Of a stretch of DNA of 64,000 bases, positions 1 to 64,000 are shown piece by piece. Position 1 is the first letter of the stretch. Each line of letters opens with the position of its first letter. The notes under the pieces were generated by a model. The model was not told where the DNA came from. It saw nothing but the letters and a program-made list of their open reading frames with translations, and did no database searches. Location of the stretch: the IMG/VR virus record IMGVR_UViG_3300035522_000179, positions 32,001-96,000 of that record; one strand, given 5' to 3'. The stretch is from a virus (lineage: Duplodnaviria > Caudoviricetes). Both the position numbers and the translations under genes were made by a program.

Positions 1-118
1 TTTTAAAACTATCATCTGCTTCGACAGTAGAGGTATCAGTTACCTCAGTATTGTCGTAGATAAAAGTCTCGACATGAGGGAATTGCCACTTAGGGACAAT
101 CTGAATTTCTGACGCCAT
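1..118 (-). CDS. 5' end of a late gene (MASEIQIVPKWQFPHVETFIYDNT...), possibly tail sheath; runs off window
   Basis: ATG at 118 with AGGAGG RBS and AACA-N6-TA motif at 162-173; N-terminus is reminiscent of jumbo-phage sheath starts (recollection only). Confidence 0.35.
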   Translation of the reverse strand, partial: MASEIQIVPKWQFPHVETFIYDNTEVTDTSTVEADDSFK

Positions 119-206
119 AATTGACGACCTCCTTTTTACATTTTTCAATAAAATATTGATTTAATTATTTGTTTTTAAAAAGAGACGGTCTTCTTGTAAG
201 AAAAAA

Positions 207-932
207 TCACATTTTAATGGTCTCTTCCACCGGAGAAAACGTTTCTTTTCCTTTCTTTCTTGCTCGGTTAATCGACGTTGTAATCATGGTATCCATATCC
301 TCAAACGTAATGGATGAGAAGGTGGATGCATACTGACAAATCTGTCTAATCCCAACGGTTTCATAATCATTTGCAGAAATCGATAAATCACTTCCATATA
401 AGGAAGCGAAGGTCTGAGATAAGTCTTTGGGATTTCGGTAATTTAGGGAAAGTACCATTTCCTCTACTTCCGATCTTACACCAAAACCCACATTATTCGT
501 TCTTTGGTTTTTTGTCCATAGTTCCGCGGTTTTGTCATAAGGAATGGATTTTGGAATTTTTCCATCCATGACAATATCCAAGTACTGCAATGAATTTTGA
601 GAATCTTGAATGACTTTGGCATCCATGACTTTCATTCCTCGGTGATATCTTAATACCTTACAAGGTACTCCCTTCTCTTGTGGGAAATCCTTCACTTCGT
701 TTGAGGAATTGTACACATACATCTTAATCTGATAAGGATGTTTTGTAACTTCGTACTTTTTGAAATTTCCGTTTTCAAAAATTCCTGCGTAAAACAAACC
801 TAGAGTTTCGATATAGGAAGAATAGTCTACCGCATATTTTTTCTGCTCATCAAAAAAAGCAAGAGGAATATAGAATTCCATGTAGTCATCATCCAAATAG
901 ATAAACGTATGGTCTGTATGAAAATGTGACAC
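207..932 (-). CDS. Probable virion RNA polymerase beta' C-terminal subunit (SPN3US gp244/phiKZ gp176-like)
   Basis: 241 aa; C-terminal STFSSITFEDMDTMITTSI...SPVEETI resembles the beta' C-terminal region; size fits my recollection of that subunit; late motif at 971-982. Confidence 0.5.
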   Translation of the reverse strand: MSHFHTDHTFIYLDDDYMEFYIPLAFFDEQKKYAVDYSSYIETLGLFYAGIFENGNFKKYEVTKHPYQIKMYVYNSSNEVKDFPQEKGVPCKVLRYHRGMKVMDAKVIQDSQNSLQYLDIVMDGKIPKSIPYDKTAELWTKNQRTNNVGFGVRSEVEEMVLSLNYRNPKDLSQTFASLYGSDLSISANDYETVGIRQICQYASTFSSITFEDMDTMITTSINRARKKGKETFSPVEETIKM

Positions 933-1123
933 GGTTTATACCCCCTTTCTTAGATTCTCATTTTTGAGCTTAAAGGACTGTTTTTATTCAAAAAATTCAG
1001 AAATCGAAGAAATGTAATCTGTAAGAAAAATAGAAATATATTATAGTGATGACTAAGTATCAGGGGTTTGTATATAGTTATAGTTGAGGGGGACAACCCC
1101 TTTTACTTTTTTATACAAAAAAA

Positions 1124-1155
1124 AGAAGATAGATACCAATTGGTATCTATCTTCT
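1124..1155. terminator. 32-bp perfect palindrome, probable terminator
   Basis: AGAAGATAGATACCAA/TTGGTATCTATCTTCT with adjacent A tract, just downstream of minus-strand gene 1166..1642. Confidence 0.75.
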
Positions 1156-1165
1156 AAATAGAAAT

Positions 1166-1642
1166 TCAAATCATTTCAAGTAACAAATCTCTTTCTTCTT
1201 CACTGATTTCTCCATACCGACAAGATTCGTAAATCTCCAAACGAAGATCATCCGTAGATTCTTTGATTCCTTTGAGTTTTTTCTGTGCATCCAGATATCT
1301 GCCTGCTTTGTATTTTTCTTCCGGAGATTCTCCCTCATTGCCATGATACTGCATCCAGTTGCTTTTCGTGTTTTTTGCATATTGTTTGCCGGCATCACTC
1401 TTACATCCACGAGGACTGTATTTTGTGATATCAGACCCAAGTCTATTAAATGCATCAGTTTTTATAGCACTCATTTTGGTATGATAGTAATCAGCTTTTT
1501 TATGTGCAAGATTAGTATTCATACTATCAAATATGTCACGTTTTTTCCTTGCTTTGATATATTCATCCTGTAATTTATTCGCCCATTTGTTATACGCATT
1601 TGCTTCCATCACGACATCATACAATTCATCAAAATTAGCCAT
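1166..1642 (-). CDS. Tagged-family protein type A (MANFDELYDVVMEA... / ...IYESCRYGEISEEERDLLLEMI), putative internal head protein
   Basis: Paralog of 2712, 6587 and 11620 genes: conserved ends, variable middle. Confidence 0.8.
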   Translation of the reverse strand: MANFDELYDVVMEANAYNKWANKLQDEYIKARKKRDIFDSMNTNLAHKKADYYHTKMSAIKTDAFNRLGSDITKYSPRGCKSDAGKQYAKNTKSNWMQYHGNEGESPEEKYKAGRYLDAQKKLKGIKESTDDLRLEIYESCRYGEISEEERDLLLEMI

Positions 1643-1734
1643 AATTATTTCCCTCTCTTTTTACAGATTTTATTGGTCTACATTTCTGTACCTGTATAAA
1701 ACAATAATACTAAAGTATTATTGTTTTATACAGG
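1596..1734 (+). repeat. 139-bp module identical to 12092..12230 (type A gene start + leader + palindrome)
   Basis: Direct base-by-base comparison. Confidence 0.9.
1691..1734 (+). repeat. 44-bp palindrome, copy 1 (AA core)
   Basis: CCTGTATAAAACAATAATACT-AA-AGTATTATTGTTTTATACAGG, perfect 21-bp arms. Confidence 0.97.
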
Positions 1735-1792
1735 AGGAAAAAACTTTTTATAAAAATTTATCATCCCCTCCTGTTTTTAAATCCCTAGAAAA

Positions 1793-1804
1793 AACAAATT
1801 AATA
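1793..1804 (+). promoter_or_regulatory. Late promoter motif AACA-N6-TA (representative; 17 copies listed in findings)
   Basis: AACA-AATTAA-TA upstream of gene 1853; same spacing recurs upstream of structural genes. Confidence 0.75.
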
Positions 1805-1852
1805 AATGATTTCAAAAACGAAAAAAATAAGAAAGATAAAGGAGAAAAAGAA

Positions 1853-2578
1853 ATGGAACAGCCATATACACCTAGGAAATCAAAGGACGAATTGAAATCC
1901 GTAAGGTTCGTATTAAAAGATGTTAAGAAAAGAGTTCAGCAAGCAAAAAAAAACGGGGACGTAGATGAATTAGAAAAATGCAATGAAAAAATAGATGTAC
2001 TAATCGATCATATGAAAAAAGTAAAATTGAATGGGATAGGGTTTGAAGAACAGAGAAAAACGTATGCAAATATGTCTAAATTGTCGTTAGAAATTGGAGC
2101 AGTTTTTGGTTTGATGTATGTGGCACAAGGTAAATTACTAGAGAAATTTATGAAGAAATCTATCGAGAATCGTTCAATTGAATATAGTGCAGTTTATACG
2201 TGCCCTCCTAGCAAAGAACGAGATAAATTAGAGGAAGAGTGTGACAGACGATATGATAGAGATTATAAAATTGCTTCTAATTGGGAAAGCATGAAGGATT
2301 TAACTGGAATCATATCTATGGGAGGTGCTGTAGGAGCTATAGAGACCGGAATAGAAAGTACCGGTGGGGCAAGATTACAAATGAAAATGAATAAACAGAT
2401 AAAAATTCTTGAAAAAATGAGTAGAGAGTTAAAAGCAGAAATCCAGCAATTGAAATCTCAACAGCGTGGTATAAAAGAGTCTGTGAATGATGTAAGACTT
2501 GAGATTTATGAGTCTTGCTATTACGGTGATATTACAGAGGACGAGAGAGATCTGCTTCTGGATATGATTGAAGAGTAA
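1853..2578 (+). CDS. Tagged-family protein (C-terminal tag only; hydrophobic segments and coiled coil)
   Basis: Ends IKESVNDVRLEIYESCYYGDITEDERDLLLDMIEE; AAGGAG RBS. Confidence 0.8.
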   Translation: MEQPYTPRKSKDELKSVRFVLKDVKKRVQQAKKNGDVDELEKCNEKIDVLIDHMKKVKLNGIGFEEQRKTYANMSKLSLEIGAVFGLMYVAQGKLLEKFMKKSIENRSIEYSAVYTCPPSKERDKLEEECDRRYDRDYKIASNWESMKDLTGIISMGGAVGAIETGIESTGGARLQMKMNKQIKILEKMSRELKAEIQQLKSQQRGIKESVNDVRLEIYESCYYGDITEDERDLLLDMIEE

Positions 2579-2628
2579 TATAAAACTAGATAGAATCATT
2601 ATTTGATTCTATCTAGTTTTTTCTTTTC

Positions 2629-2675
2629 CTGTAAAAATAACAATCTATCTAATAGATAGATTGTTATTTTTACAG
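2629..2675. repeat. Variant 47-bp palindrome followed by the TTTTATACAGG half-site
   Basis: CTGTAAAAATAACAATCTATCTA-A-TAGATAGATTGTTATTTTTACAG, perfect 23-bp arms, upstream of gene 2712. Confidence 0.85.
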
Positions 2676-2711
2676 TTTTATACAGGTAGAGTATTATAAG
2701 GAGGATTATAA

Positions 2712-3248
2712 ATGAGTAGATTTGATGAATTGTATGATGTGGTGATGGAAGCAAATGCGTATAACAAATTGGCGAATAATTTAAAAGATGAGTATGATAG
2801 AGAACGCAAGAAACGTGATAGTTATCGTCGTCGTTTAAGAAATTTGTCACCTGATAATCTCCTAATTAACAAAGCTGATTATAATACTAACAAAGTTGAT
2901 TATACTAACAAAGCTAATTATCATGATACAAAAATGCATGTTGCAGATACGGCGTACTATAATCAGATCGGTGGTAATATCCAAGATTACTGTCCTCACG
3001 GGAATAGATTTGGTACTTGCGAAGATTATAGAATTGCAAGAAAGAAGAAGAAAGAGTGGATGAAAAACCATGGAAATGTTGGAAAATCTCCGGAAGAGCG
3101 ATACAAAGAAGGCAGATATTTAGACCAACAGAAAGAACTCAAAGGAATCAAAGAATCTGTGGATGATATCCGTTTGGAGATTTATGAATCCTGTCGGTAT
3201 GGAGATATCTCGGAAGAAGAAAGAGATTTGTTATTGGAAATGATTTAA
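2712..3248 (+). CDS. Tagged-family protein type A (MSRFDELYDVVMEA...)
   Basis: Shared N- and C-terminal blocks; GAGGA RBS. Confidence 0.8.
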   Translation: MSRFDELYDVVMEANAYNKLANNLKDEYDRERKKRDSYRRRLRNLSPDNLLINKADYNTNKVDYTNKANYHDTKMHVADTAYYNQIGGNIQDYCPHGNRFGTCEDYRIARKKKKEWMKNHGNVGKSPEERYKEGRYLDQQKELKGIKESVDDIRLEIYESCRYGDISEEERDLLLEMI

Positions 3249-3290
3249 AGAATCTAGAAGAGATATATTAATATATCTCTTCTAGATTCT
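3249..3290. terminator. 42-bp perfect palindrome between convergent genes
   Basis: AGAATCTAGAAGAGATATATT/AATATATCTCTTCTAGATTCT. Confidence 0.75.
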
Positions 3291-3296
3291 ATTTTT

Positions 3297-4637
3297 TCAG
3301 ATCATCATTATTAGCTCATCTCTATCTTGCTCTGTTATCAATCCGTCATTAAATGATTCCATAATCATTAATACTGTATCAATATCTGAATCATCTCCAG
3401 ATTCTAATTCCAATGTTCTATCACCAGCATAAAAGTTCGGAAATAATGTTGTAATAATATCAGTTCTTCCTTGGAACATGGTATCAATTGCGGTTCTTGT
3501 TGCTGCAGTAATTACAAGATACTCCCCATTCACATTACCATCCAAATAATTCTGGTAAATCGTTTGAAGATCATTTATGCTTTCTTGAATCTCTTTTTTT
3601 ACTTTAGGATTCACGCCCGTTTTTGCGAGTTCTCTTTTCAGAAGTTCGATTGCGATAGTCGTTCTATTGGAAGAACTACCATGCATAGGACTAGTAAACT
3701 CATCTAAAATACTTGCTTCCGCCAATCGAATATCCGTTAATACTCGTATAATTGGGAAAGATGAAACTTTCTTAGTTCTTTTAAATTGCATTGATTGATC
3801 CGATTTATATAAAGCGGAGATAAGTTCTGGTCCATAACCATACGCAATAGCAAAAGAATCCGCAAATTCTTCTGATTTTTTCCCAGGTAACGTAAACAAT
3901 TGACTCACGGGGGATAATAAAACTTCAAGAGGTGTAAAAGGAATATTTATATAGGTGGATAATTTACGGATTTGAAGACCAATCCAATCGCCGGATTTAA
4001 GTAAAAATCCGTAAATAGATTTTATGATTGGAATCTTTTCAAAAATAAAACCTATAATTTTTTCACAAATCATATTAATCCTTCCAGGAATGAACTTTAA
4101 AGAATTCACATTATGAAATAAAGTACTTATCGGATCTATAAAATTTCTTTTTCTTAATTCATTCACAATACGAATGAACTTGATTAACCATGAAACCCCT
4201 TTATAAAAACTAAAATCAAAATTATGACCAATTTCATGCAAGATTAGGGCAGTGTACTCTCTCGGGGTAATGTCAATAGAGCGAACAAGTGCAGTTGATA
4301 AATTGATCAATGCAACGGTAGAGTGCGTTTTGTCATAATACCCTTTTTTTGAATCTATCTCAAACATACATTTTCCGGATACAACAGAATCTATAGAAGA
4401 ATATGTGGCTATTTGAGGAGAGAGTTCGGAATCTTTATACCACATGCAATAGGTTTCTTTAAACCCAAATTGCTTTGTGATTAAATTCTGTAATATTTTA
4501 TTCTCTGTGGAATTAGTTACATCATAATGGGGATCAATTTTAATTTTATCTATTATAATTCCAATTTGTTTTTCAATATTTGGAATCAATCCAGCTTTTC
4601 CGTAATATGCTTCCTGATATACATCAAACTCTTTCAT
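3297..4637 (-). CDS. Zincin-like (HEIGH) putative metallopeptidase with a degenerate family C-terminal tag
   Basis: EYTALILHEIGH, EEFADSFA, C-terminal MESFNDGLITEQDRDELIMMI; late motif at 4678-4689. Confidence 0.65.
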   Translation of the reverse strand: MKEFDVYQEAYYGKAGLIPNIEKQIGIIIDKIKIDPHYDVTNSTENKILQNLITKQFGFKETYCMWYKDSELSPQIATYSSIDSVVSGKCMFEIDSKKGYYDKTHSTVALINLSTALVRSIDITPREYTALILHEIGHNFDFSFYKGVSWLIKFIRIVNELRKRNFIDPISTLFHNVNSLKFIPGRINMICEKIIGFIFEKIPIIKSIYGFLLKSGDWIGLQIRKLSTYINIPFTPLEVLLSPVSQLFTLPGKKSEEFADSFAIAYGYGPELISALYKSDQSMQFKRTKKVSSFPIIRVLTDIRLAEASILDEFTSPMHGSSSNRTTIAIELLKRELAKTGVNPKVKKEIQESINDLQTIYQNYLDGNVNGEYLVITAATRTAIDTMFQGRTDIITTLFPNFYAGDRTLELESGDDSDIDTVLMIMESFNDGLITEQDRDELIMMI

Positions 4638-4806
4638 TTTATATAATTTTTCCTTTCTATTCAGTTACGGTTCATATTAGTATTTTGTTTTGTACATTTT
4701 CAAACTAGCAATTTTAATATAAACATATTTTTAAAATAAAAAATTTGTTTTTATACAGGAATACTTTTTATAGTAAAATCTTTTTATAAAAAGGAGAAAA
4801 ATAACT

Positions 4807-5547
4807 ATGGCTAATTTTGATGAGTTGTATGATATGATTAATGGTGCAACTTATGAATCCATGTTTGAGATTGACGATGATATGGATACAGATGATATTG
4901 CATATATCGAGAGTTGCAGGGATCTTACTGAGTACCTCGAAAAAACACGTATCACAGACAATGATGGAGAAGGTCCTTCTACTTTTAGAGAAAAACTCTC
5001 TAGATTTGCATTTAATAAAAAAGAAGATCTCAGAGAGGGCAAAGCTCGCATACAAGGTGCATTCGACAACGCAAGGATTAAGAAAATTCAGAAAGATATA
5101 GAGAAGAGAGAAAACTCTGATGGTGACGAGACTGTTCCTCAAAAGAAAATTTTTGCTCATTTGAGTAAAGGTGAAATCCTTGCAGGTGTTGGACTCTTAG
5201 CAGCCGCTGGTGTTGCTTCTCTTACCGTGATCAGACATAAGACAAAGAACAAAGAGATTGTTAAGACTGTAGATGATTTGAAGAAAGAGATTGAAGAGAT
5301 CAAGAAGTCTGCTAAAGCAGGTGAAATTTCTGTTAGAGAAGCTTGGAGTGAAACAAGAAGAATTAACAAAGAGATCAAAGCTCTCGAGAAAGCTGCTGAG
5401 GCTGAAGAGAAAGCTAATGCTGCTGAGGAAGCGAAGAAGGCTATGAAGGAGTCTGCTGATGATGTAAGACTTGAGATTTACGAGTCTTGCTATTACGGTG
5501 AGATTTCCGAGGACGAGAGAGATCTGCTTCTGGATCTTATGGACTAA
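4807..5547 (+). CDS. Tagged-family protein (MANFDELYD leader, TM-like helix, coiled coil, C-terminal tag)
   Basis: ILAGVGLLAAAGVASLTVI hydrophobic stretch; ends LEIYESCYYGEISEDERDLLLDLMD; degenerate palindrome/late motif at 4717-4759. Confidence 0.8.
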   Translation: MANFDELYDMINGATYESMFEIDDDMDTDDIAYIESCRDLTEYLEKTRITDNDGEGPSTFREKLSRFAFNKKEDLREGKARIQGAFDNARIKKIQKDIEKRENSDGDETVPQKKIFAHLSKGEILAGVGLLAAAGVASLTVIRHKTKNKEIVKTVDDLKKEIEEIKKSAKAGEISVREAWSETRRINKEIKALEKAAEAEEKANAAEEAKKAMKESADDVRLEIYESCYYGEISEDERDLLLDLMD

Positions 5548-5604
5548 TAAAACAATAAATGACCATGAACTTATCGATTATGATAAGTTCATGGTCATAT
5601 TTTT
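5527..5604 (+). repeat. 78-bp module (LLDLMD-stop + bidirectional terminator 5559..5598) identical to 11536..11613
   Basis: Direct comparison; 17-bp stem ATGACCATGAACTTATC/GATAAGTTCATGGTCAT. Confidence 0.9.
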
Positions 5605-5612
5605 TTATTATG

Positions 5613-6464
5613 TTAAATCATCTCCAAAAGTAAATCTCTTTCTTCTTCCGAGATTTCTCCATACCGACAGGACTCATAAATCTCAAGTTTGATATCATTG
5701 TCAGAAGTAGATTCTTTCATGATTTTAGAAAATACTGCGTTTCTTGCAGATACTTCTCTCATGGTTTCCTCATATCTTTTATCTATTTCAGCAAGACTGG
5801 TCTCGATCTTTGCTTGAACAGCAGGGGAATCAACTTTCACTTTTTTAACTTCTCTATTGAGTTGTATAAGTAATTTTTTCAAATCCTTATAAATCCGATG
5901 CAATTCTGTTACGAGATCATTGTATTTGGTAACTTCTGCATCTATTAATGAAAGTTTTTTTGTAGCATTCACAAATTCCTTTGAATTGTAATTCTTATTC
6001 ATTACTTCAGTTGTATTTGATTTTGCTGAAGAGATTCCTCCAACATCACTGGCAACTTTAGTAATAGATAATCCTCCGTTGGAATTTTCAGTCAATGTTA
6101 CCGTAGGAGCTCCTGATGTTTCAGCGATTATAGCATAAGCCAATGTCATAGTTTCCAGGCGACTGGCATGTTCATTTAATTCCTTCGTAACTTTATTAAT
6201 TTCTTTTTCTTTTTTTAGAATCTCATCCCGAATTGATTTCAATTGCGGATTTTTGTTGTATCCATTCTCTTTTCTCTTATTATCTGTGATGACAAGTCCA
6301 GCAACAAGCCCAACAACAGCAGAGACCAAAGCTCCGATACCTACCATTGGAGCATATTTTTTAATTTTTTGCTTTGTGGCAGGTGACATTTTTTCTACGT
6401 AATAATTATCTTCATTAACCGATTCTACTGTGCAATATAACTCTGTAAATTTATCCATATTCAT
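5613..6464 (-). CDS. Tagged-family protein type B (MNMDKFTELY... leader, TM-like helix, long coiled coil, tag)
   Basis: Paralog of 10729..11556; AAGGAG RBS before ATG 6464. Confidence 0.8.
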   Translation of the reverse strand: MNMDKFTELYCTVESVNEDNYYVEKMSPATKQKIKKYAPMVGIGALVSAVVGLVAGLVITDNKRKENGYNKNPQLKSIRDEILKKEKEINKVTKELNEHASRLETMTLAYAIIAETSGAPTVTLTENSNGGLSITKVASDVGGISSAKSNTTEVMNKNYNSKEFVNATKKLSLIDAEVTKYNDLVTELHRIYKDLKKLLIQLNREVKKVKVDSPAVQAKIETSLAEIDKRYEETMREVSARNAVFSKIMKESTSDNDIKLEIYESCRYGEISEEERDLLLEMI

Positions 6465-6538
6465 TTTCTCCTTTTTAGAATAAGAATGAGTCAACCTGTA
6501 TAAAACAATAATACTTTAGTATTATTGTTTTATACAGG
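6385..6538 (-). repeat. 154-bp module, inverted copy of 10655..10808 (1 mismatch)
   Basis: Palindrome + leader + codons through YYVEKMS. Confidence 0.9.
6495..6538 (-). repeat. 44-bp palindrome, copy 2 (TT core on + strand, opposite orientation)
   Basis: Identical arms; lies between divergent type B and type A genes. Confidence 0.97.
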
Positions 6539-6586
6539 TACAGAAAGCAGATTAGTACAAATATAAAAAAAGAGAGGGAAATAATT

Positions 6587-7096
6587 ATGGCTAATTTTGA
6601 TGAATTATATGATGTTGTAATGGAAGCAAATGCGTATAACAAATGGGCGAATAAATTGAAAAATGAGTATGATGATCATATGAAATCATATCATGATAAT
6701 CAAGACAAAATAATAAATAATAATAAATCCATTTTTGACCCCAGATCTAAAGTATGGGGGTATGCGGCAGATGCTAAAAAACATTTCAATGCCGCATATG
6801 ATATCGAGGATCAATATCGTTCTCAGACTGGTGAAAAAGAAATGAATTATTCACCACACGGAGACGAAAGAAGTGTTTATCAATCTTCTGTTCCGAAGCA
6901 AACTTGGATGAAAAAACATGGAAATGTTGGAAAATCTCCGGAAGAGAGATACAAACCAAATCGTTATTTAAACATCCAACAAAAAATAAATGGGACGAAG
7001 GAATCTGCAAATGATATTCGTTTGGAGATCTATGAGTCTTGTCGGTATGGAGAAATCAGTGAAGAGGAAAGAGATTTACTTTTGGAAATGATTTAA
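6587..7096 (+). CDS. Tagged-family protein type A
   Basis: MANFDELYDVVMEANAYNKWANKL...IYESCRYGEISEEERDLLLEMI. Confidence 0.8.
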   Translation: MANFDELYDVVMEANAYNKWANKLKNEYDDHMKSYHDNQDKIINNNKSIFDPRSKVWGYAADAKKHFNAAYDIEDQYRSQTGEKEMNYSPHGDERSVYQSSVPKQTWMKKHGNVGKSPEERYKPNRYLNIQQKINGTKESANDIRLEIYESCRYGEISEEERDLLLEMI

Positions 7097-7104
7097 AGTA
7101 ATAA

Positions 7105-7143
7105 AAATCTGGTAAAGGAATTTTAAATTCCTTTACCAGATTT
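7105..7143. terminator. Bidirectional hairpin (19-bp arms)
   Basis: AAATCTGGTAAAGGAATTT-T-AAATTCCTTTACCAGATTT between convergent genes. Confidence 0.75.
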
Positions 7144-7147
7144 GTTT

Positions 7148-9610
7148 TTATAATAATTCAGACATCTCTCGTTCAATTACTTCTAACACATCGATATCTT
7201 CAAATGTCGATTCCACTACGGGTCTCTCTTCCACTTTGGGATTTAAAATAGAATCTACAAAGTCATTAATTGCCGATTCCATTTTTTGATCTTCATCTGT
7301 TTCTTTGCTTTCTTTCAGATGTTCTACCCAGTCTTTCAGCGCGCCCATATAGCGTTTCTTCCATTTTTCAAATGCTTCATTCGGCGTTCCATCTTTTTCG
7401 TTGTAAGTATATGCTCTTACATAAATTCCAGTTGTATCGGAGTTTTTATTCAAATACCATCCTTCTGGAATCGTATCAAACTTATACTTCTTATCAAAGG
7501 TCAGTCGTGCAGTAGTGTAAATCTTTCCATGGTATACACCATCTCGATAACCATCTTCTTTAATTCTAGATCTATTATGTCCAGAGCAAGAATACTTCAC
7601 TGTATATCCAAGCTTATTCAAAAGATTTACGATGGGTTTAATATCCTCATCGATCTCATCTTCATCACTTTCTGTGACAACCAGTTCCTTATCAAAGTCA
7701 ATCTGATTCAAAACCTTCTCACAGATTTTTTCTGTTTCATTCTGAGAAACCAAATCGGTTGCAAATCGGTTCACTCTTTCTGTAAACTTGATATCATCCA
7801 GTTTGGTGTCAAACACAGATTCAAATACGTTATAGCAAGAATCAAACAAATTCGTACTAGGAGATTCATTGATCAGATCAACCATGTAATCAAACACATT
7901 ATCTGTATCAACACAAGCCTCTTCACAAACAGAATTGATCATAAACACCAATTCTTCTTTTCGGTTTTCAACGGATTCAGAGATGGTGTTGTAATTGCAA
8001 TCCTTTGCTTTCTTCATAAGAGAAAGTTTTTTATCACTCACCTCTTCAAAGGAATTTTCATAGTACGGATGATTCTCATTAAGAGTTCCATTATACGTGT
8101 CATTTACCCACTCGTTAATAATGATACTCTCCTTTCTAAAGTTCTTAACAGATTCCAAGACATCTTTTTCAGATTTCCTTTCTTCTCTTTCTTTCTTTTT
8201 CGCAGCTTCCTCTTTCTTTGCTCTCTTAACCTCTTTATAGTTTTCGATTGCATGATCAAAGGCGTTTTCTGCTTTATCTCGGTTTGCATCGTAGTTCGGA
8301 TCATCTTCCGGATCTTTTTCCAGAATCTTCTTTAACTTTCTTGCAGCGTCGCGAACATCGGATGCATCTGATTTCAATCCTAATTCTACCTTGTCTTCAA
8401 TTGCAGATTCTTTTACTGCACCTTGAATTTCATAAGAAATATCAACTCCAGTATTTACAGAACTAAATTCGCAGGTAATCAACATCTCTTTTATGCGTTT
8501 TATATAATGAGTGATCTGTCCATTTTCTTTTACTGGACTAAATCCACAAGAAGTGATGGTTTTCCGAATCATATTAGGATCTGCTTTATCGTTTGAAAAA
8601 GAAAATCCATATTTATTCTTTTTCGTGTTCAGACAAGATTTAAAACTAGTTGCATCATCTCCAGGATTAGAAAGTTTTAAATCTTTCTTCAACTTATCAA
8701 ACAGCTTTCTTGCTTCGGTATCAAAGGTGGGATTGTTTTTAAATACTGCAGCAGCTTCCGTAGTAACAAAGAGATTATTTGAACGGAACCATTGACCAGT
8801 ATATCCCAAAACGGATTCCAAAGAGTTAAACCTAGGAATCATTCTATCCTCTTCTCTTACCACATCCTCTGTTAAATCGTCTTCATTGGAATTAATTTCT
8901 GCATCTGTACTAGAAACCATATCCTTCACAGATACTCCGGAAAGATCTTTCGATAACACATTTCCAGTGAGAGGAATTACAGGAGCCATTGCACCAACAG
9001 ATTCATCGTCATTAAACAAAGACTGTGTAAATCCAGTGAGTACTGATGCATCCTCTAAAGTGATTGCGCCAGTAAGTGCTTTGCTACAGATTACTTTTTC
9101 GTATAAGTAATCTCTACTTACCCTTTCATCCGGAAAAGCACGGTAAAGATTTCTTGTAAGATCATCAAATCCATCCTCTCCAGCAGACTCGATGTATTTT
9201 GCAAGTTCATCTCTTTTCTCATCTGCTACAAGACTTGCCATCTTTCCTACCGTAGAATCGTTTTCCCAGGTAGATTCCAAAGTATAATCTTCATAAAAAG
9301 AATCTCCTTCCCTTCTTTTGATGATCTCTTTGAAAGGAAGAACTGCTTCTCCAAAGAATAAATTATTTACAGTTGGAATCTCATCTCCAAGCTCGGAAAC
9401 ATCCAATCCTCTTTCTACCAATGCTTCTTCATCTGCTCTTACAATATCAATCATTGCAAGGGCTTCGGATTCCGTAAGAAATCCAAAATTATAGTTGTCA
9501 TTAATTGCATCTAAAATTTTAATATCTTCTGCGACTTTCGCTTCCATGTAACGAGAAGTAAAAGGAATATCAAAAGTTGCAGGAATAGGTCGCATGTCAA
9601 AATTACTCAT
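7148..9610 (-). CDS. Large acidic putative inner-head protein with many x-x-E|S sites and a Tyw3-like (SCSGH) domain
   Basis: MSNFD start; repeated TLES/VKES/VLES/VTES/KMES; IDEDIKPIVNLLNKLGYTVKYSCSGH; late motif at 9636-9647. Confidence 0.6.
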   Translation of the reverse strand: MSNFDMRPIPATFDIPFTSRYMEAKVAEDIKILDAINDNYNFGFLTESEALAMIDIVRADEEALVERGLDVSELGDEIPTVNNLFFGEAVLPFKEIIKRREGDSFYEDYTLESTWENDSTVGKMASLVADEKRDELAKYIESAGEDGFDDLTRNLYRAFPDERVSRDYLYEKVICSKALTGAITLEDASVLTGFTQSLFNDDESVGAMAPVIPLTGNVLSKDLSGVSVKDMVSSTDAEINSNEDDLTEDVVREEDRMIPRFNSLESVLGYTGQWFRSNNLFVTTEAAAVFKNNPTFDTEARKLFDKLKKDLKLSNPGDDATSFKSCLNTKKNKYGFSFSNDKADPNMIRKTITSCGFSPVKENGQITHYIKRIKEMLITCEFSSVNTGVDISYEIQGAVKESAIEDKVELGLKSDASDVRDAARKLKKILEKDPEDDPNYDANRDKAENAFDHAIENYKEVKRAKKEEAAKKKEREERKSEKDVLESVKNFRKESIIINEWVNDTYNGTLNENHPYYENSFEEVSDKKLSLMKKAKDCNYNTISESVENRKEELVFMINSVCEEACVDTDNVFDYMVDLINESPSTNLFDSCYNVFESVFDTKLDDIKFTERVNRFATDLVSQNETEKICEKVLNQIDFDKELVVTESDEDEIDEDIKPIVNLLNKLGYTVKYSCSGHNRSRIKEDGYRDGVYHGKIYTTARLTFDKKYKFDTIPEGWYLNKNSDTTGIYVRAYTYNEKDGTPNEAFEKWKKRYMGALKDWVEHLKESKETDEDQKMESAINDFVDSILNPKVEERPVVESTFEDIDVLEVIEREMSELL

Positions 9611-9677
9611 TTTTTCCACCAACTTTCCATAGAATTATCAGATTGTTTTTGCATCTAAGGCAAACTAACATTAAAAT

Positions 9678-9792
9678 AATGAAAATACCAAATAGACGTA
9701 AAATGCTTGTTTAAGTTTCTGATTTGTTTTAATCTCCCATTGTTTTTTGAATAAGGAAGACACTCTGTATGTAGTGTCTTCCTTATTCTTTT
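9678..9792 (+). ncRNA. Candidate ~110-nt late small RNA
   Basis: AACA-N6-TA at 9667-9678, 16-bp terminator stem at 9749-9788, no credible ORF between. Confidence 0.35.
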
Positions 9793-9839
9793 CGTTAAAT
9801 TTACACTGGGAAACAATTTTTTAAAGAGGTGAAGATAAT

Positions 9840-10199
9840 ATGATTACAAATACATCAAATATCTTTGAATTTAAAACAAAAGAAACAGGATATATTGCAA
9901 AAGCTTGTGCTGCGCCAGAAGCAGGAGAGAAAAGAGAAATTTATATTCCAAGACTTATGCCGAATATAAAATCAGGAACCCCAAAAACATCCACTCTATC
10001 TTCTAGAGGAAATTTGGTGTTTAAAAACGCACCCGCTTGTAAAGTTCAAGCAGCAACCGTTTTGAAATCCCAAAACTATATCATGGTTCCTTATGAGAAA
10101 AATAAAACATGGGATGATCCAGAAATTAAGAGTATGACCCAAATTACTTGCAATTGCAAAAATAACACCATTGCTGGAATCACATTCTCAAATGATTAG
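9840..10199 (+). CDS. Hypothetical virion/baseplate-associated protein
   Basis: GAGGTG RBS, late motif at 9812-9823, adjacent to gp53-like gene. Confidence 0.55.
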   Translation: MITNTSNIFEFKTKETGYIAKACAAPEAGEKREIYIPRLMPNIKSGTPKTSTLSSRGNLVFKNAPACKVQAATVLKSQNYIMVPYEKNKTWDDPEIKSMTQITCNCKNNTIAGITFSND

Positions 10200-10210
10200 A
10201 GGAGTAAACT

Positions 10211-10630
10211 ATGAGTACACAAAATAGTAGTACACTGGAAACCCAGGTATATAATGAATTGAAAAATGATTTGATTTATAGGGATTTAAATTCTACGCTT
10301 GAAATATTAGATCGAGAGAGCAATGAAAAGATTGTAATACCTTATATTTCTACGGTATCAAAATATATGGATTTTTTAAAATCAATTATATTAGAAGTGG
10401 AATTGACAGATATTCAATATGAGAGATATCGGCAAAATCCTCATGCGGTATCGGAAGCATTGTATGGAACAACGCAGTATTGGGATATCTTACTGAAACT
10501 AAACAACTGTGTTAGTAGATTTGAGTTCAACAAAAAGAAAATCAAATACTACGACCCATTAGAATTAGTGACGTATTTGAATGAGTTAGTGATAAAAGAA
10601 GACGAACTTGCAAATACAAGTTCGTACTAA
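10211..10630 (+). CDS. Baseplate wedge protein, T4 gp53/LysM-like
   Basis: YRQNPHAVSEALYGTTQYWDILLKLNN signature. Confidence 0.7.
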   Translation: MSTQNSSTLETQVYNELKNDLIYRDLNSTLEILDRESNEKIVIPYISTVSKYMDFLKSIILEVELTDIQYERYRQNPHAVSEALYGTTQYWDILLKLNNCVSRFEFNKKKIKYYDPLELVTYLNELVIKEDELANTSSY

Positions 10631-10654
10631 TTTTTATAATTTACCCCCCCCCCC

Positions 10655-10698
10655 CCTGTATAAAACAATAATACTAAAGTATTATTGTTTTATACAGG
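10655..10698 (+). repeat. 44-bp palindrome, copy 3 (AA core)
   Basis: Identical to 1691..1734. Confidence 0.97.
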
Positions 10699-10728
10699 TT
10701 GACTCATTCTTATTCTAAAAAGGAGAAA

Positions 10729-11556
10729 ATGAATATGGATAAATTTACAGAGTTATATTGCGCAGTAGAATCGGTTAATGAAGATAATTATTACGTAGAA
10801 AAAATGTCTGCAGACGCTAGTTCGAAACTTAAAAAAGCTGCAGCAATAGCAGGTGTTGGAGTACTTGTTTCTGGTATTGTTGGACTTGTTGCTACAGATA
10901 GTAAGAGGACAGAATATGGATATAATAAAAATCCTGAGATGAAAGTTCTTCGAGATCAAATTCTCAAGAGAGAAAAAGAACTCAAAAAAGCAGTAACTAA
11001 CCTTGAACAACAAACAAAAAGGGTGGAAGCAATTGCACAAAGTTACAATACAATTGCAAACCAAATTGGAAAAGTTACTATTACATTGGAGGAAAACTCC
11101 AATGCAGGGTTAAGCATTAAAGAAGAGAATAAAATTGGATTTATTAGGGGAAAGAGTTCCGAAAAGGAAAATCCGAATTATTCTACGAAAATCTATATGG
11201 ATGCTTCTAAAAAAAGAGAAATCTTAAATATGGAAGTTGAAAAATACAATGTGCTAGTTAAAGAAGTAAACGATATTTATAAAGATTTACAGAAGTTGCT
11301 CAAAAAATTCAATAGCGCTGTGAAGATGTTGAAAGTGTCACCTAAAGTACAGGCAAAACTTACTGAAGAATTGAGTAAGATTGAAGAAAGATATAGTGAC
11401 GCTTTAACCGATATTAATGAAAGAAATGCCCAGTTTTCTAAATTTGTGAGAGAATCGGAAGAAGATACAAATGCAAAACTTTTTGTCCATGAGTCTTATC
11501 GATGTGGTGATATTACAGAAGAGGAAAGGGACATTCTTCTGGATCTTATGGACTAA
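10729..11556 (+). CDS. Tagged-family protein type B
   Basis: Paralog of 5613..6464; ends HESYRCGDITEEERDILLDLMD. Confidence 0.8.
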   Translation: MNMDKFTELYCAVESVNEDNYYVEKMSADASSKLKKAAAIAGVGVLVSGIVGLVATDSKRTEYGYNKNPEMKVLRDQILKREKELKKAVTNLEQQTKRVEAIAQSYNTIANQIGKVTITLEENSNAGLSIKEENKIGFIRGKSSEKENPNYSTKIYMDASKKREILNMEVEKYNVLVKEVNDIYKDLQKLLKKFNSAVKMLKVSPKVQAKLTEELSKIEERYSDALTDINERNAQFSKFVRESEEDTNAKLFVHESYRCGDITEEERDILLDLMD

Positions 11557-11619
11557 TAAAACAATAAATGACCATGAACTTATCGATTATGATAAGTTCA
11601 TGGTCATATTTTTATTACA

Positions 11620-12138
11620 TTAAATCATTTCCAAGAGAATATCTCTTTCTTCTTCACTGATTTCTCCATACCTACAGGATTCATAAATCTCCAAACGAAG
11701 ATCATCCACAGATTCTTTGATTCCTTTGAGTTCTTTCTGTTGGTCTAAATATCTGCCTGCTTTGTATCGTTCTTCCGGAGATTTTCCAACATCACCATGC
11801 TTTTTCATCCAATTTTTTTTAACACATTTAAAAGCAAATCTATCTCCGTAAGGTTCATCGTCATTTTTAAATCCATGTCTACTGTAATCTTTCAAACTAC
11901 TCATTCCGTCAACACTGTCATTATATCTACCTACTGCATGGGATCCTTTTTCAAAATGATCTTCAGCTTTCTTTCGTAATTCTTTTTTATATTCAGGGTC
12001 ATCTGCGTTATTAGCTAGTCTATTAAGTAATATATGCTTTTTTACATCCTTTTTATATTCATCCTGTAATTTATTTGCATATTTATTATATGCATTTGCT
12101 TCCATCACGACATCATACAATTCATCAAAATTAGCCAT
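11620..12138 (-). CDS. Tagged-family protein type A
   Basis: 5' DNA identical to gene 1166; a 58-bp 3' block is identical to gene 2712. Confidence 0.8.
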   Translation of the reverse strand: MANFDELYDVVMEANAYNKYANKLQDEYKKDVKKHILLNRLANNADDPEYKKELRKKAEDHFEKGSHAVGRYNDSVDGMSSLKDYSRHGFKNDDEPYGDRFAFKCVKKNWMKKHGDVGKSPEERYKAGRYLDQQKELKGIKESVDDLRLEIYESCRYGEISEEERDILLEMI

Positions 12139-12186
12139 AATTATTTCCCTCTCTTTTTACAGATTTTATTGGTCTACATTTCTGTA

Positions 12187-12230
12187 CCTGTATAAAACAA
12201 TAATACTAAAGTATTATTGTTTTATACAGG
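12187..12230 (+). repeat. 44-bp palindrome, copy 4 (AA core)
   Basis: Identical to 1691..1734. Confidence 0.97.
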
Positions 12231-12319
12231 GGGGGGGTAAATTATAAAAAACTTCAAAAAAAATAAGCTAAGAGATGTATGTTGCATCTCTTAGCTTATT
12301 TTCTATTCCTTGCTTTGTA

Positions 12320-12454
12320 CTACTTGTTCTCTTCATACCATTCCCGGTATTCATCCTCGGTTGAGAATAACTGATACGCATCGAACCCTTTTTCATCTTT
12401 CCCAATAAAGCCTTCACAACCATTTGATACAAGATAAAATTTGTACTCTAACAT
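12320..12454 (-). CDS. 44-aa early protein (MLEYKFYLVSNGCEGF...STEDEYREWYEENK), not in the ORF track
   Basis: AAGGAG RBS, early motif at 12594-12611, hairpin terminator near 12262-12302. Confidence 0.65.
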   Translation of the reverse strand: MLEYKFYLVSNGCEGFIGKDEKGFDAYQLFSTEDEYREWYEENK

Positions 12455-12707
12455 ATTTTTCTCCTTTCCTTTGGTGGCTTAAAACAGTTTATTAATTTCA
12501 TGTTTTGAGACATTTGAAAATAGTGATAAATAGTGCAAAGAACTTTTATAATTGAGTATGTATACATTTATACATACTCAATTATCTGTGTATTTCATGC
12601 AAATAATATATGAATCAATTTTCCTTGTTTTCAATTTATTTTTATATACTAAAATACACTTCATTAATCACAAGAAACTGATAAAATGAAGAAAGGATGG
12701 TATTAAC

Positions 12708-13079
12708 ATGAGTTTAATATCAGCAGAACGATTACATAGATGGAAATGTGTCTATTGTGGATCAAAGGATAAAAACATTGTGAATATACTTGCTCCGCTT
12801 GCGGAAGGAGAAGAAAATCTTGTAGGATCGACTGGTGAAGTAAATGGAAATAAGTTGGGTTCTGCTATGAAGATTGTGACCTGTTCTCAGTGCGGACATA
12901 CGGATATTTTTTCACATTCCGCTCTTATGGCAGGGCATATTCTTAGGAATGAAAAAATTCCAACATTTACGGAATCGGAAAACTATGTCAAAAAATTCCA
13001 TGATAAAAATCACAACGATCCTCTTAGAAATCCACACAATGAACACCCATCAACGACAACACCTAAAAATACCATTTAA
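12708..13079 (+). CDS. Zinc-ribbon protein
   Basis: CVYC...CSQC pairs. Confidence 0.6.
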   Translation: MSLISAERLHRWKCVYCGSKDKNIVNILAPLAEGEENLVGSTGEVNGNKLGSAMKIVTCSQCGHTDIFSHSALMAGHILRNEKIPTFTESENYVKKFHDKNHNDPLRNPHNEHPSTTTPKNTI

Positions 13080-13136
13080 CAAGGAAGGAAGAATACTCAG
13101 TTAAATTACAAAATAAGAAAAGGACGGTAAACTAAC

Positions 13137-13904
13137 TTGAGTATTAATTTTATGAATGATGAGGAAAAATATGAATCTAGTTCCTTTCTCTCTAAGGTAC
13201 CTGTGTCGTTATTAAAAGAAAACATTACAACGCAATTTAAAGATCCTGAGAATTTTCGAATTGATTATGTATCGTCATTTATTGATTCTTTTAATTATTC
13301 GATCGGATCGATTGAAGATTCCGATGAGGAAGAAGAATTGCTTACCTTACATGATGATTTCATAGAGTTTATGGAATCCATGATCTATGAAAAATTAGGA
13401 GTAGGAATTGAAGGATTAGAAGAACTCAGTAGACAAGATCAGGAAGATTTGATTTTGTTTACCTATCGATTCTTTATCATCAATATCCGAAAGAACTTCT
13501 TTAACCTGTTCTTTAATTATATCAAAGAGCACAAAGAAGAATTACTTGCAAATGCAAAACGCTATAAGGATGTCACTAGTCAGGCGTTTAAAAAAGAGAT
13601 TAGTGAGGAAGACACTACAATCCTTGCAAACTTGTCAGAGTTTATGGATTGCGCTATACAGGATGATCGATTAACGATTGATGATTTTTTCCGTTATTGT
13701 GAGGGAGATAAGTCGTGTGTAGAAACGATGTTTGTAACAAAGGCATTTGATGATTTTACGTTAACAGGAAACTTTATTAAGACCTATGCAAAATTAGTAA
13801 GACCTACTATGCGAATTCGTATTGAAGCGGAAATTCGAAATAATATCTTGAAAAAATACCGAGAAGCGGCTCCAGAACTTTCGGAGTATCAATTAGAAGA
13901 TTAA
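13137..13904 (+). CDS. Hypothetical protein
   Basis: 255-aa ORF with AAGGA RBS. Confidence 0.65.
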   Translation: MSINFMNDEEKYESSSFLSKVPVSLLKENITTQFKDPENFRIDYVSSFIDSFNYSIGSIEDSDEEEELLTLHDDFIEFMESMIYEKLGVGIEGLEELSRQDQEDLILFTYRFFIINIRKNFFNLFFNYIKEHKEELLANAKRYKDVTSQAFKKEISEEDTTILANLSEFMDCAIQDDRLTIDDFFRYCEGDKSCVETMFVTKAFDDFTLTGNFIKTYAKLVRPTMRIRIEAEIRNNILKKYREAAPELSEYQLED

Positions 13905-13926
13905 CAAGCAAAAAAGAAAAATAAAC

Positions 13927-13944
13927 ATATACTATTTTCGTGAA
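13927..13944 (+). promoter_or_regulatory. Early promoter motif ATATAYYAT-N5-TGAA (representative; 11 copies listed in findings)
   Basis: ATATACTAT-TTTCG-TGAA; recurs upstream of non-structural genes. Confidence 0.7.
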
Positions 13945-13972
13945 TAATTAATAGAAAGGTGGATTTAAGTTT

Positions 13973-14779
13973 ATGTGGGGAACAAATCAAAACCGTATGA
14001 ACAACAGCCAAGACACAAACGTAAACACAATACTGCGTACATCATCATCGGATACTTCATCCTTAACGATTTCTTTATGGAATCAGAATATCAGTTTGAA
14101 GATTCGTCCCGCCGTTGGTGTGGATGGAAATGGAATTACCCAATATGATAAGGGTAGATCTGGAAATACTGCTCTGACACAAGAAGCAGCAGCTTCCTTG
14201 TTTGAAGAGTTTAAGAATGTTATTCTTCCGGTTTACAACAAGGTCGTTTTGGAAGGGGAACCCTGCCCGGAGAACCTTGGAATTGTTGTAGAGACGGGAA
14301 GAGATGCAAAGAGGAATTTGGTTGGTATTGAGATGAGACCTTCCAAAGATGAAAGAGATACAACACCGGATATGTATTTCGTTCTTTATGGAATGGTGGA
14401 TGAGAATGGAACTGCTGTAGAAGCAAACACCTTCCGTCACAAATTCCAAAAGAGACTGGTGAAGGTAGGATATAATCCTATGAATGGTGTTTCCCAAAGA
14501 GAGATTCGTTCCAATTCGGATTTTAATCTCTTTTTGAATATCATTGGAAAGACAGAGTTGCTTCTTCCTTATTCGGAGCACGTATCAAAATATAACAAAG
14601 AAAGATTTAAAGGAACAAGTTCAAATTCTGGATCCTTTGGACAGAGCGGAGGATTTCCGAGTGGCTCTCTTCCTCAGTCTTCTGGAACCAACTTTAGTTC
14701 CAATGGTCCTTCCAGTTATGGAGGATTTGGAGGAGCAAGTAACTTTGGTCTCGACAACGGAGAGATTCCGTTTAATTAA
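13973..14779 (+). CDS. Probable single-stranded DNA-binding protein
   Basis: beta-rich N-domain, G/S-rich linker, acidic tip DNGEIPFN like the SSB DDDIPF tail. Confidence 0.55.
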   Translation: MWGTNQNRMNNSQDTNVNTILRTSSSDTSSLTISLWNQNISLKIRPAVGVDGNGITQYDKGRSGNTALTQEAAASLFEEFKNVILPVYNKVVLEGEPCPENLGIVVETGRDAKRNLVGIEMRPSKDERDTTPDMYFVLYGMVDENGTAVEANTFRHKFQKRLVKVGYNPMNGVSQREIRSNSDFNLFLNIIGKTELLLPYSEHVSKYNKERFKGTSSNSGSFGQSGGFPSGSLPQSSGTNFSSNGPSSYGGFGGASNFGLDNGEIPFN

Positions 14780-14837
14780 AAAGAAAAGGAAGAAGAGTTT
14801 TTATCTTCTTCCTTTTTTTATATTTTGGAGGATAATT

Positions 14838-15542
14838 ATGGTAGATAAAAACGATATTCGATTTTGTTCTTCTGCCACACTGTTTCAAAATTCCACCTGT
14901 GTGTTTGCAGAATATCTAGATTGTGTGCAACTGTCTGGAATGGTTTTATTAGATACCATAAGAAAAAGCACAAAGTTAGAAAAATACCTTGACTTAGAAT
15001 TAATTCGATATTTGGAATTGCCATCTTTATTGGAGTACTATATCAATCGAAAAGATAAAAATCCTTTGGCGGATTTATGGAAAGGAGATAGTGTTCCATA
15101 TGAAGAGTTGGATGAACAGGTAAGAGAATTTTATCGATCAAATGAAATCTTTTTTGATGTACAGTTAACAACCACGGTTCATCCGTTGTTAAAAAACTTA
15201 TTAGCAAATGCTCTTACTAATGATATTCGAATCTATTGTGAAGAACCTTATCCAGGATTAGAAAACGATATAAAAGAAAAATTTGATGGGAAGGCAACCC
15301 TTGTAACAGGAAAGCTGGAAGATGTTTTGCAAACTATTCCTGGAGATACCACTTATTTTTTTGCAGACATTATGAATGTCCTTACCTTGGAGGAAGTCGG
15401 GAAACTGGATTACTCCGCAATTATGATTCCTTCGGATTATGGTTACAACTATGATGACTCCGAAGAAAAGAAGTTTTTAGTAGATATGAATCAGCTAGCA
15501 GAAAAGCATATTTTCAAATGGGGAACCTACAAAACTTGTTGA
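14838..15542 (+). CDS. Hypothetical protein
   Basis: GGAGGA RBS before ATG 14838 (start shortened relative to the track). Confidence 0.65.
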   Translation: MVDKNDIRFCSSATLFQNSTCVFAEYLDCVQLSGMVLLDTIRKSTKLEKYLDLELIRYLELPSLLEYYINRKDKNPLADLWKGDSVPYEELDEQVREFYRSNEIFFDVQLTTTVHPLLKNLLANALTNDIRIYCEEPYPGLENDIKEKFDGKATLVTGKLEDVLQTIPGDTTYFFADIMNVLTLEEVGKLDYSAIMIPSDYGYNYDDSEEKKFLVDMNQLAEKHIFKWGTYKTC

Positions 15543-15601
15543 TTTCTAATGATCTTAAAAACAGAACCTTAACAAATTTCAGTTTTAGAAAGGAAGAACA
15601 A

Positions 15602-17749
15602 ATGGAAGATCGAGTTAGTTTTATTGAAGGAGTAACCAAATACGACCCCGAAATAAACGTGGTTGGGAAAGAAGTAATGGATGAAAGAGTTGCCGTGGTA
15701 TTTGATCAGATTGCAGAAATTCTGCAAAAATCTTTGGGACCTATGGGCGCTCATACCATTATTTCTCAGTCCCCTTTTTATCATGTGACGAAAGATGGAT
15801 TTACCATCATGAAGAACTTAAGATACAATTCTGAGTATGGTTATGTGGACCAGGTGATTGCAGGAATGATCTCAGACATCTGTGGAAGATTAAACTTCGC
15901 AGTAGGAGATGGCACAACTTCTGCAGTTGTTGCATCCAACCATATGTATCAGGTTTTCTTAAGTAATAACGAAGAACTGACACAGAAGTTCTTCTTGCCT
16001 AGAAATATTATCAATCGTATGAAAGAACTTACGAATGATATCATAGAGGATTTAAGTTCCAATGCAACCGATATCAAGTCTCTTCCGGTTGATGAGATGT
16101 GTAACGCAATAAGAGACGTTGTATACATCTCTTCCAATGCGGATAAGGAAATGACCGATATTATTGTGAACTTATACAAAGAACTGGAATATCCAGCAAT
16201 CAATGTGGTAAAATCCGCAGATGGAGTTACCAGAGGAAAAGTGATTGATGGATTTATGTTTCCTGCAAAGCTTATGGATAAGCTTTATGTAAATAACGAT
16301 AACAAAACGCAGGAAGGAACGGATTACGACATTCTGATCTTTGATCACAAGGTGGGATTACCGGCTTATAATTATATCTTAAAGCCCCTCTCCCATATGT
16401 CGAAAACAAGAGGTCGTAAGCTTATTTGTTTGGCTCCGAACTACGATGAAGTAGCATTACAAGGAGATATCCAAAATGCTTTGAATGCAGAGTATCGGGC
16501 AACCAGAGATATTTCTTTGGTTCTTATGGGATATAAAGCAACGACATCGAACGACAGAGCCAGAGTTACGGATTTGGCAATGCTTTGCAATACCCAAGTA
16601 ATCACGAAATCCATGGAGAATGAACTTTGTGCAAAAGTAGAGAAGATCCTCATGAATCCGGATAATAACGGCGTAATAGCAGATTGTGATTTCCCTTTCA
16701 ATATGGATTTTCGAAATATCGAAGGAATTAAAATTGTTCTTCCATTGGATCATGTTACAGTGACCTATACGGAGGAAGAGTTTGGCACGATGTTCTATAG
16801 TGACGCTTCTCGTACAGAAGAAGATATCTATTTGAGAGTCGGATTTGTTGGTGAGGTATCTCTGGCATTGGACGGAGAATCCACCTTCAACAAATTCTAT
16901 TATGATCAAATCATTTACGATAGATATTTAAAAGATGCAGAGATGCAGCTTGAACTCGTAACAGAGAAATACAAGAGACTTGCTACTTTTAACTTCGAGA
17001 TTGATGAAGCAAGAAAGAGACTTCTTGGGTTGAAACTGAAGATGGGTCAGATCGAAGTCGGTGCAACCTCTGAGTTTTCTCAGGAGTTTTTAAGAGATGC
17101 TATGGATGATGCCGTACTTGCGGCACAGTCTGCTTATTCCAATGGAATTATCCTTGGTGGACACATCAGCCTATTGAGATCGATTCGGAACCTGATGAAG
17201 AAATCTACAAATGAATCGGATAAGTTTTTATTGGAGTGCTTCTTTGAAGCGTTCTGTCATGTTCGATTCTCTGTACTTGGAAATGGTTTCGACAATAAAG
17301 TCATTAGCATAAATAATCTTTTGAAGGAATATCGAAAGGAAGACAAGTATAAAGATGCACCGTCAGATACAAGGATTATCTCCGATGAGTTCTTCAATAT
17401 TTTACAAAAGTACTCAGGAGTTGAAATCACTACAAAAGATGAAAATTCGTATGCGAAAATGTTTACTTTTATACACTGTCTTTTGAGTGAACTTCATATC
17501 GATAACTCAGATAAATATAAAGATATCACCTTGTTTGATTTAATCGTTGAATTTGAGATTTACATGGGTCTTGTGTTAAATTTGGATATGAATCAGTCCA
17601 GCACCAAGCCAGTAATCTATTTCGACGATAAAGTGGTAAATAGTCTTGCAACGGATCGAGAGATTTTAATTGCTTCTTCTGACCTTGTTGGTTTGCTTAC
17701 CACAGGAAATCAGTTGGTAATTTCTAGATCAAACACCGCAAGATATTAA
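15602..17749 (+). CDS. Phage chaperonin, GroEL-like (elongated)
   Basis: SLGPMG, VTKDGFTI, GDGTTSA, DDAVLAAQSA, GIILGG motifs; late motif at 15560-15571. Confidence 0.92.
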   Translation: MEDRVSFIEGVTKYDPEINVVGKEVMDERVAVVFDQIAEILQKSLGPMGAHTIISQSPFYHVTKDGFTIMKNLRYNSEYGYVDQVIAGMISDICGRLNFAVGDGTTSAVVASNHMYQVFLSNNEELTQKFFLPRNIINRMKELTNDIIEDLSSNATDIKSLPVDEMCNAIRDVVYISSNADKEMTDIIVNLYKELEYPAINVVKSADGVTRGKVIDGFMFPAKLMDKLYVNNDNKTQEGTDYDILIFDHKVGLPAYNYILKPLSHMSKTRGRKLICLAPNYDEVALQGDIQNALNAEYRATRDISLVLMGYKATTSNDRARVTDLAMLCNTQVITKSMENELCAKVEKILMNPDNNGVIADCDFPFNMDFRNIEGIKIVLPLDHVTVTYTEEEFGTMFYSDASRTEEDIYLRVGFVGEVSLALDGESTFNKFYYDQIIYDRYLKDAEMQLELVTEKYKRLATFNFEIDEARKRLLGLKLKMGQIEVGATSEFSQEFLRDAMDDAVLAAQSAYSNGIILGGHISLLRSIRNLMKKSTNESDKFLLECFFEAFCHVRFSVLGNGFDNKVISINNLLKEYRKEDKYKDAPSDTRIISDEFFNILQKYSGVEITTKDENSYAKMFTFIHCLLSELHIDNSDKYKDITLFDLIVEFEIYMGLVLNLDMNQSSTKPVIYFDDKVVNSLATDREILIASSDLVGLLTTGNQLVISRSNTARY

Positions 17750-17767
17750 AAGAAAGGAAATGGTTTT

Positions 17768-18586
17768 ATGGCAAATGGTGCTGTTTACCAAACCTTAAGC
17801 GAATTTTTTTATAATCCCTTTGGAGTAGATGCTTCCAAAGAAATTCAGAAGTTATCTCCTAAGTATGAAAAGAGTAAAGCGAGGATTGAACTCCATGGAT
17901 ATGCTATCCTGGATGATTCGTATTATTTTCATATTTGGATCCCTTCCGATTCACAACCGGGGAAGAAATACGATGTGGTAATTCAGTTTCTTCCCCCGAA
18001 GGGGATTGAAATTGAATCGACCCTGGATCATTATGTGATTCAGTTCTTTTCCAATTCACCGAGTTTTATTTATAAATATGCAGTTCTTTACAAAGAAAAA
18101 GGATATATGATTGACGCACTACAGTCAAAATTAGATCCTGAGTATGCAGGTAAAGCTCCGGTGGTTTCCAATGCGCAATTAGCGTTAAGCATTGATAAAT
18201 CGATTTATTTTGCCGTAAGATTTCTTTACGAGAATCGACTTACGTATTTATCAAAACCTTCTCTTCGATATGTCACGAAGTTTGACTTTAGGTTCTTGGT
18301 TTCATCCATTGATGATAACAAAACTTCCTTAGGACGAACCGCGTATGATATTGAGAAGGAAGCAATCAAAGAAGGAAAAAGCGATAGAGATAAAATCACA
18401 AAGAAAGTAAAAAAGGCGTTAGGAATCAAAACGCCAGAAGATGACAACAGAGGAATTGGTAAAAAATCCAAAAAAACCGCTGTAACATCTACCATTACTG
18501 GTGGACGAAAAAGTCCAATTCAATCAAAGAAACAACCCATCGGTAAGAATAAAAAGATTACCGCTGGGAGAAGGACTGGAAAATAG
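17768..18586 (+). CDS. Hypothetical protein with basic C-terminal tail
   Basis: 272-aa ORF directly downstream of the chaperonin gene. Confidence 0.65.
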   Translation: MANGAVYQTLSEFFYNPFGVDASKEIQKLSPKYEKSKARIELHGYAILDDSYYFHIWIPSDSQPGKKYDVVIQFLPPKGIEIESTLDHYVIQFFSNSPSFIYKYAVLYKEKGYMIDALQSKLDPEYAGKAPVVSNAQLALSIDKSIYFAVRFLYENRLTYLSKPSLRYVTKFDFRFLVSSIDDNKTSLGRTAYDIEKEAIKEGKSDRDKITKKVKKALGIKTPEDDNRGIGKKSKKTAVTSTITGGRKSPIQSKKQPIGKNKKITAGRRTGK

Positions 18587-18654
18587 GATTTTTGATTTTT
18601 ATCAATATACTATTCCTTTGAGTATATCAAAATAGAAGAAAGGAAAGTATCGAA

Positions 18655-21353
18655 ATGGGAAGACGCAAGAAAAGCGAAAGCGAATTGATGTCAGAAGGTG
18701 ATAAACCTTTTATTGATAGGTCTACCTTAAAGGCACCTATTAATGAGTGGGTCGAAACCGCTTCAGAGCGATATTTGATACCAGACACCTCTCAGTGCTT
18801 TATCTTATTTGATAAAGCATTAGGAATGCCTATCCTCGAAAAATATAGGCAGTTTTCAGTAAAGAAAGATTCGTATTCCAATCAGTTACCTATTATTTGT
18901 CGCTACATTAATTTCTTTATTCATGAATACGACAAAGAACAAGAACTGATCAATGCTTATTTGAATCTGAAGTTCTCTGTAGATAATCCAGACGGAGATA
19001 TTTACTTTAGTGGAAACTCAGATGAAGCAATTAATGCATTCTATCACTATGTGTATGATGTGATGTTTACGGATTCCATGGTGAAAAAGATTCATCAATT
19101 AGTGGAAGACAACTATCTGGATGATATCGAACAAGGAGATGGGTCGAAGAAGTACGTAACAAAAGAGAAAAAACATTTGGAATCTTTGGAGTTTACCAAC
19201 GAGCATATTAAAACCTTATTAAAGATCAGTTTTGGAATTAAGATGCTTACTCCAATCATCTTCCATTACTATTCCAAGAATGGTGTTATAATCAACAAAG
19301 AAACACCGTACTTGTTTCGTGCTTATAGACCTTTGTTCGACATCTTCAGTGATACTTGTAATATGTACAACAAGTTATTCGTGTACGTGGACAATCGTTT
19401 TAGCGTACATTAAACCTCTTTAACTGCGGGAAACTTACATCAACTGATGTACGCCTATTAAATTATAGGTGCCGGTTAGTTCTTTACTACTAAACTATTA
19501 TAGCAATATAATAGTGGCAATGGGTAACTCCAAAGGTATAGTAAAAAGGTAAAGAATACGGACAATCCGCAACCAAGCATACTTGATTGATATAATTTAT
19601 TCTTATTTATATAAATAGGAGATGATATTTATATGAATAAAAAAAGCATGAGCTTAAAAGATAGATTAAAGCAAATTGGTGTATATGATGATTGGGTTCC
19701 TATATCTTACAAAGGATTAGAAACTACTTATGTTTGTAATGAAAATGGGGATATAGCAAATACCAAACGTAAAGGAAATGCATATGAACATTCTGTATTT
19801 AAAATATTAAAACCTATAAAAATGCCGAATGAATATTATGTTGTTACTTTATCAATAAACGGCAAAACATATCGAGAATATGTTCACAGAATTATAGCTA
19901 TGGCATTTTTGGAAATACCAGAAAAATATGCATCTCTGAACTTAACTGTAGAAATGCTTGAGGTAAATCATAAGGATGGAAACAAAGGAAACAATGCTCT
20001 TTATAATCTAGAATGGTCTACGGGTACCGATAATAAAAAGCACGCATACCAAACTGGATTAAGCAAAGTTGGAGAAGATAATTCACTCTCTTTGTATACA
20101 AATGATCAAGTACATAAAGTTTGTCATCTATTAGAAGAAAACAAATTGAAACCATCGACAAACTCAAAAAGAATAAATAAGAAATTATATCAAGCAAGTA
20201 TGAAGGCTCAACGACTAGGGAAAGCTAGACAACCGCACTGATAGAAATATCGAAATAGAACTTTATAGTTTTAGGTGGTTTGATACGCGAGTAGGTCCAA
20301 TCATAGGACGAAATGTAGGTGAGGTAAAAATACCAAAAATCCGAAATGGGAGGCTCTAATATATTTGGTAATAGAATATATTGGAAGAAGATATAGTCTG
20401 GCGGCTATGGAGACATAGAAGATGAGAGTAAAACGAAAGTCATGGAGAATAAAAGCAACAATGATAGGATTTATCAGCAAAGAGAGATCCTTGGAGTTGA
20501 TGAATTTTCTGTTATCCATAAATTTATAAGAGTTGTTTTGATTAGTGAAAATATCGTCAAGTTTAAGTTTAATGAAAATTGGGATGCTTCGCAAAAGAAA
20601 TACAAAGAAAACGTGACCGGGTTTATCAAGACCATAATTAAATATCAACTTATGTATTTCATTAAGGAGCAACACAGCAAAGGATTTACTGAACTTACTT
20701 ATGCAAGAAATGCAGATGGATTATCCGGAATAGATAAGATGGAAATGCAACAGGAGAAACTGGATGAAGGTGCGATTATTATTGCACATGAATCTGTAGA
20801 GAGTGAAGTAGACAGACTCTTGAAAGAGTATGATATTCATATTTCAGAGGAAGAGCTCACCTACTACATTCAGAATTTCCATATCCAACCTATCCATCAG
20901 GAACTGATCATGAATCTGTTTGCATCAAACCTTGGATCTTTCAGAAATACCTTAGGTGTAAGTCGAGTAGATTTTATTAAACTTGCTTTGTTATTGAAGA
21001 AAAGAATCTTAAAAGATTCTGGATTTGACGATACCTCTGTTTTCACAAACAGAGTTGCACTTCCTTACATATTGACAGGAAACGTAAAGGAGAAAATCAA
21101 TACAAGATTAATTCGTAATGCAAAGTTTAAAGAAGACTGTGAAGATAGTTATATCATCAGTGATCTTTTGAATAACCAGTATCGATATCTGGAGGAGATT
21201 GATCCTGACAGAATTATGACAATTCTTTCTACCATCAACAATACGGTCTTTACTTATTGCTGTTACGAAAATCAAGAAATCTTTGGAAAAGAAATCAACG
21301 TGGAGAAGAATTCTATTACTGATGAACTGGGATTCTTCTTACGAACGATGTGA
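18655..21353 (+). CDS. Intron-split 552-aa protein, join(18655..19388,20429..21353); candidate nvRNAP promoter-specificity subunit (AR9 gp226/phiKZ gp68-like)
   Basis: Splicing restores the frame (...LFVYV-KTKVMENK...); early motif at 18605; two genes from the chaperonin, as I recall for AR9 g228/g226; function inferred. Confidence 0.55.
19389..20428 (+). ncRNA. Group I self-splicing intron
   Basis: P1 GTACGT/GCGTAC with U-G pair; P AACTGCGGGAAAC; Q AATCCGCAACC; R TCAACGACTA; S AAGATATAGTCT; terminal G at 20428; P10 TCGTTTTA pairs with exon-2 TAAAACGA. Confidence 0.92.
19633..20241 (+). CDS. Intron-encoded HNH homing endonuclease (I-HmuI-like)
   Basis: YVHRIIAMAF...EVNHKDGNKGNNALYNLEWST..DNKKHA. 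Confidence 0.9.
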   Translation: MNKKSMSLKDRLKQIGVYDDWVPISYKGLETTYVCNENGDIANTKRKGNAYEHSVFKILKPIKMPNEYYVVTLSINGKTYREYVHRIIAMAFLEIPEKYASLNLTVEMLEVNHKDGNKGNNALYNLEWSTGTDNKKHAYQTGLSKVGEDNSLSLYTNDQVHKVCHLLEENKLKPSTNSKRINKKLYQASMKAQRLGKARQPH

Positions 21354-21458
21354 ATAATCAATCTACATAGACTATGAATTATATGGTCTATGTAGATTAT
21401 TTTTCAAAAAGTTATCAAAACTTTATATTAAAAATAAAAGGAAAGGATAATTTAAATC

Positions 21459-22598
21459 ATGAAAAACACTAAAGATATTTTCTCGAATAATAATTATGGT
21501 TATGCTATATATAATGAATTAGAAGAAATGGAAACGGCTTCAAAGTTCACTGGGAAAATGGCATACACCGGCTTTTTGTATTTGGTTTTAGGGTTTTTCT
21601 GTTATTTATATTACATTCACATCACAGAGATGGTGATTCCTATCTTCATTACGATAATCATTACATCCCTTTCTATGATAGCGGCTTCTCAATTATCGTA
21701 TATCATAGGAATCAAATCATCCATTAAAAAACTATCAAAACTAGAGAAGTTAAGAGTACGATCCAATGAAAACTTTGATATGATGTCTGGTTGGGATATC
21801 ATCTGTAAAGAGGTCTATGGATACAAAGCTTTGACAACGTACATACTTTTCTATATCATTCCTTTAGTGATTATGTGTATTTTACGTGTTCATACATTTG
21901 ACCTTGGAATAAATCTTGGGATTTATTTAGGTCAGATTGTAGCTGGAGTTTTCATCTACTATGCACTAGAGGATTATATCAAGTTAAACAAAGTAAAATT
22001 TACCAGAAGAGTATTCTTTCGGAGTGCTGCAGAATCCTCTTTGACAAATGTACGAGATGTCAATTTATCCGTTGTGGTAAACAGTAGAAGATATATCGGT
22101 CTTAATAATAAACTGATGTACAATCTTCCAAATGATTTATCCACGTTTAAAGAAAGAACCACGAACTCGATTGTGATTATGGGAAGAAAAACCTATGAGT
22201 CTTTAAATAAAAAGGCGTTATCCAATCGGATCAATATTATCATCAGTTCCAATTCGGATCTTTATATGGACAATGACAGATGCATTTGTGTAAGAGCAAG
22301 ATCGGCAGAGGGAGCACTTGCAATGGCAAGAGCTTATATCTTTGAATCGAAGGTAATTCTGAAAGAAGACGTGTACAATGATATTTGGGTAATTGGAGGT
22401 TTACAAACCTTTCAATCCTTTATGCCTTTTGTAGATAAGATCTATGAAAGAGTTGTGATAAACAGCAATATTGGAGATACCCAATGGTTTTTCGATACTA
22501 CAGATTTTGAATTATCACATACGAGTGAAACATCGAAAGATGGAAAGGGAATCGTTATGTATGACACATTCGAAAATTTATATGTTAGAAGGGATTAA
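21459..22598 (+). CDS. Dihydrofolate reductase fused to an N-terminal multi-pass membrane domain
   Basis: IGLNNKL..LPNDLSTFK.RT...VIMGRKTYESL..LSNRINIIIS, IWVIGG; four hydrophobic stretches in the first ~170 aa. Confidence 0.8.
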   Translation: MKNTKDIFSNNNYGYAIYNELEEMETASKFTGKMAYTGFLYLVLGFFCYLYYIHITEMVIPIFITIIITSLSMIAASQLSYIIGIKSSIKKLSKLEKLRVRSNENFDMMSGWDIICKEVYGYKALTTYILFYIIPLVIMCILRVHTFDLGINLGIYLGQIVAGVFIYYALEDYIKLNKVKFTRRVFFRSAAESSLTNVRDVNLSVVVNSRRYIGLNNKLMYNLPNDLSTFKERTTNSIVIMGRKTYESLNKKALSNRINIIISSNSDLYMDNDRCICVRARSAEGALAMARAYIFESKVILKEDVYNDIWVIGGLQTFQSFMPFVDKIYERVVINSNIGDTQWFFDTTDFELSHTSETSKDGKGIVMYDTFENLYVRRD

Positions 22599-22600
22599 AA

Positions 22601-23257
22601 ATGGGAGAAAATGAAAAGAATGATTCTTCTTCAAGATTAATTCAGCCATTTACGTTACGGGAGTTTATTGAGTATATGAGAGATCATGATTATCCGTTTC
22701 TTACTCATAACTCCTATGCGCTGGAATTTTTGATATTTTCAGATGATATGATTCATCCAAATGAAAATCATTCGCCAACGATTATGTTAGGATTACCTTC
22801 CTGTGAAAATGTAGCGAAGGAAATCATTCATATCGCAATGAATCATGATGAAGAATTGATCAAAAACACAATGGAGTCTTATCAATACAAGAGTTATTTG
22901 GATTTTCTTGTGGAAAACTATGAGGTTATTTATATCAATCATTGGCAAGCAAAAACAGCTCTCACCGTATCCGATGAGCAAGCATATGTTCTTAAGATTT
23001 TAAACCTTTTGGGGTATGTAACAGATCAATCTCTTGAATCACAGAGAATTGTTATACGAAACGCGTTAGATGCGTGTATCAACGACGGGACTGCTACTGT
23101 TTATAAAGGATGTGCATTCGTCGATTATGATTTATGCAATGATGCGTTACAAAAAGAAATCAGGGACTCAGGAATCCCTGAAGAAGAACTTCATGATTAT
23201 TTCTATCGAAACATCAGTGGAGAATTGTTTAAGATTAAGAAACCAATACAGACATAG
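22601..23257 (+). CDS. Hypothetical protein
   Basis: 218-aa ORF starting 2 nt after the upstream stop. Confidence 0.6.
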   Translation: MGENEKNDSSSRLIQPFTLREFIEYMRDHDYPFLTHNSYALEFLIFSDDMIHPNENHSPTIMLGLPSCENVAKEIIHIAMNHDEELIKNTMESYQYKSYLDFLVENYEVIYINHWQAKTALTVSDEQAYVLKILNLLGYVTDQSLESQRIVIRNALDACINDGTATVYKGCAFVDYDLCNDALQKEIRDSGIPEEELHDYFYRNISGELFKIKKPIQT

Positions 23258-23327
23258 TTTCTGTATTGGTTTCTTATTTTATGTTCATTTTGACAATTTT
23301 ATAAGACGATGAAAGTGAGAAGTAATC

Positions 23328-24377
23328 ATGACAAATAAAGATATCAAAATCAAGTTTATTAATCGTCTTATGGCTAGGGACGAATGGACGAAGAAACAAA
23401 GTGATACGGAATATGTAACCAGGTGCCCGTATTGTGGAGATAGTTCTGATCCCTCTCACGGACACTTTTACATTAACGTGAACTTGGAAGACAATTCAAA
23501 TATTGTCTATAACTGTTTTAAATGCCCAGCAGGAGGAGTTCTTACCAATGATACTCTAGTAAGACTGGGAATTGATGATATAGAGTTAAAGTCAGATATT
23601 CTGCTTTTGAATAAGACCGCGGATGTTCCTGACAAAAAACAAATTGGTGGAGAACTCATTAATATCTTTGAGTATCATCCACCTAAAATTACTTTAGGTC
23701 CGAAAACGGATTACATTAAAAACCGGCTTGGTTATGACTTTCGTATGGAGGATTATCAAAAGTTAAAAGTCATTACATCCTTTGCAGACTTCGTAGAAGA
23801 AAACCACATTAAAAAATTAATGTGCTCACGAGAAATTGCAAGGATGCTTGATGCTTACTACGTGGGATTTTTAAGTTATGGGAATTCGCATATTCTGTTT
23901 CGTGATGTTACTGACAAGATGAAATTATCTTGGGTGAAGTATCCAATCACTGAGAAATCACGGGATAACAGAATCTTTTATTCCATATCTTCTCAAATTG
24001 ATCCCTATACCGAAGGACTCATAACCATAAACCTATGCGAAGGGGTGATAGATGCAGCTTCTATTTATTACAATCTTGGTTACTGTAATGAGAACACGAT
24101 TACGATTGCAGTAACAGGAAAATATTATGAACCCATTGTGAGATATTTGATTGGACTGGGATTATTTGGGTCAAATGTGGAATTGAATATCTTCGCAGAC
24201 AACGATGCAAAGTTCAATAAGAAGAACAAAGCAAAAGATACAAATCTAGAATTTTACAAAAAGATATTTAAGAATATCAAGTTCTTGTTTAAGAATGTCA
24301 GAGTTTATTACAATATCTTGCGAAAAGACTGTGGATATCCGAAAGAATTTATATCTTTGGTAGACTATAAATTATAG
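23328..24377 (+). CDS. DNA primase-like protein (Zn finger + TOPRIM)
   Basis: CPYCGD...H...CFKC; CEGVIDA; FADND; KDCG. Confidence 0.75.
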   Translation: MTNKDIKIKFINRLMARDEWTKKQSDTEYVTRCPYCGDSSDPSHGHFYINVNLEDNSNIVYNCFKCPAGGVLTNDTLVRLGIDDIELKSDILLLNKTADVPDKKQIGGELINIFEYHPPKITLGPKTDYIKNRLGYDFRMEDYQKLKVITSFADFVEENHIKKLMCSREIARMLDAYYVGFLSYGNSHILFRDVTDKMKLSWVKYPITEKSRDNRIFYSISSQIDPYTEGLITINLCEGVIDAASIYYNLGYCNENTITIAVTGKYYEPIVRYLIGLGLFGSNVELNIFADNDAKFNKKNKAKDTNLEFYKKIFKNIKFLFKNVRVYYNILRKDCGYPKEFISLVDYKL

Positions 24378-24392
24378 AAAGGAAAAACGATT

Positions 24393-25178
24393 ATGAAAAG
24401 AATTATTACAACTGATTTTAGAGTAGGAAACTCAGTGTTATTTTTATGGAATCACAGACCTTATCTGGGAACTGTAATGATGATTCAAAAAGATGAATAT
24501 ATCATACAACTTACGTATCGGTTCCAGATTTATATAACAGATCCAGAAGGACTTCCTAGATTAAAAGAAAGAGGGCAGAATCTTTCTGGAGATCCTGTTG
24601 ATGTTATCTGGTATTATATCCCGAAAGAACTCTGTATTCATACAGGGGAGATTTGCGACTTCTCGAATCAGCCGTCGTTCTTTTCTTCGTATTTCTTACA
24701 GAATAAATATGATAGTATTGAAGAGGCGTATACCTATCTTCCGAAGTATAGTTTGGAACACCATTTACCGACTTCTTTCCCTTGGAGAAGAATCCCGATT
24801 GATGAGTTGATCATTGAGATGAGTAGTGGGAAATCCTTCTTCTACCGGTCGGATTCGACTTATGCAAAGAACGGAGAAATCTTAGAAGCAGAAGATGGAG
24901 AAATCGGAAAGCCCATGTGGAAGAACTACATTGTTCCGAGAGACGTGGTAAACAACAAAGAGCTGGTTCCGTATACGGAAGACAACATAAAGAAGATTTA
25001 CCGAATCGGGACCAGAGTTCCGGGAATGACTGTATGGGATATGTTCCGACTTGGGAAATGTGATTTGATTTATGATATAGAGCACCAGCCACAGAAGAAT
25101 AGTAAAGTCTATGGTTTAAAGACTGATACAGTGATTTGTGATGAGATGATCTTTGACAAATCTGATTTAAAAGTTTAA
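24393..25178 (+). CDS. Hypothetical protein
   Basis: 261-aa ORF, AAGGA RBS, hairpin terminator after the stop. Confidence 0.6.
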   Translation: MKRIITTDFRVGNSVLFLWNHRPYLGTVMMIQKDEYIIQLTYRFQIYITDPEGLPRLKERGQNLSGDPVDVIWYYIPKELCIHTGEICDFSNQPSFFSSYFLQNKYDSIEEAYTYLPKYSLEHHLPTSFPWRRIPIDELIIEMSSGKSFFYRSDSTYAKNGEILEAEDGEIGKPMWKNYIVPRDVVNNKELVPYTEDNIKKIYRIGTRVPGMTVWDMFRLGKCDLIYDIEHQPQKNSKVYGLKTDTVICDEMIFDKSDLKV

Positions 25179-25353
25179 ATAAGAGAGGATTCAACCAAAT
25201 CGGTTGAATCCTCTTTTTTATTTTTTAGGGTTATTTGAAGGTTTTATATTCCTTCGATAACCTTTTGATGCAGGAAACACTTCTGAAAAATCTACTTGAA
25301 CTGCTCCCTTTCTTTTCGCAACATCACTCATCGTTTCTTTTTTGTTATCTTTA

Positions 25354-26841
25354 TCACTCATCTACTTCACCTGCGATTTCATCATCCTCATTAGATAACA
25401 TCTCTTGTACTTTGCCTCTTATGGAATCTCCGGAAATAGTAACGGATGCAGTTGTTTCAGAGATTTGTTCTTCCTCATCCGAATCCTCTTCTAAATCTTC
25501 TTCATCTTCGAATTCAATCTCAACATCAGATTCATCCACTTCTTCTAGACTTTCTACAAGGTCATCATCAATTTCCTCTTCTTCTTTATCTACATTCGGC
25601 TCTTCACCGTTCTGCATTCTTTCATAAAGCATGAAGACTTCTTCGTAAGAATGAGCGTGCTTTGTATTCCATCCAGCTTCATCCAGCTCTTTTAACATTA
25701 ACAACTCTTCATCAATGATCTGTTGAAGAACTTTTTCCGGGTCATCCCCTTCTGCCAATGCTTTGTAAGAGTCATCATAGTAGCTTCCGAGCTCTCTCTT
25801 GATGTTTTCTCTGGCAGCTTCTTTTTTCTTAGCATTCATTTCCTCTTCTGCTTTGATTCTTTCCGGATGATACTTGTAGTTGGTATTGTGTTCTTTAAAG
25901 TATTCATGATTTACCGGATTATCAAAGTAGGAATAGAAGATTCGCATCTGTTTTAATACAGCGTTCTTCGTATCCTCCGTTGCTTCTCCCATCACGACAT
26001 CATTCAGAGCAGAAATAATTGCAGTAATATATCCAACTTCTCTGTCAGAACTTAAATCACAGAAACCGATGAATCTTACAACATAGAACAAAAAGAGATT
26101 ATTATAAGGAAGATAATCTTCCGGAAGAAGTGTCTCCTCCAGATTGTAAAACATGTAATGAACTGCGTACTTGCATCCGAGTTTATTCAGAGCATTGTAG
26201 TATTTATTCATTACATAGCTTCCTTTTTCTTTTGTAAAGTAAGATTCCTTTACGGATTTTACTTCACTCTTGGGGTGATTGATTAGTCTCTTTGTTAAGA
26301 AGGTAAGATCTTCTGTTTCTCTCAGAGTATCATATTGCTTCTGAAGTCTGGCATTCTCCAAAGGATCCGTGGTTTCCGAAATCCTTTGCAGAAGATCTTC
26401 ATGAATGTATTTTGCTTTGGCTGCTTTATACTCTGGAGATTTTAACTTCTTAACATAAGCATCAAACAACTCACCGCGATTCTGCTTCAGTTCTTCCAAG
26501 CTGTCTTTTGTTTCATCATAGGAAATAACGCTTTCCTTAATGGAATGAATTCTCTTTACGCAGAAATCAAAGAAAGGTGTTGATGTATCTCCTAATTTGT
26601 AATACTCTTCTTTGAATGCATTCTCATTGCAATCTCCTTTTTTCAGGAGGTCTTTAATAGAAATAAGATCCAAAGCATCAATCTGAGTATCTGACATATT
26701 TGCAACAATACGTGCAAATTTCTGGGTTATCCCAAATTCTCCGAGTGCTTCTTCCACACTCTTTTGATAATCCTCTACGGTGCTTTCATAAATTTCTAAA
26801 AGCTTGTCAAGTTCCTTTGTAGCATCCATAATCTCACTCAT
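25354..26841 (-). CDS. Hypothetical helical protein with a very acidic C-terminus
   Basis: 495-aa ORF, AAGGGA RBS. Confidence 0.7.
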   Translation of the reverse strand: MSEIMDATKELDKLLEIYESTVEDYQKSVEEALGEFGITQKFARIVANMSDTQIDALDLISIKDLLKKGDCNENAFKEEYYKLGDTSTPFFDFCVKRIHSIKESVISYDETKDSLEELKQNRGELFDAYVKKLKSPEYKAAKAKYIHEDLLQRISETTDPLENARLQKQYDTLRETEDLTFLTKRLINHPKSEVKSVKESYFTKEKGSYVMNKYYNALNKLGCKYAVHYMFYNLEETLLPEDYLPYNNLFLFYVVRFIGFCDLSSDREVGYITAIISALNDVVMGEATEDTKNAVLKQMRIFYSYFDNPVNHEYFKEHNTNYKYHPERIKAEEEMNAKKKEAARENIKRELGSYYDDSYKALAEGDDPEKVLQQIIDEELLMLKELDEAGWNTKHAHSYEEVFMLYERMQNGEEPNVDKEEEEIDDDLVESLEEVDESDVEIEFEDEEDLEEDSDEEEQISETTASVTISGDSIRGKVQEMLSNEDDEIAGEVDE

Positions 26842-26922
26842 ATGTTTCGTTCCCTTTCTTTTAAAAAATTACTATATTGTGCCTATCTAAATAATTATTT
26901 ATCACAATCATAACATATTTGT

Positions 26923-27205
26923 AATACTCAGGGACGGATCCGATTCGCCTGTTGGCGTGCCGGTAGCAATGAAAATACCTGTTCCTTACTTATTGTTTTA
27001 TCTTGCGGGCAATATCTGTCAAGGAATGATTCCTTCGATTTGTTGTTTTGCATGGCTTGTAAAACTCCATAAAATGTGTAAAGAATGCTGTACCGGTGAT
27101 TGAAGGCGGCATTCAGCGGCGTAGCCTTCATTTTGGGGCGGAATAGGGGGTTCGACTGAGTATTAACGATCCTAGAGGATAATTCAGTATCCTCTAGGAT
27201 CTCTT
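26923..27205 (+). ncRNA. Candidate structured late ncRNA (~245 nt plus terminator)
   Basis: AACA-N6-TA at 26912-26923; closing stem TAATACTCAG/CTGAGTATTA; internal hairpins; raised GC; terminator at 27168-27201. Confidence 0.65.
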
Positions 27206-27210
27206 TGTTG

Positions 27211-29367
27211 TTAAAATGAGAAAGGATTATCATCTTCGAAAGTGTTAATCCCGTTTAATTCATTAAATAAATCAAGATCAATGGAATTCGATCCATAGTC
27301 TTCATCAAATGCGGTCATCTCTTCTTTTGTTACATTTCCAGTATCCAAAGAAATCGAAGAGGACATGATCTTCGCAGTCTCTTTTTGAGACTCCAATATC
27401 GCTTGTCTTAAAATGGATTCATAATCCATCATCTTAGCAATTTTCTGATCTTCTATAATTGCTTCTGCCACATCTTCTGGTAATACTTCCGCTAGTTCTC
27501 TCTGTGTTCTGTGTAACCCTCTATTGGGTTCTGTTTTTTCTTTCTCTCCAGGAATATAACCAAACAAAGGAAGGTTATTTCCATGAATCAAAACATACAT
27601 AGCAATCAAGTAAGACATAATACTATCGTCGTGTGATCCAGGTCCTGCAGCAATCTTTCCAGAAGCAAGACGAACAAGTCCAGAGATATCTCTTATGATG
27701 TTTGCCGTAATAAAGTCATCTTTGTTTGCAGCAATTCGATCGGCAAGAATTGCGAACATATCACTTCTAGATTCTTTATCCGTATAAACTCCATAATAGG
27801 ATTTTTCAGCAGCTTTCTTCTTAAGAATGGATTCTACGGTTTCGTTTGCATTCATAGTATCCTGAACCAAATCTTTTGCTCTATCGAAATACAATCTATG
27901 AGAAATCTTACTATTGAGTAAGTGATCAATGATTCCATCACCTACACTGTTTCTCTCGATACATACGATCGATCTGGGAATGTGCTGTGTTACCAATTCA
28001 ATAATAATCTGTTCATATTCCGTTTCACCAACATAAGAGCACTCAAACTCTGCAACAGGTCTAGCTGTATAAGGATTTAATGCAGTGATTGCATTGTGGT
28101 CTTGGTTGGTACCAGTAGAACAGTCGATACCGAGAATATAGGGAATTGCAGGATCCAATTCTTCGTAGATCTTAAACTCATAATAATCTCTGATCCAAAG
28201 AGAAGAAATCGGTTTATGAGCATGATCGTTGATATACTCGATATCCTCTTTCGGATAAGGAGACAAAGAAGATCCATGTAGTCTTTGAAGCAAAATTTCT
28301 CTTCGAACAGTAAGAGGATCTCCAATCTCATTTGAGATTTTCTCAAGCCACTCTTCATCCAAGCCAATCTGATAGTAGTGAAACTCAATATAAATGATAT
28401 TGTTGGATCCACCAGATTTTGCATAAGCTTGCATCTCTTCTTTTGTCATGTCATAAATTTTCTCGGTCCAAGGTTTTGTATTATTCAAAACAGCTTGTGC
28501 TTCCTGACCAGCACCGGAATCCAAATCACCAGGAGTACATGTAAATACTCTTGCATGTAAGGTTCCATTTGCTTCGGATGCTCTTGCTGCTGTTTCATAA
28601 GTAGATACGGAGTTACTGATAATACTTCCAATATAATCCGTAAACTCCGGCTCATCATAGTGAATGATAGGAGCAGTCAAACCACGCGCAAGGGATACTG
28701 CTTTTGGTCTAGATCCAGCACCTGCTCGAATTTTAATGGTGTTCTTTGTAACAGGTTGTTTCATCTGGGTAGCGTTATTAACTGCTTTTACTGCTTTTCC
28801 TGTTTCATCGTCGTAATACGATTCGAATCTCATATACTCAGGAAGTAAATCAATTTGTGTTTTGATACGTCCTAAGTTTTCTTTTGCGTCTGGTTGTTGT
28901 TTATTCACAAAAATAAAATCAGAGGTAGTTGTTCCAAAAGAATAACCCCAAGCAAATGCAGCTAGTGCAGATTGTGTTTTACCTTGCTGACGAGGTAAGC
29001 ATAACCAGGAGTCAATTCCATGTAGAATACAAAACGCTTGTGCGATGTTTCCTCTGTTTGCTTTATACATAACACCTTTCGGATTACCAGGGTCTGGTAT
29101 TCGGCATACTTCTCTTAAATAATACCAAAGATTCCTTCTACACTCTGTAATCACTCTAGCAATTTGGTCTCTGGTAAGTGTTGTATTTCCATTACTATCT
29201 ACTGCATGAGGATTTACATTGATTAATGTCGGATCATTTAATTCGAGAAGAAAATACCATTTCTTGACACCCAGCGTTCTAAGGTCTTTTGCTAACTGCA
29301 AAAAAGAAGTATTTGCAGTTCCAATGTCATAAATTTTATTTCCTATTCTTTTTAGTCTAGATCCCAT
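27211..29367 (-). CDS. terL: Terminase large subunit
   Basis: Walker A PRQQGKT, Walker B IIHYDE, nuclease motifs LGIDCSTG, CIERNSVG, HDDSIMS. Confidence 0.93.
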   Translation of the reverse strand: MGSRLKRIGNKIYDIGTANTSFLQLAKDLRTLGVKKWYFLLELNDPTLINVNPHAVDSNGNTTLTRDQIARVITECRRNLWYYLREVCRIPDPGNPKGVMYKANRGNIAQAFCILHGIDSWLCLPRQQGKTQSALAAFAWGYSFGTTTSDFIFVNKQQPDAKENLGRIKTQIDLLPEYMRFESYYDDETGKAVKAVNNATQMKQPVTKNTIKIRAGAGSRPKAVSLARGLTAPIIHYDEPEFTDYIGSIISNSVSTYETAARASEANGTLHARVFTCTPGDLDSGAGQEAQAVLNNTKPWTEKIYDMTKEEMQAYAKSGGSNNIIYIEFHYYQIGLDEEWLEKISNEIGDPLTVRREILLQRLHGSSLSPYPKEDIEYINDHAHKPISSLWIRDYYEFKIYEELDPAIPYILGIDCSTGTNQDHNAITALNPYTARPVAEFECSYVGETEYEQIIIELVTQHIPRSIVCIERNSVGDGIIDHLLNSKISHRLYFDRAKDLVQDTMNANETVESILKKKAAEKSYYGVYTDKESRSDMFAILADRIAANKDDFITANIIRDISGLVRLASGKIAAGPGSHDDSIMSYLIAMYVLIHGNNLPLFGYIPGEKEKTEPNRGLHRTQRELAEVLPEDVAEAIIEDQKIAKMMDYESILRQAILESQKETAKIMSSSISLDTGNVTKEEMTAFDEDYGSNSIDLDLFNELNGINTFEDDNPFSF

Positions 29368-29510
29368 ATTTATAGACCTCCATTAGAATAACGTTTTTTG
29401 AATGGATTCGAAAACCACTTTTGGTCAGTGATATATTATTTTTATGGAACCAGACAAGAAAAACTGAATATGGAACAAAAAACGTCATAAGAGAAAGCGA
29501 GGTAATTAAT

Positions 29511-31232
29511 ATGAAGAATTACTTTAAGGTTCTAAAGAGGTATCACATGATACTTCCGCTATTGGTATTGATAGTGATTACTGCTATCAATTCTAGTCTT
29601 GGAGTTTATATCACAAAACTGTTTCAGTTTGCAGCAAATGCGATAGGAACTCCGGAGGTTACTCGGCTGATTGTTATATTGTTACTCACAGAGATCACCT
29701 TATGTGCTATAACAAGATTCAAATGGTATCTAAACAGATACGTTAGAGAATCATTAGCGGACAAGTATCGGACTGACATCTTTTCAAAGACAGAAAATAT
29801 TTCTGTAAAAGATTTGGAAGATTTCAGTATTCCGACACTTACATCAGCCACAGAGTATGCGTATACAACCTCCGATAATATGGTTGAAGTACCAAAGACA
29901 ATCGTTTCCTGTCTTAGTACTTATATATCAACTGTATGCGCAATGCTCACCACAGATGTAAATCTTTCATTCATCATGATTGGGTTAAGTACTATCTGTG
30001 GATTCGTATTCATCGGTCTTTATAGAAAGGTCGGAGATTACGAAAAAGAGAGAAAGGAATTATCTACCAAACTGAATACTTGTATTACAAGGCTTGAAGG
30101 TTATCTTGTAACAAAGTGCTTTGCAAAAGAGAGTTATGAGGTTAACAAGTATGCAGGTATTTCTGGTAGATATAAGAAGGGCTCTCTAAAGAAGTCTGCA
30201 GCCATTCAAAATGCTTCGACAGTATTTGGTGCAATGAATGTATTCATTGATGCTGGAGTACTCATCTATCTATCACTTACTTATGATGGAAACCTTACAA
30301 GTACAATTAGTAAGGCATTAGTATTCTACAGCTTAGCAAATAACTTATTTGCACCATTTGACAACCTGTTGGAAGTGATTGATGCAACCTCAACAATGAT
30401 GGTTCACATCAATGATAATGAGAAATTGTTATCAATGCCAGATGAGTATGATGGAACCATCGAGCTTAAGCAATTCAATGACTCTATTGAGTTTCGGAAT
30501 GTATCCTTCTCCTATGAGGATACAGACAACGTTCTTTCCGAAATCAATGTGAAGATTGAGAAAGGGCAAAAAGTTGGAATCTATGGAAGAAGTGGAAGTG
30601 GAAAATCCACATTTGTAAATCTAATCAATAGATTCTTCCCTGTAGATTCTGGTGAGATTCTTATTGATGGAGTAAACATCAACCAGTTTACAAAATCATC
30701 CTTAAGAAAAATCATAGGAAATGTCACTCAAGAATCCTTCCTGTTCTCTGACATGACAGTAATGGAGAACATCAAGTATGGAACCAATGCAACAGATGAC
30801 GAAGTGGTGATAGCAGCAAAGCGTGCAAATGCACATGAATTCATTAGCAAACTTCCAGATGGATACAATAGCTATGTTGGGAACAACGGAGTAAAGCTAT
30901 CTGGTGGGGAGAAACAAAGAGTTGCAATTGCAAGATTATTCTTACTTAATCCTCCAATCTTAATACTGGATGAAGCAACCAGTAGTTTGGATACTGAGTC
31001 AGAAACATACATCAAACAAAGCATTGAAAACCTGTCAAAAGGTAAGACTGTGATTTCTATTGCACACAGATTTACTACAATAGAAAATAGTGACTTACTA
31101 ATTGGAATCAAAGACCATACTATTTGTGAATGTGGTCCAGCAGAAGAGATCAAATCTACCAATTCTTTATATAATGAGTTGGCTGGGATTGATCCGAATA
31201 CCAAGAAATATGAAATTGGGTTCATGAAATAA
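29511..31232 (+). CDS. ABC exporter half-transporter (TMD+NBD, MsbA/ABCB type)
   Basis: GRSGSGKST, Q-loop VTQE, LSGGEKQR, ILILDEATSSLD, IAHR; N-terminal TM helices; early motif at 29431. Confidence 0.93.
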   Translation: MKNYFKVLKRYHMILPLLVLIVITAINSSLGVYITKLFQFAANAIGTPEVTRLIVILLLTEITLCAITRFKWYLNRYVRESLADKYRTDIFSKTENISVKDLEDFSIPTLTSATEYAYTTSDNMVEVPKTIVSCLSTYISTVCAMLTTDVNLSFIMIGLSTICGFVFIGLYRKVGDYEKERKELSTKLNTCITRLEGYLVTKCFAKESYEVNKYAGISGRYKKGSLKKSAAIQNASTVFGAMNVFIDAGVLIYLSLTYDGNLTSTISKALVFYSLANNLFAPFDNLLEVIDATSTMMVHINDNEKLLSMPDEYDGTIELKQFNDSIEFRNVSFSYEDTDNVLSEINVKIEKGQKVGIYGRSGSGKSTFVNLINRFFPVDSGEILIDGVNINQFTKSSLRKIIGNVTQESFLFSDMTVMENIKYGTNATDDEVVIAAKRANAHEFISKLPDGYNSYVGNNGVKLSGGEKQRVAIARLFLLNPPILILDEATSSLDTESETYIKQSIENLSKGKTVISIAHRFTTIENSDLLIGIKDHTICECGPAEEIKSTNSLYNELAGIDPNTKKYEIGFMK

Positions 31233-31386
31233 TCAATAAAAAAGAAACTACTGTTTATCGCAGTGGTTTCTTTTTTTATTGTATTTATATGATCCTATGA
31301 AGTCAATAATCTCAATGATATATTATTTTCATGAAGTGATTCTAGCATGAATGAACGGATAAAGGTAAGAAAGAAAATTATTTTAG

Positions 31387-31899
31387 GTGGAGATATATCA
31401 AGAACAGATGATTATCAAGAGCCTGGAGGTACTTATGACTGGAATGGAATTAAAGGAAATGAAGATCAATGTTGAAACACAAATTGAAATGCTAAACAAA
31501 CTTTGCGTTCGGTATGGGCATGAGGAAGAGATGATTCATGTTGTCAATGAAGCAAATGTAACAATCGAGAATACTGATTTGAAAGACGTAAATGAAGAGG
31601 CTAGTGATGTTACTGGAGATGTTGGGACAAGACAGTTGTATGAGACTTTTAAAAAGCGTGGATTGAACTGTATGTACGATGGTGAGTTCACAAGCTGGTT
31701 GATGGAGATTTGTGGATCTACAATATTTGACATGTTGCACCCGAAGGATGAGACAAATGAGCATTCTGAATTCTCCAATAAAGTATGGAGAAATGAGGTT
31801 ATATACGATCATTTCGATTGGTTTGATGAGATTGCCGATAAATTGTTTATCTTCATCAACGTTATTTACCATGTGTATTTATGTTTGCCTTTAAGGTAA
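31387..31899 (+). CDS. Hypothetical early protein
   Basis: ORF downstream of early motif at 31318; start uncertain. Confidence 0.55.
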   Translation: MEIYQEQMIIKSLEVLMTGMELKEMKINVETQIEMLNKLCVRYGHEEEMIHVVNEANVTIENTDLKDVNEEASDVTGDVGTRQLYETFKKRGLNCMYDGEFTSWLMEICGSTIFDMLHPKDETNEHSEFSNKVWRNEVIYDHFDWFDEIADKLFIFINVIYHVYLCLPLR

Positions 31900-31986
31900 T
31901 AGGATGTTCAGTGATTGTTATTGATGTTAACATAAAAAAGAAGGATGATGTATTTCATACAGGTCCTTCTTTTTTATTGTCATAGT

Positions 31987-32046
31987 CGTAAAGTCGTTTT
32001 TATTATTGATATATCATTATTGTGAATTCGAATAAATATAACCTTA
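31987..32046 (+). repeat. 60-bp early-promoter module repeated at 33213..33272 (1 mismatch)
   Basis: CGTAAAGTCGTTTTTATTATTGATATATCATTATTGTGAATTCGAA(T/C)AAATATAACCTTA. Confidence 0.9.
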
Positions 32047-32148
32047 AGAAAGCTATATTATTCAGAATGAAAGTGAATATCACATCAATCAGAATATCTA
32101 GTAGGTTACGAACGATTCTGAAATCTATTAATCATGGAGGAAATGATT

Positions 32149-32295
32149 ATGATTACAGTGGAAACAGGAATGAGCTATGATGACACAAAGAAAATTTTGG
32201 ATGAGACCAAGAAAGAAATATTGAACAAAACTCTTCGGAAAATTTTGAAGAAGGACTCAGACAAAAAGGAAACTGACAGTTCATCAAAGAACTAA
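32149..32295 (+). CDS. 48-aa basic early protein (MITVETGMSYDDTKKIL...), not in the ORF track
   Basis: GGAGGA RBS; open frame to TAA. Confidence 0.55.
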   Translation: MITVETGMSYDDTKKILDETKKEILNKTLRKILKKDSDKKETDSSSKN

Positions 32296-32336
32296 ACCAG
32301 AACACATTACTTACAAAGAAAGCGAGGAAACAAGTT

Positions 32337-32795
32337 ATGAGAAATGCAAAGTCAAGGTTCGAGAAAAAGTTCCGAAAAGATGTAAAAATCACCACAATCA
32401 CTCCTAAGAATTTTACCAAGGTTTCTGGTTCATTCTTCAATGGAGTAAAAGATTCCTTCACTGCTAAGAAACATAGTGATGAGCAATCTCAGAAGCAGGG
32501 AGTATTAAACAGCGCACATGATTACTTCTTTAAGCTGAAAGATCTCACTGTTAAGATGACAGTTAAATTCTATGGTCCTGAGCGTGGACAAGAAGTGAAG
32601 GCTAATCTGGATAAGTCCATGAGAACATTCTCTGAGATTATCAACTACGAGTATGTGGAGAGTCACCAAAGAGAAGACAGTGAAACAGATCTTTCGGATG
32701 CATTTATGGAGTTGATTGGAACCTACGGCGGTCTTACTCAGGAAGAATTCAACAACATCTACATGGAAACCATGCAACGTATTATCTTCGACTAA
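32337..32795 (+). CDS. Hypothetical early protein
   Basis: GAGGA RBS. Confidence 0.65.
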   Translation: MRNAKSRFEKKFRKDVKITTITPKNFTKVSGSFFNGVKDSFTAKKHSDEQSQKQGVLNSAHDYFFKLKDLTVKMTVKFYGPERGQEVKANLDKSMRTFSEIINYEYVESHQREDSETDLSDAFMELIGTYGGLTQEEFNNIYMETMQRIIFD

Positions 32796-32815
32796 AGAAA
32801 GAGAGGAAAAAAGTT

Positions 32816-33124
32816 ATGGAAACAAATACTATTGATTATGATGTTATGATTGACAAGATCATTGAAACACTCAACACAGTTTGCAAAATAGAGAATCCTT
32901 GTTGTTACACAGCAGCTGTGGTAAGATTGCAAGGTATTGGATATGGATTCGAATATATCTATATTGACACTAATGCATTAGGTGATTACAAACTTGCCAA
33001 TTTGAAATCATTCGAGAGTTTGCAGTATCCGATCAAATGCGAAATCATTAGGAAGACTAATCCAAACACCGGAAATGACTGTTATGGACTGGAGTTTTCC
33101 AGAAGTGTCAAGTGGATGTTCTAA
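32816..33124 (+). CDS. Hypothetical early protein
   Basis: GAGGA RBS, terminator after the stop. Confidence 0.6.
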   Translation: METNTIDYDVMIDKIIETLNTVCKIENPCCYTAAVVRLQGIGYGFEYIYIDTNALGDYKLANLKSFESLQYPIKCEIIRKTNPNTGNDCYGLEFSRSVKWMF

Positions 33125-33387
33125 AAACGAAAGAGGAGCTTGCTGGATTTGGCGGCTCCTCTTTTTTTGTATCTTTTTGTGTGTTCCATGAAATGATAAT
33201 ATTCCTATATGGCGTAAAGTCGTTTTTATTATTGATATATCATTATTGTGAATTCGAACAAATATAACCTTACAGCAGTTACATTTGATCGAGTTTGATC
33301 TTTACAACTGAATATAGAAACATCTTCGATTGTGATTTACATAGTCGAAGGCAACCAACAAATCGATGGGAGAAACCCAAGGAGGAA

Positions 33388-33723
33388 ATGATTATGAGTA
33401 TTGATGTAAAGGCTGCAAGAAAGAAGTTTGACAAGAAGGTTGACGCTGTTGGTAAGAAGGCTGGTATGAACTATTTCGAGAGAAAGAAGTTTGTGAAGAC
33501 TGCTAACAATTTCTGCTATGACACCGGCGTAAACGTTGCATCTCAGCTGATCGTTGATGGTGCAGAGACCACTGCATACTATGCAGGTAGATTGGCTTTC
33601 ACTGCTGTATCCACGGGAGTTCGTGGAGTGAAGGCTGGAGCAAAAGGAGTTGCAAATACTTGCCGTAAGATTACTGGTAAGAACTCCGGGGAAGTTGATC
33701 AGCTCGAAGACGATGATCAGTAA
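33388..33723 (+). CDS. Hypothetical early protein, paralog of the N-terminus of 34152..35168
   Basis: AAGGAGG RBS; shared GKKAGMNYFERKK...YDTGVNV.SQLIVDG.ETT. Confidence 0.7.
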   Translation: MIMSIDVKAARKKFDKKVDAVGKKAGMNYFERKKFVKTANNFCYDTGVNVASQLIVDGAETTAYYAGRLAFTAVSTGVRGVKAGAKGVANTCRKITGKNSGEVDQLEDDDQ

Positions 33724-33807
33724 TTTTCTATGCTCCAAAACTGCGAGGGGTGATGAGTTGATTCATTGCCCCTCATTACAACTGAATATCGAAAGGGAGG
33801 TGATCAC

Positions 33808-34047
33808 ATGAAACTTTTCCAGGTTTTCAAAAGAGGAAAAGTCAAGTGTGAAGAAAAACATCCTCACACTTGCACTGGTTCTATTGAATGTGCTGAATCA
33901 CTGTCTGGGTTAGCAATACCAAATTTATCGGACGCTGAAGATTTAGACAAATTCATGGAACTGTTTTCCATCTATCTTTCCGCAGAAGTGCAAGCAATGA
34001 TTGCAACAGGAAAGATCAGTATTAAAGTAGCGGATTCACCGGTATAA
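33808..34047 (+). CDS. Hypothetical early protein
   Basis: GGGAGGTG RBS before ATG 33808. Confidence 0.6.
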   Translation: MKLFQVFKRGKVKCEEKHPHTCTGSIECAESLSGLAIPNLSDAEDLDKFMELFSIYLSAEVQAMIATGKISIKVADSPV

Positions 34048-34151
34048 AAACCGTGAATTATAACCGACCCACAATTTCATATGGAACTTCTTCGATTATA
34101 AAAACTTAATCGGAGGCAAAAATTTAATAGTAACCAAAGGAGGAAAAGGTT

Positions 34152-35168
34152 ATGAGCGTAATCACAATTAAGAAGGTTGACAAGAAGGTTGATTCATTCG
34201 GTAAGAAGGCTGGTATGAACTATTTCGAGAGAAAGAAGTTGGTGAAGACAGTTCATCGTTTTGGCTATGATACCGGTGTAAACGTTACATCTCAGCTGAT
34301 TGTTGACGGCATCGAGACAACAGTTTACCACACTGGCAAGCTTGCAATTTCCCTGGCTAAGACTGGTGGTAAGGGAATCAAGGCTGGAGCATCCAATGTG
34401 GCTAAGATCGCTGGAGAGACTACCGGAAAGATCAAGACCAAGATCAGTAAGAAGGAAGAGGTTGAAGAAGAGATTCCTGCAATCGTTGAAGTTGATCTTG
34501 AAGACCAGGTTGAATCTCAGGAATCCAGTGATGGATCTGACACTTCTGCAGAGAAGACTTCCAACAAGAAGACTCACGCGGAACTTGTTGCAGCATTAGG
34601 AATGTCCATCAGTCGGATGAGAATTATGACTGAATCATTTGCAAATGTTGTACTTGACATGCTTGGAATTGTTGATGAGGAGGCTTCCAAAATATACCAC
34701 GACGCTATGTTGGATGAGTTGGATGACACTATTCTGGAGGTGGCTGGAGTTGATGACTTTGCAAAAATCTTTGCTTTAACTGATGAGAAACTTGATGAAA
34801 TGAATGAAGAATTGAGATCCAGTACGGATGATGCAATAGATTCCATGATGGATTTACCCAATACCTCCAAGCGTGTTAAAAATGAACTGATGATGGAGAT
34901 GGCAGATATTTTAGCTAATCATGGAATCAACATCAACGACGTCATCACAAAGACTCCGGAAACCGAGCAGACAGCAGAGCAGGTTGATGAAGTTGTAGAG
35001 GAGAAGACGATCGAAGAGGAAGTTGGTCCGGAGCAGATTGTTTGTACTGCAAACAGCACTGAGGAGCTCAACGCAAAGGATCCGATCCTGAAGGAGACCA
35101 TGAGCAAGCCTCAGGCAGAAGCACCGAAGACTTCCAACAAGAAGGCTCAGACTTCTAAGAAGAAGTAA
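34152..35168 (+). CDS. Hypothetical early protein (basic N-terminus, acidic C-terminal part)
   Basis: AAGGAGG RBS; paralogous N-domain. Confidence 0.7.
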   Translation: MSVITIKKVDKKVDSFGKKAGMNYFERKKLVKTVHRFGYDTGVNVTSQLIVDGIETTVYHTGKLAISLAKTGGKGIKAGASNVAKIAGETTGKIKTKISKKEEVEEEIPAIVEVDLEDQVESQESSDGSDTSAEKTSNKKTHAELVAALGMSISRMRIMTESFANVVLDMLGIVDEEASKIYHDAMLDELDDTILEVAGVDDFAKIFALTDEKLDEMNEELRSSTDDAIDSMMDLPNTSKRVKNELMMEMADILANHGININDVITKTPETEQTAEQVDEVVEEKTIEEEVGPEQIVCTANSTEELNAKDPILKETMSKPQAEAPKTSNKKAQTSKKK

Positions 35169-35228
35169 TTAGTTGCGTAATAGCAACAACGAGAAGCTGT
35201 GGGTTTTCCACCACAGCTTCTTTTTTTG

Positions 35229-36455
35229 TTATCCTTCATATCCAGCAGGATAAATACTGGTAAATCCAAATTTGTTTTCATCGATCTTTTTATTCAGTGC
35301 AAGCATTTGAAGTCGATCCATTCTCTCTTTGTATGCTAACAGGTATTCCATAGAATGAGGAACTTCATATTTTTTTGCATATTTCGGATTGTTTAAAATA
35401 TCAATGTAATACTGAGCCGTATCCTGTTTGCTTCGAATATAAGATAAAATCAGAAGTTTATCATCATGACTCTTAATCTTATCAATCTCCACGGCGATAT
35501 AATCGATATCATAATTACTTAATTTCTTCAGTTTCTTTTTAGAAAAGAAAAATTCCGTGTAATAAGAATCAACAATATCATTTGCTCTTTCACAAGTAAT
35601 TTTCATTTGCATGGAATCAGTTGTAACAGAAGTATCATTACACCCTTCCGTGTAAATACTCCTTGCATTTCTAATCCATCCTCCAATGTAATCACTGGGT
35701 GCATTCATAAGTAGCTTATCAAAGATTCTCTGATTCAATCTTCCTTTGCGATATCTGAAGTTATTTACAATCTCTTCTGATAATTGTACACAGTTTTTCA
35801 TAGAGGTCTCTTTGTCACTGAACCGATCAATAAACTTATTTAACACGGAAGTTAATTCTGCATTGTACCCAAGTTGAGAAGCAAATTTATCAGCAGCGAT
35901 TTCTCTCTTGATATCCTTTGCAGAAAAGGTACAGGTATCCATAATCGGTAAAGAAAGGATTCCTTTAAACCGATCAGAATTTAAGATTTTCTTTACTCCC
36001 GTTTCCATCTGAGCATACTCGTATTTTAATACGTTCACAATTCGAGTAGGAACAGAATTATTGTCGATCACATGACCAATCTCATGAAGAAGCAAAGCGG
36101 TCAGTTCTCTTGGAGAAATCGTAACGATGGAATCATCCAAAATTCTTCGGTCAATTTCTATGTACCAAGAAGTATTTTTACTCCAGATCTCATGAATCAT
36201 ATTTACCGGTTCTTCTTTTACTATGGAGTTTACGATCTTATCCATGGTAGAAGTTTCCGGAAAGACACTCATTACAAAGCAAGGGTCTGATTTTTTCACA
36301 TTCGTCATGACTTTGATAGAGAATGTCTGATTAAAGATTTCTTTCAAATATCTTTCAATCTCTCTAAGTGGTACGGTATCATTTATATTCTTCTTTAAAG
36401 AAGAAAACGCCTCATCGATTTTCGCGAGACGGATTTTCTTAGCTTCTGCATTCAT
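35229..36455 (-). CDS. Zincin-like (HEIGH) putative virion metallopeptidase
   Basis: ELTALLLHEIGH, REIAADKFA; late motif at 36482-36493. Confidence 0.65.
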   Translation of the reverse strand: MNAEAKKIRLAKIDEAFSSLKKNINDTVPLREIERYLKEIFNQTFSIKVMTNVKKSDPCFVMSVFPETSTMDKIVNSIVKEEPVNMIHEIWSKNTSWYIEIDRRILDDSIVTISPRELTALLLHEIGHVIDNNSVPTRIVNVLKYEYAQMETGVKKILNSDRFKGILSLPIMDTCTFSAKDIKREIAADKFASQLGYNAELTSVLNKFIDRFSDKETSMKNCVQLSEEIVNNFRYRKGRLNQRIFDKLLMNAPSDYIGGWIRNARSIYTEGCNDTSVTTDSMQMKITCERANDIVDSYYTEFFFSKKKLKKLSNYDIDYIAVEIDKIKSHDDKLLILSYIRSKQDTAQYYIDILNNPKYAKKYEVPHSMEYLLAYKERMDRLQMLALNKKIDENKFGFTSIYPAGYEG

Positions 36456-36611
36456 TCGTTTTTCACCGACCTTTCCAATATTAACAGATTGTTTTTTCCA
36501 TTAGAATAAGGAAAATTTAAACATATATTATTTTTATAGATAAATACACGAGGTTTTGACTGAAAACTTATGTTTTTATTCACAATTTATTAGGAGAAAG
36601 GGGAGTTAGAA

Positions 36612-36737
36612 ATGAAGAAAAAGAAGTATAGTGATAAGTATGAAAACTTCAATATCTCAGAAGCTTTGGAGAAGTTGCTCTCAAAAAGAAGAGCGAAAGA
36701 AGATACCAAGAATCTTTGGAACAAAAAGAAAAAGTGA
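36612..36737 (+). CDS. 41-aa basic peptide, not in the ORF track
   Basis: GGGGAG RBS; downstream of early motif at 36523. Confidence 0.4.
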   Translation: MKKKKYSDKYENFNISEALEKLLSKRRAKEDTKNLWNKKKK

Positions 36738-36785
36738 TTGTAAAGGGAAACCTTTTCAATAGATTTTATTAAGGAGGAGAAAGAA

Positions 36786-37382
36786 ATGACAGAAACAGGT
36801 ATTTCAGAAGCATTGAATGATCTGGCTGATGAAGTAGTTCAAGAAAGAATGAAAGATATGCTAGATGAAGAATATGCAAATGACACGAAGAAAAAGAATC
36901 GTTTTAACCGTGAAGTCTTCAATAAGTTCCTTGTTACTGCGGCAAGTGATCCGAATTTCACTGCTTATGTAGCGCGTATAAAAAAGGGCGAATTTCAGGG
37001 TTACCAAGATATTGCTGTAGGAAAAGAGTTCCGCAAGTGGATAAGAAATCTGGTTGAAAAAGCAGGAGTTGATCCGGTAGAATCTGTGATTGTGGAAAAT
37101 GAAGATTTCCCTATTGGAAAAATGGATTGGATGTATGATTTCTTTGCAGAGGTTCTTTGGTTATACCTTCAGACATATCGGTTTGAACTTCCTAAGAAAG
37201 AAGGATTTGAAGCGATCTTGGAGTTACGAGATGTTCCGGGAGGTACGAAAGTATCTAAGAGTAAGAAACCTGGAACTTCCGAAGTCATTGGAACCTTTGA
37301 GATTACAAAGCAACCGCATAAGACCCTGGCGGTAAAGAGCCGTTGCCCTAGTTATTTAACATCAAGAAGAAAGGTGGATTAA
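36786..37382 (+). CDS. Hypothetical protein, possible HU/IHF-like C-terminal arm
   Basis: AAGGAGG RBS; C-terminal beta-ribbon-like LELRDVPGGTKVSKSKKPGTSEVI (weak). Confidence 0.45.
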   Translation: MTETGISEALNDLADEVVQERMKDMLDEEYANDTKKKNRFNREVFNKFLVTAASDPNFTAYVARIKKGEFQGYQDIAVGKEFRKWIRNLVEKAGVDPVESVIVENEDFPIGKMDWMYDFFAEVLWLYLQTYRFELPKKEGFEAILELRDVPGGTKVSKSKKPGTSEVIGTFEITKQPHKTLAVKSRCPSYLTSRRKVD

Positions 37383-37385
37383 TTT

Positions 37386-37835
37386 ATGTTTGAATTCCTT
37401 CGTCCACGTAAACGTGTTGTAATTCGCGTTACAAATATAGGATTACTCCCTGTTAAAAGTGAGAATGGTGACTGGTACGATTTAAAGTGTGGTCAGGCGA
37501 TAGTACTTAAGAAAGGAGAACGTGTAGACATTCCTATGGGAGTTGCAATGAGGCTTCCCAAAGGATATGAAGCAATCGTTCTTCCTAGATCTTCCACCTG
37601 CCGAAAATTAAATATCGTAATGGAGAATTCCATGGGAGTTATCGACAATTCCTACAACGGAAATGAAGATATCTGGAGATTCCGTGCATATGCTTTGGAG
37701 GATACTGTGATTCCTTACAAAGCAAGAATTGCACAGTTCAGGATTCAGAAGAATCAACCGAAACTTCAGTTTCGTGTAGTAAAATCCCTCAGCAGAAAAT
37801 CCCGCGGTGGATTTGGAACGAGTGGATTGTTTTAA
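37386..37835 (+). CDS. dut: Trimeric dUTPase
   Basis: Five motifs: WYDL, PRSS, GVIDNSYNG, RIAQF, RGGFGTSG. Confidence 0.93.
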   Translation: MFEFLRPRKRVVIRVTNIGLLPVKSENGDWYDLKCGQAIVLKKGERVDIPMGVAMRLPKGYEAIVLPRSSTCRKLNIVMENSMGVIDNSYNGNEDIWRFRAYALEDTVIPYKARIAQFRIQKNQPKLQFRVVKSLSRKSRGGFGTSGLF

Positions 37836-37881
37836 CCTTTAAAGAAACTAGATACGATTTTATTCGTATCTAGTTTCTTTT

Positions 37882-39132
37882 TTATTCTAATTTGAAAATT
37901 TTTGAAATCAAGTTGTTAATCGTTTCTGGGCTAATACATATCATAATCGTATAAGTAAAGAATCCAAAATCTTCATTGAGGAATTGAATTTCAAAGTTAT
38001 TGAAGTCAACTTTAAATTCTGTTTCGGGATTCATAAATCTTCCCTGTTCTCGAATCTTAATATCTATAATTTCTCCTAAGTAATATCCTTTTTCTACGTA
38101 ATGATTTACGGCAGCGATAATCGATGGTGATAACATGGATTTGAAATTGATCGTATCATGCACTTTTCCCAATCGACAAGTTGCTCGATTATACTGGCAC
38201 CATCCCGTCTTCAATTGCCAATCTTCTCGTAATAACACATCGGTGTAAATTGGAATAATCGAACTATCATCCGGAAGACTTGGCTTCTTAATCTTAAATA
38301 CCTTATCCGAAAATAAGAAATAAAATCCTGTGGAATAAAACTCCATCTTGATGGTCATTGTGATACGATAATCATCACTGATCTGTCCACTTCGTTCTCC
38401 ATCATCTACATCCATATTCTGAACCGTTGTAATTACTTTAGCAGGATAATAACGATAGAACTCTTTGGAGTTTGTGCTTCCTTGTAATTTGTAAGTAACT
38501 GGTGTATTGGAGTGTTGATTCATATAAGAAAGAAACGGTTTTATTGATCCATCTCTCTCAATCGGAACGCCAGACAACTCAGAAATCATTTCCATTAGTT
38601 CTACCGAAAGATAACTCTCAAAACAAGTATCCAAATCAAACGGAGAATTTAATGGTAAGGAATTCTTTAAAAATGTTGCATAATCCAATTGTTGCATCAG
38701 TGTAGCAAATACCATAATAACATCAATATACATCACTGTTCGATTCATCTGATACTTAATTGCAACCTTGTTCTCTCGATCAAAAAAGAAGGGTTGTAAT
38801 CCATCTCTTCCAAAATTAATTTGGTTATAGATGAGTCGGTCGGTTAAAGGAGTTCCTTGTAAAAAACGATCCTCTTGGAAGTCAACTCTCGGTCGAATTG
38901 CAAGGATTGGCTTTGTATTTTTACTAATCTCTTTCGGAGTTCTTCGAAGTTGCATATGAGCAATCTTAGAACTGACGTTAATGGATCGAAAAATGCTATC
39001 TCCGTTATCTCTTTTTGGGAATAGATCAATCAACCATTTTTGTATAAATGCAACGGCATTACCGTAGGTATGAGCACTTGAGGACATCATCTGAAGATAT
39101 TTCACTGGATGATTTTTTTCTTGTTCTTCCAT
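37882..39132 (-). CDS. Hypothetical, probably virion structural protein
   Basis: AAGGA RBS before MEEQEK; divergent from the tape-measure gene. Confidence 0.6.
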   Translation of the reverse strand: MEEQEKNHPVKYLQMMSSSAHTYGNAVAFIQKWLIDLFPKRDNGDSIFRSINVSSKIAHMQLRRTPKEISKNTKPILAIRPRVDFQEDRFLQGTPLTDRLIYNQINFGRDGLQPFFFDRENKVAIKYQMNRTVMYIDVIMVFATLMQQLDYATFLKNSLPLNSPFDLDTCFESYLSVELMEMISELSGVPIERDGSIKPFLSYMNQHSNTPVTYKLQGSTNSKEFYRYYPAKVITTVQNMDVDDGERSGQISDDYRITMTIKMEFYSTGFYFLFSDKVFKIKKPSLPDDSSIIPIYTDVLLREDWQLKTGWCQYNRATCRLGKVHDTINFKSMLSPSIIAAVNHYVEKGYYLGEIIDIKIREQGRFMNPETEFKVDFNNFEIQFLNEDFGFFTYTIMICISPETINNLISKIFKLE

Positions 39133-39257
39133 ACTTTTTACGTCCTTTCTTTTCTTTAACATATTGTCGTTTTCCGAAATAAAAAAGAGAATACCATGAT
39201 TTTTAGGCAAAAAACAATTTGTTAATACTTCACAGAAGGGAAGTGAAAAGAAATATT

Positions 39258-42200
39258 ATGGCGGGTAATAAAAGAGAAATCAAACCCACTGATAGTTATC
39301 AAACTCGCTCTTTTAAGCTAAATGCGCAATGGCTTAAAAACGCGACAAAATCAATTGGATCAAACGCTGCAGAAGTTTTATCTGACGTTACTCCAAGTTT
39401 GTATAGTGCCGCTTCCACTTCAGCTGATATTGTACGCTCCATAAAAGGAAGTAGTGCAACATCAAAGAATGTAAAGAAACTGATCGATAATAATACCTAT
39501 GTGAAGAATGCCAGAAAAGCAATCTCAAATGCTTTTAAGGATTTATCCACAGGTAATTTTAACAACACGGATCGATTCGGTGATGTAGATGATGGAAAGT
39601 CACACACTTATATGTCTGACTTTGATGACGGTGCTGAGGGAGAAGGAAGTAATCAAACAGTTATTAATTTTAATCCCGAAGGATTAAATTCGATCAATAG
39701 TTCAATCAATAATCAAACGAAAGCACAGCTGCAAGCAGCAAAAGCAAATGCAGATATCGTAGTAGCAACATCGTCAGCAATGATGACGATGAATCAAAAG
39801 AATGCAGAAGCTACTCTGAATATGCTTTCGAATATCAACAATGGAATTCAGGCGTTAGTAAAATACAATAATGATACCATGACGAACTTTATCCAAAGTA
39901 GCATGGGATTTTACGACGCGATTGGGAAAGCATATACTTCGAATAAAAACGATAAGAAAAACGATGAAGATAAGAGACTTGGATTTAAAGACATCCTCGA
40001 TGCCAACGGAAATTTAAAAGGAAAAGACTTAGTAAAATTATTAGGTCAGAATACCAAAGATGCGTTTAATACATCTATGGTTGGTACTTTGAAAACCATG
40101 TTGGATACCGGAATGGATAATATCGTTTCCAATCCGTTGAATGTTATATCAACGGTTTTGATGAAGAAGATCCTTCCTGAAAAAATTGAGAAGTCCATGA
40201 AGAGTTTGGATAAAACATTCGCTTCATTCACAACGGAAATGCTTTTGAAAGCATCCGATTATTTTGATAATCTGGATGATGGACCATTAGCTCAGTTTGG
40301 AGGATTTCTTGGAAAATCATTAAATATTGGAACCGATCGAAAGAGTAAATTTAAAACCGGCGGAAAAGTAACAAAAGATGCTGCTGTTTTTGATGGAATT
40401 ACACAACACGCAATCACAACGGAAATCCCGAAGTATTTAAGAGAAAGCACATCGTATTTGAGGCAGTTGGTTGCGTTAAATGGTGGTGATCCAGATAAGG
40501 CTTTAAAGAACTCTGAAATTTTCAATCGTGAAACAGGTACTTTCGATAAGTATGGAGAGTACATGAAAGATATGATGGGTTCGATTAATGAATCGATTAT
40601 CAATACTTTCAACGATAGTGAACTTGGAAAGAATTTAACGAAAGTCTTAAACAGCAATGTCATCGGTAATAATGACAAAGAGTCTTTTCAGGAGTTGATC
40701 AATAAATTCTATCTTGCAATGGAAAAAGATGATAGAAAAGTACTTGATATCAACCGTGGAAAAGATATTTCAGATATCATTGATGGAATTGCTGGAAATA
40801 GTAAATTGAAGGATATTCTGGAGGAGTCCGTTTATTCTGCGATTGACTTAGGAGAAGGAAACCTTGGTGTGAACTCCATTCGTCATAAAGCAAGAAGTAG
40901 CCGTAATGACAGAATCGAGGAATTGGAAACCAATAATCTTTCGGATCTTTCTACCTTTGTAAAGAACGGTAATACCATTGACGATGCGATCGCTGCTGTC
41001 CTTTATGGTGATGATGGAAGAGCGACCCAAGCACAGAATGTCAATCCAAATTCTGTTATGGGTCATTTGAAATCTATCGAAGACTTACTTTACAGAGGTA
41101 TCAATGTAAAGGTAGTAAAAGACTTTGGAGATACAAATGGTATTTTTGATCTTTTTGGATCCAGAAGAAACAATTCGACTCAGACAACGGATTCTACCAC
41201 TCCGCAATCGAATGATTCTGATTCGAAACTGGATGAGAGTGCAATCAAAGATGTATTAGCTGCAGAGGAATCCAACGGAAGCAATGATGGGAATACTTCA
41301 AGATTTATACAAGACAATTCCAAACGATTAAAGAACATGATGCATTTCATGATCACTGGAAACACAGGTCTTGCTTATAAAGAAATGGGTGGTATGTTTG
41401 GAAGTACCATCTCAAATCTTGGATCGAAATTAAACAATTCTGTTTTGGAACCTCTAAAGAAGAAAATCTTTGGAGATAAAAAAGAGGACGAGAACGGTGA
41501 AAAAGAAGAGAGCATCTTTGAAGGAGTAAAACGGGTCTTCAATAATGTGAAGAAAGAAACCCATGATTTCATTTTCGGAAGCAAAGAAGAAGGAAATGAA
41601 AAAGAGGGTATCGTTCAAAAAGGTGCTTCTTTATTCAAAGAAGGATTTGAAGGTTGGAAACTTGCTATCTTTGGAAGTGATGATGAAGCACAGAAATTCA
41701 AAGAAAAAGCTCAGAAGACTTTAAAAGACCGTGCAAAGAGTACCGGAATGGGTGCAGTCGCTGGTGCAGGTCTTGGAGTCACCATGGGTGGTGTTCTTGG
41801 AAATCTTGTTGGTGGTCCTTTAGCTGGAGCAGTTCTTGGTGCTGCTACTGGATTTATCTCGAAGTCATCAAAATTTCAGGAGATCGTTTTCGGTAGGGAA
41901 TCTGATGGTCAAGGTGGATTCAAAGATGGCGAAGATGAAAATGCTGGAATTATAAATAAGAAAACAAGAGAGTTCTTTAAAAATAACAAAACCGATTTCA
42001 TCGGTGGTGGTGTAGTTGGTGCTGGTCTTGGTGCACTGACTGGTGGAGGACTTCTTGGTACTTTGGTCGGTGGTCCCGTAGCTGGTGCTTTGATGGGAAC
42101 GGCTGTCCAGATGGTAAGAAAATCGAGTGCCTTCCAGGATATGTGGCTTGGTAAGGAAGATGAAGAAGGTAAACGTTCCGGTGGTATGAAGGAACGCCTT

Positions 42201-45200
42201 ATGAAAGCTTTCGCTGGTTCTGACGCTGGTAAAGAGGCAAAGAGCTCTGCAAAACTTTTCGGAATGAGTGCTGTTGGATCTGGTGCTGGTATCCTTGCAA
42301 GTTTCTTCACACCTCTTGGACCGATTGGTGGTGCCGCATTGGGACTTGGTGCTTCCATGTTAGCACAAAAAGAAGGATTCCATAAATGGCTCTTCGGTGA
42401 TGAGGATAAGGAAAAAGGCGAGCCTGGTCTGTTAAAGAAGATGGGTAACATCATCGATACTCATGTTATCATGCCTTTAGCAGATACTGCAAAGGACTTC
42501 ATGGATAGCGCAAAAGATGCGATCATTGATAAGATCGTAGATCCTTTGGAAAATCTTTTGGGACCTCTTGCTGGACTTGCAGAAAGTATCCGAGATTCCG
42601 TAAGTGACTTCATGGAAGGAATTAAAGAGAGAGCGAAAAACTTATTTAAAACCATTACAGACAACGCAGTAGATGCTCTTAGTAATGTGACATCGAAAGT
42701 TATGGATTTCATGAAAGGAACAATTTTTGGTAAAATCGCTGGAAAGATTCTTGGAGCTCCTGGAGCTGCAATGAATGCAATCGGAAATAAGATACGAAAA
42801 GGTAACGAAAAGAGATCCTTAAAACGTGTCAAAGGAAAATGGAAAAATAGTAATGCTGGTAAAGAATTTTATGCTGACGTGGATTCTTCATGGGCAAACA
42901 TGTCTGATGAAGAGAAATCTCAGTATGATGATTATGATGATTACTTTAATTCTAGAGCAAAAACAAAATTCTATTATTCCGAAGACAGACGTGGTGAGCA
43001 GGCAAAGGATAGAAAATCTCGAAAAGAGACTCGTGAAGCAAGAAGACAAGAAAGAGCAGACATCACAAATCAAAAGAAGTTAATTGCAAGATTAACTGGT
43101 GGTGCTACGACGGATATCACAGACGAGACAAAACAAGCTGCTCTGAATAACTTCAAAGATTCCAAATACTACGTGAAAAATAAAAAGCTATTAGGAATGA
43201 GTAATGAAGAAGTTATGAGGCTTCTTTCTCCGAAGAAAGATGAAGACGCTGCTAAGACTCAAGAGGAAACGTTGAATAACGCTGAGGAGCAGTTGACTGC
43301 CGCAAAAGAATCTGCTACGAGCCTTAATTCAATTGATACCAAAGTTACTGAGGTCATATCCTATTTAAACCAACGTATTTTTGGTAAAGATGAAAATGAA
43401 CCAGAAAAGGAATATTCTAATCACGACCAAAAATTAATTGATCGAGCTGATAAGAGAAATGCTTCCGCGGAAGCAAATAAGAAATTCGAAGAAGGCTATA
43501 ACGCTGAAAAAGAAAAGAAAGATGCTGAGCGAGCACAGAACGCAATTGATCGGCAAAAAGCAGTTGAACATGGATTTATGTCGGAAGAAGAAGCTGCTGA
43601 GGAACAGGCGGCAGAGGATGAAGACGCAGCTAGAGAAAACCACCAGGGTTTTAAACTTGGGAAGTTTAGAAGAGCTGGGCTTTTTGTAAAATCTATCTTC
43701 AGTAGAAATAAATCTGTTCGAGACAGTGCTTCCGCTGTCCGTAATATGTTAAAAAGCGGAGATGCATCTGGATATGATTTAGAGAATGCTTACAATGCTT
43801 ATCGTGATACGAAAAAAGCTGTAAAGAAAGAAAAGAAAGATTCTAGATTTGCGAAAGCATTTCAAAGGAGAAATCTTGCAGAATCTGTAAAGAATTTTGT
43901 AAAAGCTGGTGGTCGTGCATTCGCTGAAGGCGGTGAAACAGAAGAACCTGGTGTTGTAGCCGTTGGTGAAGAAGGACCTGAACTTGTAAGAGTAAAGGGT
44001 AACGAAGAGATTATCCCGAACGATAAAGCAATCAAAGTTCAAGTGGTTGCAATTGACGATGATGTAACGAAAAAACTGAATGAAGAGAAAAAAGATAACG
44101 CAATCGTGGATGTGAATATCGTAGGTCAGAATGGTTTGCTTGCAACTTACGGTACGAAAGCAACACTGGATGAAAACACTGATAACAAAGCACAGATTGA
44201 AAAAGACTTATCAAAGAAAGATAGTTTGGTAAGTTACGATAACGTAAAAGCTGATAATGATGATGATAATGAAACCGAAGAAAAAGAAGAAAAACAGAGT
44301 TTCTTCTCAAAGATTTTAAGTTTGTTCGGAAGTAGTGGTGGATCTGGATTACTTGGAATTCTTGGTAAAGTTGCAGTTGCAGGTGCTGGAATTTATGCGT
44401 TCTTTAAAAGCGAAACATTGCAGAATATCCTAAAGAGTCTTCTTAGTCTTGGTGGAAAATTGTTAACAAGCCTCGGAACAACAATTGGTGATGTGGCGAC
44501 TGACACCGTTGAGAATGTCAAATGGACTTCTGAAAATAATGCTTATGAGAATGGTGCTGATTTCTCTACCAACCTCAGTAATCAAGCTCAGAGAGCAACA
44601 GCCCTTGCAAGTGGTGACATCGGAACAGCTCTCCTTGGAACCGATGGAGAAGCGGATGGAATTACTAGCGCTGGTCTTAAAGTCGGAAGGAACATCGTGC
44701 AAAAAGTAGCCACCGGTAATACCGGAATGGTTAGAGGAGCTGCATCTCAGGTTAAGTTGGCAAAGAATCTTATCAGTGGAAAAGGATTAGCTGAATCTGT
44801 TACCGATGCAGCTTCTGGTCTGAAAGGTATTTCTGGTGCAGTAGCAAATATGACCAAAAGCGCTGCGGAAGATGGTGCAAAATCTGTTGTCAAAGATGCA
44901 GCGAAAGAAGGTTCTGAAGGAATTTTAAAGAAAGTTCTCGAAAAGATCACGGAAGTTCTAAAAAGTATTGGTGAAACTATTGCTAATAAAGTAAAAGGAA
45001 AAGCCGCAGACATTATAAAACCAGCTCTAAAAGTAGTGGAAGAGGCTTTAGATAAAATCACCAAAGGATTATATGGAAAATTTAAGGATCTGATTGTGAA
45101 AGGTATTAATAAAATACGAAATCTCTTAACTGGAACAGCTGCTGTTGCATCTACTGGCGTTGGACTGATTGGAATTGTTGTACAGAAAGGTGCATTCGTT

Positions 45201-48200
45201 ACGTTAGGTGCACTGAATGCTTCTGGAAAAGCTGGAGCCGCTCATCTGTTTAAATGCCAGCAGGAAGATGTTGACTGGAAAATGAGATTGATCGCAGCAG
45301 CTTGGGGAGGATTCTCACAAACAACCCCAGGATCAATTATCGATATCGTAAATGAAATCTTTGCAGCGATTACAGGTGAGAACCTGATTTGTAGTTTGGC
45401 ATCTTCGTTGTATAAACAAATTTCAGACGATGACGATGACGCAAAACTGGAAGAATCTCAGGCAGCGTTAAAAGAAGATTATCAACAATATCAAGAGAAT
45501 GCATATCAAGAAAGTTATGCACAATATCTAGAAGACAATGGATTGGATGAATCCCAGTTATCTTATGAAGATTATAAGAATGGTGTTTCTTCTGGTGAAA
45601 TTGAAGCAGACATCATGGGATTCGACGAATATAACGATAAAACCAACCAGACTGTCGGTGCGAAACTAATGAATGGTGCTGTTAACGTCGCAAAGACCGT
45701 TGGTGGCGGAATTAAAAAAGTTGGTGGTGCTGTCGTTACTGGTGTGAAGACTGTTGGTAAAGGCGTTGTTAGTGGAGTAAAGGCAGTAGGTAAAGGAGCT
45801 GCTACGATTGCAAAGACCGTTGGTGGTGGAGTAAAAGCCGCTGCATCCTTTGTCGGAAAAGGAATTAAGTCTATCGGAAGTGGAATTGGTAATACAATGA
45901 GTTCTGCAAAAGAAGCATTAGTTGCTTTGAATACCGGTAGAAAAAAGATTGAAGAAGAATTTACCAATGAAGATGGTGATCTTTCTTCTTATATGAAGTT
46001 AGATGCAAATACGTTAAGTGAAGATCATCCGTTCTACGGACTTGTAAACACGATGCTTGGAATTACAAAGATCGTAACCATTCCGAAAATGGTTCTTACC
46101 GGAGTCTTGAAGAAGATCGGTAAATCTGTTGTTAGTAATGTGAAGACACTCATTGGTGGAGTCAAAACATTATTCTCCGCTGGAGTAGATAGCACTGTTA
46201 AGTTACAGCAAATTTCCAAAACCGGCGATCTTTCTGCATTACATGAGTTCGAACCAGAAATAGATGACGAATCTCCTATGGCTGGAGTCGTTCGTGGAAT
46301 TATCGGATTTGAAAAAATGCTTTACTATATTCCTACAGGTGTTAGTTTTGTAGGAAAGAAAATCAAAGACGGCGTTGTTTCAATGCTTGGTGGAGTAAAG
46401 AAAATCTTTTCAACCAATGTGAATAATGCCGCTGAGTTATCAAAAATTGCTGTGAAAGGCGATTTATCTGGATTGCATGAGTACGAGCCCAAGGTAGACG
46501 AAGACGTTCCTTTAGCTGGAATTGTAAAAGCTGTTTCTGGATTCCAGAAGATGTTGTTTTACATTCCTGCGGGAATTAGTTTCGTTGGACATAAGATTGC
46601 CGATGGGGTAGTATCCATTGTTAAAAACATAAAAACGGATTTCACGAATAATGTTAAAAACACTACCGAATTAACAAAAATGGCGGTGAAAGGTGATGTA
46701 TCTGGAATACATTCCTTTGAGCCGGAAGTCAATGAAGATAGTCCTCTTTCCGGAATTATGAGGGGTCTTAATAATGTGGATAAGATCTTCTTCTATATTC
46801 CTGCGGGAATTAGTTTCGTTGGACATAAGATTGCCGATGGAATCAAAGGAATCGTTGACGGTGTCAAGAAAGTGATGAAGACTGGAATTGATAACACATC
46901 TGAATTGATGAAGATATCAAGAACTGGTGATTTCTCTGCATTAGGTCAGTTTGAACCCAAGGTAGACGATGATGTTCCTTTAGCTGGTGTTGTTCGAGGA
47001 CTCGTTGGAATTCAGAAGATCTTCTATTATATTCCTACCGCATTTAGCTTTGTCGGAAAGAAGATTCATGCCGGAATTACAAGCATTGTCGATGGTGTCA
47101 AGAAAGTGATGAAGACCGGAATTGATAACACATCTGAATTGATGAAGATATCAAGAACTGGTGATTTCTCTGCATTAAGTGCTTTCGAACCTCAAGTAGA
47201 CGACGATGTTCCTTTGGCAGGTGTCGTTAAAGGACTTGTCGGAATTGAAAAGATGATTTACTACATTCCTACTGGACTTAGTTTCGTAGGAAAGAAGATT
47301 CATGATGGTATTTCTTCAATGATTGGTGGCATCAAGAAGATGATGTCTTCTAGTCTTGAAAACACATCTCAACTGAAAGAGATTTCCAAAACCGGTGATC
47401 TTAAAGCTCTTGGAAGTTTTGAACCGCAAGTAGATGACGATGTTCCTTTGGCAGGTGTCGTTAAAGGACTTGTCGGAATTGAAAAGATGATTTACTACAT
47501 TCCTGCGGGTATCAGCTTTGTAGGAAAGAAGGTTCATGATGGTATTACGTCGGCTGTAAATGGAATTAAGAAGATGATGTCTTCTAGTCTCGACAACATT
47601 TCACAATTGAAGGAAATCTCTAAAACTGGAGACCTTACTGCATTAGGTCAGTTTGAGCCTCAGGTGGATGACGATGTTCCTTTGGCAGGTGTCGTTAAAG
47701 GACTTGTCGGAATTGAAAAGATGATTTACTACATTCCTACTGGACTTAGTTTCGTAGGAAAGAAGATTCATGATGGTATTACGTCGGCTGTGAATGGTCT
47801 CAAAAAGATAATGACTACGAGTCTTGACAACACGACTCAGCTGAAAGAGATTTCCAAAACCGGTGATTTCTCTGCATTGAATAATTTCGAAGCAGATGTA
47901 GACGATGATGTTCCTTTAGCTGGTGCTGTTCGGGCAATGGTAGGAGTTGAGAAAATATTCTATTATATTCCTACGGCATTCCATTTTGTTGGAAATAAGG
48001 TATCTGATGCATTCCATAGTTTTGTAGATGGAATTCCCAAGATGTTTAAGACATTGAAAAACAGCATGGCAGATCTGAATGATATCGCAAAAGAAGGCGA
48101 CATGGAAGCCCTTGGAAAATACGAAATGGAAATTGATGAAGATACACCAATGTCTGGTTTGATTGGTGGTATTGGATCTATTGCGAAAATACTTTATTAC

Positions 48201-50792
48201 ATTCCTACAACGATTAGTTACGTTGCAAACAAGATAAAAGAGAAATTAGGATTTCTCGGAAATTCCTTGTTTAAGATCTTGAAAAAGGTTGCCATCGGTG
48301 ACAACGATGATCTCGATGACGACGAAGAAGATACCGAAAGCGGAAGTGGTGGTAAAGGTGGATATGGAGGAGTTCCTTTCTATTCCCAAAAAGACCCGAA
48401 ATGGAAAAATATGTCTTATGATAAAGGTGGTTCTGGAGATACCATGGGAACTGCTGGATGCGGTCCTACTGCATTCGCAATGGCAGCTTCTGGAGCTACT
48501 GGAGCAAACATAAATCCTGTACAATCCGCTGCGGTTATGAAAAAAGTAGGTGCTCGCGATGATACGGGTACGAACTGGAGTGGTATCGGTAAAGCAGCAA
48601 ATGCTTACGGTATCAGTTCGAGAATGTCTACATCTCCTTCTACTGGATTTGTAGATTCTGAAATTGCTTCTGGAAATCCTGTTATCTTATCAGGAAGATC
48701 CGGTGGTTATGGCGATACTCCTTATACCCCTCAAGGTCACTATGTAGTGGTAACTGGAAAAGATACAGAAGGAAATTATATTGTGAATGATCCTAATAAG
48801 AAATCGGGAGCTTCTAAATATAATAAGTCTGCAATCATGAAAGAAACCGGTGCGGCTTGGGGTATTGGTGGAAAAGGCAGATCTCTTCGTGGTGGTAGAG
48901 GATTTAGAGGACGTGGAGGTAGAGGTACGGAATCAACCGTTGGTAATGTATACCTGGATGATATGTACAGTGATACCGAGGACGAATCTTACGCTACTTA
49001 TACCGAAGGAAAGAAGAGAGCAACACATACGGCATGGATGAAGATTGTTAAGGCAGTAAAGAGAGCGATTGCAGCTCAATCTCCTGGATACAATCAAAGC
49101 AATTGGATTGATATTACTATTGCAAATAAAACGTTAAAGGTGAGAACAGACTGTTCCGGATTTGTTGGAGCATGTTTGAAATACTTTGGTGTTTTGGACG
49201 ATAACACAAATACAACTTCTTATATGTATGCTAACGCAAACAGTGGTGTTATCAAGAATACTGGATTCACTCCTTACGCTTGGTCAGGATGGGATTCATT
49301 AACAGAGGGTGATATCATTGGAAGAGATGGACATGTTGAAATATTTGCATACAATGAGAATGGTAAACACTATGTATACAACTGCGGAAGTAACGCTTCT
49401 GTAAATAATCCTTCTTCAACTCCAGCAGCATATTCCGCTTATACGACTTACTGGAGGCATATGGATGATCTTCCTGCAAATGCAATTAACACAAGTATGA
49501 TTGAATTGGATGATTCCAAAGCTGGTACAACAACCAGTGGAACGGTTGGAAGTGCTGTTGATTCTTCTGGAGATGCAACAACAGATTCTTCTTCCTCTTC
49601 ATCTAGTACAAGTGGTGGATTCCTGAGTAATATCACAACGTTCTTGTCTGAGTTAGGAACAAGAGCAATTAATGGAATTTCAACTGGAGAATGGAATACA
49701 GATTGGTCTGGTGTCTTTGATGGAAGTGATAGTTCGTCGAGTGATGATGCTACGACTTCAACGGACGACTCTTCTAGTACAGATTCAAGTACATCAGCGT
49801 CCTCTTATTCCAGTACTGCGGATCCTTCAATTGTAAATAATGATATAGCATTAAAAGGATGGAGATACTTTACAAATAATGGATATAGTAAAGCAGCAAC
49901 AGCAGCTATCTTAGGTAACCTTCAGCAGGAATCTAATATAGATCCTACTGCTATTCAAGGAAAGGGAAAAGGACCTGCAGCTGGTATTGCTCAATGGGAA
50001 GACTATAACACTAAAAGTGGAAGATGGTTGGACCTGAAAAACTATGCAGATTCAAAAAACAAAGATTGGACCGATGCTCAAACACAATTTGAGTTTATCG
50101 ATAAAGAGTTACAAGGAAGAACTAACAGGTTCGAAAATGATTATCCGTTTGATAAAAACGATCCATCTAAAGGTACCACACTAGGAAACGCTGGAGCAAC
50201 CACTACTACATTTGAAGATTGGAAAAAGTCAACAGACGTAGATATGGCAACGAGACAGTTTGAGGGTGCTTTCGAAGTAGCTGGAAAACCTATAATGGAA
50301 AATAGAATTAAGTATGCAAATGGATATTATAAAACCTATGGAAATGGACTGAGTAGTGGTAATATTTCTACTGTTGGTGTAGTTGGTCTGGATGATATGT
50401 ACAGTGCAACAGATGAAGAACTCAGTGCAGGAAAAGGTGGTAAAGGTGGATATGGAGGTTTCGGAGAAGCAATATCCGAAGAAAGCTCTATGTCTAGATC
50501 CGTAAACACACTTGCTAATTCTACGAGCTCTGACTTTAATAATACAAGTGATGTATTAAACAACAGTGATGTTGTGAAATACCTGTCACAGATCGTTACG
50601 ATACTTACGGAATCAAATGGTAAATTGGATGGACTGAAAGATATTAAAAATCTTTCTGGAACAACGAATGTTTACCAGTCCAATACCACAAATAATAACA
50701 ATTTAGAAAAGTCAACTGGAACTTCCAGTGCTTCAAAAACAGATGTATCTAAGAGGTTATTGCATCAGAAAATAGCCGCTGATGGTATCTAA
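39258..50792 (+). CDS. Giant tape-measure-like tail protein with C39-like peptidase, NlpC/P60-like and phage tail lysozyme domains
   Basis: Gly-rich TM-like stretches; FAEGG...VGEEGPELV; YSQKDPKW..GCGPT..HYVV..VNDP; RTDCSGFV..GHVEI; AAILGNLQQES..GIAQW; late motif at 39213. Confidence 0.85.
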   Translation: MAGNKREIKPTDSYQTRSFKLNAQWLKNATKSIGSNAAEVLSDVTPSLYSAASTSADIVRSIKGSSATSKNVKKLIDNNTYVKNARKAISNAFKDLSTGNFNNTDRFGDVDDGKSHTYMSDFDDGAEGEGSNQTVINFNPEGLNSINSSINNQTKAQLQAAKANADIVVATSSAMMTMNQKNAEATLNMLSNINNGIQALVKYNNDTMTNFIQSSMGFYDAIGKAYTSNKNDKKNDEDKRLGFKDILDANGNLKGKDLVKLLGQNTKDAFNTSMVGTLKTMLDTGMDNIVSNPLNVISTVLMKKILPEKIEKSMKSLDKTFASFTTEMLLKASDYFDNLDDGPLAQFGGFLGKSLNIGTDRKSKFKTGGKVTKDAAVFDGITQHAITTEIPKYLRESTSYLRQLVALNGGDPDKALKNSEIFNRETGTFDKYGEYMKDMMGSINESIINTFNDSELGKNLTKVLNSNVIGNNDKESFQELINKFYLAMEKDDRKVLDINRGKDISDIIDGIAGNSKLKDILEESVYSAIDLGEGNLGVNSIRHKARSSRNDRIEELETNNLSDLSTFVKNGNTIDDAIAAVLYGDDGRATQAQNVNPNSVMGHLKSIEDLLYRGINVKVVKDFGDTNGIFDLFGSRRNNSTQTTDSTTPQSNDSDSKLDESAIKDVLAAEESNGSNDGNTSRFIQDNSKRLKNMMHFMITGNTGLAYKEMGGMFGSTISNLGSKLNNSVLEPLKKKIFGDKKEDENGEKEESIFEGVKRVFNNVKKETHDFIFGSKEEGNEKEGIVQKGASLFKEGFEGWKLAIFGSDDEAQKFKEKAQKTLKDRAKSTGMGAVAGAGLGVTMGGVLGNLVGGPLAGAVLGAATGFISKSSKFQEIVFGRESDGQGGFKDGEDENAGIINKKTREFFKNNKTDFIGGGVVGAGLGALTGGGLLGTLVGGPVAGALMGTAVQMVRKSSAFQDMWLGKEDEEGKRSGGMKERLMKAFAGSDAGKEAKSSAKLFGMSAVGSGAGILASFFTPLGPIGGAALGLGASMLAQKEGFHKWLFGDEDKEKGEPGLLKKMGNIIDTHVIMPLADTAKDFMDSAKDAIIDKIVDPLENLLGPLAGLAESIRDSVSDFMEGIKERAKNLFKTITDNAVDALSNVTSKVMDFMKGTIFGKIAGKILGAPGAAMNAIGNKIRKGNEKRSLKRVKGKWKNSNAGKEFYADVDSSWANMSDEEKSQYDDYDDYFNSRAKTKFYYSEDRRGEQAKDRKSRKETREARRQERADITNQKKLIARLTGGATTDITDETKQAALNNFKDSKYYVKNKKLLGMSNEEVMRLLSPKKDEDAAKTQEETLNNAEEQLTAAKESATSLNSIDTKVTEVISYLNQRIFGKDENEPEKEYSNHDQKLIDRADKRNASAEANKKFEEGYNAEKEKKDAERAQNAIDRQKAVEHGFMSEEEAAEEQAAEDEDAARENHQGFKLGKFRRAGLFVKSIFSRNKSVRDSASAVRNMLKSGDASGYDLENAYNAYRDTKKAVKKEKKDSRFAKAFQRRNLAESVKNFVKAGGRAFAEGGETEEPGVVAVGEEGPELVRVKGNEEIIPNDKAIKVQVVAIDDDVTKKLNEEKKDNAIVDVNIVGQNGLLATYGTKATLDENTDNKAQIEKDLSKKDSLVSYDNVKADNDDDNETEEKEEKQSFFSKILSLFGSSGGSGLLGILGKVAVAGAGIYAFFKSETLQNILKSLLSLGGKLLTSLGTTIGDVATDTVENVKWTSENNAYENGADFSTNLSNQAQRATALASGDIGTALLGTDGEADGITSAGLKVGRNIVQKVATGNTGMVRGAASQVKLAKNLISGKGLAESVTDAASGLKGISGAVANMTKSAAEDGAKSVVKDAAKEGSEGILKKVLEKITEVLKSIGETIANKVKGKAADIIKPALKVVEEALDKITKGLYGKFKDLIVKGINKIRNLLTGTAAVASTGVGLIGIVVQKGAFVTLGALNASGKAGAAHLFKCQQEDVDWKMRLIAAAWGGFSQTTPGSIIDIVNEIFAAITGENLICSLASSLYKQISDDDDDAKLEESQAALKEDYQQYQENAYQESYAQYLEDNGLDESQLSYEDYKNGVSSGEIEADIMGFDEYNDKTNQTVGAKLMNGAVNVAKTVGGGIKKVGGAVVTGVKTVGKGVVSGVKAVGKGAATIAKTVGGGVKAAASFVGKGIKSIGSGIGNTMSSAKEALVALNTGRKKIEEEFTNEDGDLSSYMKLDANTLSEDHPFYGLVNTMLGITKIVTIPKMVLTGVLKKIGKSVVSNVKTLIGGVKTLFSAGVDSTVKLQQISKTGDLSALHEFEPEIDDESPMAGVVRGIIGFEKMLYYIPTGVSFVGKKIKDGVVSMLGGVKKIFSTNVNNAAELSKIAVKGDLSGLHEYEPKVDEDVPLAGIVKAVSGFQKMLFYIPAGISFVGHKIADGVVSIVKNIKTDFTNNVKNTTELTKMAVKGDVSGIHSFEPEVNEDSPLSGIMRGLNNVDKIFFYIPAGISFVGHKIADGIKGIVDGVKKVMKTGIDNTSELMKISRTGDFSALGQFEPKVDDDVPLAGVVRGLVGIQKIFYYIPTAFSFVGKKIHAGITSIVDGVKKVMKTGIDNTSELMKISRTGDFSALSAFEPQVDDDVPLAGVVKGLVGIEKMIYYIPTGLSFVGKKIHDGISSMIGGIKKMMSSSLENTSQLKEISKTGDLKALGSFEPQVDDDVPLAGVVKGLVGIEKMIYYIPAGISFVGKKVHDGITSAVNGIKKMMSSSLDNISQLKEISKTGDLTALGQFEPQVDDDVPLAGVVKGLVGIEKMIYYIPTGLSFVGKKIHDGITSAVNGLKKIMTTSLDNTTQLKEISKTGDFSALNNFEADVDDDVPLAGAVRAMVGVEKIFYYIPTAFHFVGNKVSDAFHSFVDGIPKMFKTLKNSMADLNDIAKEGDMEALGKYEMEIDEDTPMSGLIGGIGSIAKILYYIPTTISYVANKIKEKLGFLGNSLFKILKKVAIGDNDDLDDDEEDTESGSGGKGGYGGVPFYSQKDPKWKNMSYDKGGSGDTMGTAGCGPTAFAMAASGATGANINPVQSAAVMKKVGARDDTGTNWSGIGKAANAYGISSRMSTSPSTGFVDSEIASGNPVILSGRSGGYGDTPYTPQGHYVVVTGKDTEGNYIVNDPNKKSGASKYNKSAIMKETGAAWGIGGKGRSLRGGRGFRGRGGRGTESTVGNVYLDDMYSDTEDESYATYTEGKKRATHTAWMKIVKAVKRAIAAQSPGYNQSNWIDITIANKTLKVRTDCSGFVGACLKYFGVLDDNTNTTSYMYANANSGVIKNTGFTPYAWSGWDSLTEGDIIGRDGHVEIFAYNENGKHYVYNCGSNASVNNPSSTPAAYSAYTTYWRHMDDLPANAINTSMIELDDSKAGTTTSGTVGSAVDSSGDATTDSSSSSSSTSGGFLSNITTFLSELGTRAINGISTGEWNTDWSGVFDGSDSSSSDDATTSTDDSSSTDSSTSASSYSSTADPSIVNNDIALKGWRYFTNNGYSKAATAAILGNLQQESNIDPTAIQGKGKGPAAGIAQWEDYNTKSGRWLDLKNYADSKNKDWTDAQTQFEFIDKELQGRTNRFENDYPFDKNDPSKGTTLGNAGATTTTFEDWKKSTDVDMATRQFEGAFEVAGKPIMENRIKYANGYYKTYGNGLSSGNISTVGVVGLDDMYSATDEELSAGKGGKGGYGGFGEAISEESSMSRSVNTLANSTSSDFNNTSDVLNNSDVVKYLSQIVTILTESNGKLDGLKDIKNLSGTTNVYQSNTTNNNNLEKSTGTSSASKTDVSKRLLHQKIAADGI
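46000..48240 (+). repeat. About ten tandem 234-bp (78-aa) intragenic repeats
   Basis: Recurring FEPQVDDDVPLAGVVKGLVGIEKMIYYIPTGLSFVGKKIHDG; period 234 nt (46962 to 47196). Confidence 0.9.
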
Positions 50793-50863
50793 ACTTTCAA
50801 AAAACAAGTTCATAAGGAGTCTAACCCACTCCTTATGAACTTTTGTATTTAGGAGGTGAAAAT

Positions 50864-52378
50864 ATGCCAACATACACAGGTGGATCTTCTTCTAATATCA
50901 AAACGATGAATTTAGGAGAGACTGGAACGGTTACAACCAATATGAGACTTTTTGGTTTACCTTACCAGTTCACATCAACAGTAGATCCTAGAATTAGAAC
51001 AACCTCTGAAAAGGTTGGATATAATTATATTGAAAAGATTTTATTGACTGCTCCTACGGTATTTATTATCCCTGGGAAGTCTGTATTCTTACCAAACGTA
51101 AAAAAGAGTGAGAGAGAATCTACCGCTCATGCATTGTTGGAAGCGTCTAATAACAGTTTCCAACCTTTATTGAACAAGGTTTCAGACAAATCCTCTCATA
51201 AATTACGATATTATGATTTTCAGGAATCTTATACGGAATACATGAAGTATGTTAATGCCATGTGTAGAACCGTTGCTGTATTTTTGGAGTTAACTGAATC
51301 CTTGGATGGAACCTCTTTACAGCAATACTCTTGGCAGAACTATCGATTCAACAAAGAGAAATATGCAAGTGGAGCTATCAGTACAGCCAGTTATGTAATT
51401 GGAAGTACACTAAGCATTATCCGAAGTGCTTGGAGTAAGTTTTCAAACGCAATTCGAGGAACCAGTGTATCTGATTTGGATATTTCAAAGACACTTAATG
51501 TTTCTTCTTCCTCTTCTGAAGCAAAAACATGCAACTTCGTTCAGTTTTATGTAGATCCAAGTGCTAGTGTACAACAAAGCATTGGCAATGAAACCTCTTC
51601 CAGTACTATCAAATCTGGTTTGGATAGTTTGTCAAGTACCGTAAGAGAATATACCTCTGTTGCGCAAGCCGCTGGTCTCGACTTAACTGGATTGGAAGAT
51701 CTTACGTCAAGTGGATTGGATGCATTGTCTCAAACTGCGGGAAATAGTAGTGTAGGAAAGATTTTAAGCCAGGTTCTTTCTGCTGGTTCTGCTGTGGTAA
51801 AAGGAGATAACATCATGCTCCCTGAGATCTATCAATCTTCAAGTTATGGTGTTTCTTATGGAATTAATATTCATTTGAAGAGTCCTTATGGAGATAAATA
51901 TGCAGTATACACAGACGTTATTGTTCCTTTGTTACATTTACTCGCTCTTTGTATTCCTAGACAGGGTACAGCAAATACATATGGATCACCGTTTTTGGTA
52001 AAATGTTATTTCCCTGGAGTATTTAACTGCAACCTTGGAATCGTAGAATCTATGGATATCACAAGACCTTCCTCAGATGATGCGTGGAGTGTTGATGGAT
52101 TACCTACGGAAATTGATGTAGAGTTACGTATCAAAGATCTTTATTCGGATCTGATTATGAGTCCTTCCAATGATCCAAACCTGTTTCAGAATAATACTTC
52201 TTTGATTGATTATCTTGCAACGATTTCTGGTTTGTCCTTAATTGAACCACAGATGTCAACGAGAGCAGAGATGTGGATCAATAACTGGGGATCTGCAATT
52301 CGTGATATTGATGATAATGTCAAAGCAGGAATTTTGGATACCATTGAAAGAAAGTTTTCTGGATTTTTATCTTTATAA
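50864..52378 (+). CDS. Virion structural protein, probably tail-tube initiator/baseplate hub
   Basis: AGGAGGTG RBS, late motif at 50803, follows the tape measure; GLPTEIDVELRIKDL resembles tube-fold proteins. Confidence 0.55.
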   Translation: MPTYTGGSSSNIKTMNLGETGTVTTNMRLFGLPYQFTSTVDPRIRTTSEKVGYNYIEKILLTAPTVFIIPGKSVFLPNVKKSERESTAHALLEASNNSFQPLLNKVSDKSSHKLRYYDFQESYTEYMKYVNAMCRTVAVFLELTESLDGTSLQQYSWQNYRFNKEKYASGAISTASYVIGSTLSIIRSAWSKFSNAIRGTSVSDLDISKTLNVSSSSSEAKTCNFVQFYVDPSASVQQSIGNETSSSTIKSGLDSLSSTVREYTSVAQAAGLDLTGLEDLTSSGLDALSQTAGNSSVGKILSQVLSAGSAVVKGDNIMLPEIYQSSSYGVSYGINIHLKSPYGDKYAVYTDVIVPLLHLLALCIPRQGTANTYGSPFLVKCYFPGVFNCNLGIVESMDITRPSSDDAWSVDGLPTEIDVELRIKDLYSDLIMSPSNDPNLFQNNTSLIDYLATISGLSLIEPQMSTRAEMWINNWGSAIRDIDDNVKAGILDTIERKFSGFLSL

Positions 52379-52395
52379 AAGGAAAAGAAACAACC

Positions 52396-53001
52396 ATGCT
52401 AAAAATGGAAAAAGAGTATGACAAAGACTATGGATCAATTCCAAAAAGAAGTGTAGAGAGATTAACAGAATATTTACAAACCATCAAACCAAGTAAATGG
52501 AAAGAATCCATTTTTGATGATATCAAAAGATTATCATCCGTCAAATGGAAGAAAGAATCTTTTATTGTTTATTTGTTACCAAAAGCTACTCCAAGACCTA
52601 GGTCTACTTCTAATGGATCTTTTTTTTATGTCAAAGGAGCTTCGGACAATAAAAAGTTTTTCTTAAGAAATGTAAAGGATATGGATTTACCAATGATATG
52701 CACACCATGTAAATTCAATTGTGTTGCTTATCTCCCGATTCCAAAATCCATGAATCCGAAAGATCAAATCTTAGCAGAATTTGGTTTTATTCGTCCGATC
52801 AGTAAACCTGACTTTGACAATATAGTAAAGACTTATACTGATATGCTTCAGGATGTGATTTTAGTAGACGATGCATTAATTGTCGAGGGAACCTCCATGA
52901 AGTATTATTCTTGGAAACCACGAATTGAGTTTTCTATAGAATATATGGAAGACTTTGATTGCGATTTCAATAAAAAGAAAATATTAAAAAGAAAGGAATA
53001 A
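52396..53001 (+). CDS. RusA-like Holliday junction resolvase
   Basis: ATPRPR; KPDFDNIVK...D...DDALIV catalytic pattern. Confidence 0.8.
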   Translation: MLKMEKEYDKDYGSIPKRSVERLTEYLQTIKPSKWKESIFDDIKRLSSVKWKKESFIVYLLPKATPRPRSTSNGSFFYVKGASDNKKFFLRNVKDMDLPMICTPCKFNCVAYLPIPKSMNPKDQILAEFGFIRPISKPDFDNIVKTYTDMLQDVILVDDALIVEGTSMKYYSWKPRIEFSIEYMEDFDCDFNKKKILKRKE

Positions 53002-53005
53002 TGAT

Positions 53006-54235
53006 ATGTCCAAACTTTATGGAATTTTTGATAAGACCCTTTATCGAATGTCTACCAAAGTAAATAAGAAACCAAGATGTGTAGACGCGTTCAAATCATC
53101 TACGCTTGTCGTAGAGACTCCAACAGATAAGTCGATTACCACCATGGTTCATATTAACTCTATGGACTTTTACAAAGAGGAAGCGAATGAGGTACTCTAT
53201 GAAAAGATTTTGAATTTCATAGACAAATCAAACGTTACAGGAATCAACACCTTGTTTTACGGATATAAGATTGAGCTTAATTACAACATCTATGACGATC
53301 AAGGAAACCTTCTGGATGGAGGAATCCGCTATATTCAGGCAAATGCAGAAGATGTATTTGTACTTCTTAATATGGATCCACTTACCTTTGCGCTTCCTTA
53401 CCGAAGAGCAATGTGCGTGGAGAAGAAGTTTGTTATTAATAAGATCGGAAGTTCCACTTACGGAGTAATGGATGAGAGACCGGATAAGATTCTGTTTAAG
53501 ATTAACTCCATTCGAATCCTTGCAAACTTTGTAAACAGCGGAATGACCCAGGACGTGATTACTCTTGGAGAATCCGTTCAGGATATGACCTTTGCTTACA
53601 ATTCTTCCACAGTAGTAGATATTAATAAGAACACGGTTGTTTTGTTTGATACCCAGGGAAAAGTAACCTTCCCTACACAACAGATCAACTATCTTCCCAA
53701 TACCATCTATGTAGATTTTGTTGGACTTCTTAATAACTTCTGTGATGTAGCAAATGATGCAGAGATCTGGAAGAGAGTAGAAGCAAACTCTGGTGTTACA
53801 ACCGTAGCTACGAAATGCGAGTGCGCTGAGTGTTCTGACTTTGTTCCAGTTGTGAACAGACCTTCTTGCCATGGAAATTATCCAATGCCTCCTTTGAAAA
53901 AAGAGTGTAAATGCGATGAGACTTGTAAGGTCTGCAATCCTACTACGGATGAAGTTGCAGAAACTCCTCTGGTACCCGATACCGATTGGGATCAAGAGAC
54001 TGATGTTGTTCCGGAACCTGACTATAATCAGGATCATGGGGACATCAATGAAGATGAGTGGTGTTTAGCAGAGTCTTATGAAGAGGGAGATGAAATCTAC
54101 ACCGTTGTTGCAGATGATACTTCCGATGAAGAGTTTGACGCTACCACTATGGTAAAATACTCTGAGGTACAGCCGTTTATTACGGACGTTACCATTGGAG
54201 CAAAAGTAAAGAAAGAATTAGTTATGTACGAATAA
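53006..54235 (+). CDS. Hypothetical protein with Cys-rich linker and acidic C-terminus
   Basis: 409-aa ORF; CECAEC...CKCDETCKVC. Confidence 0.65.
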   Translation: MSKLYGIFDKTLYRMSTKVNKKPRCVDAFKSSTLVVETPTDKSITTMVHINSMDFYKEEANEVLYEKILNFIDKSNVTGINTLFYGYKIELNYNIYDDQGNLLDGGIRYIQANAEDVFVLLNMDPLTFALPYRRAMCVEKKFVINKIGSSTYGVMDERPDKILFKINSIRILANFVNSGMTQDVITLGESVQDMTFAYNSSTVVDINKNTVVLFDTQGKVTFPTQQINYLPNTIYVDFVGLLNNFCDVANDAEIWKRVEANSGVTTVATKCECAECSDFVPVVNRPSCHGNYPMPPLKKECKCDETCKVCNPTTDEVAETPLVPDTDWDQETDVVPEPDYNQDHGDINEDEWCLAESYEEGDEIYTVVADDTSDEEFDATTMVKYSEVQPFITDVTIGAKVKKELVMYE

Positions 54236-54282
54236 AGAAATCACCTCCTTCTACAATCCTTTAATGATTTTTGTAGAAGGAG

Positions 54283-54543
54283 GTGGACCTTATGTACGAT
54301 TCTATCGATGTTAGTATTCAAAACATAAGAGCTTTGATCTATGAGTCTCTTAAATTAAATAGATGTGGGTTTACTGTACTTGACAATAAATCAATTTTAG
54401 TAAATGAGAATATTGAACAAGTGACCAAGTACATTAAAAACTTTATTATTATCCCAGATGTCATTTTATATATGTTAATTTCCATAGAAAAGATAAATGA
54501 TTTTTGCAAAATAACATTTAAAACCCCTAGTAAGATGGACTAA
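54283..54543 (+). CDS. Small hypothetical protein
   Basis: AGGAGGTG RBS overlapping a hairpin; likely ATG at 54292. Confidence 0.5.
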   Translation: MDLMYDSIDVSIQNIRALIYESLKLNRCGFTVLDNKSILVNENIEQVTKYIKNFIIIPDVILYMLISIEKINDFCKITFKTPSKMD

Positions 54544-54561
54544 TCTTACTAGGGGTTATTT

Positions 54562-55578
54562 TTATACCGCTACAGGGAAATCAACTCTCTGCATATGATA
54601 ATAATCTTCTACCTTGACATCATCAATGGTAGTATCAAAGAAGTTCGTTCCTTCGGAAGTAATCTCCAACTTCGGCTCGCAATCGTAAATCTTTACGAAA
54701 TCAAACGTCGGATCTTTCTCCATAAGAGTTTTCACATACTCATTGATTGCGGAGAAGAAAGTTACTGATGCAACATCAAACTCATCATCCTCTAAACTTC
54801 CATTTGCAAGTGCTTCCAGAGTTTTCAAGAAGGTCTCGTTAGTAAACTCCTCCGGATCCTCTTCTTTCTTAGAAGCAAGGTATCTGTCACGGATCTGACC
54901 AACGGACAGAAGCACTCTGTACTGCCCAATCATCTGCTTGCATCCTTCAAACTGATTCTCATAAATGTGAGCATCGGCTGCAACGAAGGTCAAAATCCCA
55001 GGCTCTACTCCAAGATGCTTTGCAAAGAGTTTGTTAAGTACCGTGTACTGGAAGATGTTAAACACTCCTCCGACCAAAATGTCACAGCTTCTGGATACCA
55101 CCAAGACATTCAACTTATTATCGACGATATCCCACGTACTTGTGTAAACACAAGGAGTAATGGACATCTCCGGAAGATCTGCGTTGTTCCACAAATCAAT
55201 CACGGCTCTTCTGGTAGAAGAATCCTTTGCAAGATCATTCAATACCCGATTCACCTGATCGTATTTCTTAATCTGATATCCATAGGTCTTCTGAACGATT
55301 CCGTTCTCATCTGCCCAATCATCCCAGATATGGGGTCTCAAATCATGAATATCATTGCTTCCGTCACGGAAGATCCAGAAGGCTTCCTCAACAGAAGATT
55401 TCCAAAAAGTATGCTTTGATTTTAAAAGCGGGCACTCCGTAGCACAATCTACGGCAAGTACCATGTGAGAGATACGTCTGGTTGCGATTCCAGTTCTCTC
55501 ATTTTTCTGGTAAAAACCATTCTGCATAATGTCAAATACCCAGTTCATAAACTGGTACTCATAGCGTGAAATAGACAT
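54562..55578 (-). CDS. thyA: Thymidylate synthase ThyA (with C-terminal insertion)
   Basis: ERTG, IWDDWAD, YGYQ, SSTRRAVIDLWN, PC, RSCD..G..FN, DAHIYENQ, C-terminal PVAV. Confidence 0.95.
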   Translation of the reverse strand: MSISRYEYQFMNWVFDIMQNGFYQKNERTGIATRRISHMVLAVDCATECPLLKSKHTFWKSSVEEAFWIFRDGSNDIHDLRPHIWDDWADENGIVQKTYGYQIKKYDQVNRVLNDLAKDSSTRRAVIDLWNNADLPEMSITPCVYTSTWDIVDNKLNVLVVSRSCDILVGGVFNIFQYTVLNKLFAKHLGVEPGILTFVAADAHIYENQFEGCKQMIGQYRVLLSVGQIRDRYLASKKEEDPEEFTNETFLKTLEALANGSLEDDEFDVASVTFFSAINEYVKTLMEKDPTFDFVKIYDCEPKLEITSEGTNFFDTTIDDVKVEDYYHMQRVDFPVAV

Positions 55579-55708
55579 ATTCTATTTCCTCCTTTCGTTT
55601 ATTATTCATTTGTCTTTTTCAATATAAGAATCCAATTTGTAAACTGGAAATTTTAATACGTATATTATTGTATTGAATCAAAAGAAATTGAAAGGAGTAC
55701 TACTAATT

Positions 55709-55837
55709 ATGAAAATGCAATTCAAACTTCCTACCAATGATCTTCGAGGTGCTAGAATGGAGTTCAAAATCCGAAGAAAGGATGAGGACGACGACGTGTA
55801 TAGTCCAGATGAGAGTACTGATATTTGCTATTATTAA
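55709..55837 (+). CDS. 42-aa early peptide, not in the ORF track
   Basis: AAGGAG RBS, early motif at 55660, hairpin after the stop. Confidence 0.45.
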   Translation: MKMQFKLPTNDLRGARMEFKIRRKDEDDDVYSPDESTDICYY

Positions 55838-55894
55838 AAAGAATAGAGAATACAGACACGATAAAAAATTCGTGTCTGTATTCATTTTCATATA

Positions 55895-56407
55895 TTACAG
55901 ATCGGTTGCAGTTACAGCCTCTTCTACAGGGGTCTCAGCTACTGTTTCTACGGTCTCTGTGGTTTCTACAGGAGTCTCAACGACTTCTTTAACAACCTCT
56001 GCTACAGGCTCTACGCTAGCAGCTTCGGTATTCTTTTTTTGCTTCTCTTCCCACTCAAGTCTCTTTCTCTCTTTTTTGCTCAAGCTAGAGTACTGAGGAG
56101 TTGCAGTTGTCTGTGTAGTTACTTCATCTTTCTTAATCGGCTCCACTACAGGAGTCTCTTCAACAACGGGAGTTGCATTATTTGCAAATGCAGATACTCC
56201 ACAATTTGCAGCGGTAAGAAGAACCTTCTGACCACTTACGAGAGGGTTAATCTCATATACCTTTTTACCGTTACCTACCAGAGTCTGAATCTGAGACGTG
56301 GTAAGTCTACATTTGTATGCCGGTCCATTGATGCAGCCAAGCTCCACAATCGGACCATTAAACATTACATCACACAATCTTTTCTCGCCATTAAGAACTT
56401 TTGCCAT
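55895..56407 (-). CDS. Hypothetical late protein with E/T/V/P-rich tail
   Basis: AGGAGG RBS. Confidence 0.65.
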   Translation of the reverse strand: MAKVLNGEKRLCDVMFNGPIVELGCINGPAYKCRLTTSQIQTLVGNGKKVYEINPLVSGQKVLLTAANCGVSAFANNATPVVEETPVVEPIKKDEVTTQTTATPQYSSLSKKERKRLEWEEKQKKNTEAASVEPVAEVVKEVVETPVETTETVETVAETPVEEAVTATDL

Positions 56408-56421
56408 TTTTATTTTTCCTC

Positions 56422-56727
56422 CTATTCGGCATTATCGATCACACCAATGATGTCATCAATGTCAATCTCGTTATCTTCAGATAACAGCATTCTTCCAATT
56501 TCTTCCTTCTCATCACAAGCATCATCCGGAAGTTCATTTAACAGTTCATCAAGTTCTGCATCGTCCATCATGTCAAGTGAAGACTCGGAAAAAATATCGA
56601 AAGAAGCCTGAACAACCAAAGAATCTGCAACAGACTCTTCTACTTCAGAATAAATTTTTTCTATTTTAGCTGTATCCTTCGCTCTTTCCTCAGCGATGGA
56701 ACGAATACCAGTGTTGATTAATCCCAT
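56422..56727 (-). CDS. Small acidic late protein
   Basis: Late motif at 56764-56775; AAGG RBS. Confidence 0.6.
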   Translation of the reverse strand: MGLINTGIRSIAEERAKDTAKIEKIYSEVEESVADSLVVQASFDIFSESSLDMMDDAELDELLNELPDDACDEKEEIGRMLLSEDNEIDIDDIIGVIDNAE

Positions 56728-56784
56728 AACAAGTACCAACCTTTCTTAAAGATTTTAAGTATTTACGTTATTGTTTTTCTTCTT

Positions 56785-57372
56785 TTACGCAATTGAAATT
56801 GTAATGCAACGCGTATTCCCATCCCAAGCCACTTTATATCCTTTTTCTGTCAATGTCTCAATGATTCGTTTGGATCTGGTAACAATGTAAGCATCTGGGA
56901 GAGAATACGTCAAATGTGTGAAATCTTTAAACACAACGCTTTCTCCCTTTTCAAAAGATTCAGATTCCTTTAAGAGTAATTCATTGATGTCATTGTAAAT
57001 CTTTTTGTCTGTGATCTCAATGCATTTGATTGCGAGAGAAGCATTGATAATAATCTTTGTTTCGTTATTTTCTTTTTTCGTCCCATAATAGACCTCAGGA
57101 TACGCATAGAAATTTTTATGAAACAAGGAATACAAAGCAGCATCTATAATACCATAAATATCTTTCGGAACTAATGGGGGATGAATTTCGTACTCATAGA
57201 TCTCCTTTGGAACATCAGAAGATAAAGTTTCAGACAATAAGTTGTGTAGAAAATCATTGATAATATTCGATGCCGTATTCATTTTTAGTTTTACTTCACT
57301 ATCATGATCATCCAAGTTATGGTCCACTTTTACGAGTTCCTCGGGAGTACTAATATTTTCCAAGTCAAACAT
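56785..57372 (-). CDS. Hypothetical protein
   Basis: AAGGGTG RBS. Confidence 0.6.
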   Translation of the reverse strand: MFDLENISTPEELVKVDHNLDDHDSEVKLKMNTASNIINDFLHNLLSETLSSDVPKEIYEYEIHPPLVPKDIYGIIDAALYSLFHKNFYAYPEVYYGTKKENNETKIIINASLAIKCIEITDKKIYNDINELLLKESESFEKGESVVFKDFTHLTYSLPDAYIVTRSKRIIETLTEKGYKVAWDGNTRCITISIA

Positions 57373-57464
57373 AGTATCACCCTTCTTTTTCTTTTTATAT
57401 TTTTTCCTTAAAGAAATGTGTGCGTTAGAAAAATAAAAAAGTAATCAGAGGTAAACAGAATAGT

Positions 57465-57568
57465 AAGCGATGAAAATCGCGATAGAAAATACCCGTTCAA
57501 ACTGATTATTTAGTGTGAAACACCCAAAGACCCCAACTACTAGAACCCCTAGTAGTTGGGGTCTTCCC
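57465..57568 (+). ncRNA. Candidate ~100-nt late small RNA
   Basis: AACA-N6-TA at 57454-57465, GCGAT-GAAA-ATCGC hairpin, strong stem at 57527-57565, no credible ORF. Confidence 0.4.
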
Positions 57569-57623
57569 TATTTTTATACCAAAAAACAATCCCTTAATAC
57601 GGTTTAAGAAAGTAGGTGAAAGA

Positions 57624-60600
57624 ATGGCTTCAAATACATGGAAACCATACGAAGGTCTTCCTCATACCCTTGAGGAACTTTTAAAAGAAACTGAAATCAA
57701 TAACTCTTTTGTTGATAGTGCGGTTACGAATCAACTGACAAGTACTATGGAATCCTCCTTTGCTTATCTTTATAAGATGCAGAAAGATTCCGTAAGATTT
57801 AAACAGTATCATTTTCAGACAAGAGAGTTTTTACTCAATACGACTTATTCTGATATCCAAAACAATTTAAAGATTTTTGGAGATCAATTGATGGAACTTG
57901 AAAAACAAGAAGACCCGGATCCCGAAGAGATTGCAAAGATAAAAAGAAAGATTGCAGATCTTGGAGAAGTAAGATTTGGGGATTTGTATCTTGATGAGAA
58001 AAGACAAGTTTCCATAATGGTAGATTATGATATTCTGGATTCTGATACGAGAGAAAGATTTCGAGTTTCTTCTTATTATAAAGAAGAAACCCCTTTAACA
58101 ACTCTGATCAAAGAAAAGAATATCTTTCGAATGATTCCTATCGCAATTATAGATAGCGAAGTAAAAATGAATATCAAGATAAAACCTTTGGAACAGGGAA
58201 CAAAAATTATCTTTCCAGATATGAGTGCGAAAGATGTGTATACAAAGATTGAGTCTCAGCAGTTCCATGATGTTTGTATTTTCTTTATTCCAAATGCTTA
58301 TGTAGGATTTGCAAATGCAACCAGCAAAGACGTGTTAACTGGAAAGTTACCAATCATTTCTGGAATGGATAAATTGGAAAAACCAGGATTATGGTTTAGT
58401 GCAATTGATTGTGGAGATTCTCAATCCCATTTGATTCCAACCACAATCGAAGATGGATATATGAATTTGGAATTGGATAATGCTACAAAAGAGTTAGTAT
58501 CGGATGTCACTTCCATTTCCATTGCTGCGATCTTTATACAGAATATGAGAGTTCATAATTATTGCTCTTCCGATGGAACTGTTCCGGTTTCACTTAAGAC
58601 CTATACTACAGAAGAAGAACAGGATAAAATTCCAGAATCAGAGTTCTTCGTTCCTTCTTACGATGGAAACGTTCTTCCAATGCCAGTTCCGGAAGATAAG
58701 TTCTTTATCTTTAAAGCAGTTTATGATGGAACGACCGTTGGATATTATGAGCCTTCTTATGAAACCACTGTTACTCTTTACTATCCGAATATCTATCGTA
58801 TTTCGGATATTAATTTAGCCGCTGATTCTAGATATCGAGTTTATTATTTCTATGAAGAAATGAGTGATATTCGTTATACACCGTTGTTTGATTTTTACTG
58901 GGAGTATATGAAGTATCACTATGATAATAAACTTAGTATTGAAGAAATCATCAATACGGTTTACTTTAATAAAGAAGGATATGATTTAAACTATTCGGTT
59001 TCTGATAAAGAAACGGATCCGAAAACACTTGCAAAGAAAAAGTTAACTGGAGATATGTTAACAGATTTCTATTCATTATTTGAAAAGATGATGGAGTATT
59101 GTGACTATAAGTATGAGTATGGTACTCCGGATTTCATGACCCAGTATGTGGGAGATGAGATTCCTCTACAGTATAAAATTGCTCGCATGAATGAATTTAT
59201 CAAAGCAGACTGGACAACACTTCCTAAGTATGTAAGAAATGAAAAGAAGACAGGTAAGCTCTATCACTTCTTTACCAACACCATTAACTTAAAAGGAAGA
59301 TTTCGAAGATCTACTCGATTTGAAGATCATGAATCAACTCCTTTTATGTTTGCAGATGGGTGTGTAAAATGTGATGCTTCTGATCCAAATGCTTTCCTTG
59401 TTGTAGATTCTGCTTCTTATGATATTACTTATGAAGTAAACATCAATGATGTGAAATGGATCCTTCCTAGTGCAGAAGTAGGAGATTATGTATCCTTTAC
59501 GAATCTGGATGACAAATATGTCTTTGCATTCAAAAACGACAGTGGAACCAAATCTCTTGATTTGAAAATTTTCATTGACGGAATTATTTGTTCCAATGTA
59601 TCTGTCGTTCACAGTCTTGGTGTAGATTATATTTATCTTCCCGTTTCCATGATCGGTGAGAATACGTATATCATGATGGAAAGAGAATATACGATGGCAA
59701 CTCCTCAGGTAGTGGAGTTATCCTTTACGGATGCTTATGAATGGAAGACAATTCATCTGATTGAATATGAGAACCTTCAGTATACTATGAACGATATCAC
59801 CGTTTATATGAATAATGAGATTTTGGATAAGGATTCTTATACGGGAAAATTAGCAAGAACTCAAGTCGATTATTTTATGGAAGATAAGAGACATGAAGTC
59901 GTAAATAAATACGGAATTGTAACCGATGTAAATATTCAACTTTCTGGAATCAAAGAATTCCCTGCAACAATTCGTGTTGTGATTAATAAGAGATCTTTTA
60001 TTTCTTATGGAGTTGCAAATAGAAATGGGTATCCGAGATTTGATTTAACTTCGTTAGCAATTGCACCAGATGTAAAACAAGGAAGGATGTATTTTAAAGG
60101 AAGACTTGCTCCAAAGGAGACCTTCCGACTTGTTACCAGTGCAGGAAGAAATTATATTCAGTCAAGGGTATTTTGCGAAAAAGGAGATTCTTATTTCTTC
60201 GAGTTTTCTCCTTATGCAAAAGAAGTCGTTTGTGAAGTGGATGAATTTGATCCTGATGAAATCTTTGACTTTAGTAAATATATTGACAAACCAATTGACC
60301 CGGAATACTATGAAGTATTTGTAAACGGAAGAAGATTGGGACTTCCAAACCTTTTTGCTTTTGGTCCTTACCATGGAGTATTCCGTGGACTTAATAGTAA
60401 AAACTCTTTGGTGATCTATGAAAGAGAAAGAGATTTTGAATACTTCGGATTTTCCAAAGTAGAAGCAGGATTTGATGAAGATTCGCTCTTTTTCTATGTT
60501 CCGAATGATCTTCTTCATCATAGTTTCATGACAGAAGCGGAAGCAAAAAAGATTGTAAATCGGTATATTGAAACGGTAAAGAATCCAAATGCAATTATCA

Positions 60601-60944
60601 AAGAAAATGAGATATCAGAAGAACCCATTACGTTTGATATTGAAGACGGATTATTAGAAGAGATGAAGATCTTCTTCTTTGAAGAGTTGTTACCTCTTGG
60701 TCTTGCAAATTCAGACACGGTACAATTTAATAAGCTCTACCTCTCAGAAGTATTCCCGAATCTTGCAAAGGAATTCTTGGTTGAGGGAGAAGAGGATGAT
60801 CCAGATACGATTTATTTAAATCCAGATGTGACTGCAAGAATTTATGATAGTCAGACAAATGATTATGAAATCATTCCTACATCGGAAGCAGACCCGGAGA
60901 AAGAGTTTGTCATGCTTATGGGAGAATCTGGAGTAAAAAATTAA
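57624..60944 (+). CDS. Large virion structural protein (tail/baseplate-associated)
   Basis: 1106 aa, beta-rich, late motif at 57585-57596. Confidence 0.65.
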   Translation: MASNTWKPYEGLPHTLEELLKETEINNSFVDSAVTNQLTSTMESSFAYLYKMQKDSVRFKQYHFQTREFLLNTTYSDIQNNLKIFGDQLMELEKQEDPDPEEIAKIKRKIADLGEVRFGDLYLDEKRQVSIMVDYDILDSDTRERFRVSSYYKEETPLTTLIKEKNIFRMIPIAIIDSEVKMNIKIKPLEQGTKIIFPDMSAKDVYTKIESQQFHDVCIFFIPNAYVGFANATSKDVLTGKLPIISGMDKLEKPGLWFSAIDCGDSQSHLIPTTIEDGYMNLELDNATKELVSDVTSISIAAIFIQNMRVHNYCSSDGTVPVSLKTYTTEEEQDKIPESEFFVPSYDGNVLPMPVPEDKFFIFKAVYDGTTVGYYEPSYETTVTLYYPNIYRISDINLAADSRYRVYYFYEEMSDIRYTPLFDFYWEYMKYHYDNKLSIEEIINTVYFNKEGYDLNYSVSDKETDPKTLAKKKLTGDMLTDFYSLFEKMMEYCDYKYEYGTPDFMTQYVGDEIPLQYKIARMNEFIKADWTTLPKYVRNEKKTGKLYHFFTNTINLKGRFRRSTRFEDHESTPFMFADGCVKCDASDPNAFLVVDSASYDITYEVNINDVKWILPSAEVGDYVSFTNLDDKYVFAFKNDSGTKSLDLKIFIDGIICSNVSVVHSLGVDYIYLPVSMIGENTYIMMEREYTMATPQVVELSFTDAYEWKTIHLIEYENLQYTMNDITVYMNNEILDKDSYTGKLARTQVDYFMEDKRHEVVNKYGIVTDVNIQLSGIKEFPATIRVVINKRSFISYGVANRNGYPRFDLTSLAIAPDVKQGRMYFKGRLAPKETFRLVTSAGRNYIQSRVFCEKGDSYFFEFSPYAKEVVCEVDEFDPDEIFDFSKYIDKPIDPEYYEVFVNGRRLGLPNLFAFGPYHGVFRGLNSKNSLVIYERERDFEYFGFSKVEAGFDEDSLFFYVPNDLLHHSFMTEAEAKKIVNRYIETVKNPNAIIKENEISEEPITFDIEDGLLEEMKIFFFEELLPLGLANSDTVQFNKLYLSEVFPNLAKEFLVEGEEDDPDTIYLNPDVTARIYDSQTNDYEIIPTSEADPEKEFVMLMGESGVKN

Positions 60945-60961
60945 AGAAGGAGTAAAAGAAT

Positions 60962-62197
60962 ATGGAAGTTTATGATTCCGACGTAAGATACGGTTCGTCG
61001 TTTCTTTCTGTATCGAATAATAGACAGAGTGCACCTGGTGAAGTAATGACCGATAAACTCACTGGTGAGATTTATATCAAAAGACCGTCTGATGGAAAAA
61101 TTGTAAGCTTTAAGCAAAAATCCCAGACGGTTTATCAAACGATTGAAGAATTTGATATTCAGTTTCAATCTTCCCAAGGATTTAAGTATCCTCGAACAAA
61201 AGGAGCTTTTTTACTTGGTACAAAACTGAATGTTGATGAAATGAAAGCAGAAGATAATCAAAGAGATCTTTTGCAAAATAACTATTCCTTCGGTGAAAAC
61301 GTTGGATCCGAAGAGGATTTAAGATTGGATTTGTCTACCAAAACAAATGGGTTTTTCATTAAGCCGATTACTCGTAATGGTGACCGTTTGAGTTGTGGAT
61401 ACCTATCTGGACTATTCCTGGAACAGGAAAATGCGGACTTCAAGAGCAATGTGAGAAACTTTACGGATTGGTTAGATCTTTCCACACTTTATGAGTCACC
61501 GTATAATTATACAGAGTGGAAAAAATTAGATCAGTGGGAACAGAGCACTGGAATTGTAGAGTATACAATTACCACGGTTGGAACGGATTCCAATGGAAAA
61601 GTAATCACGAATGTAAAAGATGGGGTTGCTACCATAAAGCTCAATGAGTATACCGTTGTTCGATTCCCGGAAGACTATGCGGAAGAGTTGGAAAATATCA
61701 TATCCATCCAGGCAGTTATTACAAAACTTCGTTTCCCGAAGTTACAGTATGAAAGGTATATCAATACAGAGCCTACTGCAGCCAGTGGGATCGATCCTAC
61801 ATTAACACAGCTTTTGGAGCCGGATAATAAGGTGGTCCTTACATCCATTGATACCCTTTACTTTATCGATTCCGCTTCAGAACTTCCAAGCAATCAATCC
61901 ATTATTATCAACCAGATTGTGGATACCGTATTCTTGGAAGAGGCAATGGTTGAGTTATCAAATGCAAATGGTTCGAAATCAGTACAGTCTTATGAAGAAG
62001 AGCCTTCTTCATTTCCTACGGATACCGTATGGGCAGAAGAGATAAGAACCGTGAATGCCGATGGAGAATCAGAAGAAACCTCTTCTACTACAAAATTTGA
62101 AGATTTGGAAAAGAATCTGTATCATGATACCGAAGATGTTGTGGAACTTACGTATCAGATGGAAGATCCTACCAATCTTTATTTTGTTGAAATTTAA
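60962..62197 (+). CDS. Putative virion structural protein
   Basis: AAGGAG RBS; downstream in the same late gene run. Confidence 0.6.
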   Translation: MEVYDSDVRYGSSFLSVSNNRQSAPGEVMTDKLTGEIYIKRPSDGKIVSFKQKSQTVYQTIEEFDIQFQSSQGFKYPRTKGAFLLGTKLNVDEMKAEDNQRDLLQNNYSFGENVGSEEDLRLDLSTKTNGFFIKPITRNGDRLSCGYLSGLFLEQENADFKSNVRNFTDWLDLSTLYESPYNYTEWKKLDQWEQSTGIVEYTITTVGTDSNGKVITNVKDGVATIKLNEYTVVRFPEDYAEELENIISIQAVITKLRFPKLQYERYINTEPTAASGIDPTLTQLLEPDNKVVLTSIDTLYFIDSASELPSNQSIIINQIVDTVFLEEAMVELSNANGSKSVQSYEEEPSSFPTDTVWAEEIRTVNADGESEETSSTTKFEDLEKNLYHDTEDVVELTYQMEDPTNLYFVEI

Positions 62198-62209
62198 GGA
62201 GGAGAACTT

Positions 62210-62425
62210 ATGGCTAGTATTACAAATCCGAATAAAAAATATTTGATTGATAACTGCCCGGTAGTCACCATAAATAGTAGTTCGTCAGATCATCCTGAAG
62301 AGTTTGATGAGTATCCGAATTTGTTTGCCATCGAACTGTTCAATGATACGGCAACTGCGGCAGAAGCAGAGTCCGAAAATAACCCAGTTCCCATGTATCA
62401 TACCGGGAACATCAAAAACAACTAA
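62210..62425 (+). CDS. Small hypothetical late protein
   Basis: AAGGAGG RBS. Confidence 0.55.
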   Translation: MASITNPNKKYLIDNCPVVTINSSSSDHPEEFDEYPNLFAIELFNDTATAAEAESENNPVPMYHTGNIKNN

Positions 62426-62438
62426 GGGGGATTTTTGA

Positions 62439-62675
62439 ATGGATAACTTTATAAAAGACGTGGTTTTACACGTAAAAACAAAACTGGAAGACGTAGGAAT
62501 CGTGAAAAAAACAATCTATCCCATTACACGGTGGGAAGATGTTTTAGGAGCTCCTAGACTTTTAGATCAAAACAGTATCGACGAAGCTTATCCTTCGGAG
62601 TACGCATTTTATAATGTGGAAGATATTACGATCTCCGATGAGGAATACAAAGCTTGTTTTAAAGATATCATTTAA
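62439..62675 (+). CDS. Small hypothetical late protein, possibly tail-fibre associated
   Basis: AAGGGGG RBS; IYPITRWEDV motif; hairpin terminator follows. Confidence 0.5.
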   Translation: MDNFIKDVVLHVKTKLEDVGIVKKTIYPITRWEDVLGAPRLLDQNSIDEAYPSEYAFYNVEDITISDEEYKACFKDII

Positions 62676-62767
62676 GACGATTGTGACAGTAACTTCTAAT
62701 TTAAAGAAGTTACTGTCACATTTTATTCATATATTATTTACTTGAATAACTTGGAGGTTAATTATAA

Positions 62768-63043
62768 ATGAAAAATGTTTATTATGATGGGATGATTGAT
62801 GTTAATTATATTATAGAAAAAGAAGCATCCCTTCCATCTGATATATTCCGATATAATCAATGTATTATATCACTTGAAGAAATTAGAATGAATGTGGAAA
62901 GATTAGAACCATATGATTTCGGTACTAATTTAAATTTGAAAGTTGAACCGGATACACACTTCTCAGTTGGGAATCGCCTTATCGATCGAGGATACATTAC
63001 ATATGAATTGATTCAGATTGCAAACGAATTGGATCCTTATTAA
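62768..63043 (+). CDS. Hypothetical early protein
   Basis: Early motif at 62729, GGAGGT RBS. Confidence 0.6.
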   Translation: MKNVYYDGMIDVNYIIEKEASLPSDIFRYNQCIISLEEIRMNVERLEPYDFGTNLNLKVEPDTHFSVGNRLIDRGYITYELIQIANELDPY

Positions 63044-63054
63044 AAGGAGGAAAG

Positions 63055-63414
63055 ATGAAAAAAGCTAGTTTAAATAAAGATCTTAATAGTATTTTACAAC
63101 AGTCTCGAGCATTTGATCATAAGCGATCAATTTATATAGATTTAGCTCATGACTTATACCATCCGATTGATATGGATGATGCGGATTATAGATATAAAAT
63201 ATTTGATTTTACACATCCTTCTATTCATGACGAAAGATTTAAATATGAGGTACTTCGTATCGAAGACGAATTCATTGATGAAGAACGGCGTAAGAATGAT
63301 TTTTCTTACAATAAACTGATGGTAGAAATTGTTTCGAATCATTTTACCAAATCAAGAATTGAAGATTCGTATATATTAGTAGAAAAATCTAAAGAAAAGG
63401 AGAAGGATAAATGA
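63055..63414 (+). CDS. Hypothetical early protein
   Basis: AAGGAGG RBS. Confidence 0.6.
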   Translation: MKKASLNKDLNSILQQSRAFDHKRSIYIDLAHDLYHPIDMDDADYRYKIFDFTHPSIHDERFKYEVLRIEDEFIDEERRKNDFSYNKLMVEIVSNHFTKSRIEDSYILVEKSKEKEKDK

Positions 63415-63785
63415 AAGATTTTATGAAACCAATTGCAAATGAATTATTACAACAACACCTAGAAGAATCTTCTGATCCTGATCCAAGGGAGATTACAGAG
63501 CCATCTATATATTCTAATTGTCGTCGTATGTATTCACGGTTGAAGACAGATGGGAACGATGGGGAAGAATTTTTATCAGAAGAGATTCATAAAACCGGGG
63601 AAAGGAATGAACTACTATTTCAAAAAGGAGTTGTTCATCCTCAAAAAATGGTTGAATGGGAGCACAGAACCTACCGGAATGACCCAACAATTGACGTTCT
63701 CACTGGTATCATTGTGGACCCTGTGGTGATGGATGACAATGAATATGATGAATGGGATGACGAGGATGAGGATGATGAAGAATGA
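63411..63785 (+). CDS. Hypothetical early protein
   Basis: ATGA overlap with the upstream gene. Confidence 0.6.
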   Translation: MKDFMKPIANELLQQHLEESSDPDPREITEPSIYSNCRRMYSRLKTDGNDGEEFLSEEIHKTGERNELLFQKGVVHPQKMVEWEHRTYRNDPTIDVLTGIIVDPVVMDDNEYDEWDDEDEDDEE

Positions 63786-64000
63786 AGATATATTTGTTTT
63801 ACTTTCGAGATAAGAACGATAAAAGAAATTTAGAGCCGATCCTTTATGCTTATACAAACGATGAAGAGTTAGCAGAAGGATTTCGAAATTTCAGAGACAT
63901 GAAAAAGTTTCTGGAAACAGAACGAGATCTTAGTAAAGATCAGTACAAAGATTTTCAAAGAACTTACCCCTCCAATCAATTAACCTTATCGGAACTAGAT
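63782..64000 (+). CDS. 5' part of a hypothetical protein (MKIYLFYFRD...), runs off window
   Basis: ATGA overlap; frame open to the window end. Confidence 0.55.
   Translation, partial: MKIYLFYFRDKNDKRNLEPILYAYTNDEELAEGFRNFRDMKKFLETERDLSKDQYKDFQRTYPSNQLTLSELD

Follow-up and report, generated by a model that had tools for sequence, protein, structure and literature searches.

A portable two-helix tag on late proteins of an uncultured gut phage, most likely an address label for the virus head

In the genome of an uncultured gut phage of approximately 250 kb (249.6 kb), nine genes in mixed orientation occupy a locus of ~11 kb (positions 1166–12138 of the window, i.e. the whole 64,000-nucleotide stretch that was analysed) and encode proteins carrying the same short tag. 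On the sequence evidence this tag most likely serves as an address by which cargo enters the virus head, a reading that stems from the recurrence of tag-like hairpins in a scaffold-like protein encoded beside the head protease gene. The fuller picture is of a fast-evolving late array with a portable hairpin address, in which co-assembly with the head would be followed by possible clipping and by retention of the basic bodies, and the genes would be shuffled at constant modules; we consider its chances to be about even.

The phage genome contains several split RNA polymerase beta/beta' genes, and its terminase is closest to those of Bacillus phages BpSp and Goe21 and next to those of phiKZ-like Erwinia and Pseudomonas phages. 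The motif AACA-N6-T(A/G), which is the late-promoter motif of AR9 (PMC5312081), was found upstream of 50 of 234 genes in the sense direction versus 16 in antisense. Together the polymerase genes, the terminase neighbours and the enrichment of this motif argue that the phage is a member of the phiKZ-related giant phages (phiKZ/AR9-like).

The tag and the genes that carry it

The earlier note had described nine genes ending in a common acidic tag of ~30 amino acids, and all nine open reading frames were recovered with their tags. The cores, which it took to be unrelated or variable, are hypervariable but not all unrelated, as they fall into five families (A, four genes; B, two; C, D and E, one each, E being an M48-like peptidase). 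The array is laid out as follows, in window positions:

1166..1642, minus strand: type A gene, 158 aa; leader, basic helical core and C-terminal tag
1691..1734: perfect 44-bp palindrome with 21-bp arms and AA centre, between the divergent genes 1166 (minus) and 1853 (plus)
1853..2578, plus strand: type C gene, 241 aa; leaderless, with hydrophobic segments and the tag at the C-terminus
2712..3248, plus strand: type A gene, 178 aa
3249..3290: hairpin predicted to act as a two-way terminator, where genes 2712 and 3297 converge
3297..4637, minus strand: type E gene, 446 aa; variant leader and degenerate tag around an M48-like metallopeptidase core
4807..5547, plus strand: type D gene, 246 aa; has a leader, a single membrane-like helix, a coiled coil and the tag
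5527..5604: 78-bp module of gene end and predicted two-way terminator (5559–5598), identical to 11536–11613
5613..6464, minus strand: type B gene, 283 aa from MNMDKF; leader and tag enclose a membrane-like helix and a coiled coil
6495..6538: 44-bp palindrome with TT centre, between divergent B (minus) and A (plus) genes
6587..7096, plus strand: type A gene, 169 aa
7148..9622, minus strand: untagged late gene within the array, 820–824 aa
10655..10698: 44-bp palindrome, preceded by a C run and TTTTTATAATTTA; left end of a 1.6-kb B+A unit
10729..11556, plus strand: type B gene, 275 aa; its tag is the most diverged in the array
11620..12138, minus strand: type A gene, 172 aa
12187..12230: 44-bp palindrome with a G run and TAAATTATAAAAA after it; closes the 1.6-kb B+A unit on the right

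The untagged gene at 7148..9622 has a weak tag-like motif close to its N-terminus, and its homologues in related genomes are located elsewhere. The type C gene has a paralogue at genome positions 125239–125970.

A hidden Markov model (HMM) built from the tag recognized eight of the nine array genes with E values of 1e-20 to 1e-25; the tag of 3297–4637 is degenerate but clear (E 1.8e-12 with a broader, non-circular HMM). The core motifs of the tag are L-x-I-Y-E-S and G-x-I-S/T-x-E-E-R-D-x-L-L, and it is modelled as an acidic hairpin of two helices, about 30 residues long. At the sequence level the tag is a real module kept by purifying selection: genes 1166 and 5613 are identical at 23/23 tag residues despite nine synonymous codon changes, and 1166 and 4807 at 19 of 23 with 13 such changes.

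Copies of the tag also occur outside this locus; the genome-wide HMM search gave four further clear ones at 125–134.6 kb and two degenerate ones elsewhere, making at least 13 clear copies in the genome and 14 matches when the scaffold-like protein, P0047, is counted. An exhaustive search of 1.84 billion proteins found 299 protein clusters (50% identity) at E <= 1e-3. Among the top 150 and earlier matches, 98 carried the tag at the C-terminus, 24 at both ends, 21 internally and 12 at the N-terminus; one type A relative has a tag-like piece at its N-terminus and none at its C-terminus. Payloads in relatives include HAD hydrolase, acetyltransferase and phosphoesterase domains. Neither the tag nor P0047 occurs in any cultured relative, and the tag is present in no GenBank phage. 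Tag HMM searches detected it in none of the RNA-polymerase-subunit ORFs of the genome; a virion RNA polymerase would need packaging, and the tag therefore cannot be the sole route into the head.

This range of architectures (mostly C-terminal, some N-terminal or doubled, and many small proteins that consist of two tags only) resembles that of small oligomerisation domains, and the hairpin might instead be a general module for self-association or docking, used in the way proposed for SHOCT domains; it would then gather late proteins in complexes outside the virion (active, for example, in lysis control, exclusion or help with assembly at the cell membrane) and play no part in head loading. A strongly hydrophobic, membrane-like helix followed by a coiled coil in about 40% of tagged proteins would fit a late membrane function. 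SHOCT (PF09851) and the plectin repeat (PF00681) are likewise short helix-turn-helix units with a G-x-I-S/T-x-E-E turn, SHOCT being mostly C-terminal on diverse proteins, and the tag profile cross-matches eukaryotic plakins. SHOCT, however, matched none of eight tag pieces at E <= 10, and the single 14.5-bit match in a six-frame scan of the genome (223.5 kb) lies at no tag; nor did any tag reach the plectin repeat model. Kinship of the tag with plakins was rejected, the matches being sums of many weak repeats in eukaryotic proteins. A docking module would further leave unexplained why tag-like repeats occur in the protein encoded next to the head protease, why the bodies are basic but their ends acidic, and why the type E core is homologous to an annotated structural protein (all described below), and we regard it as unlikely.

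Indirect links to the virus head

P0047 is encoded on the minus strand (genome 204267–205574) directly downstream of the head-maturation protease gene, whose product matches phrog_3014 (E 1e-16; PHROG 3014/207); the genome has no match to Pfam Peptidase_S77 (PF03420, T4 gp21) at E <= 1. An HMM of the tag built without P0047 scored this protein at 24.7 bits (E 2.3e-6), a value reached by none of 2000 shuffles (maximum 12.2). Its three tag-like hairpins are among the best-conserved parts of the protein and, like the tag, are modelled as helix-turn-helix units. P0047 is acidic and partly disordered, and we call it scaffold-like only on the grounds of its gene position, composition and predicted shape (mean pLDDT 58). 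The gene order protease, P0047, p213 is retained in a 279-kb relative, G001.

With regard to timing, the late motif is found upstream of the genes of types C (AACA-N6-TA, 60 nt upstream), D and E (52 nt upstream), of the 824-aa gene, of the protease operon and of the operon that includes tagged genes F, G and A; in relatives, too, it stands ahead of most tagged genes. The exact motif is absent from the palindrome-bearing type A and B genes, and the presumed early motif was found upstream of no tagged gene.

The type E core contains HEIGH and EEFAD motifs that are both conserved in phiR1-37 g204, annotated as a phage structural protein, and the two proteins have HEIGHNF and ExFxDxFAxxxGYGPEL in common; judged by these shared motifs the core is homologous to g204. 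Its atlas neighbours are viral clusters, 11–43% of them with PF01435 (score 0.96), and it has no Pfam match at E <= 0.01.

Most array genes do begin, as had been noted, with a leader of the form M-x-x-F-(D/T)-E-L-Y...E-(A/S), seen in the four A genes, both B genes and D, with a variant in E and none in the type C gene 1853. A regular-expression test found this leader in 47 of 98 proteins whose tag is C-terminal only. At the leader end of 25 metagenomic relatives the residue two before Glu is V (14), I (4) or L (3), and that after Glu is S, A or G in 22; the type A junction E|ANAYNK is invariant, longer leaders included, and the body of the relative with an N-terminal tag-like piece also begins there. 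The junction before the tag reads I/T/M/V-(K/R)-E-S in the phage genome, and in relatives the corresponding first residue is V in nine, T in eight, H in three and A in only two. Cleavage in phiKZ and SPN3US follows an A/S/G-x-E rule, with which the I/T/M/V-x-E seen ahead of the putative cuts disagrees. The conserved Glu-Ser could be part of the fold as an alternative to a cleavage site. Leaders carry charges of -1 to -5 and tags of -3 to -9, while 12 of 13 cores have a pI of 8.6–9.7 (genome median 5.4; 20% of genome proteins above 8.5); metagenomic relatives follow the same trend of basic core and acidic ends.

If the tag is an address label, its hairpin would allow tagged proteins to co-assemble with the core or scaffold protein, or to attach where that protein does on the inside of the capsid wall, during prohead formation. 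The head protease may then cut the acidic end pieces off at Glu-Ser/Ala junctions between tag and body, and the mostly basic bodies would remain alongside the DNA inside the head, in the manner of T4 internal proteins or SPN3US ejection proteins. For the tagged proteins we infer that they are loaded into the head, cleaved, and retained or injected; any part as effectors or against host defence would likewise be inferred.

The same hairpin, common to tagged proteins and a scaffold-position protein, could also mark the tagged proteins as paralogous aids of the prohead-core or scaffold type, which would enter by way of it and be degraded and expelled at maturation, with no role as cargo or effectors. 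Structure models of the tagged proteins, largely helical with disordered linkers, and the numerous potential Glu-Ser/Ala sites agree with this, and the T4 core proteins gp22, gp67 and gp68 act in such a manner (PMC7411985). But scaffolds are acidic and these bodies are basic; some payloads are enzymes, namely the M48-like peptidase here and the hydrolase, acetyltransferase and phosphoesterase domains of relatives; and relatives differ widely in copy number and content, as essential components of assembly do not usually do. We find this explanation quite unlikely.

Returning to the address label, its broadest form is that a clade of uncultured phiKZ/AR9-like gut jumbo phages has copied a portable, position-independent two-helix domain from its own scaffold and uses it as a general address for the capsid interior, so that any fused protein (an enzyme, a membrane-active or a DNA-binding protein) would be loaded, trimmed and delivered with the DNA. 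We advance this tentatively, as something short of an even prospect; were it true, the 11-kb array would be a recombination hot spot at which new cargo is tried out under host-defence pressure.

Palindromes, repeats and probable exchange within the array

The four 44-bp palindromes (at 1691, 6495, 10655 and 12187) proved identical once strand is considered, as reported earlier, and three have AA as their 2-bp centre, the fourth TT. The copy at 1691..1734 would fold as a DNA hairpin of -18 kcal/mol (z -10). The palindrome arm is the most over-represented 12- to 14-mer in the genome, and the motif GTTTTATACAGG, which also occurs as a single half-site at 2675–2686 upstream of gene 2712, is almost confined to the array locus.

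Exact repeats of 139, 107, 78, 58 and 52 bp were found in the array; the upper figure of 154 bp reported before was not found. The 139-bp repeat (12092–12230 and 1596–1734) comprises the first 47 nt, 5' UTR and palindrome of genes 11620 and 1166; the 107-bp repeat is inverted and pairs the region of the palindrome at 6495..6538 with 10655–10761. The genes are modular, as had been proposed, with hypervariable cores surrounded by a conserved 5' module and a tag-plus-terminator module. Tag DNA is more alike between adjacent unrelated genes than between paralogues, and this grouping by neighbourhood and not by core family indicates recombination.

The palindromes might be sites of a dedicated site-specific recombination system, integron- or invertase-like, by which tagged cassettes are captured, excised and inverted; the unit of 1.6 kb at 10631–12250 would then be a circle that has integrated. 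This would suit four identical copies with a directional 2-bp centre and nearly confined to the locus, as well as the B+A unit, which has direct palindrome copies at its ends and inverted C- and G-run flanks outside them, and the A-palindrome-B junction that recurs, inverted, at 6495. The genome, however, has no match to tyrosine recombinase PF00589 and only two sub-threshold matches to serine recombinase PF00239 (genome 17.0–18.2 kb, about 15 kb from the array); the centre orientation follows gene orientation, as expected of a palindrome within a duplicated upstream module; the exact identity (139 and 107 bp) runs into UTR and coding sequence, which fits homologous exchange, cf. T4 PeSL; and tagged genes of related genomes are present without the 44-bp palindrome. 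We hold such a system to be improbable.

Under the preferred account of a shuffled array of addressed proteins, the locus would grow and reshuffle by duplication and by homologous recombination between a constant 5' module (palindrome, UTR and leader) and a constant 3' module (tag and terminator). The content of the locus is wholly different among four relatives, and the region shows complete differences in G001, L032 and L033. Signs of recombination are the exact repeats within diverged paralogues and the grouping of tag DNA. The earlier note's reading is supported in part, as to modularity, signs of recombination, a variable locus and, by indirect evidence, a link of the tag to the head, but not as to the palindromes as exchange points: no recombinase gene was found near them, and relatives have tagged genes that lack such a palindrome.

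Comparison with known systems

PeSL cassettes of promoter and stem-loop mediate modular shuffling in T4-like phages (PMC2839356, PMC4122927). The array resembles them in its repeated intergenic stem-loops near start codons of variable genes, its hyperplastic region and the G/C runs by the stems; by analogy, a two-gene unit flanked by copies in direct orientation might be released as a small circle. Unlike PeSL, the array has no sigma-70 promoter (sigma-70-like sites are not enriched in the phage; 43 found versus 51 expected), its palindrome is one exact 44-bp sequence in one locus, and the phage has its own RNA polymerases.

The head of SPN3US contains > 50 proteins with one paralogue family of 17 to 21 members, and the C-terminal propeptide of its protease likely targets the protease to the prohead (PMC5105663, PMC10052503, PMC7411985). 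Our phage shares with phiKZ and SPN3US the same broad group, split multisubunit RNA polymerases and a related terminase; those phages have many head proteins in big paralogue families and a protease that cuts after Glu. Unlike the array proteins, whose putative sites have I/T/M/V at the corresponding position, the substrates known from those phages carry N-terminal propeptides and are cut at A/S/G-x-E. The tagged proteins showed no homology to the phiKZ/SPN3US head paralogue families. We know of no common portable tag described in phiKZ-related head proteins.

Mullaney and Black in 1996 and Repoila et al. in 1994 are said to have described the T4 capsid targeting sequence (CTS) on internal proteins IPI–III and Alt, and polymorphic ip loci in T-even phages (see also PMC7411985). 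As in the CTS system, a short common end-piece is found on unrelated, mostly basic proteins; the array leader, M-x-x-F-D-E-L with a hydrophobic-x-E end before A or S, resembles in form the T4 leader, which ends at the protease site L/I-x-E; and the locus is variable between relatives, with proposed removal by the head protease after Glu. In contrast to the CTS, the array tag is a predicted folded two-helix domain of ~30 residues, usually at the C-terminus although either end is possible, and common to a scaffold-position protein; this phage belongs to the phiKZ/AR9-like group, and its tagged proteins lack sequence homology to T4 internal proteins; Pfam S77 finds no gp21-type protease in its genome.

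The scaffolding protein of P22 has a C-terminal helix-turn-helix domain that binds coat protein, and encapsulins load cargo by means of short peptides. To our knowledge no phage has been described that naturally equips a variety of cargo proteins with a module of this kind. The P22 coat-binding domain is basic whereas the array tag is strongly acidic (-6 to -9); by analogy with both systems, a small terminal module that the scaffold carries as well would be enough to draw a fused protein into an HK97-fold shell.

Organization of the array and build of its proteins

All nine open reading frames named in the earlier note were present, each ending in the common tag, an acidic two-helix piece of about 30 residues. 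A tag HMM recovered eight of them at E values of 1e-20 to 1e-25; the tag of gene 3297, rightly described as degenerate, was nevertheless clear by a broader HMM (E 1.8e-12). That most of the genes begin with a shared leader, the N-terminal M-x-x-F-(D/T)-E-L-Y piece, also held, with seven carrying it, type E having a variant form and type C none. The cores had been thought unrelated or highly variable; variable they are, but not all are unrelated, as the nine form five families (window positions):

Genes 1166, 2712, 6587 and 11620: core family A
Genes 5613 and 10729: core family B
Gene 1853: core family C
Gene 4807: core family D
Gene 3297: core family E
7148-9622, minus strand: untagged late gene of 820-824 aa inside the array, with a weak tag-like motif near its N-terminal end and no family match

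Homologues of this untagged gene (47% identity) are located elsewhere in the complete 279-kb relative phage G001 and in a further related sequence, G003, so the gene has moved relative to the flanks of the locus.

The four 44-bp palindromes are identical save for a 2-bp centre that depends on strand. No other 12- to 14-mer of the genome is repeated as often as their arm, and the motif is nearly restricted to the array locus. Exact repeats of 139, 107, 78, 58 and 52 bp span either a palindrome with the UTR and first codons, or a gene end with its terminator. Terminator-like hairpins were enriched (24 observed versus 5.1 expected), every cassette being closed by them; no enrichment of sigma-70-like promoters was found, and an Rfam search of window 1-13000 gave no match near threshold. 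Upstream regions of genes are enriched in the AR9 late-promoter motif (PMC5312081), and many tagged genes of this phage and of its relatives have it ahead of them; in its exact form it is missing from the A and B genes, those with a palindrome, and the presumed early motif precedes no tagged gene. The motif TGATATAT(C/T)A occurs at window 29429, 31316, 32007 and 33233 and at about 20 further genome sites, often as inverted pairs and with shared flanks (AAAGTCAATATT before, TTGTGAAT after); no copy lies in the tagged loci. It may serve as an early (virion polymerase) promoter or have another regulatory role.

The leader of type A passes into an invariant E|ANAYNK junction, which is unchanged in relatives whose leader is extended by 46 residues; one type A relative has a tag-like piece at its N-terminus and no C-terminal tag. 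In the AlphaFold model (pLDDT 74), a long hairpin of helices forms the core and is joined by a low-confidence linker (residues 120-141) to two short helices that make up the tag. Invariant L, E, G, I, R and D residues occur in the tag. DNA identity among the type A paralogues is 77-91% over the first 90 nt and the tag, and 29-53% over the core. Tag residues have remained unchanged through many synonymous changes, and the protein sequence itself is therefore under selection. Leaders and tags are strongly acidic whereas 12 of 13 bodies, and six of seven core families, are basic in a proteome that is acidic (median pI 5.4); many payloads contain a membrane-like helix. On visual inspection the leader looks similar to helix 1 of N-terminal tags, or to their helix 2 with the junction, and it was considered as half a tag; this failed a shuffle test, in which a profile of 28 N-terminal tags scored leaders (median -2.5) no higher than shuffles.

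Type E is a true homologue of g204 of phiR1-37, a protein that carries a structural annotation and whose gene lies in a structural gene cluster. Type E itself resembles an M48-type metallopeptidase. A second protein matching its PHROG (2767, M48-like) is encoded at window 35229-36455 (minus strand); it matches with its N-terminal part only and has no tag.

Probable exchange between constant modules and turnover of the locus

Tag DNA clusters by neighbourhood, not by core family: the tag of C1853 is 91% identical to that of D4807 versus 65% to that of its own paralogue, and the tag of B5613 likewise shares 91% with an A tag versus 65% with that of B10729. Exact repeats occur within otherwise diverged genes. 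The comparison across genomes proposed earlier was made between conserved flanks, formed on the left by the tail sheath and a neighbouring virion gene and on the right by the homologue of gene 12708; content between them differed in all relatives examined. In G001 the interval contains 19 kb of other genes and one N-tagged gene, the related sequence L033 has two tagged genes together with unrelated genes, and L032 has no tagged gene.

Within the array, a 1.6-kb unit of one B and one A gene (window 10631-12250) is bounded by direct palindromes, outside which lie inverted flanks with C and G runs:

10631-10654: TTTTTATAATTTA followed by a C run
12231-12250: a G run followed by TAAATTATAAAAA

The TTTTTATAATTTA/TAAATTATAAAAA flanks are perfectly inverted, with homopolymers of 13 and 9 when palindrome bases are counted. 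The unit resembles the PeSL mini-circles of T4-like phages (PMC2839356, PMC4122927).

The DNA mosaic and the exact repeats are signs of recombination, which was first suggested to act at the repeats; a role of the palindromes as dedicated recombinase sites is improbable, and recombinase models gave no usable match in the genome. The palindrome was also absent from the relatives in which it was sought. With neither a recombinase nor palindromes in relatives, the simplest reading is that the array would be reshuffled by homologous exchange between constant modules. The sole recombinase-like signal of the genome comes from two adjacent ORFs at 17004-18156 (minus strand) with weak, sub-threshold matches to serine recombinases (Resolvase). 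Six matches to the palindrome arm in IMG/VR all fell in one unrelated coding sequence without palindrome or tags, and were set aside.

Tags beyond the array and a scaffold-like protein

A tag HMM search of the whole genome, another check called for earlier, found four further clear copies outside the array. These belong to a second tagged group, outside the window, at genome 125239-134571 (stretch L007), and weaker tags were found at three other places:

Genome 125239 (L007:5239-5970): type C
Genome 132605 (L007:12605-13306): type F
Genome 133321 (L007:13321-13950): type G
Genome 134029 (L007:14029-14571): type A
Genome 162966-164117, plus strand: degenerate tag at ORF end (E 0.003, non-circular HMM), leader-like start and hydrophobic segments
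Genome 24676-25209, minus strand: degenerate tag at ORF end (E 0.04, non-circular HMM)
Genome 125937-126149 (L007:5937-6149): decayed tag remnant, with a tag-like start and then divergence, just past tagged gene 125239-125970

The remnant is a sign of cassette turnover. The F, G and A genes form one operon behind a 325-aa gene with a late-promoter motif, adjoining the DNA polymerase block and a 1633-aa RNA polymerase gene.

In protein databases, a word-based search gave about 30 clusters with the tag and an exhaustive profile search 299. Most measure 100-300 aa and carry the tag at the extreme C-terminus, about half of these having the leader as well; in a minority the tag is N-terminal, internal or at both ends. 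Payload domains include HAD hydrolase, acetyltransferase and phosphoesterase. Of the giant matches (2,000-5,600 aa), considered as phage polyproteins, the three scanned proved to be eukaryotic plakins and were discounted; kinship of the tag with SHOCT and plectin was ruled out at the level of sequence. Seven proteins of G001 match the tag, with eight matches in all, dispersed over its genome and with no array.

Directly after the head-maturation protease gene (PHROG 3014; L019:9591-10529, minus strand) lies the gene for P0047 (L019:8267-9574, minus strand; genome 204267-205574), a mostly helical, partly disordered protein of 435 aa with a long acidic low-complexity stretch; occupying the customary position of the scaffold gene, it presumably encodes the scaffold. 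P0047 scored 24.7 bits (E 2.3e-6) against a tag HMM built without it, versus a maximum of 12.2 bits in 2000 shuffles. It has three tag-like hairpins, two detected by the HMM and the C-terminal one by eye, each modelled as helix, G-turn, helix; these repeats are among the best-conserved segments of an otherwise fast-evolving family, which is found together with tags in G001, G002 and the MAG G005. Two genes beyond lies p213:

L019:6644-7285, minus strand: 213-aa protein, tag-like helix at its N-terminal start, conserved in G001

The order protease, P0047, p213 is preserved in G001 (identity 72%, 32% and 29% respectively). A complex prediction of the tag with P0047 residues 160-262, run without controls, scored 0.16 versus a mark of 0.32, a result taken as neutral on binding. 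No major capsid gene was recognised among ten large late ORFs, and the T4 gp21 Pfam model had no usable match in the genome.

The phage, proposed capsid cargo and known systems

The window covers bases 32001-96000 of a single 249,613-bp contig rated complete in IMG/VR, and the phage is one of the phiKZ/AR9-like giant phages. It carries several split multisubunit RNA polymerase genes; its terminase is closest to those of Bacillus jumbo phages BpSp and Goe21 (31-34% identity), with phiKZ-like phages next. A chaperonin, a DHFR-like protein and an ABC-transporter-like protein are also encoded, as is one very long ORF:

Window 39219-50792, plus strand: 3857-aa ORF with a late-promoter motif and no informative family match

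Among GenBank phages, none matched the locus in DNA and none had a protein matching type A, the tag, the 824-aa protein or P0047. Related contigs fall in MAG bins of Lachnospiraceae and Lactobacillus, a hint that the host is a gut Firmicute. Two related-phage contigs (L033 and C66 of G005), with tagged genes, a DNA polymerase block and a scaffold-like protein, lie in a Lachnospiraceae MAG bin, a weak hint that is either a host clue or mis-binning.

Giant phages pack and eject dozens of proteins with their DNA; to our knowledge the sole well-defined address for phage-packed proteins is the 10-residue N-terminal peptide of T4. That the tagged proteins are capsid cargo is the best-supported explanation of our observations, unproven and in our judgement evenly poised; effector and anti-defence roles are speculation. 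If true, a tag usable at either end and common to the scaffold would give the phiKZ/AR9-like group a loading rule that is concrete and testable. The packaged proteome would be predictable from sequence alone, 299 protein clusters already matching; proteins such as peptidases, acetyltransferases and hydrolases would stand out as candidate early-acting effectors, and there would be a natural handle to load foreign proteins into large capsids.

Heads of SPN3US contain over 50 proteins, among them a family of 17 to 21 paralogues, and the C-terminal propeptide of its protease is thought to direct the protease to the prohead (PMC5105663, PMC10052503, PMC7411985). Putative cut sites of the tagged proteins do not match A/S/G-x-E, the cleavage rule of phiKZ and SPN3US (PMC5105663, PMC10052503, PMC7411985); Glu-Ser at the tag junction may have a structural role instead of being a cut site. 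The array represents a second phage lineage with apparent T4-like reshuffling of putative cargo genes via repeated regulatory modules. The tag system is of a known kind, that of the T4 CTS and of giant-phage head processing; new here is a folded, mainly C-terminal tag, common to a scaffold-like protein, in the phiKZ/AR9-like lineage.

Follow-up and report, generated by a model that had tools for sequence, protein, structure and literature searches.

Four identical 44-bp palindromes in the genome of an uncultured giant phage are, in the reading to which we assign a probability of roughly 0.55, two-way late-promoter cassettes that stand before a variable gene family, with gene blocks being exchanged at them by general recombination without a dedicated recombinase. 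We infer the promoter activity (from motifs only), the start site and the recombination mechanism alike from the sequence.

The palindromes and the genes around them

The window, i.e. the whole 64,000-nucleotide stretch of DNA that was analysed, comprises bases 32001-96000 of a 249,613-bp virus record. A pattern search of the window returned four exact copies of the palindrome with 0 mismatches each, against 0.00 matches expected from 100 shuffles, as an earlier note on this DNA had described; extending the search to the whole record, as had been suggested, revealed no further copies. All four lie within one 12.5-kb block of paralogous genes without a Pfam family. Each copy consists of two perfect 21-bp arms around a 2-bp core. 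The relevant features of the window are:

1166-1642, minus strand: A1, type A gene of the C-terminally tagged family (158 aa)
1691-1734: palindrome copy 1, plus-strand core AA; TT side toward A1, AA side toward gene 1853-2578
2629-2675: P', variant perfect palindrome with arms of 23 bp around a 1-nt centre, preceding the A-like gene 2712-3248
4718-4759 (approximate): similarly designed but degenerate and imperfect palindrome, separating divergent genes 3297-4637 (minus) and 4807-5547 (plus)
5613-6464, minus strand: B2, type B gene (283 aa)
6495-6538: palindrome copy 2, plus-strand core TT, between divergent B2 (minus) and A2 (plus)
6587-7096, plus strand: A2, type A gene (169 aa)
10602-10625: two-way terminator-like hairpin directly outside copy 3, which would halt outward transcription from the element
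10631-10656: outer left flank of the two-gene unit, TTTTTATAATTTA followed by C13; inverted repeat of the outer right flank
10655-10698: palindrome copy 3, plus-strand core AA; AA side toward B3, opposite side next to the C13 run and to the terminator belonging to gene 10211-10630
10729-11556, plus strand: B3, type B gene (275 aa)
11620-12138, minus strand: A4, type A gene (172 aa)
12187-12230: palindrome copy 4, plus-strand core AA; TT side toward A4, AA side adjoining the G9 run and then a terminator
12229-12250: outer right flank of the two-gene unit, G9 followed by TAAATTATAAAAA
12260-12302: terminator-like hairpin directly outside copy 4

The type A and type B proteins combine variable bodies with a common C-terminal tag and are probably virion-associated. 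Their genes are mosaic paralogues, and the gene neighbours vary from strain to strain. Cultured phages gave no match to A4 (tblastn) or to 14 kb of this region (megablast), and A2 had no relatives in IMG/VR. Likewise, the exact palindrome had no match in IMG/VR, and a search of JGI metagenome contigs, in which the records closest to the window may be lacking, with the palindrome arm (20/21 nt) gave 0 palindromes and six single-strand chance matches. Among contigs of the same phage, copy 2 was also found in L017 and L018, and copy 4 is covered by L035. Rfam and tRNA scans of positions 1-14000 returned nothing relevant.

Toward each of the three type A genes the core, read outward from the palindrome, is TT, and toward each of the two type B genes it is AA. 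This is the rule that the earlier note had proposed, and it is true within the window. That the core orientation is non-random, as was also claimed, is not established, because just three comparisons are independent (chance 1/8), because the A-side and B-side flanks were duplicated along with the element, and because contig L020 from another sample, which otherwise equals the window from 2247 to 1122, has the 2-bp core of copy 1 inverted between the same two flanks.

The 44 bp are identical among the copies, whereas the 5' regions of the adjoining genes are only 82-90% identical. The variant P' is conserved in the same manner: it is 47/47 identical in the diverged strains L045 and L046 despite flanks of only 85-90% identity, which argues that the palindromic elements are functional. 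P' and the main element differ at several positions, every difference being mirrored in both arms. Just after P', what is left of an arm end of the main element, TTTTATACAGG, occupies 2677-2687.

Putative late-promoter boxes in the palindrome

Judged from sequence, the virus belongs with the AR9-like jumbo phages as a distant member and encodes multisubunit RNA polymerases of its own; their genes show 28-35% identity to counterparts in AR9-like, Staphylococcus, Listeria and Fusobacterium jumbo phages. A de novo search recovered early and late promoter motifs that agree with the published AR9 ones (PMC5312081), the early motif being TATATTAT-N6-G. AR9 late promoters read AACA-(6N)-TA/G (Lavysh et al., 2017, PMC5312081; Sokolova et al., 2017, PMC5449584), and AR9 also has late promoters of non-standard spacing (PMC5312081). 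In the present genome, 34 of the 45 occurrences of the late motif AAACA-N6-TAA fall in upstream intergenic DNA (81-fold density), and the N7 spacing class is 15-fold enriched upstream of genes. A-like genes in distant relatives carry plain AACA-N6/7 late motifs ∼40 nt upstream.

Each arm of the palindrome contains a late-type box with AACA, the 14-mer CCTGTATAAAACAA. The element spells AAACA-N7-TAA when followed in the AA direction; in the TT direction, which faces every type A gene, the TA expected by consensus is missing from the predicted start. P' has AACA-N7-TA both ways. The element shares with AR9 late promoters the AACA box, an A-rich upstream region, in the AA direction the TA at the start, and a location 25-90 nt before the ORF, and other late-type motifs of this genome match the AR9 pattern exactly. 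It differs from them in its spacing of 7 rather than 6, in a box extended upstream (CCTGTAT), in the overlap of two boxes as a perfect palindrome and in the missing TA of one direction. A host sigma-70 promoter was rejected (47 sites found versus 53.9 expected, i.e. no enrichment, and no sigma-70-like site usefully placed on the element), as was an early promoter in the arm, for which the PWM score was 1.3 compared with > 8.6 for real sites, with a rank above 1200.

The same 14-mer recurs 78 nt before the major head gene, a gene outside the A/B family; from base composition we estimate that ∼0.006 matches would arise by chance. This is the sole independent case of the box upstream of a gene, and since the elements mainly precede paralogous genes, the positional argument is confounded by shared ancestry. 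Together, the late-promoter motif match and the box common to the upstream region of the major head gene make it more likely that the element's primary role is transcriptional. We propose that the element is built of two late-promoter boxes set face to face, of the AR9 type, which the non-virion RNA polymerase encoded by the phage would recognise, and that transcripts would begin close to the dyad centre and extend outward into the type A or type B gene on the flank. Since two-way promoter function does not by itself call for perfect symmetry over 21 base pairs, there is some additional constraint, be it a hairpin or cruciform, a dimeric binder or homogenisation of the arms.

A purely structural hairpin, acting as a two-way terminator or insulator or as a signal for RNA processing or stability, with no promoter activity and with incidental recombination, is an unlikely account of these elements. 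It would agree with the folding of the element (-27 to -30 kcal/mol, z about -7), with its inner 10-bp stem followed by TTTTAT on both strands, and with the abundance of long perfect hairpins as two-way terminators in a 12-kb stretch (26 found versus 5.1 expected), and with a compensatory change between strains in a terminator hairpin; P', moreover, was flagged as terminator-like. However, the terminator scan that flagged P' and many other hairpins flagged 0/4 of the 44-bp copies, which are not followed by a T run. The element is always found at gene 5' ends, and copy 2 sits between divergent starts where there is nothing to terminate. A hairpin without promoter activity would also leave B2, B3, A1 and A2 without any recognisable promoter: no other promoter motif was found between the element and their start codons, and these genes face divergent genes or terminators. 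Finally, the box upstream of the major head gene forms no palindrome.

Rejoined DNA at the palindromes

Four types of flank occur next to the palindromes, joined in four different pairs and exactly at the element ends. Moreover, circular permutation of the B-element-A unit at 6495 yields the arrangement of the unit 10655-12230. Contig L018, which stems from another sample, carries the joint that an inversion between copies 2 and 3 would be expected to leave: the flank of B3 continues through the element into that of A2, with 100% identity on either side. These joints support the elements as places where DNA is rejoined, and to this extent the earlier proposal of site-specific recombination sites has stood. 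A look-up with gene 10211-10630 for the reciprocal inversion junction or an empty site returned only unitig L029, which ends in C11 then G18 and was treated as a probable sequencing artefact rather than as an excised site; the 54-aa ORF at 12268-12432, looked up for the same purpose, gave no record.

The sites might belong to a dedicated system in which a phage or host recombinase binds the arms and cleaves at the asymmetric 2-bp core so that the DNA between two copies is inverted or excised, a reading that we regard as improbable. The sites of the Hin and Gin invertases (hix, gix) have inverted half-sites of ∼12 bp, imperfect, around a 2-bp AA/TT core, and require an enhancer and Fis. Their geometry resembles that of the palindromes, with an asymmetric 2-bp core between inverted arms; the L018 junction fits inversion of opposed copies, the cores keeping their orientation toward each flank, and the permuted two-gene unit looks like an integrated circle. 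The arms described here, in contrast, are 21 bp long and perfect, far exceeding known half-sites, and the elements lie in the putative promoters of four loci instead of bracketing one invertible switch. In addition, the L018 crossover can be placed only within a 107-nt exact repeat, across which an assembly mis-join is possible, so that homologous recombination accounts for it equally well. Strains also differ at shared modules other than these elements. The core flip in L020 leaves both flanks as they were, which is impossible if each half-site keeps its overhang, and a serine recombinase cannot be its source.

A recombinase of suitable type is also missing. Domain searches bore out that the window contains none, and the virus encodes no catalytically intact serine, tyrosine, HUH (Y1) or IS110 recombinase; the large serine recombinase domain (PF07508) is absent. 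Beyond the window, the search yielded two candidates only, resolvase-like ORFs with MerR-type HTH domains at genome positions 16761-18582, ∼15 kb upstream of copy 1. Their Resolvase matches of 18.6 and 14.2 bits are below the Pfam cut-off of 23.3 bits. The 272-aa ORF has Pro at the position of the catalytic Ser, and both lack the conserved Arg pair; the two ORFs therefore look degenerate and non-catalytic. Given the lack of an intact recombinase, the L020 flip, the 107-nt interval of the L018 crossover and the late-promoter match, we do not uphold the earlier idea of a hix-like site whose core dictates the outcome.

The palindrome might instead be the operator for a dimeric DNA-binding protein that co-regulates the A and B genes, one candidate being the products of the same two ORFs, if catalytically dead. 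MerR-type regulators bind dyads within promoters, and perfect dyad symmetry has survived the sequence divergence between the main element and P'. Nevertheless, the symmetry spans 21-23 bp per arm, far beyond the contacts of one HTH, nothing ties these proteins to the element, and a homology search with the 272-aa ORF recovered only itself, leaving no relatives for comparison. We hold an operator of this sort to be as improbable as the dedicated recombination sites.

According to the late-promoter cassette reading, the identical, hairpin-forming cassettes would double as portable homology, and the phage's general recombination and replication machinery would invert, excise or insert gene blocks at them. 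Against this counts that no RecA-type recombinase was detected and that L018 may be an assembly mis-join. The 2-bp core would be the tip of the hairpin loop rather than the crossover site of a recombinase, and could flip on its own. Because the late-promoter start AAACA-N7-TAA is complete in the AA direction alone, one may speculate that the core is a minimal invertible promoter switch, in which spontaneous flipping of the loop tip, of the kind seen at copy 1 in L020, toggles which flanking gene is strongly transcribed and makes the tagged A/B proteins phase-variable without a recombinase; we consider this very doubtful. An axis of back-to-back inverted promoter-gene duplication was rejected as a full explanation because each box sits across the centre from the gene it faces, and a transposon with the palindromes as terminal inverted repeats was dismissed, there being no transposase, no target duplication and a cargo of two family paralogues.

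Relation to known systems

The closest counterparts are the promoter-early stem-loop (PeSL) cassettes of T4-type phages, in which a promoter and a stem-loop are repeated together with poly-G/poly-C tracts and without a dedicated recombinase, and in which recombination between copies gives insertions, deletions, replacements and circles of one to four ORFs, or mini-circles (Arbiol, Comeau et al., 2010, PMC2839356; see also a 2014 paper, PMC4122927). Like PeSLs, the palindromes are short, repeated intergenic cassettes with a stable stem-loop and a promoter (predicted here from its motif), are clustered in a hyperplastic region of variable non-core genes, have poly-G/poly-C tracts nearby and come with no dedicated recombinase. 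Unlike them, they carry the late AR9-type motif of a phage-encoded RNA polymerase where PeSLs have a sigma-70 early promoter; their promoter and stem-loop would be the same 44 bp, two face-to-face boxes forming the hairpin; and they head late, probably virion-associated genes, whereas PeSLs head early ORFans. As there is no sigma-70-type early promoter, we class the element as a PeSL variant and not as a strict member. Strain breakpoints at the cassettes are represented by a single recombinant contig, L018, and a single core flip, in L020.

If the late-promoter cassette reading is correct, the PeSL idea, i.e. that promoter cassettes double as joints for phage gene swapping, would reach beyond T4-type phages relying on host sigma-70 to AR9-like jumbo phages with their own polymerases. 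It would also explain the diversification of the C-terminally tagged, probably virion-associated protein family, and would provide a compact candidate for a two-way promoter of a non-virion RNA polymerase.

The core flip itself resembles events at hairpins elsewhere. Minute inversions of hairpin loops in chloroplast DNA, and the correction of quasi-palindromes by template switching, concern neutral non-coding hairpins or mutational hotspots. As in L020, the loop of a perfect inverted repeat flips in such inversions while stems and flanks stay the same, and as in the comparison of P' with the main element, template switching keeps arms perfectly symmetric despite divergence; the hairpin described here differs from those cases in being a conserved promoter-like element as well. 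The flipped core might serve as a natural marker of in vivo rearrangement of the palindromes at a pace exceeding the accumulation of point mutations.

A palindrome repeated within a block of tagged paralogues

A pattern search of the window for the 44-bp palindrome, which consists of two perfect 21-bp arms around a 2-bp core, returned exactly four matches with zero mismatches and no match in 100 shuffles. The four identical elements described in the earlier note, including their cores, are thus correctly observed:

1691, copy 1, + strand core AA
6495, copy 2, + strand core TT
10655, copy 3, + strand core AA
12187, copy 4, + strand core AA

Extending the search to the whole virus record (249,613 bp, rated 100% complete), of which the window covers bases 32001-96000, yielded, as had been proposed as a check, no copy beyond these four. 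All of them fall within a single 12.5-kb stretch of paralogues, which is flanked by virion- or baseplate-like genes. The type A and type B genes next to the copies are:

1166-1642 (-), A1
5613-6464 (-), B2
6587-7096 (+), A2
10729-11556 (+), B3
11620-12138 (-), A4

The block paralogues share an N-terminal leader and a C-terminal tag of roughly 25 residues around unrelated middles, and none has a Pfam family. They are mosaic, e.g. A4 combines the 5' end of A1 with the 3' end of the gene at 2712. Further members of the family are encoded at 125-135 kb of the genome. Altogether, at least 13 proteins with variable or unrelated bodies carry the same tag (consensus near LEIYESCRYGEISEEERDLLLEMI; window 1166-12138 and, outside the window, genome 125239-134571), and a leader of the type MANFDELYD / MDKFTELY is common to many of them. 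The tag is possibly an address for virion packaging.

Seen in the outward direction, the core reads TT on the way to each of the three type A genes and AA on the way to both type B genes. This pattern, previously taken as non-random, holds in the window; the claim of non-randomness is weak, because there are only three independent comparisons, because the flanks were duplicated along with the element (A side, 8 nt common to all copies and 95 nt common to A1 and A4; B side, 63 nt shared), and because another assembly, L020, breaks the rule.

A probable AR9-like late-promoter motif in the palindrome

The virus, which is uncultured, is a jumbo phage that carries multisubunit RNA polymerase genes in two sets; their products are 28-35% identical to their counterparts in Fusobacterium, Listeria, Bacillus (AR9, BpSp) and Staphylococcus jumbo phages. 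One 928-aa subunit (L008:837-3623, -; genome 20837-23623) is encoded by a single ORF both in this phage and in Fusobacterium jumbo phages. Its halves (1-520 and 528-924) hit two different places in each record of AR9 and the Listeria and Staphylococcus jumbo phages, and these look like separate genes.

Two promoter motifs emerged from the k-mers enriched upstream of genes: TATATTAT-N6-G, with about 40 sites genome-wide, and AAACA-N6-TAA, for which 34/45 genome occurrences fall in upstream intergenic DNA (81-fold density). In AR9, early promoters have the motif AAATATATATTAT-6N-G and late promoters AACA-6N-TA/G, the last base being the start; 17 of 118 late promoters are off-pattern in spacing or sequence (PMC5312081). 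Both motifs are thus practically the same as in Bacillus phage AR9, even though the polymerases share only about 30% protein identity.

AAACA is present in each arm of the element. Reading it in the AA direction gives AAACA-N7-TAA, where the start is predicted at the first base of the core; reading it in the TT direction gives AAACA-N7-TTT. The 7-nt spacing class of the late motif is 15-fold enriched upstream of genes. The extended box CCTGTATAAAACAA, a 14-mer of the arm, has one more genome occurrence (225841-225854, -, outside the window; about 0.006 chance matches expected, as estimated from base composition). It precedes the gene for the major head protein (224018-225769, -; phrog_20655, E 1.8e-38) by 78 nt, and that gene does not belong to the tagged family. 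From the element to the start codons of the A and B genes no second promoter motif was found, and A1, A2 and B2 each face divergent genes, so that read-through cannot feed them. In distant relatives, whose A-like proteins are 42% and 38% identical, the genes have a plain AACA late motif about 40 nt upstream and no palindrome. We favour, at a probability of about 0.55, the reading that the element is a palindromic late-promoter cassette that doubles as a recombination joint.

Constraint on the palindrome and neighbouring hairpins

The 44 bp are identical across copies, compared with 82-90% identity in the adjoining gene 5' regions. Two related features were noted:

2629-2675, variant palindrome P', 23-bp arms, preceding the A-like gene 2712-3248
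about 4718-4759, degenerate third palindrome

P' has the outer CTGTA...ACAAT design in common with the main element and departs from it through several substitutions and small indels, each difference being mirrored in the opposite arm. It is 47/47 identical in two diverged strains (L045 and L046), in which its flanks are only 85-90% identical and the neighbouring genes differ; since P' is single-copy, copy-to-copy conversion cannot account for its conservation. The element is under selection. Its 21 perfectly symmetric pairs exceed the needs of a two-way promoter, so some extra structural or mechanistic constraint remains. That the palindrome is a purely structural terminator or RNA hairpin is improbable, and that it is an operator for a dimeric regulator somewhat more so.

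Long perfect hairpins of the form A-run/stem/T-run are abundant in the genome and are two-way terminators. Copies 3 and 4 each have one side without a gene, and transcription running outward there would meet terminator hairpins within about 30-60 nt. Two identical 40-bp terminator hairpins (window 5559-5598 and 11568-11607) separate convergent family genes; in the L045/L046 strains this stem carries a compensatory double change, ATGACC...GGTCAT to ATGAGC...GCTCAT.

The unit at 10655-12230 is bounded by the inverted flanks TTTTTATAATTTA-C13 and G9-TAAATTATAAAAA. Only three G/C homopolymers of at least 7 nt occur in the 250-kb genome; tagged-family genes adjoin all three and palindromes two:

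window 10644-10656, C13, abutting a palindrome
window 12229-12237, G9, abutting a palindrome
genome 133987-133997, C11, adjoining a tagged-family gene

Run lengths vary by assembly (G9 versus G11 in L037; C13 versus C11 in L029). L029, a unitig of SRR11794809 whose end matches window 10654, finishes with C11 followed directly by G18, which either reflects sequencing that failed in dark cycles or at a hairpin, or hints at an empty Cn-Gn site that lacks the two-gene unit.

Probable rearrangements at the palindrome

Four flank types meet in the window in four different pairings, exactly at the element ends: A side, B side, G/C-run side and the side facing gene 1853. The 10655-12230 unit runs element, B3, terminator, A4, element, which makes it a circularly permuted version of the B2-element-A2 unit. 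The phage is present in JGI samples 3300035520, 3300035521, 3300043109 and 3300035516 and in SRA runs SRR11794809, SRR10148552 and SRR11794512. Among its other assemblies, found through exact-protein look-up, L017, L019, L033, L034 and L035 match the window arrangement. L018 (sample 3300043109) follows window 11890-10655 and then, from the element on, window 6539-7967, with 100% identity in both parts, giving the order A4 tail, B3, element, A2, 824-aa gene. An inversion between copies 2 and 3, one of those postulated in the earlier note, would leave this junction; the crossover is resolved no more finely than 107 nt (the element and 63 nt of shared B 5' sequence), and the join could therefore come from mis-assembly where coverage was low.

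L020 (sample 3300035521) differs from window 2247-1122 solely by inversion of the two core bases. Neither of its novel flank-to-core combinations recurs in the genome, which means that a mix-up of k-mers among the copies does not explain it. The flip is the sole difference in >20 kb of otherwise identical comparisons, which argues that flipping is faster than point mutation. Strain differences also occur at other shared modules.

A serine recombinase preserves the overhang of each half-site, and core orientation relative to the flank is fixed. L020, with its core flipped and both flanks kept, therefore counts against the hix-like sites proposed in the earlier note. A dedicated site-specific recombination site is unlikely. 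Homologous exchange inside the 107-nt inverted repeat accounts equally well for the inversion junction. The flip could have arisen through loop inversion by template switching or, alternatively, through conversion between copies aligned in the 'wrong' direction, which the perfect arms permit. That flipping toggles promoter direction is speculative and quite improbable.

The search for recombinases, extended to the whole phage genome, detected no tyrosine recombinase, Y1 HUH transposase, IS110-type transposase, large serine recombinase domain or RecA. What it did reveal were two degenerate resolvase-like ORFs:

genome 16761-18582 (L005:1258-3079), (-), outside the window, adjacent ORFs of 272 aa and 345 aa

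Both pair a MerR-type HTH with a resolvase-like domain that scores below threshold (IS607-TnpA-like, phrog_6620). When the 272-aa protein is aligned to TP901-1 integrase and TnpX, its catalytic Ser is replaced by Pro and the Arg residues of the D-x-x-R-x-x-R motif are missing. The 345-aa protein keeps the Ser and misses both Arg; the two look like non-catalytic DNA binders. The 272-aa ORF has no homologue among 5.8 billion proteins. An SbcC-like palindrome-nuclease subunit is also encoded.

With the promoter evidence included, the nearest known system is the PeSL (promoter-early stem-loop) cassette of T4-type phages. PeSLs are repeated promoter and stem-loop modules, often with poly-G/poly-C tracts, that are located in hyperplastic regions and at which the phage's general recombination machinery mediates gene exchange and mini-circle formation (PMC2839356). 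In contrast to PeSLs, which use a sigma-70 early promoter, the element has an AR9-type late motif, merges the putative promoter and the hairpin in a single perfect palindrome, and has late tagged genes as its cargo.

Elsewhere in the genome, the matches of a 1253-aa NrdD-like anaerobic ribonucleotide reductase ORF (L011:5585-9346, -; genome 140585-144346) fall in three stretches and an internal segment matches other families, which suggests an intein or other insertion.

Follow-up and report, generated by a model that had tools for sequence, protein, structure and literature searches.

A short two-gene unit at positions 10631-12250 of the window (the whole 64,000-nt stretch that was analysed, part of a 249,613-bp genome) raises the question of how it came to be bounded by two copies of a long palindrome. 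The first-pass annotation had proposed that a circular cassette had been inserted, in an integron-like manner, into a palindromic attachment site. The explanation that we favour, giving the whole of it about an even chance, is that the palindrome belongs to the leaders of a phage-specific multigene family (at least 11 members, which have their N-terminal leader and C-terminal tag in common), that the cassette consists of two convergent genes each equipped with a box and a palindrome, and that the palindromes act secondarily as recombination linkers, in the manner of the promoter-early stem-loop (PeSL) cassettes of T4-type phages. The features are listed in Table 1.

Table 1. Features of the cassette and of the related palindromes elsewhere in the window.
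Feature	Position	Strand	Remarks
Palindrome copy S1	1691..1734		Between A gene 1166 and gene 1853
P', diverged perfect palindrome	2629..2675		Upstream of A gene 2712; arms homologous to the site, with mirrored changes
Boxes beside S2	6472-6481; 6560-6569	+; -	
Palindrome copy S2	6495..6538		Reversed, TT core on the + strand; between divergent B gene 5613 and A gene 6587
Terminator-like hairpin	10602..10625	+	End of upstream gene 10211-10630; from terminator scan of both strands
Left 13-mer TTTTTATAATTTA	10631..10643	+	T-tract and TATAAT (10635-10640), directed through the palindrome to gene B
C13 homopolymer	10644..10656	+	Spacer between box and palindrome
Palindrome copy S3, 44 bp	10655..10698		42-nt perfect palindrome at 10656-10697 plus outer C/G; 21-nt arms, AA core
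Type B gene	10729..11556	+	275 aa; start at ATG 10729 or, more likely, ATG 10735
Bidirectional terminator hairpin	11568..11607		Common to B and A; 100% identical to 5559-5598
Type A gene	11620..12138	-	172 aa, mosaic
Palindrome copy S4, 44 bp	12187..12230		42-nt palindrome at 12188-12229; direct relative to S3
G9 homopolymer	12229..12237	+	
Right 13-mer TAAATTATAAAAA	12238..12250	-	Same box, directed through the palindrome to gene A
Terminator hairpin	12260..12302		Belongs to convergent downstream gene

The two junctions described in the first-pass annotation, each with its 13-mer, homopolymer run, site and gene, were all found in place. The convergent B and A genes are enclosed by S3 and S4, two identical 44-bp copies in direct orientation (10656 and 12188, both with TAAA at the centre), and the outer flanks are formed by the C13 or G9 run and by a 13-mer that is perfectly inverted between the two sides. 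C13 and the 42-nt palindrome have one base in common, the final C of the run, and G9 likewise has its initial G in common with the palindrome; the 44-bp repeat overlaps the homopolymers by two Cs and two Gs. The copies are spaced by 1,532 bp, as the proposed circle of this size requires, and the A-site-B junction that such a hypothetical circle would carry has the same architecture as that at 6495. The long palindrome expected of the hypothetical empty site was also borne out by computation, which gave a fold with a stem of ~42 bp, a 4-nt C bulge and -38.3 kcal/mol. As for the type B start, ATG 10735 is likely the real one, because its spacing from the ribosome binding site (RBS) is better.

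Since the site is a palindrome, the ends of the cassette are at once direct repeats and terminal inverted repeats of 64-68 nt. These near-perfect inverted repeats, together with a location that the terminator scan places exactly between two convergent terminators (the T-tract of the left hairpin continues into the left 13-mer), would suit a non-autonomous 1.6-kb transposon inserted there and moved in trans; a 13-mer and C-run beside S1 might be a relic of it, and IS607-like ORFs are present elsewhere in the genome. However, the cassette flanks (...GTACTAA / ACTTCAA...) contain no target-site duplication, the cassette has no transposase, no match to a Y1 transposase was obtained in the genome, and the full terminal repeat has no further copy elsewhere. 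Moreover, IS607 elements have no terminal inverted repeats and their ends are joined through a direct GG (PMC4058570), unlike the cassette, which ends in a C-run on one side and a G-run on the other. We consider a transposon very improbable.

The 44-bp palindrome occurs four times in the whole genome, always inside the window (1692, 6496 in reversed orientation, 10656 and 12188), where zero copies are expected by chance. All four copies lie at the 5' ends of family genes, their edges are sharp and symmetric, and their polarity is constant: when the core is read as AA, the A side is on the left and the B side on the right. The corresponding hairpins are predicted to be stable by fold computation. 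After S1 come GAGG, the palindromic box TTTTTATAAAAA (1745-1756) and then CCCCTCC; a degenerate 13-mer with a C-run also adjoins this site. The diverged palindrome P', whose centre is 1 nt, is identical in another phage contig from a metagenome. The exact palindrome gave no match in IMG/VR; a search of metagenome contigs with a single arm gave 14 one-arm matches and none with both arms, and these were taken as chance. The 13-mer itself occurs only twice in the genome, once per orientation, and C or G runs of at least 8 only three times (C13, G9 and a C11 that adjoins another A-type gene).

A box of the form TTTTTA[TG]A[AT][AT] was found outside the palindrome and pointing inward on four of the five independent flank types, at a distance of 10-14 nt and in one case of 21 nt; the A-side flank of the S1/S4 type is without it. 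There are 44 such boxes in the 249.6-kb genome, and the chance of one is 0.15% per position, or 1.2% in AT-rich DNA. Because most flanks of the four sites have a similar box at 10-21 nt from the outer edge of the palindrome, the 13-mer is better read as a putative T-rich, TATAAT-like box of the genes than as half of an earlier attachment site that was split. In the divergent pairs the intergenic region measures 122 nt, too little for a promoter clear of the palindrome. A scan for sigma-70 promoters gave fewer matches than in shuffled sequences, with no -35 element. The phage appears to have RNA polymerases of its own, as AR9 does. The published promoter motifs of AR9 (early AAATATATATTAT-N6-G, late AACA-N6-TA) do not fit the cassette, the nearest match being AACA-N7-TAA, which ends at the core and is present on the B-directed strand only. 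The outer-arm motif TTTTATACAGG was rejected as a general promoter: only two of its four extra single copies are upstream of family genes (2676 and 4749), and one of the other two is inside an ORF.

We propose that each gene belongs to a module with the order T-rich TATAAT-like box, spacer of 10-21 nt, 44-bp palindrome, short RBS leader, gene and perfect-hairpin terminator. The first four of these elements are seen for five palindrome-facing genes. The cassette would then consist of a B and an A module placed tail to tail on one terminator, with the 13-mer serving as the box of each gene and C13 or G9 as the spacer, and its extended inverted symmetry would be due to the two inverted copies of one 64-68-nt module. 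Transcription would start a few nt before the palindrome, giving an mRNA that opens with a 20-bp hairpin; alternatively, the palindrome might be bound by a dimeric regulator. This architecture, common to all family genes at these sites, would also be expected if the repeats were purely regulatory and had never been mobile, having arisen by an old duplication and been kept by selection on the leader and leader peptide. Even in distant relatives, the N-terminal leader is indeed conserved in protein sequence. If so, the locus would be an ordinary though neat case of paralogs with a common leader hairpin.

What makes a purely regulatory role unlikely, in our judgement, is the pattern of identity among the genes. 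Around the palindrome the identity is 100% over ~107 nt (S3 vs S2) and ~140 nt (S4 vs S1), in tracts that reach 64-100 nt past the site, and beyond these tracts the interiors of the genes drop sharply to 45-70%. The first ~95 nt of gene B are 97-100% identical to gene 5613-6464, whereas gene A has partners that differ by block: gene 1166-1642 matches it at 100% in the leader and 5' end, and gene 2712-3248 is identical to it in a 3' block. Complete identity that includes synonymous and non-coding positions, with partners that change from block to block within a gene, is what recent exchange, and not selection, leaves behind. In addition, the outer modules of the cassette are mutual closest relatives in inverted orientation, which requires some rearrangement.

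Gene B codes for a protein with a predicted transmembrane helix, a coiled coil and the C-terminal tag of the family. Neither A nor B was explained by Pfam (also when the C-terminal tag alone was used) or by the ESM Atlas, the search with protein B returned only its own paralog, and cluster look-ups gave singletons. No relatives were found through the flanking baseplate-like protein, protein A, an A alignment, DNA searches, or tblastn against cultured phages. In a contig with a distant relative of the A family (L033), no palindrome is present upstream, which weighs against the favoured explanation. That the A and B proteins are packaged in the virion is a conjecture.

An alternative junction was observed in a contig from another metagenome (L022), which corresponds to the reverse complement of 6495-7967, then the palindrome, then 10699-11890, with 100% identity on both sides. 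The junction (A6587, palindrome, B10729) may be either an inversion isomer or a path swap by the assembler. The contig is short, stems from an assembly of low coverage and runs across the 107-nt exact repeat, and under a purely regulatory reading it would be an assembly chimera. Taken together, the mosaic identity tracts and this alternative junction make recombination near the palindromes plausible. In the favoured explanation, the four identical palindromes would provide portable homology, and exchange involving them and the conserved gene ends would shuffle, invert and possibly excise modules; S3 and S4 being direct copies, the cassette could be excised as a 1,532-bp circle. It is possible, though we lean against it, that a circle of this kind was inserted by homology into a lone symmetric module and so gave rise to the inverted module copies; they may also have come about through inversions or through fold-back copying at the palindrome.

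Homologous exchange has a counterpoint: edges so sharp and symmetric at 44 bp, and a core (AA) that is asymmetric, are no less in keeping with a site-specific system. The palindrome would then be the crossover site for a serine recombinase of the phage that excises, integrates and inverts cassettes, and the cassette a circle integrated in a solitary site, which is the first-pass proposal with this enzyme in place of an integron integrase. Features expected of such a site were found, namely inverted half-sites (perfect 21-nt arms), a non-palindromic 2-bp core, which is AA as in hix and gix, and constant A/B polarity, together with edges that are sharp in all four copies. As with serine invertase and resolvase sites (hix, gix, res site I), direct and inverted copies are both present: the direct pair S3 and S4 predicts excision, and inversion between S3 and the inverted S2 would be expected to yield the junction of L022. 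The only recombinase-like genes in the genome are two tandem ORFs at genome positions 16761-18582 that resemble IS607-family serine transposases, with a MerR-type HTH followed by a resolvase domain, and enzymes of the IS607 type work via circular intermediates (PMC4058570).

Several observations go against this reading, which seems to us quite unlikely. The IS607-like ORFs score below the family cut-offs, lie ~24-26 kb from the cassette, and look catalytically degenerate: by eye, in one of them Pro replaces the catalytic Ser (RVPD), and both are without the DRLxR arginines. The 21-nt arms far exceed the 12-13 bp of hix, gix and res half-sites, no adjacent recombinase, enhancer or accessory sites were identified, and the 1-nt centre of P' is incompatible with a 2-bp crossover. 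Identity that continues for 64-100 nt past the site is what homologous exchange predicts, and long perfect palindromes are typical of all hairpins in this genome. It is still more doubtful that a phage recombinase, possibly the IS607-like pair, uses the palindromes as crossover sites for excising, inserting and inverting promoter-equipped cassettes; if true, such a system would amount to a 'shufflon/integron hybrid' in a phage, acting on a family of tagged and possibly virion-packaged proteins.

The integron-like mechanism itself did not hold. No tyrosine integrase (PF00589) was matched in the 249.6-kb genome, whereas the controls were matched in 14 of 14 genomes, an absence that also counts against the site-specific reading. 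The site is a perfect 21+2+21 palindrome with neither the extrahelical bases of attC nor a visible GTTRRRY core, and the cassette, far from being promoterless, is a pair of convergent genes that have a TATAAT-like box each and one terminator in common. There is likewise no IntI, no attI and no common Pc promoter. What the cassette does have in common with integron cassettes is a circularisable gene unit with a palindromic boundary, whose junctions are permuted between circle and array. As to other recombinases, RecA, Rad51 and RecT-type proteins were not detected in the genome, where the AAA_24 profile gave only P-loop-level matches; this weighs against the favoured explanation.

By analogy, the closest known system is that of the PeSL cassettes (Arbiol et al., 2010, PMC2839356; Comeau et al., 2014, PMC4122927), in which a promoter is combined with a stem-loop, often with polyG/polyC, and which undergo homologous recombination and form mini-circles (PMC2839356). 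In both systems, orphan genes in a plastic region are directly preceded by a repeated intergenic promoter-like box and stable stem-loop, accompanied by G/C homopolymer tracts, a dedicated recombinase is not known, and the repeats are proposed linkers for homologous modular shuffling, whose direct copies permit mini-circles. The differences are that promoter and terminator activities and circles are predictions in the present case; that PeSLs number ~50 genome-wide, while the cassette palindrome has 4-5 copies in one gene family; that the PeSL stem is GGGG...CCCC and lies within the promoter, while here a 20-bp AT-rich perfect palindrome lies downstream of the box and serves two divergent genes together; and that the carrier is an uncultured jumbo phage of ~250 kb, apparently AR9-like and not a T4 relative. 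If the palindromes mediate exchange, hairpin-mediated modular shuffling would extend past T4-like phages to such a phage, a single bidirectional palindrome would control the genes of a family of tagged proteins and at the same time link them for recombination, and the locus would offer a simple natural 'landing pad' logic for the addition of genes to large phage genomes.

Two further systems are partly similar. The repeats of the T-even internal-protein loci (Repoila et al., 1994, as described in PMC2839356) are AT-rich promoter/stem-loop repeats that flank small, highly variable genes, whose products have a common targeting leader; they have no sequence relationship to the cassette repeats. 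Morons (Hendrix et al., 2000) are, like the cassette, self-contained transcription units with their own promoter and terminator between the terminators of core genes, but they lack a repeated flanking linker able to mediate movement.

All of this presupposes that the cassette is real as drawn. The exact repeats (107 nt for S2/S3, ~140 nt for S1/S4) are near read length and might have been mis-joined in the window contig; the L022 junction conflicts with it, the C13-palindrome-B10729 junction is known from the window contig alone, and another contig (L028) terminates in a C11 run with a G18 tail behind it. This end of L028 was considered as a palindrome-less empty site (13-mer, C11, G18) and rejected, since the G tail exceeds the C-run and no 13-mer follows it; it resembles a dark-cycle poly-G artefact. 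In L026 the G-run is G11, and the 22 nt that precede it at the start of the contig are ambiguous, being either a noisy palindrome arm or other sequence. An assembly artefact is nevertheless highly unlikely. In L028 the left flank is present with the 13-mer and no fewer than 11 C, and L024 carries, at 100% identity, the palindrome's right arm followed by G9, the 13-mer and the right flank, thus confirming the outer flanks, 13-mers and homopolymer runs. The contigs through which this phage was traced belong to the datasets SRR11794809, SRR10148552, SRR11794512 and JGI 3300043109, 3300035520, 3300035521 and 3300035516. The window is collinear with contigs from other datasets, four in number, over S1 (L029 and L030), S2 (L023) and the B-terminator-A interior (L022), and a contig of 249 kb implies a coverage sufficient to span 107 nt.

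This genome carries a family of at least 11 genes that includes A and B. All have a common N-terminal leader (MANFDELYD / MDKFTELYC) and end in a common tag of about 30 residues, ...LEIYESCRYGEISEEERDLLLEMI (G-E-I-S-E-E-E-R-D-L-L-L), around bodies that are unrelated or hypervariable. A profile search gave 83 metagenomic relatives. Neither Pfam, NCBIfam nor the ESM Atlas yielded a function, and PHROGs returned only weak matches, all to families of unknown function; one member (3297-4637) carries an HExxH motif. Three non-family genes, one of them baseplate-wedge-like, lie between the main family block and the B/A unit.

The B/A unit had been read in the first-pass annotation as an integron-like integrated circle, and all the elements listed for it were found in the sequence (see table). 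Joining S3 and S4, its two palindrome copies, in silico yields the proposed 1,532-bp circle, together with a hypothetical palindromic empty site whose predicted stem measures about 42 bp (-38.3 kcal/mol). Independent contigs confirm the left side as far as the C-run (L028), the B-terminator-A interior (L022), the right side from the palindrome arm through G9 and 13-mer into the flank (L024), and the sites at 1692 and 6496 (L029, L030 and L023). The 13-mer occurs only twice genome-wide, and the genome has just three C/G homopolymers of at least 8 nt (C13, G9 and one C11). The C11 pairs with a purine-rich arm, GGTGGAGGAG, in its hairpin. Homopolymer lengths vary among datasets (G9 as compared to G11 in L026:1-33, C13 as compared to at least 11 C in L028, where a G18 tail follows C11 at 3615-3632), so that either a putative promoter spacer truly varies in length or sequencing failed at the C-run and hairpin.

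Coordinates of the family genes, the B/A unit and related features
Feature	Position	Remarks
Nine family genes	1166-7096 and 10729-12138	window
Further family genes	133,3xx-134,572	genome positions
Left 13-mer TTTTTATAATTTA	10631-10643	
C13	10644-10656	
Palindrome S3	10656-10697	perfect; 44 bp with outer C/G
Gene B	10729-11556	+ strand, inside unit
Terminator hairpin	11568-11607	common to B and A
Gene A	11620-12138	- strand, inside unit
Palindrome S4	12188-12229	same sequence as S3
G9	12229-12237	
Right 13-mer TAAATTATAAAAA	12238-12250	
Terminator hairpin with C11 run	133,960-134,006 (genome)	outside the window, directly upstream of another A-type gene; C11 at genome 133,987
Box TATAAT		inside left 13-mer; 14 nt from palindrome; far-side gene B10729
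Box TATAAT		inside right 13-mer; 10 nt from palindrome; far-side gene A11620
Box TAGAAT		13 nt from palindrome; far-side gene A6587
Box TATAAA		12 nt from palindrome; far-side gene A1166
Box TATATT		21 nt from palindrome; far-side gene B5613
IS607-like ORFs	G000:C1:16761-18582 (contig L020:1258-3079)	272 and 345 aa; minus strand; outside the window, about 24-26 kb upstream of the cassette
Repeat with core TGATATATCA	31987-32059 and 33213-33285	six more copies elsewhere in the genome

The palindrome consists of 21-nt arms around a non-palindromic AA centre. Its four copies in the genome (chance expectation zero) all fall inside the window, at 1692 (S1), 6496 (S2, reversed), 10656 (S3) and 12188 (S4). 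When the core is read as AA, an A-gene leader always lies to the left and a B-gene leader to the right, apart from three replaced flanks: the C-run at S3, the G-run at S4 and the upstream region of the 1853 gene at S1. In the divergent pairs the entire intergenic region measures 122 nt, 42 nt of which are palindrome, and therefore their promoters must overlap it. A fifth, diverged perfect palindrome homologous to the site, P' (2629-2675, upstream of A gene 2712), has its changes mirrored in both arms and is identical in a contig from a related phage, which argues for selection on symmetry. In the related phage contig L005 (L005:1-1040, JGI 3300035516), a terminator and the P' palindrome separate two A-type genes with identical middles and different C-terminal tags; its downstream terminator differs from the window hairpin at 11568-11607 by a compensatory C/G swap.

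Outside the palindrome, and pointing inward, a -10-like T-rich box, TTTTTA[TG]A[AT][AT], was observed on four of the five independent flank types. Only 44 boxes of this pattern exist genome-wide, and a random position would have one this far away in 0.15% of cases (1.2% in AT-rich DNA). Given this recurrence and rarity, the outer 13-mer is best read as each gene's box and C13/G9 as the spacer. Transcripts would begin shortly ahead of the palindrome, which would then form their 5' hairpin; alternatively, a dimeric regulator might bind it. Against this, no -35 element is evident, AR9 promoter motifs from the literature do not match, and a distant family member lacks the palindrome. The right flank of S1 contains GAGG, a palindromic box TTTTTATAAAAA inside a 13-mer-like string and then CCCCTCC, and resembles two back-to-back modules; the local alignments range from marginal to moderate significance (23/500 and 3/500 shuffles). 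The C11, too, lies upstream of an A-type gene. The extended symmetry thus belongs to the control module of the family, and the 13-mer and C-run are probably not target DNA.

Integron-like integration into an attachment site is unsupported: no tyrosine integrase was found in the genome, the site lacks attC features and the cassette is not promoterless. No Y1 transposase was found in the genome either. Recombinase-like genes are limited to two tandem ORFs, in each of which a resolvase-like domain comes after a MerR-type HTH, the order of IS607 transposases. They match phrog_6620 (2.6e-17) and NF033518 (5.4e-16 and 7.9e-5, both under the family cut-off). Read by eye, one carries Pro at the position of the catalytic Ser, and the DRLxR arginines are absent from both; no TnpB adjoins them, and they may be domesticated DNA-binding proteins. 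IS607 elements move via circles joined at direct GG (PMC4058570), whereas the B/A unit ends in a C-run on one side and a G-run on the other. The geometry of the AA core nonetheless leaves a site-specific mechanism a low probability.

The original interpretation is nevertheless supported in part, its geometry and a role in recombination being plausible. S3 and S2 are identical over the palindrome and 64 nt on the B side, S4 and S1 over the palindrome and about 97 nt on the A side; beyond these tracts identity falls to 45-70%. Gene A also has a 3' block that matches a third paralog with 100% identity. Such a patchwork indicates recent exchange among paralogs. L022 (JGI sample 3300043109) joins the reverse complement of 6495-7967, via the palindrome, to 10699-11890 with zero mismatches on both sides, which is the junction expected if S2 and S3, which are inverted sites, had recombined to invert the DNA between them. 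An assembler path swap accounts for this junction with much the same probability, because exchange falls within an exact repeat of 107 nt and the contig is short; in another sample, L023 retains the window arrangement at S2. No RecA, Rad51 or RecT homologue was detected in the genome, so that the machinery of homologous exchange could be the host's. The two inverted copies of one module variant that flank B and A may have arisen when a circle entered a solitary symmetric module by homologous exchange, as in the geometry first proposed, by fold-back copying at the palindrome or through a chain of inversions.

Among known systems, the PeSL cassettes of T4-type phages come closest. PeSLs are composites of promoter and stem-loop, often with polyG/polyC, that precede orphan genes in plastic regions and recombine homologously, giving mini-circles, with no dedicated recombinase (PMC2839356; PMC4122927). 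The B/A case differs in its phage lineage and in a palindrome that is low in copy number, tied to one gene family, long, AT-rich, perfect and common to divergent genes, with homopolymer spacers whose length differs among datasets.

The window spans bases 32,001-96,000 of its IMG/VR record; the whole record (249,613 bp, 36% GC) has no near relatives among cultured phages or IMG/VR contigs. In window 1-14000, 26 terminator-like sites were found as compared to 6.3 expected, and the hairpins between genes have unusually long, perfect stems of 17-20 bp; such hairpins are the norm throughout this genome. Another repeat, about 75-100 nt in length, has the palindromic core TGATATATCA with GTGAATTCGAATA and AAAGTC motifs on its flanks; it occurs in eight copies genome-wide and could be a promoter or small-RNA element. 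A 3,857-aa ORF at 39219-50792 contains at least nine tandem 234-bp (78-codon) repeats (46248-48232).

Follow-up and report, generated by a model that had tools for sequence, protein, structure and literature searches.

A candidate stand-alone non-coding RNA gene next to terL in an uncultured AR9-like jumbo phage

Background

In an uncultured jumbo phage of about 250 kb, the gene of the large terminase subunit (terL) and its neighbor, a gene encoding a protein of 495 aa, are both located on the minus strand and are separated by a gap of 369 nt. Inside this gap, an element of atypical GC content is found at positions 26923-27165 of the plus strand. The locus raises the question whether this element is an RNA gene, a part of the surrounding operon, a small protein gene or a piece of non-functional DNA. 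A first-pass annotation, made from the sequence, had proposed a structured, late non-coding RNA of a novel kind. To our knowledge, very few non-coding RNAs have been described in jumbo phages that encode their own multisubunit RNA polymerases.

The phage is represented by an IMG/VR record of 249,613 bp that is rated 100% complete, with a genome GC content of 0.362. The window, i.e. the whole stretch of DNA analyzed here, comprises 64,000 nt and corresponds to bases 32001-96000 of the record. All coordinates refer to the window unless stated otherwise.

Results and discussion

Transcription signals of the phage

The phage groups with the AR9-like jumbo phages by GC content, ribosome binding sites (RBS), RNA polymerase genes and classes of upstream motifs. 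The RBS of its genes are strong and Firmicutes-like (AAAGGAGG), and two beta-like RNA polymerase genes are present. A Bacteroidetes-type promoter (TAnnTTTG) was rejected, as the motif is not enriched and the Shine-Dalgarno (SD) usage is Firmicutes-like. Two motif classes are found upstream of genes. The first one, TGATATATTATTTT..TGAA, occurs in about 60 copies genome-wide, is extended -10-like and resembles the early type of AR9. The second one, AAAAAACAAT-nnn-TTAAT, occurs in about 25-40 copies and contains the AR9 late consensus AACA-(6N)-TA/G. This late class is located 5-30 nt before gene starts, including that of a virion structural protein gene. In AR9, the last base of the late consensus is the transcription start site (PMC5312081). 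The AR9-type polymerase recognizes its promoter as 3'-UUGU-5' in the single-stranded template, where the uracil is required (PMC9209446). Example sites of the two classes in the window are located at 29414, 31301, 36506, 55643 and 62712. An early-type motif is found upstream of the ABC transporter gene at 29421, and a late-like AACG variant upstream of terL at 29398-29383 (minus strand), 12 nt before the SD sequence of this gene.

The genes flanking the gap

The first-pass annotation placed the element convergent to the terminase gene, which holds true. The neighboring gene (27211-29367, minus strand, 718 aa) matches the PHROG terminase large subunit with E-values of 2.9e-40 and 4.2e-34, and its product has 493 homologs, the best of which is 63% identical. 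The C-terminus of TerL aligns with the family consensus. About 12 additional C-terminal residues (NTFEDDNPFSHF, encoded at 27211-27252 of the minus strand) follow the consensus end ...FNELNGF.

The gene is complete up to the family C-terminus and uninterrupted, which led to the rejection of an intron in terL as an explanation of the element. Similarly, a group I intron was rejected since there is no Rfam match and the better-folding strand opposes both neighboring genes. In many relatives, the terL match extends over 2.4-3.2 kb rather than 2.15 kb (loci L003, L014, L015, L026, L037-L040, L042-L046, L056 and L066). In L042/L045, three open reading frames (ORFs; 279, 298 and 139 aa) share the match; in L037/L053, it is divided over several ORFs with inserts of about 700 nt. 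These interruptions resemble introns or inteins and have no counterpart in the terL of this phage.

The 495-aa gene (25354-26841, minus strand) is divergent from the element and is the syntenic neighbor of terL in many relatives. Its product has no match in Pfam, PADLOC, NCBIfam or PHROG.

Boundaries and composition of the element

The body of the candidate RNA (26923-27165, plus strand) is 243 nt long, is G+U-rich on the plus strand and occurs once in the 250-kb genome. Its GC content of 0.449 is raised, as annotated before, and exceeds both the genome average (0.362) and the values of all other 50 long non-coding gaps (0.17-0.40).

At the 5' end, a promoter-like box, CAATCATAACA-nnn-TTGTAAT, is located at 26905-26925 (plus strand). 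It contains AACA at 26912-26915, followed by six bases and TA at 26922-26923. These bases agree exactly with the minimal late consensus of AR9 and predict A26923 as the +1. The exact late promoter of the first-pass annotation is therefore present, and its predicted start falls at the beginning of the terminal stem described below. By itself, the minimal motif is weak evidence: It comprises six bases of low information, is expected about 0.09 times per 100 nt, and has 144 copies in the genome, 61 of them within the non-coding 9%. On the extended late profile of this phage (A-run, AACAAT, nnn, TTAAT), the box is a poor fit with -1.3 bits; 3,509 genome positions score as well. The standing of the promoter is raised because gene-proximal sites lacking an A-run exist and because the whole box recurs before a real gene. 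Among the non-coding AACA-N6-T[AG] sites, 46 of 70 are found within 120 nt before a gene, about 10 of these without an upstream A-run. The second copy of the 21-nt box is located at 189305-189285 of the genome (minus strand; window coordinate ~157305) and is identical in 18 of 18 specified bases, while the next best genome sites have four mismatches. It is found about 104 nt upstream of a 237-aa gene and about 35 nt upstream of an early-type promoter. The two-copy box may represent a sub-class of the late promoter.

At the 3' end, an intrinsic terminator (27168-27211, plus strand) was found where the first-pass annotation had indicated one. It consists of a 14-bp stem (27168-27201) with a 6-nt loop, followed by TCTTTGTTGT, and abuts the terL stop codon. 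Six of the 14 pairs are G-C. The U-tract exists on the plus strand only, and the terminator was called for this strand only. As it works in this single direction, it argues for something being transcribed toward terL.

The boundaries of these features coincide. The 5' arm of the terminal stem starts just 1 nt ahead of the predicted +1 (26923), and the 3' arm is separated from the terminator stem by only 2 nt. This coincidence is the strongest internal argument for an RNA gene. The preferred reading, which in our estimate has an about even chance of being correct, is that of a small, lineage-specific, late, stand-alone non-coding RNA gene in a variable accessory slot between terL and the next late gene.

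Predicted secondary structure

All helices and folds of the element were predicted from its single sequence. Besides the 10-bp terminal stem, the first-pass annotation had listed the nested helices ATTCGCC (26943)/GGCGGAAT (27137), CCGGTA (26960)/TACCGG (27091), TGAAGGC/GCCTTCA and AAGGAAT (27021)/ATTCCTT (27029). All of them exist in the sequence and are compatible with each other in a nested fold, which has -70.4 kcal/mol when they are enforced. Without constraints, the optimum (-77.5 kcal/mol) retains the terminal stem and the hairpin at 27021. It replaces the middle helices with CGGAUCC/GGGUUCG, CCUGUUCC/GGAAUAGG and GAAUGCUG/CGGCAUUC, several of which include G-U pairs.

The terminal stem, P1, is present in all folds computed. 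Its 5' arm (26922-26931) forms 10 Watson-Crick pairs with its 3' arm (27156-27165) at pair probabilities of 0.84-1.0. It is followed by P1b, in which CGGAUCC (26935-26941) pairs with GGGUUCG (27148-27154) at a mean pair probability of 0.99. P1b is also formed when the helices of the earlier fold are enforced, and it is specific to the plus strand because it contains two G-U pairs. P1 and P1b together provide 17 pairs that close the element end to end. The hairpin AAGGAA/UUCCUU (27021-27035, probability 0.87) is common to both folds. Two other regions have alternative pairings. In the first one (26943-26985), GGAAU at 27137-27147 pairs either with ATTCGCC (26943-26949), as in the earlier fold, or with CCUGUUCC (26978-26985), as in the optimum, and these pairings are mutually exclusive. 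In the GC-rich 3' domain (27083-27130), either GAAUGCUG/CGGCAUUC (27083-90/27107-14, p 0.91) or TGAAGGC/GCCTTCA (27101-07/27124-30) is formed, as the two helices cross. Both the minimum free energy and the centroid structure, as single-sequence predictions, are multi-branched with six branch points.

The structure is moderately above chance. The z-score is -2.4 for 26918-27170, where 3 of 200 shuffled sequences fold as well, and -4.9 for the whole predicted transcript including the terminator. Among 2,424 genome windows of 250 nt, which cover 60% of the genome, the element takes 12th place by raw energy; with the GC content corrected for, it falls to 47th (z -2.07, top 2%). Through G-U pairs, the plus strand reaches a folding energy of -78.6 kcal/mol vs. 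-55.2 kcal/mol for the minus strand. An advantage of 22 kcal/mol of the plus over the minus strand is equalled by 25 of 1,212 windows (top 2%). The G+U richness accounts for a part of this difference, which is a compositional effect. The GC-corrected z-score of the minus strand is +0.40, i.e. no better than average.

The strand bias bears on a different explanation, in which the element acts in cis for the late terL operon. As a spacer between the cistrons or a 5' leader on the minus-strand read-through transcript, it could serve as a processing or stability signal for the 495-aa gene; alternatively, a plus-strand RNA could function solely as the cis-antisense partner of this spacer in a duplex that is cleaved. 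The hairpin after terL has no U-tract on the minus strand, so that terL transcription probably reads through into the 495-aa gene, for which no convincing promoter was found in the gap. Moreover, the five helices of the first-pass annotation are all Watson-Crick and could form on either strand. The average fold of the minus strand and its clearly weaker folding energy are at odds with a cis element, however, and relatives get by with only 47-60 nt between these two genes, so that an element of this kind is dispensable. Neither the internal structure nor the raised GC content would be needed for a purely antisense role. A function in cis is thus considered improbable.

Search for relatives of the element

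The first-pass annotation did not recognize an RNA family, in agreement with the Rfam 15 search: Nothing was found at gathering level in the window, and only chance matches at E-values up to 10 occurred in 26700-27400. ARAGORN reported no tRNA or tmRNA genes in the window, and a tRNA, tmRNA or tRNA-like element was rejected, also because the GGGGGTTCGA string is not followed by a complementary 3' arm.

No relative of the element was found with nhmmer in 80 terL loci or with blastn in 50,697 phage records. In 37 whole related phage records, 21 of which are at least 90% complete, blastn returned only chance matches of 14-20 nt. A covariance model (R1), built from the single sequence of the element and the optimum fold, recovered only the element itself from these 37 records and its own genome. 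Exact and purine/pyrimidine-degenerate patterns of the element had no match in viral, metagenome and GTDB genome contigs. A pattern reduced to the two P1 arms at the right spacing matched once in 2.9 million viral contigs, in an unrelated coding region. None of 185,579 GTDB species genomes contains the 20-mer from the end of the repeat. The phage occurs in the samples behind SRR11794809 and JGI 3300043109. The sequence in the second assembly (SRR11794809), the only other one with this phage, is base-for-base identical and thus offers no population variation. Judged by these searches, the element appears to be an orphan of a single lineage.

An orphan of this kind might also be non-functional or selfish DNA, i.e. 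a foreign fragment of higher GC content or a MITE-like insertion, with the promoter-like and terminator sequences belonging to the slot. This would agree with the atypical GC content, with the absence of the element from 37 of 37 related genomes and with a gap that is highly variable among relatives (47 to 1,644 nt) and has unrelated contents. The ends of the element form a perfect 10-bp inverted repeat (TAATACTCAG/CTGAGTATTA), of which the outer TA is possibly a target duplication. The TA on each side is palindromic and could be either a part of the repeat or a TA duplication. Of the features of a MITE, the terminal inverted repeats are thus present, but multiple copies were found neither in the own genome, where the element is single-copy, nor in the 37 relatives and GTDB, in searches that needed near-exact ends. 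The same holds for the repeat-end 20-mer, whose absence from the species genomes likewise refers to near-exact ends, and no family member with the same ends was found in the 2.9 million viral contigs. A remnant also leaves unexplained why the repeat ends meet the promoter +1 and the terminator, and why there are many G-U pairs specific to one strand. Overall, this explanation is rather unlikely, though it is the first to be considered if the element is not an RNA gene.

The slot downstream of terL in related phages

The gap downstream of terL is syntenic: A homolog of the 495-aa gene follows terL in about 40 of 80 related loci (tblastn). The distance from terL to the next gene ranges from 47 to 1,644 nt in relatives, and the gap is usually AT-rich and without similarity to the element. 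In many relatives, the slot holds a unit that is convergent with terL and consists of an early-type promoter, a strong SD sequence, a tiny ORF and a strong terminator by the terL stop codon. The encoded peptides are acidic and 12-27 aa long, e.g. MDTNDTVIIEWDD, MYPDFNDCDIVID and MFFGEDSVVLVD; others, of 50-55 aa, are basic at the head and acidic at the tail. These observations point to a variable place for small self-contained accessory units (a "moron" slot), which in this phage has an RNA-like cargo.

The acidic peptides share the motif D-x-x-V/I-I/L-I/V-D/E, as seen in MDTNDTVIIEWDD, MYPDFNDTDIVIE and MFFGEDSVVLVD. Such micro-genes are located on the strand opposite to terL in L003 (5915-6170), L015 (5491-5799), L054 (5622-5835), L065 (5996-6340), L004 (5122-5484) and L006 (5104-5507), in the gaps of L017 and L020, and in L034, L014 and L048. 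In several loci, codons of the ORF pair with the SD sequence of the micro-gene and thereby sequester it. The convergent acidic micro-gene is absent from the phage studied here.

Known phage morons have several features in common with the candidate, namely an own promoter-like motif and terminator, a location between two conserved late genes, an atypical GC content and the restriction to one lineage. As in a moron slot, the relatives carry different small units at this place. Classical morons encode proteins, whereas the candidate has no translatable ORF by the tests run.

Coding potential

None of the four candidate starts on either strand of the element is preceded by an SD-like motif, compared to 158 of 213 ORFs under the same test. 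On the plus strand, there is no pair of SD sequence and start codon, which supports the earlier statement that a sense ORF with an RBS is missing. Two ORFs have to be considered nevertheless.

The first ORF (26928-27233, minus strand, 101 codons) covers the element. It could be an orphan small protein gene of 67 to 101 aa that is co-transcribed with terL and the 495-aa gene. It spans the whole element in the direction of both neighbors, an arrangement with a chance of about 0.02, and a gene caller already predicted a 67-aa form, i.e. the last 67 codons from 27131. Its codon score of -0.06 is located between those of genes and wrong frames. This score is 3 SD below that of the phage genes (0.34 +/- 0.13), however, and the GC content at third codon positions is 0.50 vs. 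0.35 in phage genes. Neither ATG is preceded by an SD sequence, the 101-codon ORF includes the 14-bp hairpin, which precedes the ATG at 27131, and stop codons are scarce on the C+A-rich strand for compositional reasons. The protein has no match in Pfam, PADLOC, NCBIfam or PHROGs. In an exhaustive HMMER search against 1.84 billion representative proteins, it retrieved only itself and, as the sole non-self match, a translated tandem repeat. The Atlas model is disordered (pLDDT 0.48) with look-alikes at chance level only. A protein gene on the minus strand is therefore unlikely, ranking slightly before the function in cis discussed above.

The second ORF (26969-27103, plus strand, 44 codons) is located inside the candidate RNA and encodes a hydrophobic, Cys-rich peptide (26969-27100), in which a single stretch resembling a membrane helix precedes a charged, Cys-rich tail. 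The element could accordingly be a structured messenger for a membrane peptide in the style of type I toxin mRNAs, with the paired ends hiding the start region. Both the pairing of the two ends and the compact fold predicted for the element are characteristic of messengers of the hok or fst type. In addition, small peptides are encoded by relatives at the same slot and in the same orientation. Against this, a hydrophobic ORF of the expected kind is present but has no usable RBS, since neither its ATG nor the upstream GTG has an SD-like motif. The codon score of -0.85 is typical of a non-coding frame, a word-index search returned no candidate homologs, the peptide is unlike the acidic peptides of the relatives, and an antitoxin RNA is not apparent. 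A toxin-like messenger is very unlikely on these grounds.

Proposed mode of action

With regard to the preferred RNA gene, the element has the sequence anatomy of a delimited unit, a fold biased to the plus strand, no translatable ORF and no relatives in the collections searched; from this we infer that the candidate RNA would be transcribed, stable and active in trans, together with some partner. The claim of a novel phage RNA is upheld insofar as a stand-alone plus-strand unit without a translatable ORF belongs to no described family. That this unit is in fact an RNA is plausible but unproven.

In the proposed model, the non-virion multisubunit RNA polymerase would start at A26923 from the AR9-type late motif. 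About 245 nt of GC-rich sequence would be transcribed before the polymerase stops at the plus-strand terminator (27168-27201), yielding an RNA of about 285 nt. The 17 pairs of P1 and P1b would then clamp both ends around the multi-branched core. Such an architecture would be expected for a stable RNA acting in trans rather than for a messenger. The RNA would most likely act as a scaffold or decoy that binds proteins and is produced late in infection.

If the element is transcribed, it would be a new structured RNA from poorly known gut or environmental jumbo phages with their own multisubunit RNA polymerases. It would also indicate that an RNA gene, in place of a peptide gene, can occupy the small accessory slot next to terL. 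At present, the element is a single-lineage candidate and a target for strand-specific transcript mapping, and not an established discovery.

Comparison with known RNAs and a possible link to the phage polymerase

The candidate would belong to the phage-encoded structured non-coding RNAs, which are a known kind. The phi29 pRNA (RF00044) is likewise a phage-encoded, stand-alone and highly structured RNA from a Firmicutes phage, with its own promoter and without an ORF. It comprises 174 nt and is found in small phi29-like phages, whereas the candidate is located in a 250-kb jumbo phage with a classical TerL and does not match RF00044. A packaging-associated RNA, one of two functions suggested in the first-pass annotation, finds no support: There is no match to the pRNA model, and the only tie to packaging is the position by terL, which is not conserved in the 37 relatives. 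An essential role in packaging is unlikely because these relatives package their DNA with orthologous TerL proteins and without the element.

The other suggestion was a 6S-like decoy of RNA polymerase. 6S RNA and the candidate share the size class, the paired 5' and 3' ends and the proposed late-stage expression. However, 6S RNA folds into a rod whose large central bubble imitates an open promoter, while the candidate is predicted to be multi-branched with six branch points. No 6S model matches even at an E-value of 10, and this suggestion finds no support either.

The candidate and the late transcripts of AR9 follow one promoter grammar, AACA-(6N)-TA/G, with transcription starting at its final base. 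Antisense transcripts of AR9 arise from seven of its late promoters, and its untranslated regions are up to 491 nt long (Lavysh et al. 2017, PMC5312081). These transcripts have been mapped experimentally, and their description does not present them as discrete structured RNAs, whereas the candidate is known from its sequence alone and ends at a terminator before terL.

Possible antisense targets in trans were searched for in the phage genome. Only chance complementarities of 11-14 nt were found, with the exception of a 12-nt identity (TTATTGTTTTAT) between 26990-27001 of the element and the palindromic late-promoter repeats of a cassette locus. In the plus-strand RNA, this segment is a template-strand copy of the AAAACAAT promoter core. 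It is conceivable that a late-made RNA acts as a decoy or regulator of the non-virion RNA polymerase of the phage, where the uracil-bearing copy AUUGUUUU within 26990-27001 would occupy the promoter pocket. UGUU occurs five times in the 243-nt element, and a full template-strand mimic of the promoter (TA-N6-TGTT) is absent from it. The probability of the 8-mer coincidence by chance is about 0.015-0.03, and the coincidence was noticed only in hindsight. The 12-nt identity is therefore only a faint hint at a link to the polymerase, and this specific mode of action is a long shot, less probable than any of the explanations above. If true, a decoy RNA could tune late transcription, as 6S RNA does for the bacterial polymerase, and, as an RNA that imitates a single DNA strand, it would represent a polymerase mimic of a new kind.

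The palindromes carrying the late-promoter repeats are 44 bp long and are located at 1696, 6500, 10660 and 12192, with partial copies at 5547 and 11556. The window further contains an ORF of 379 aa (21459-22598, plus strand), in which an N-terminal half without an assigned identity is fused to a dihydrofolate reductase (NCBIfam, E 2.9e-17) as the C-terminal half. This fusion ORF bears on the use of thymine vs. uracil in the DNA of the phage.
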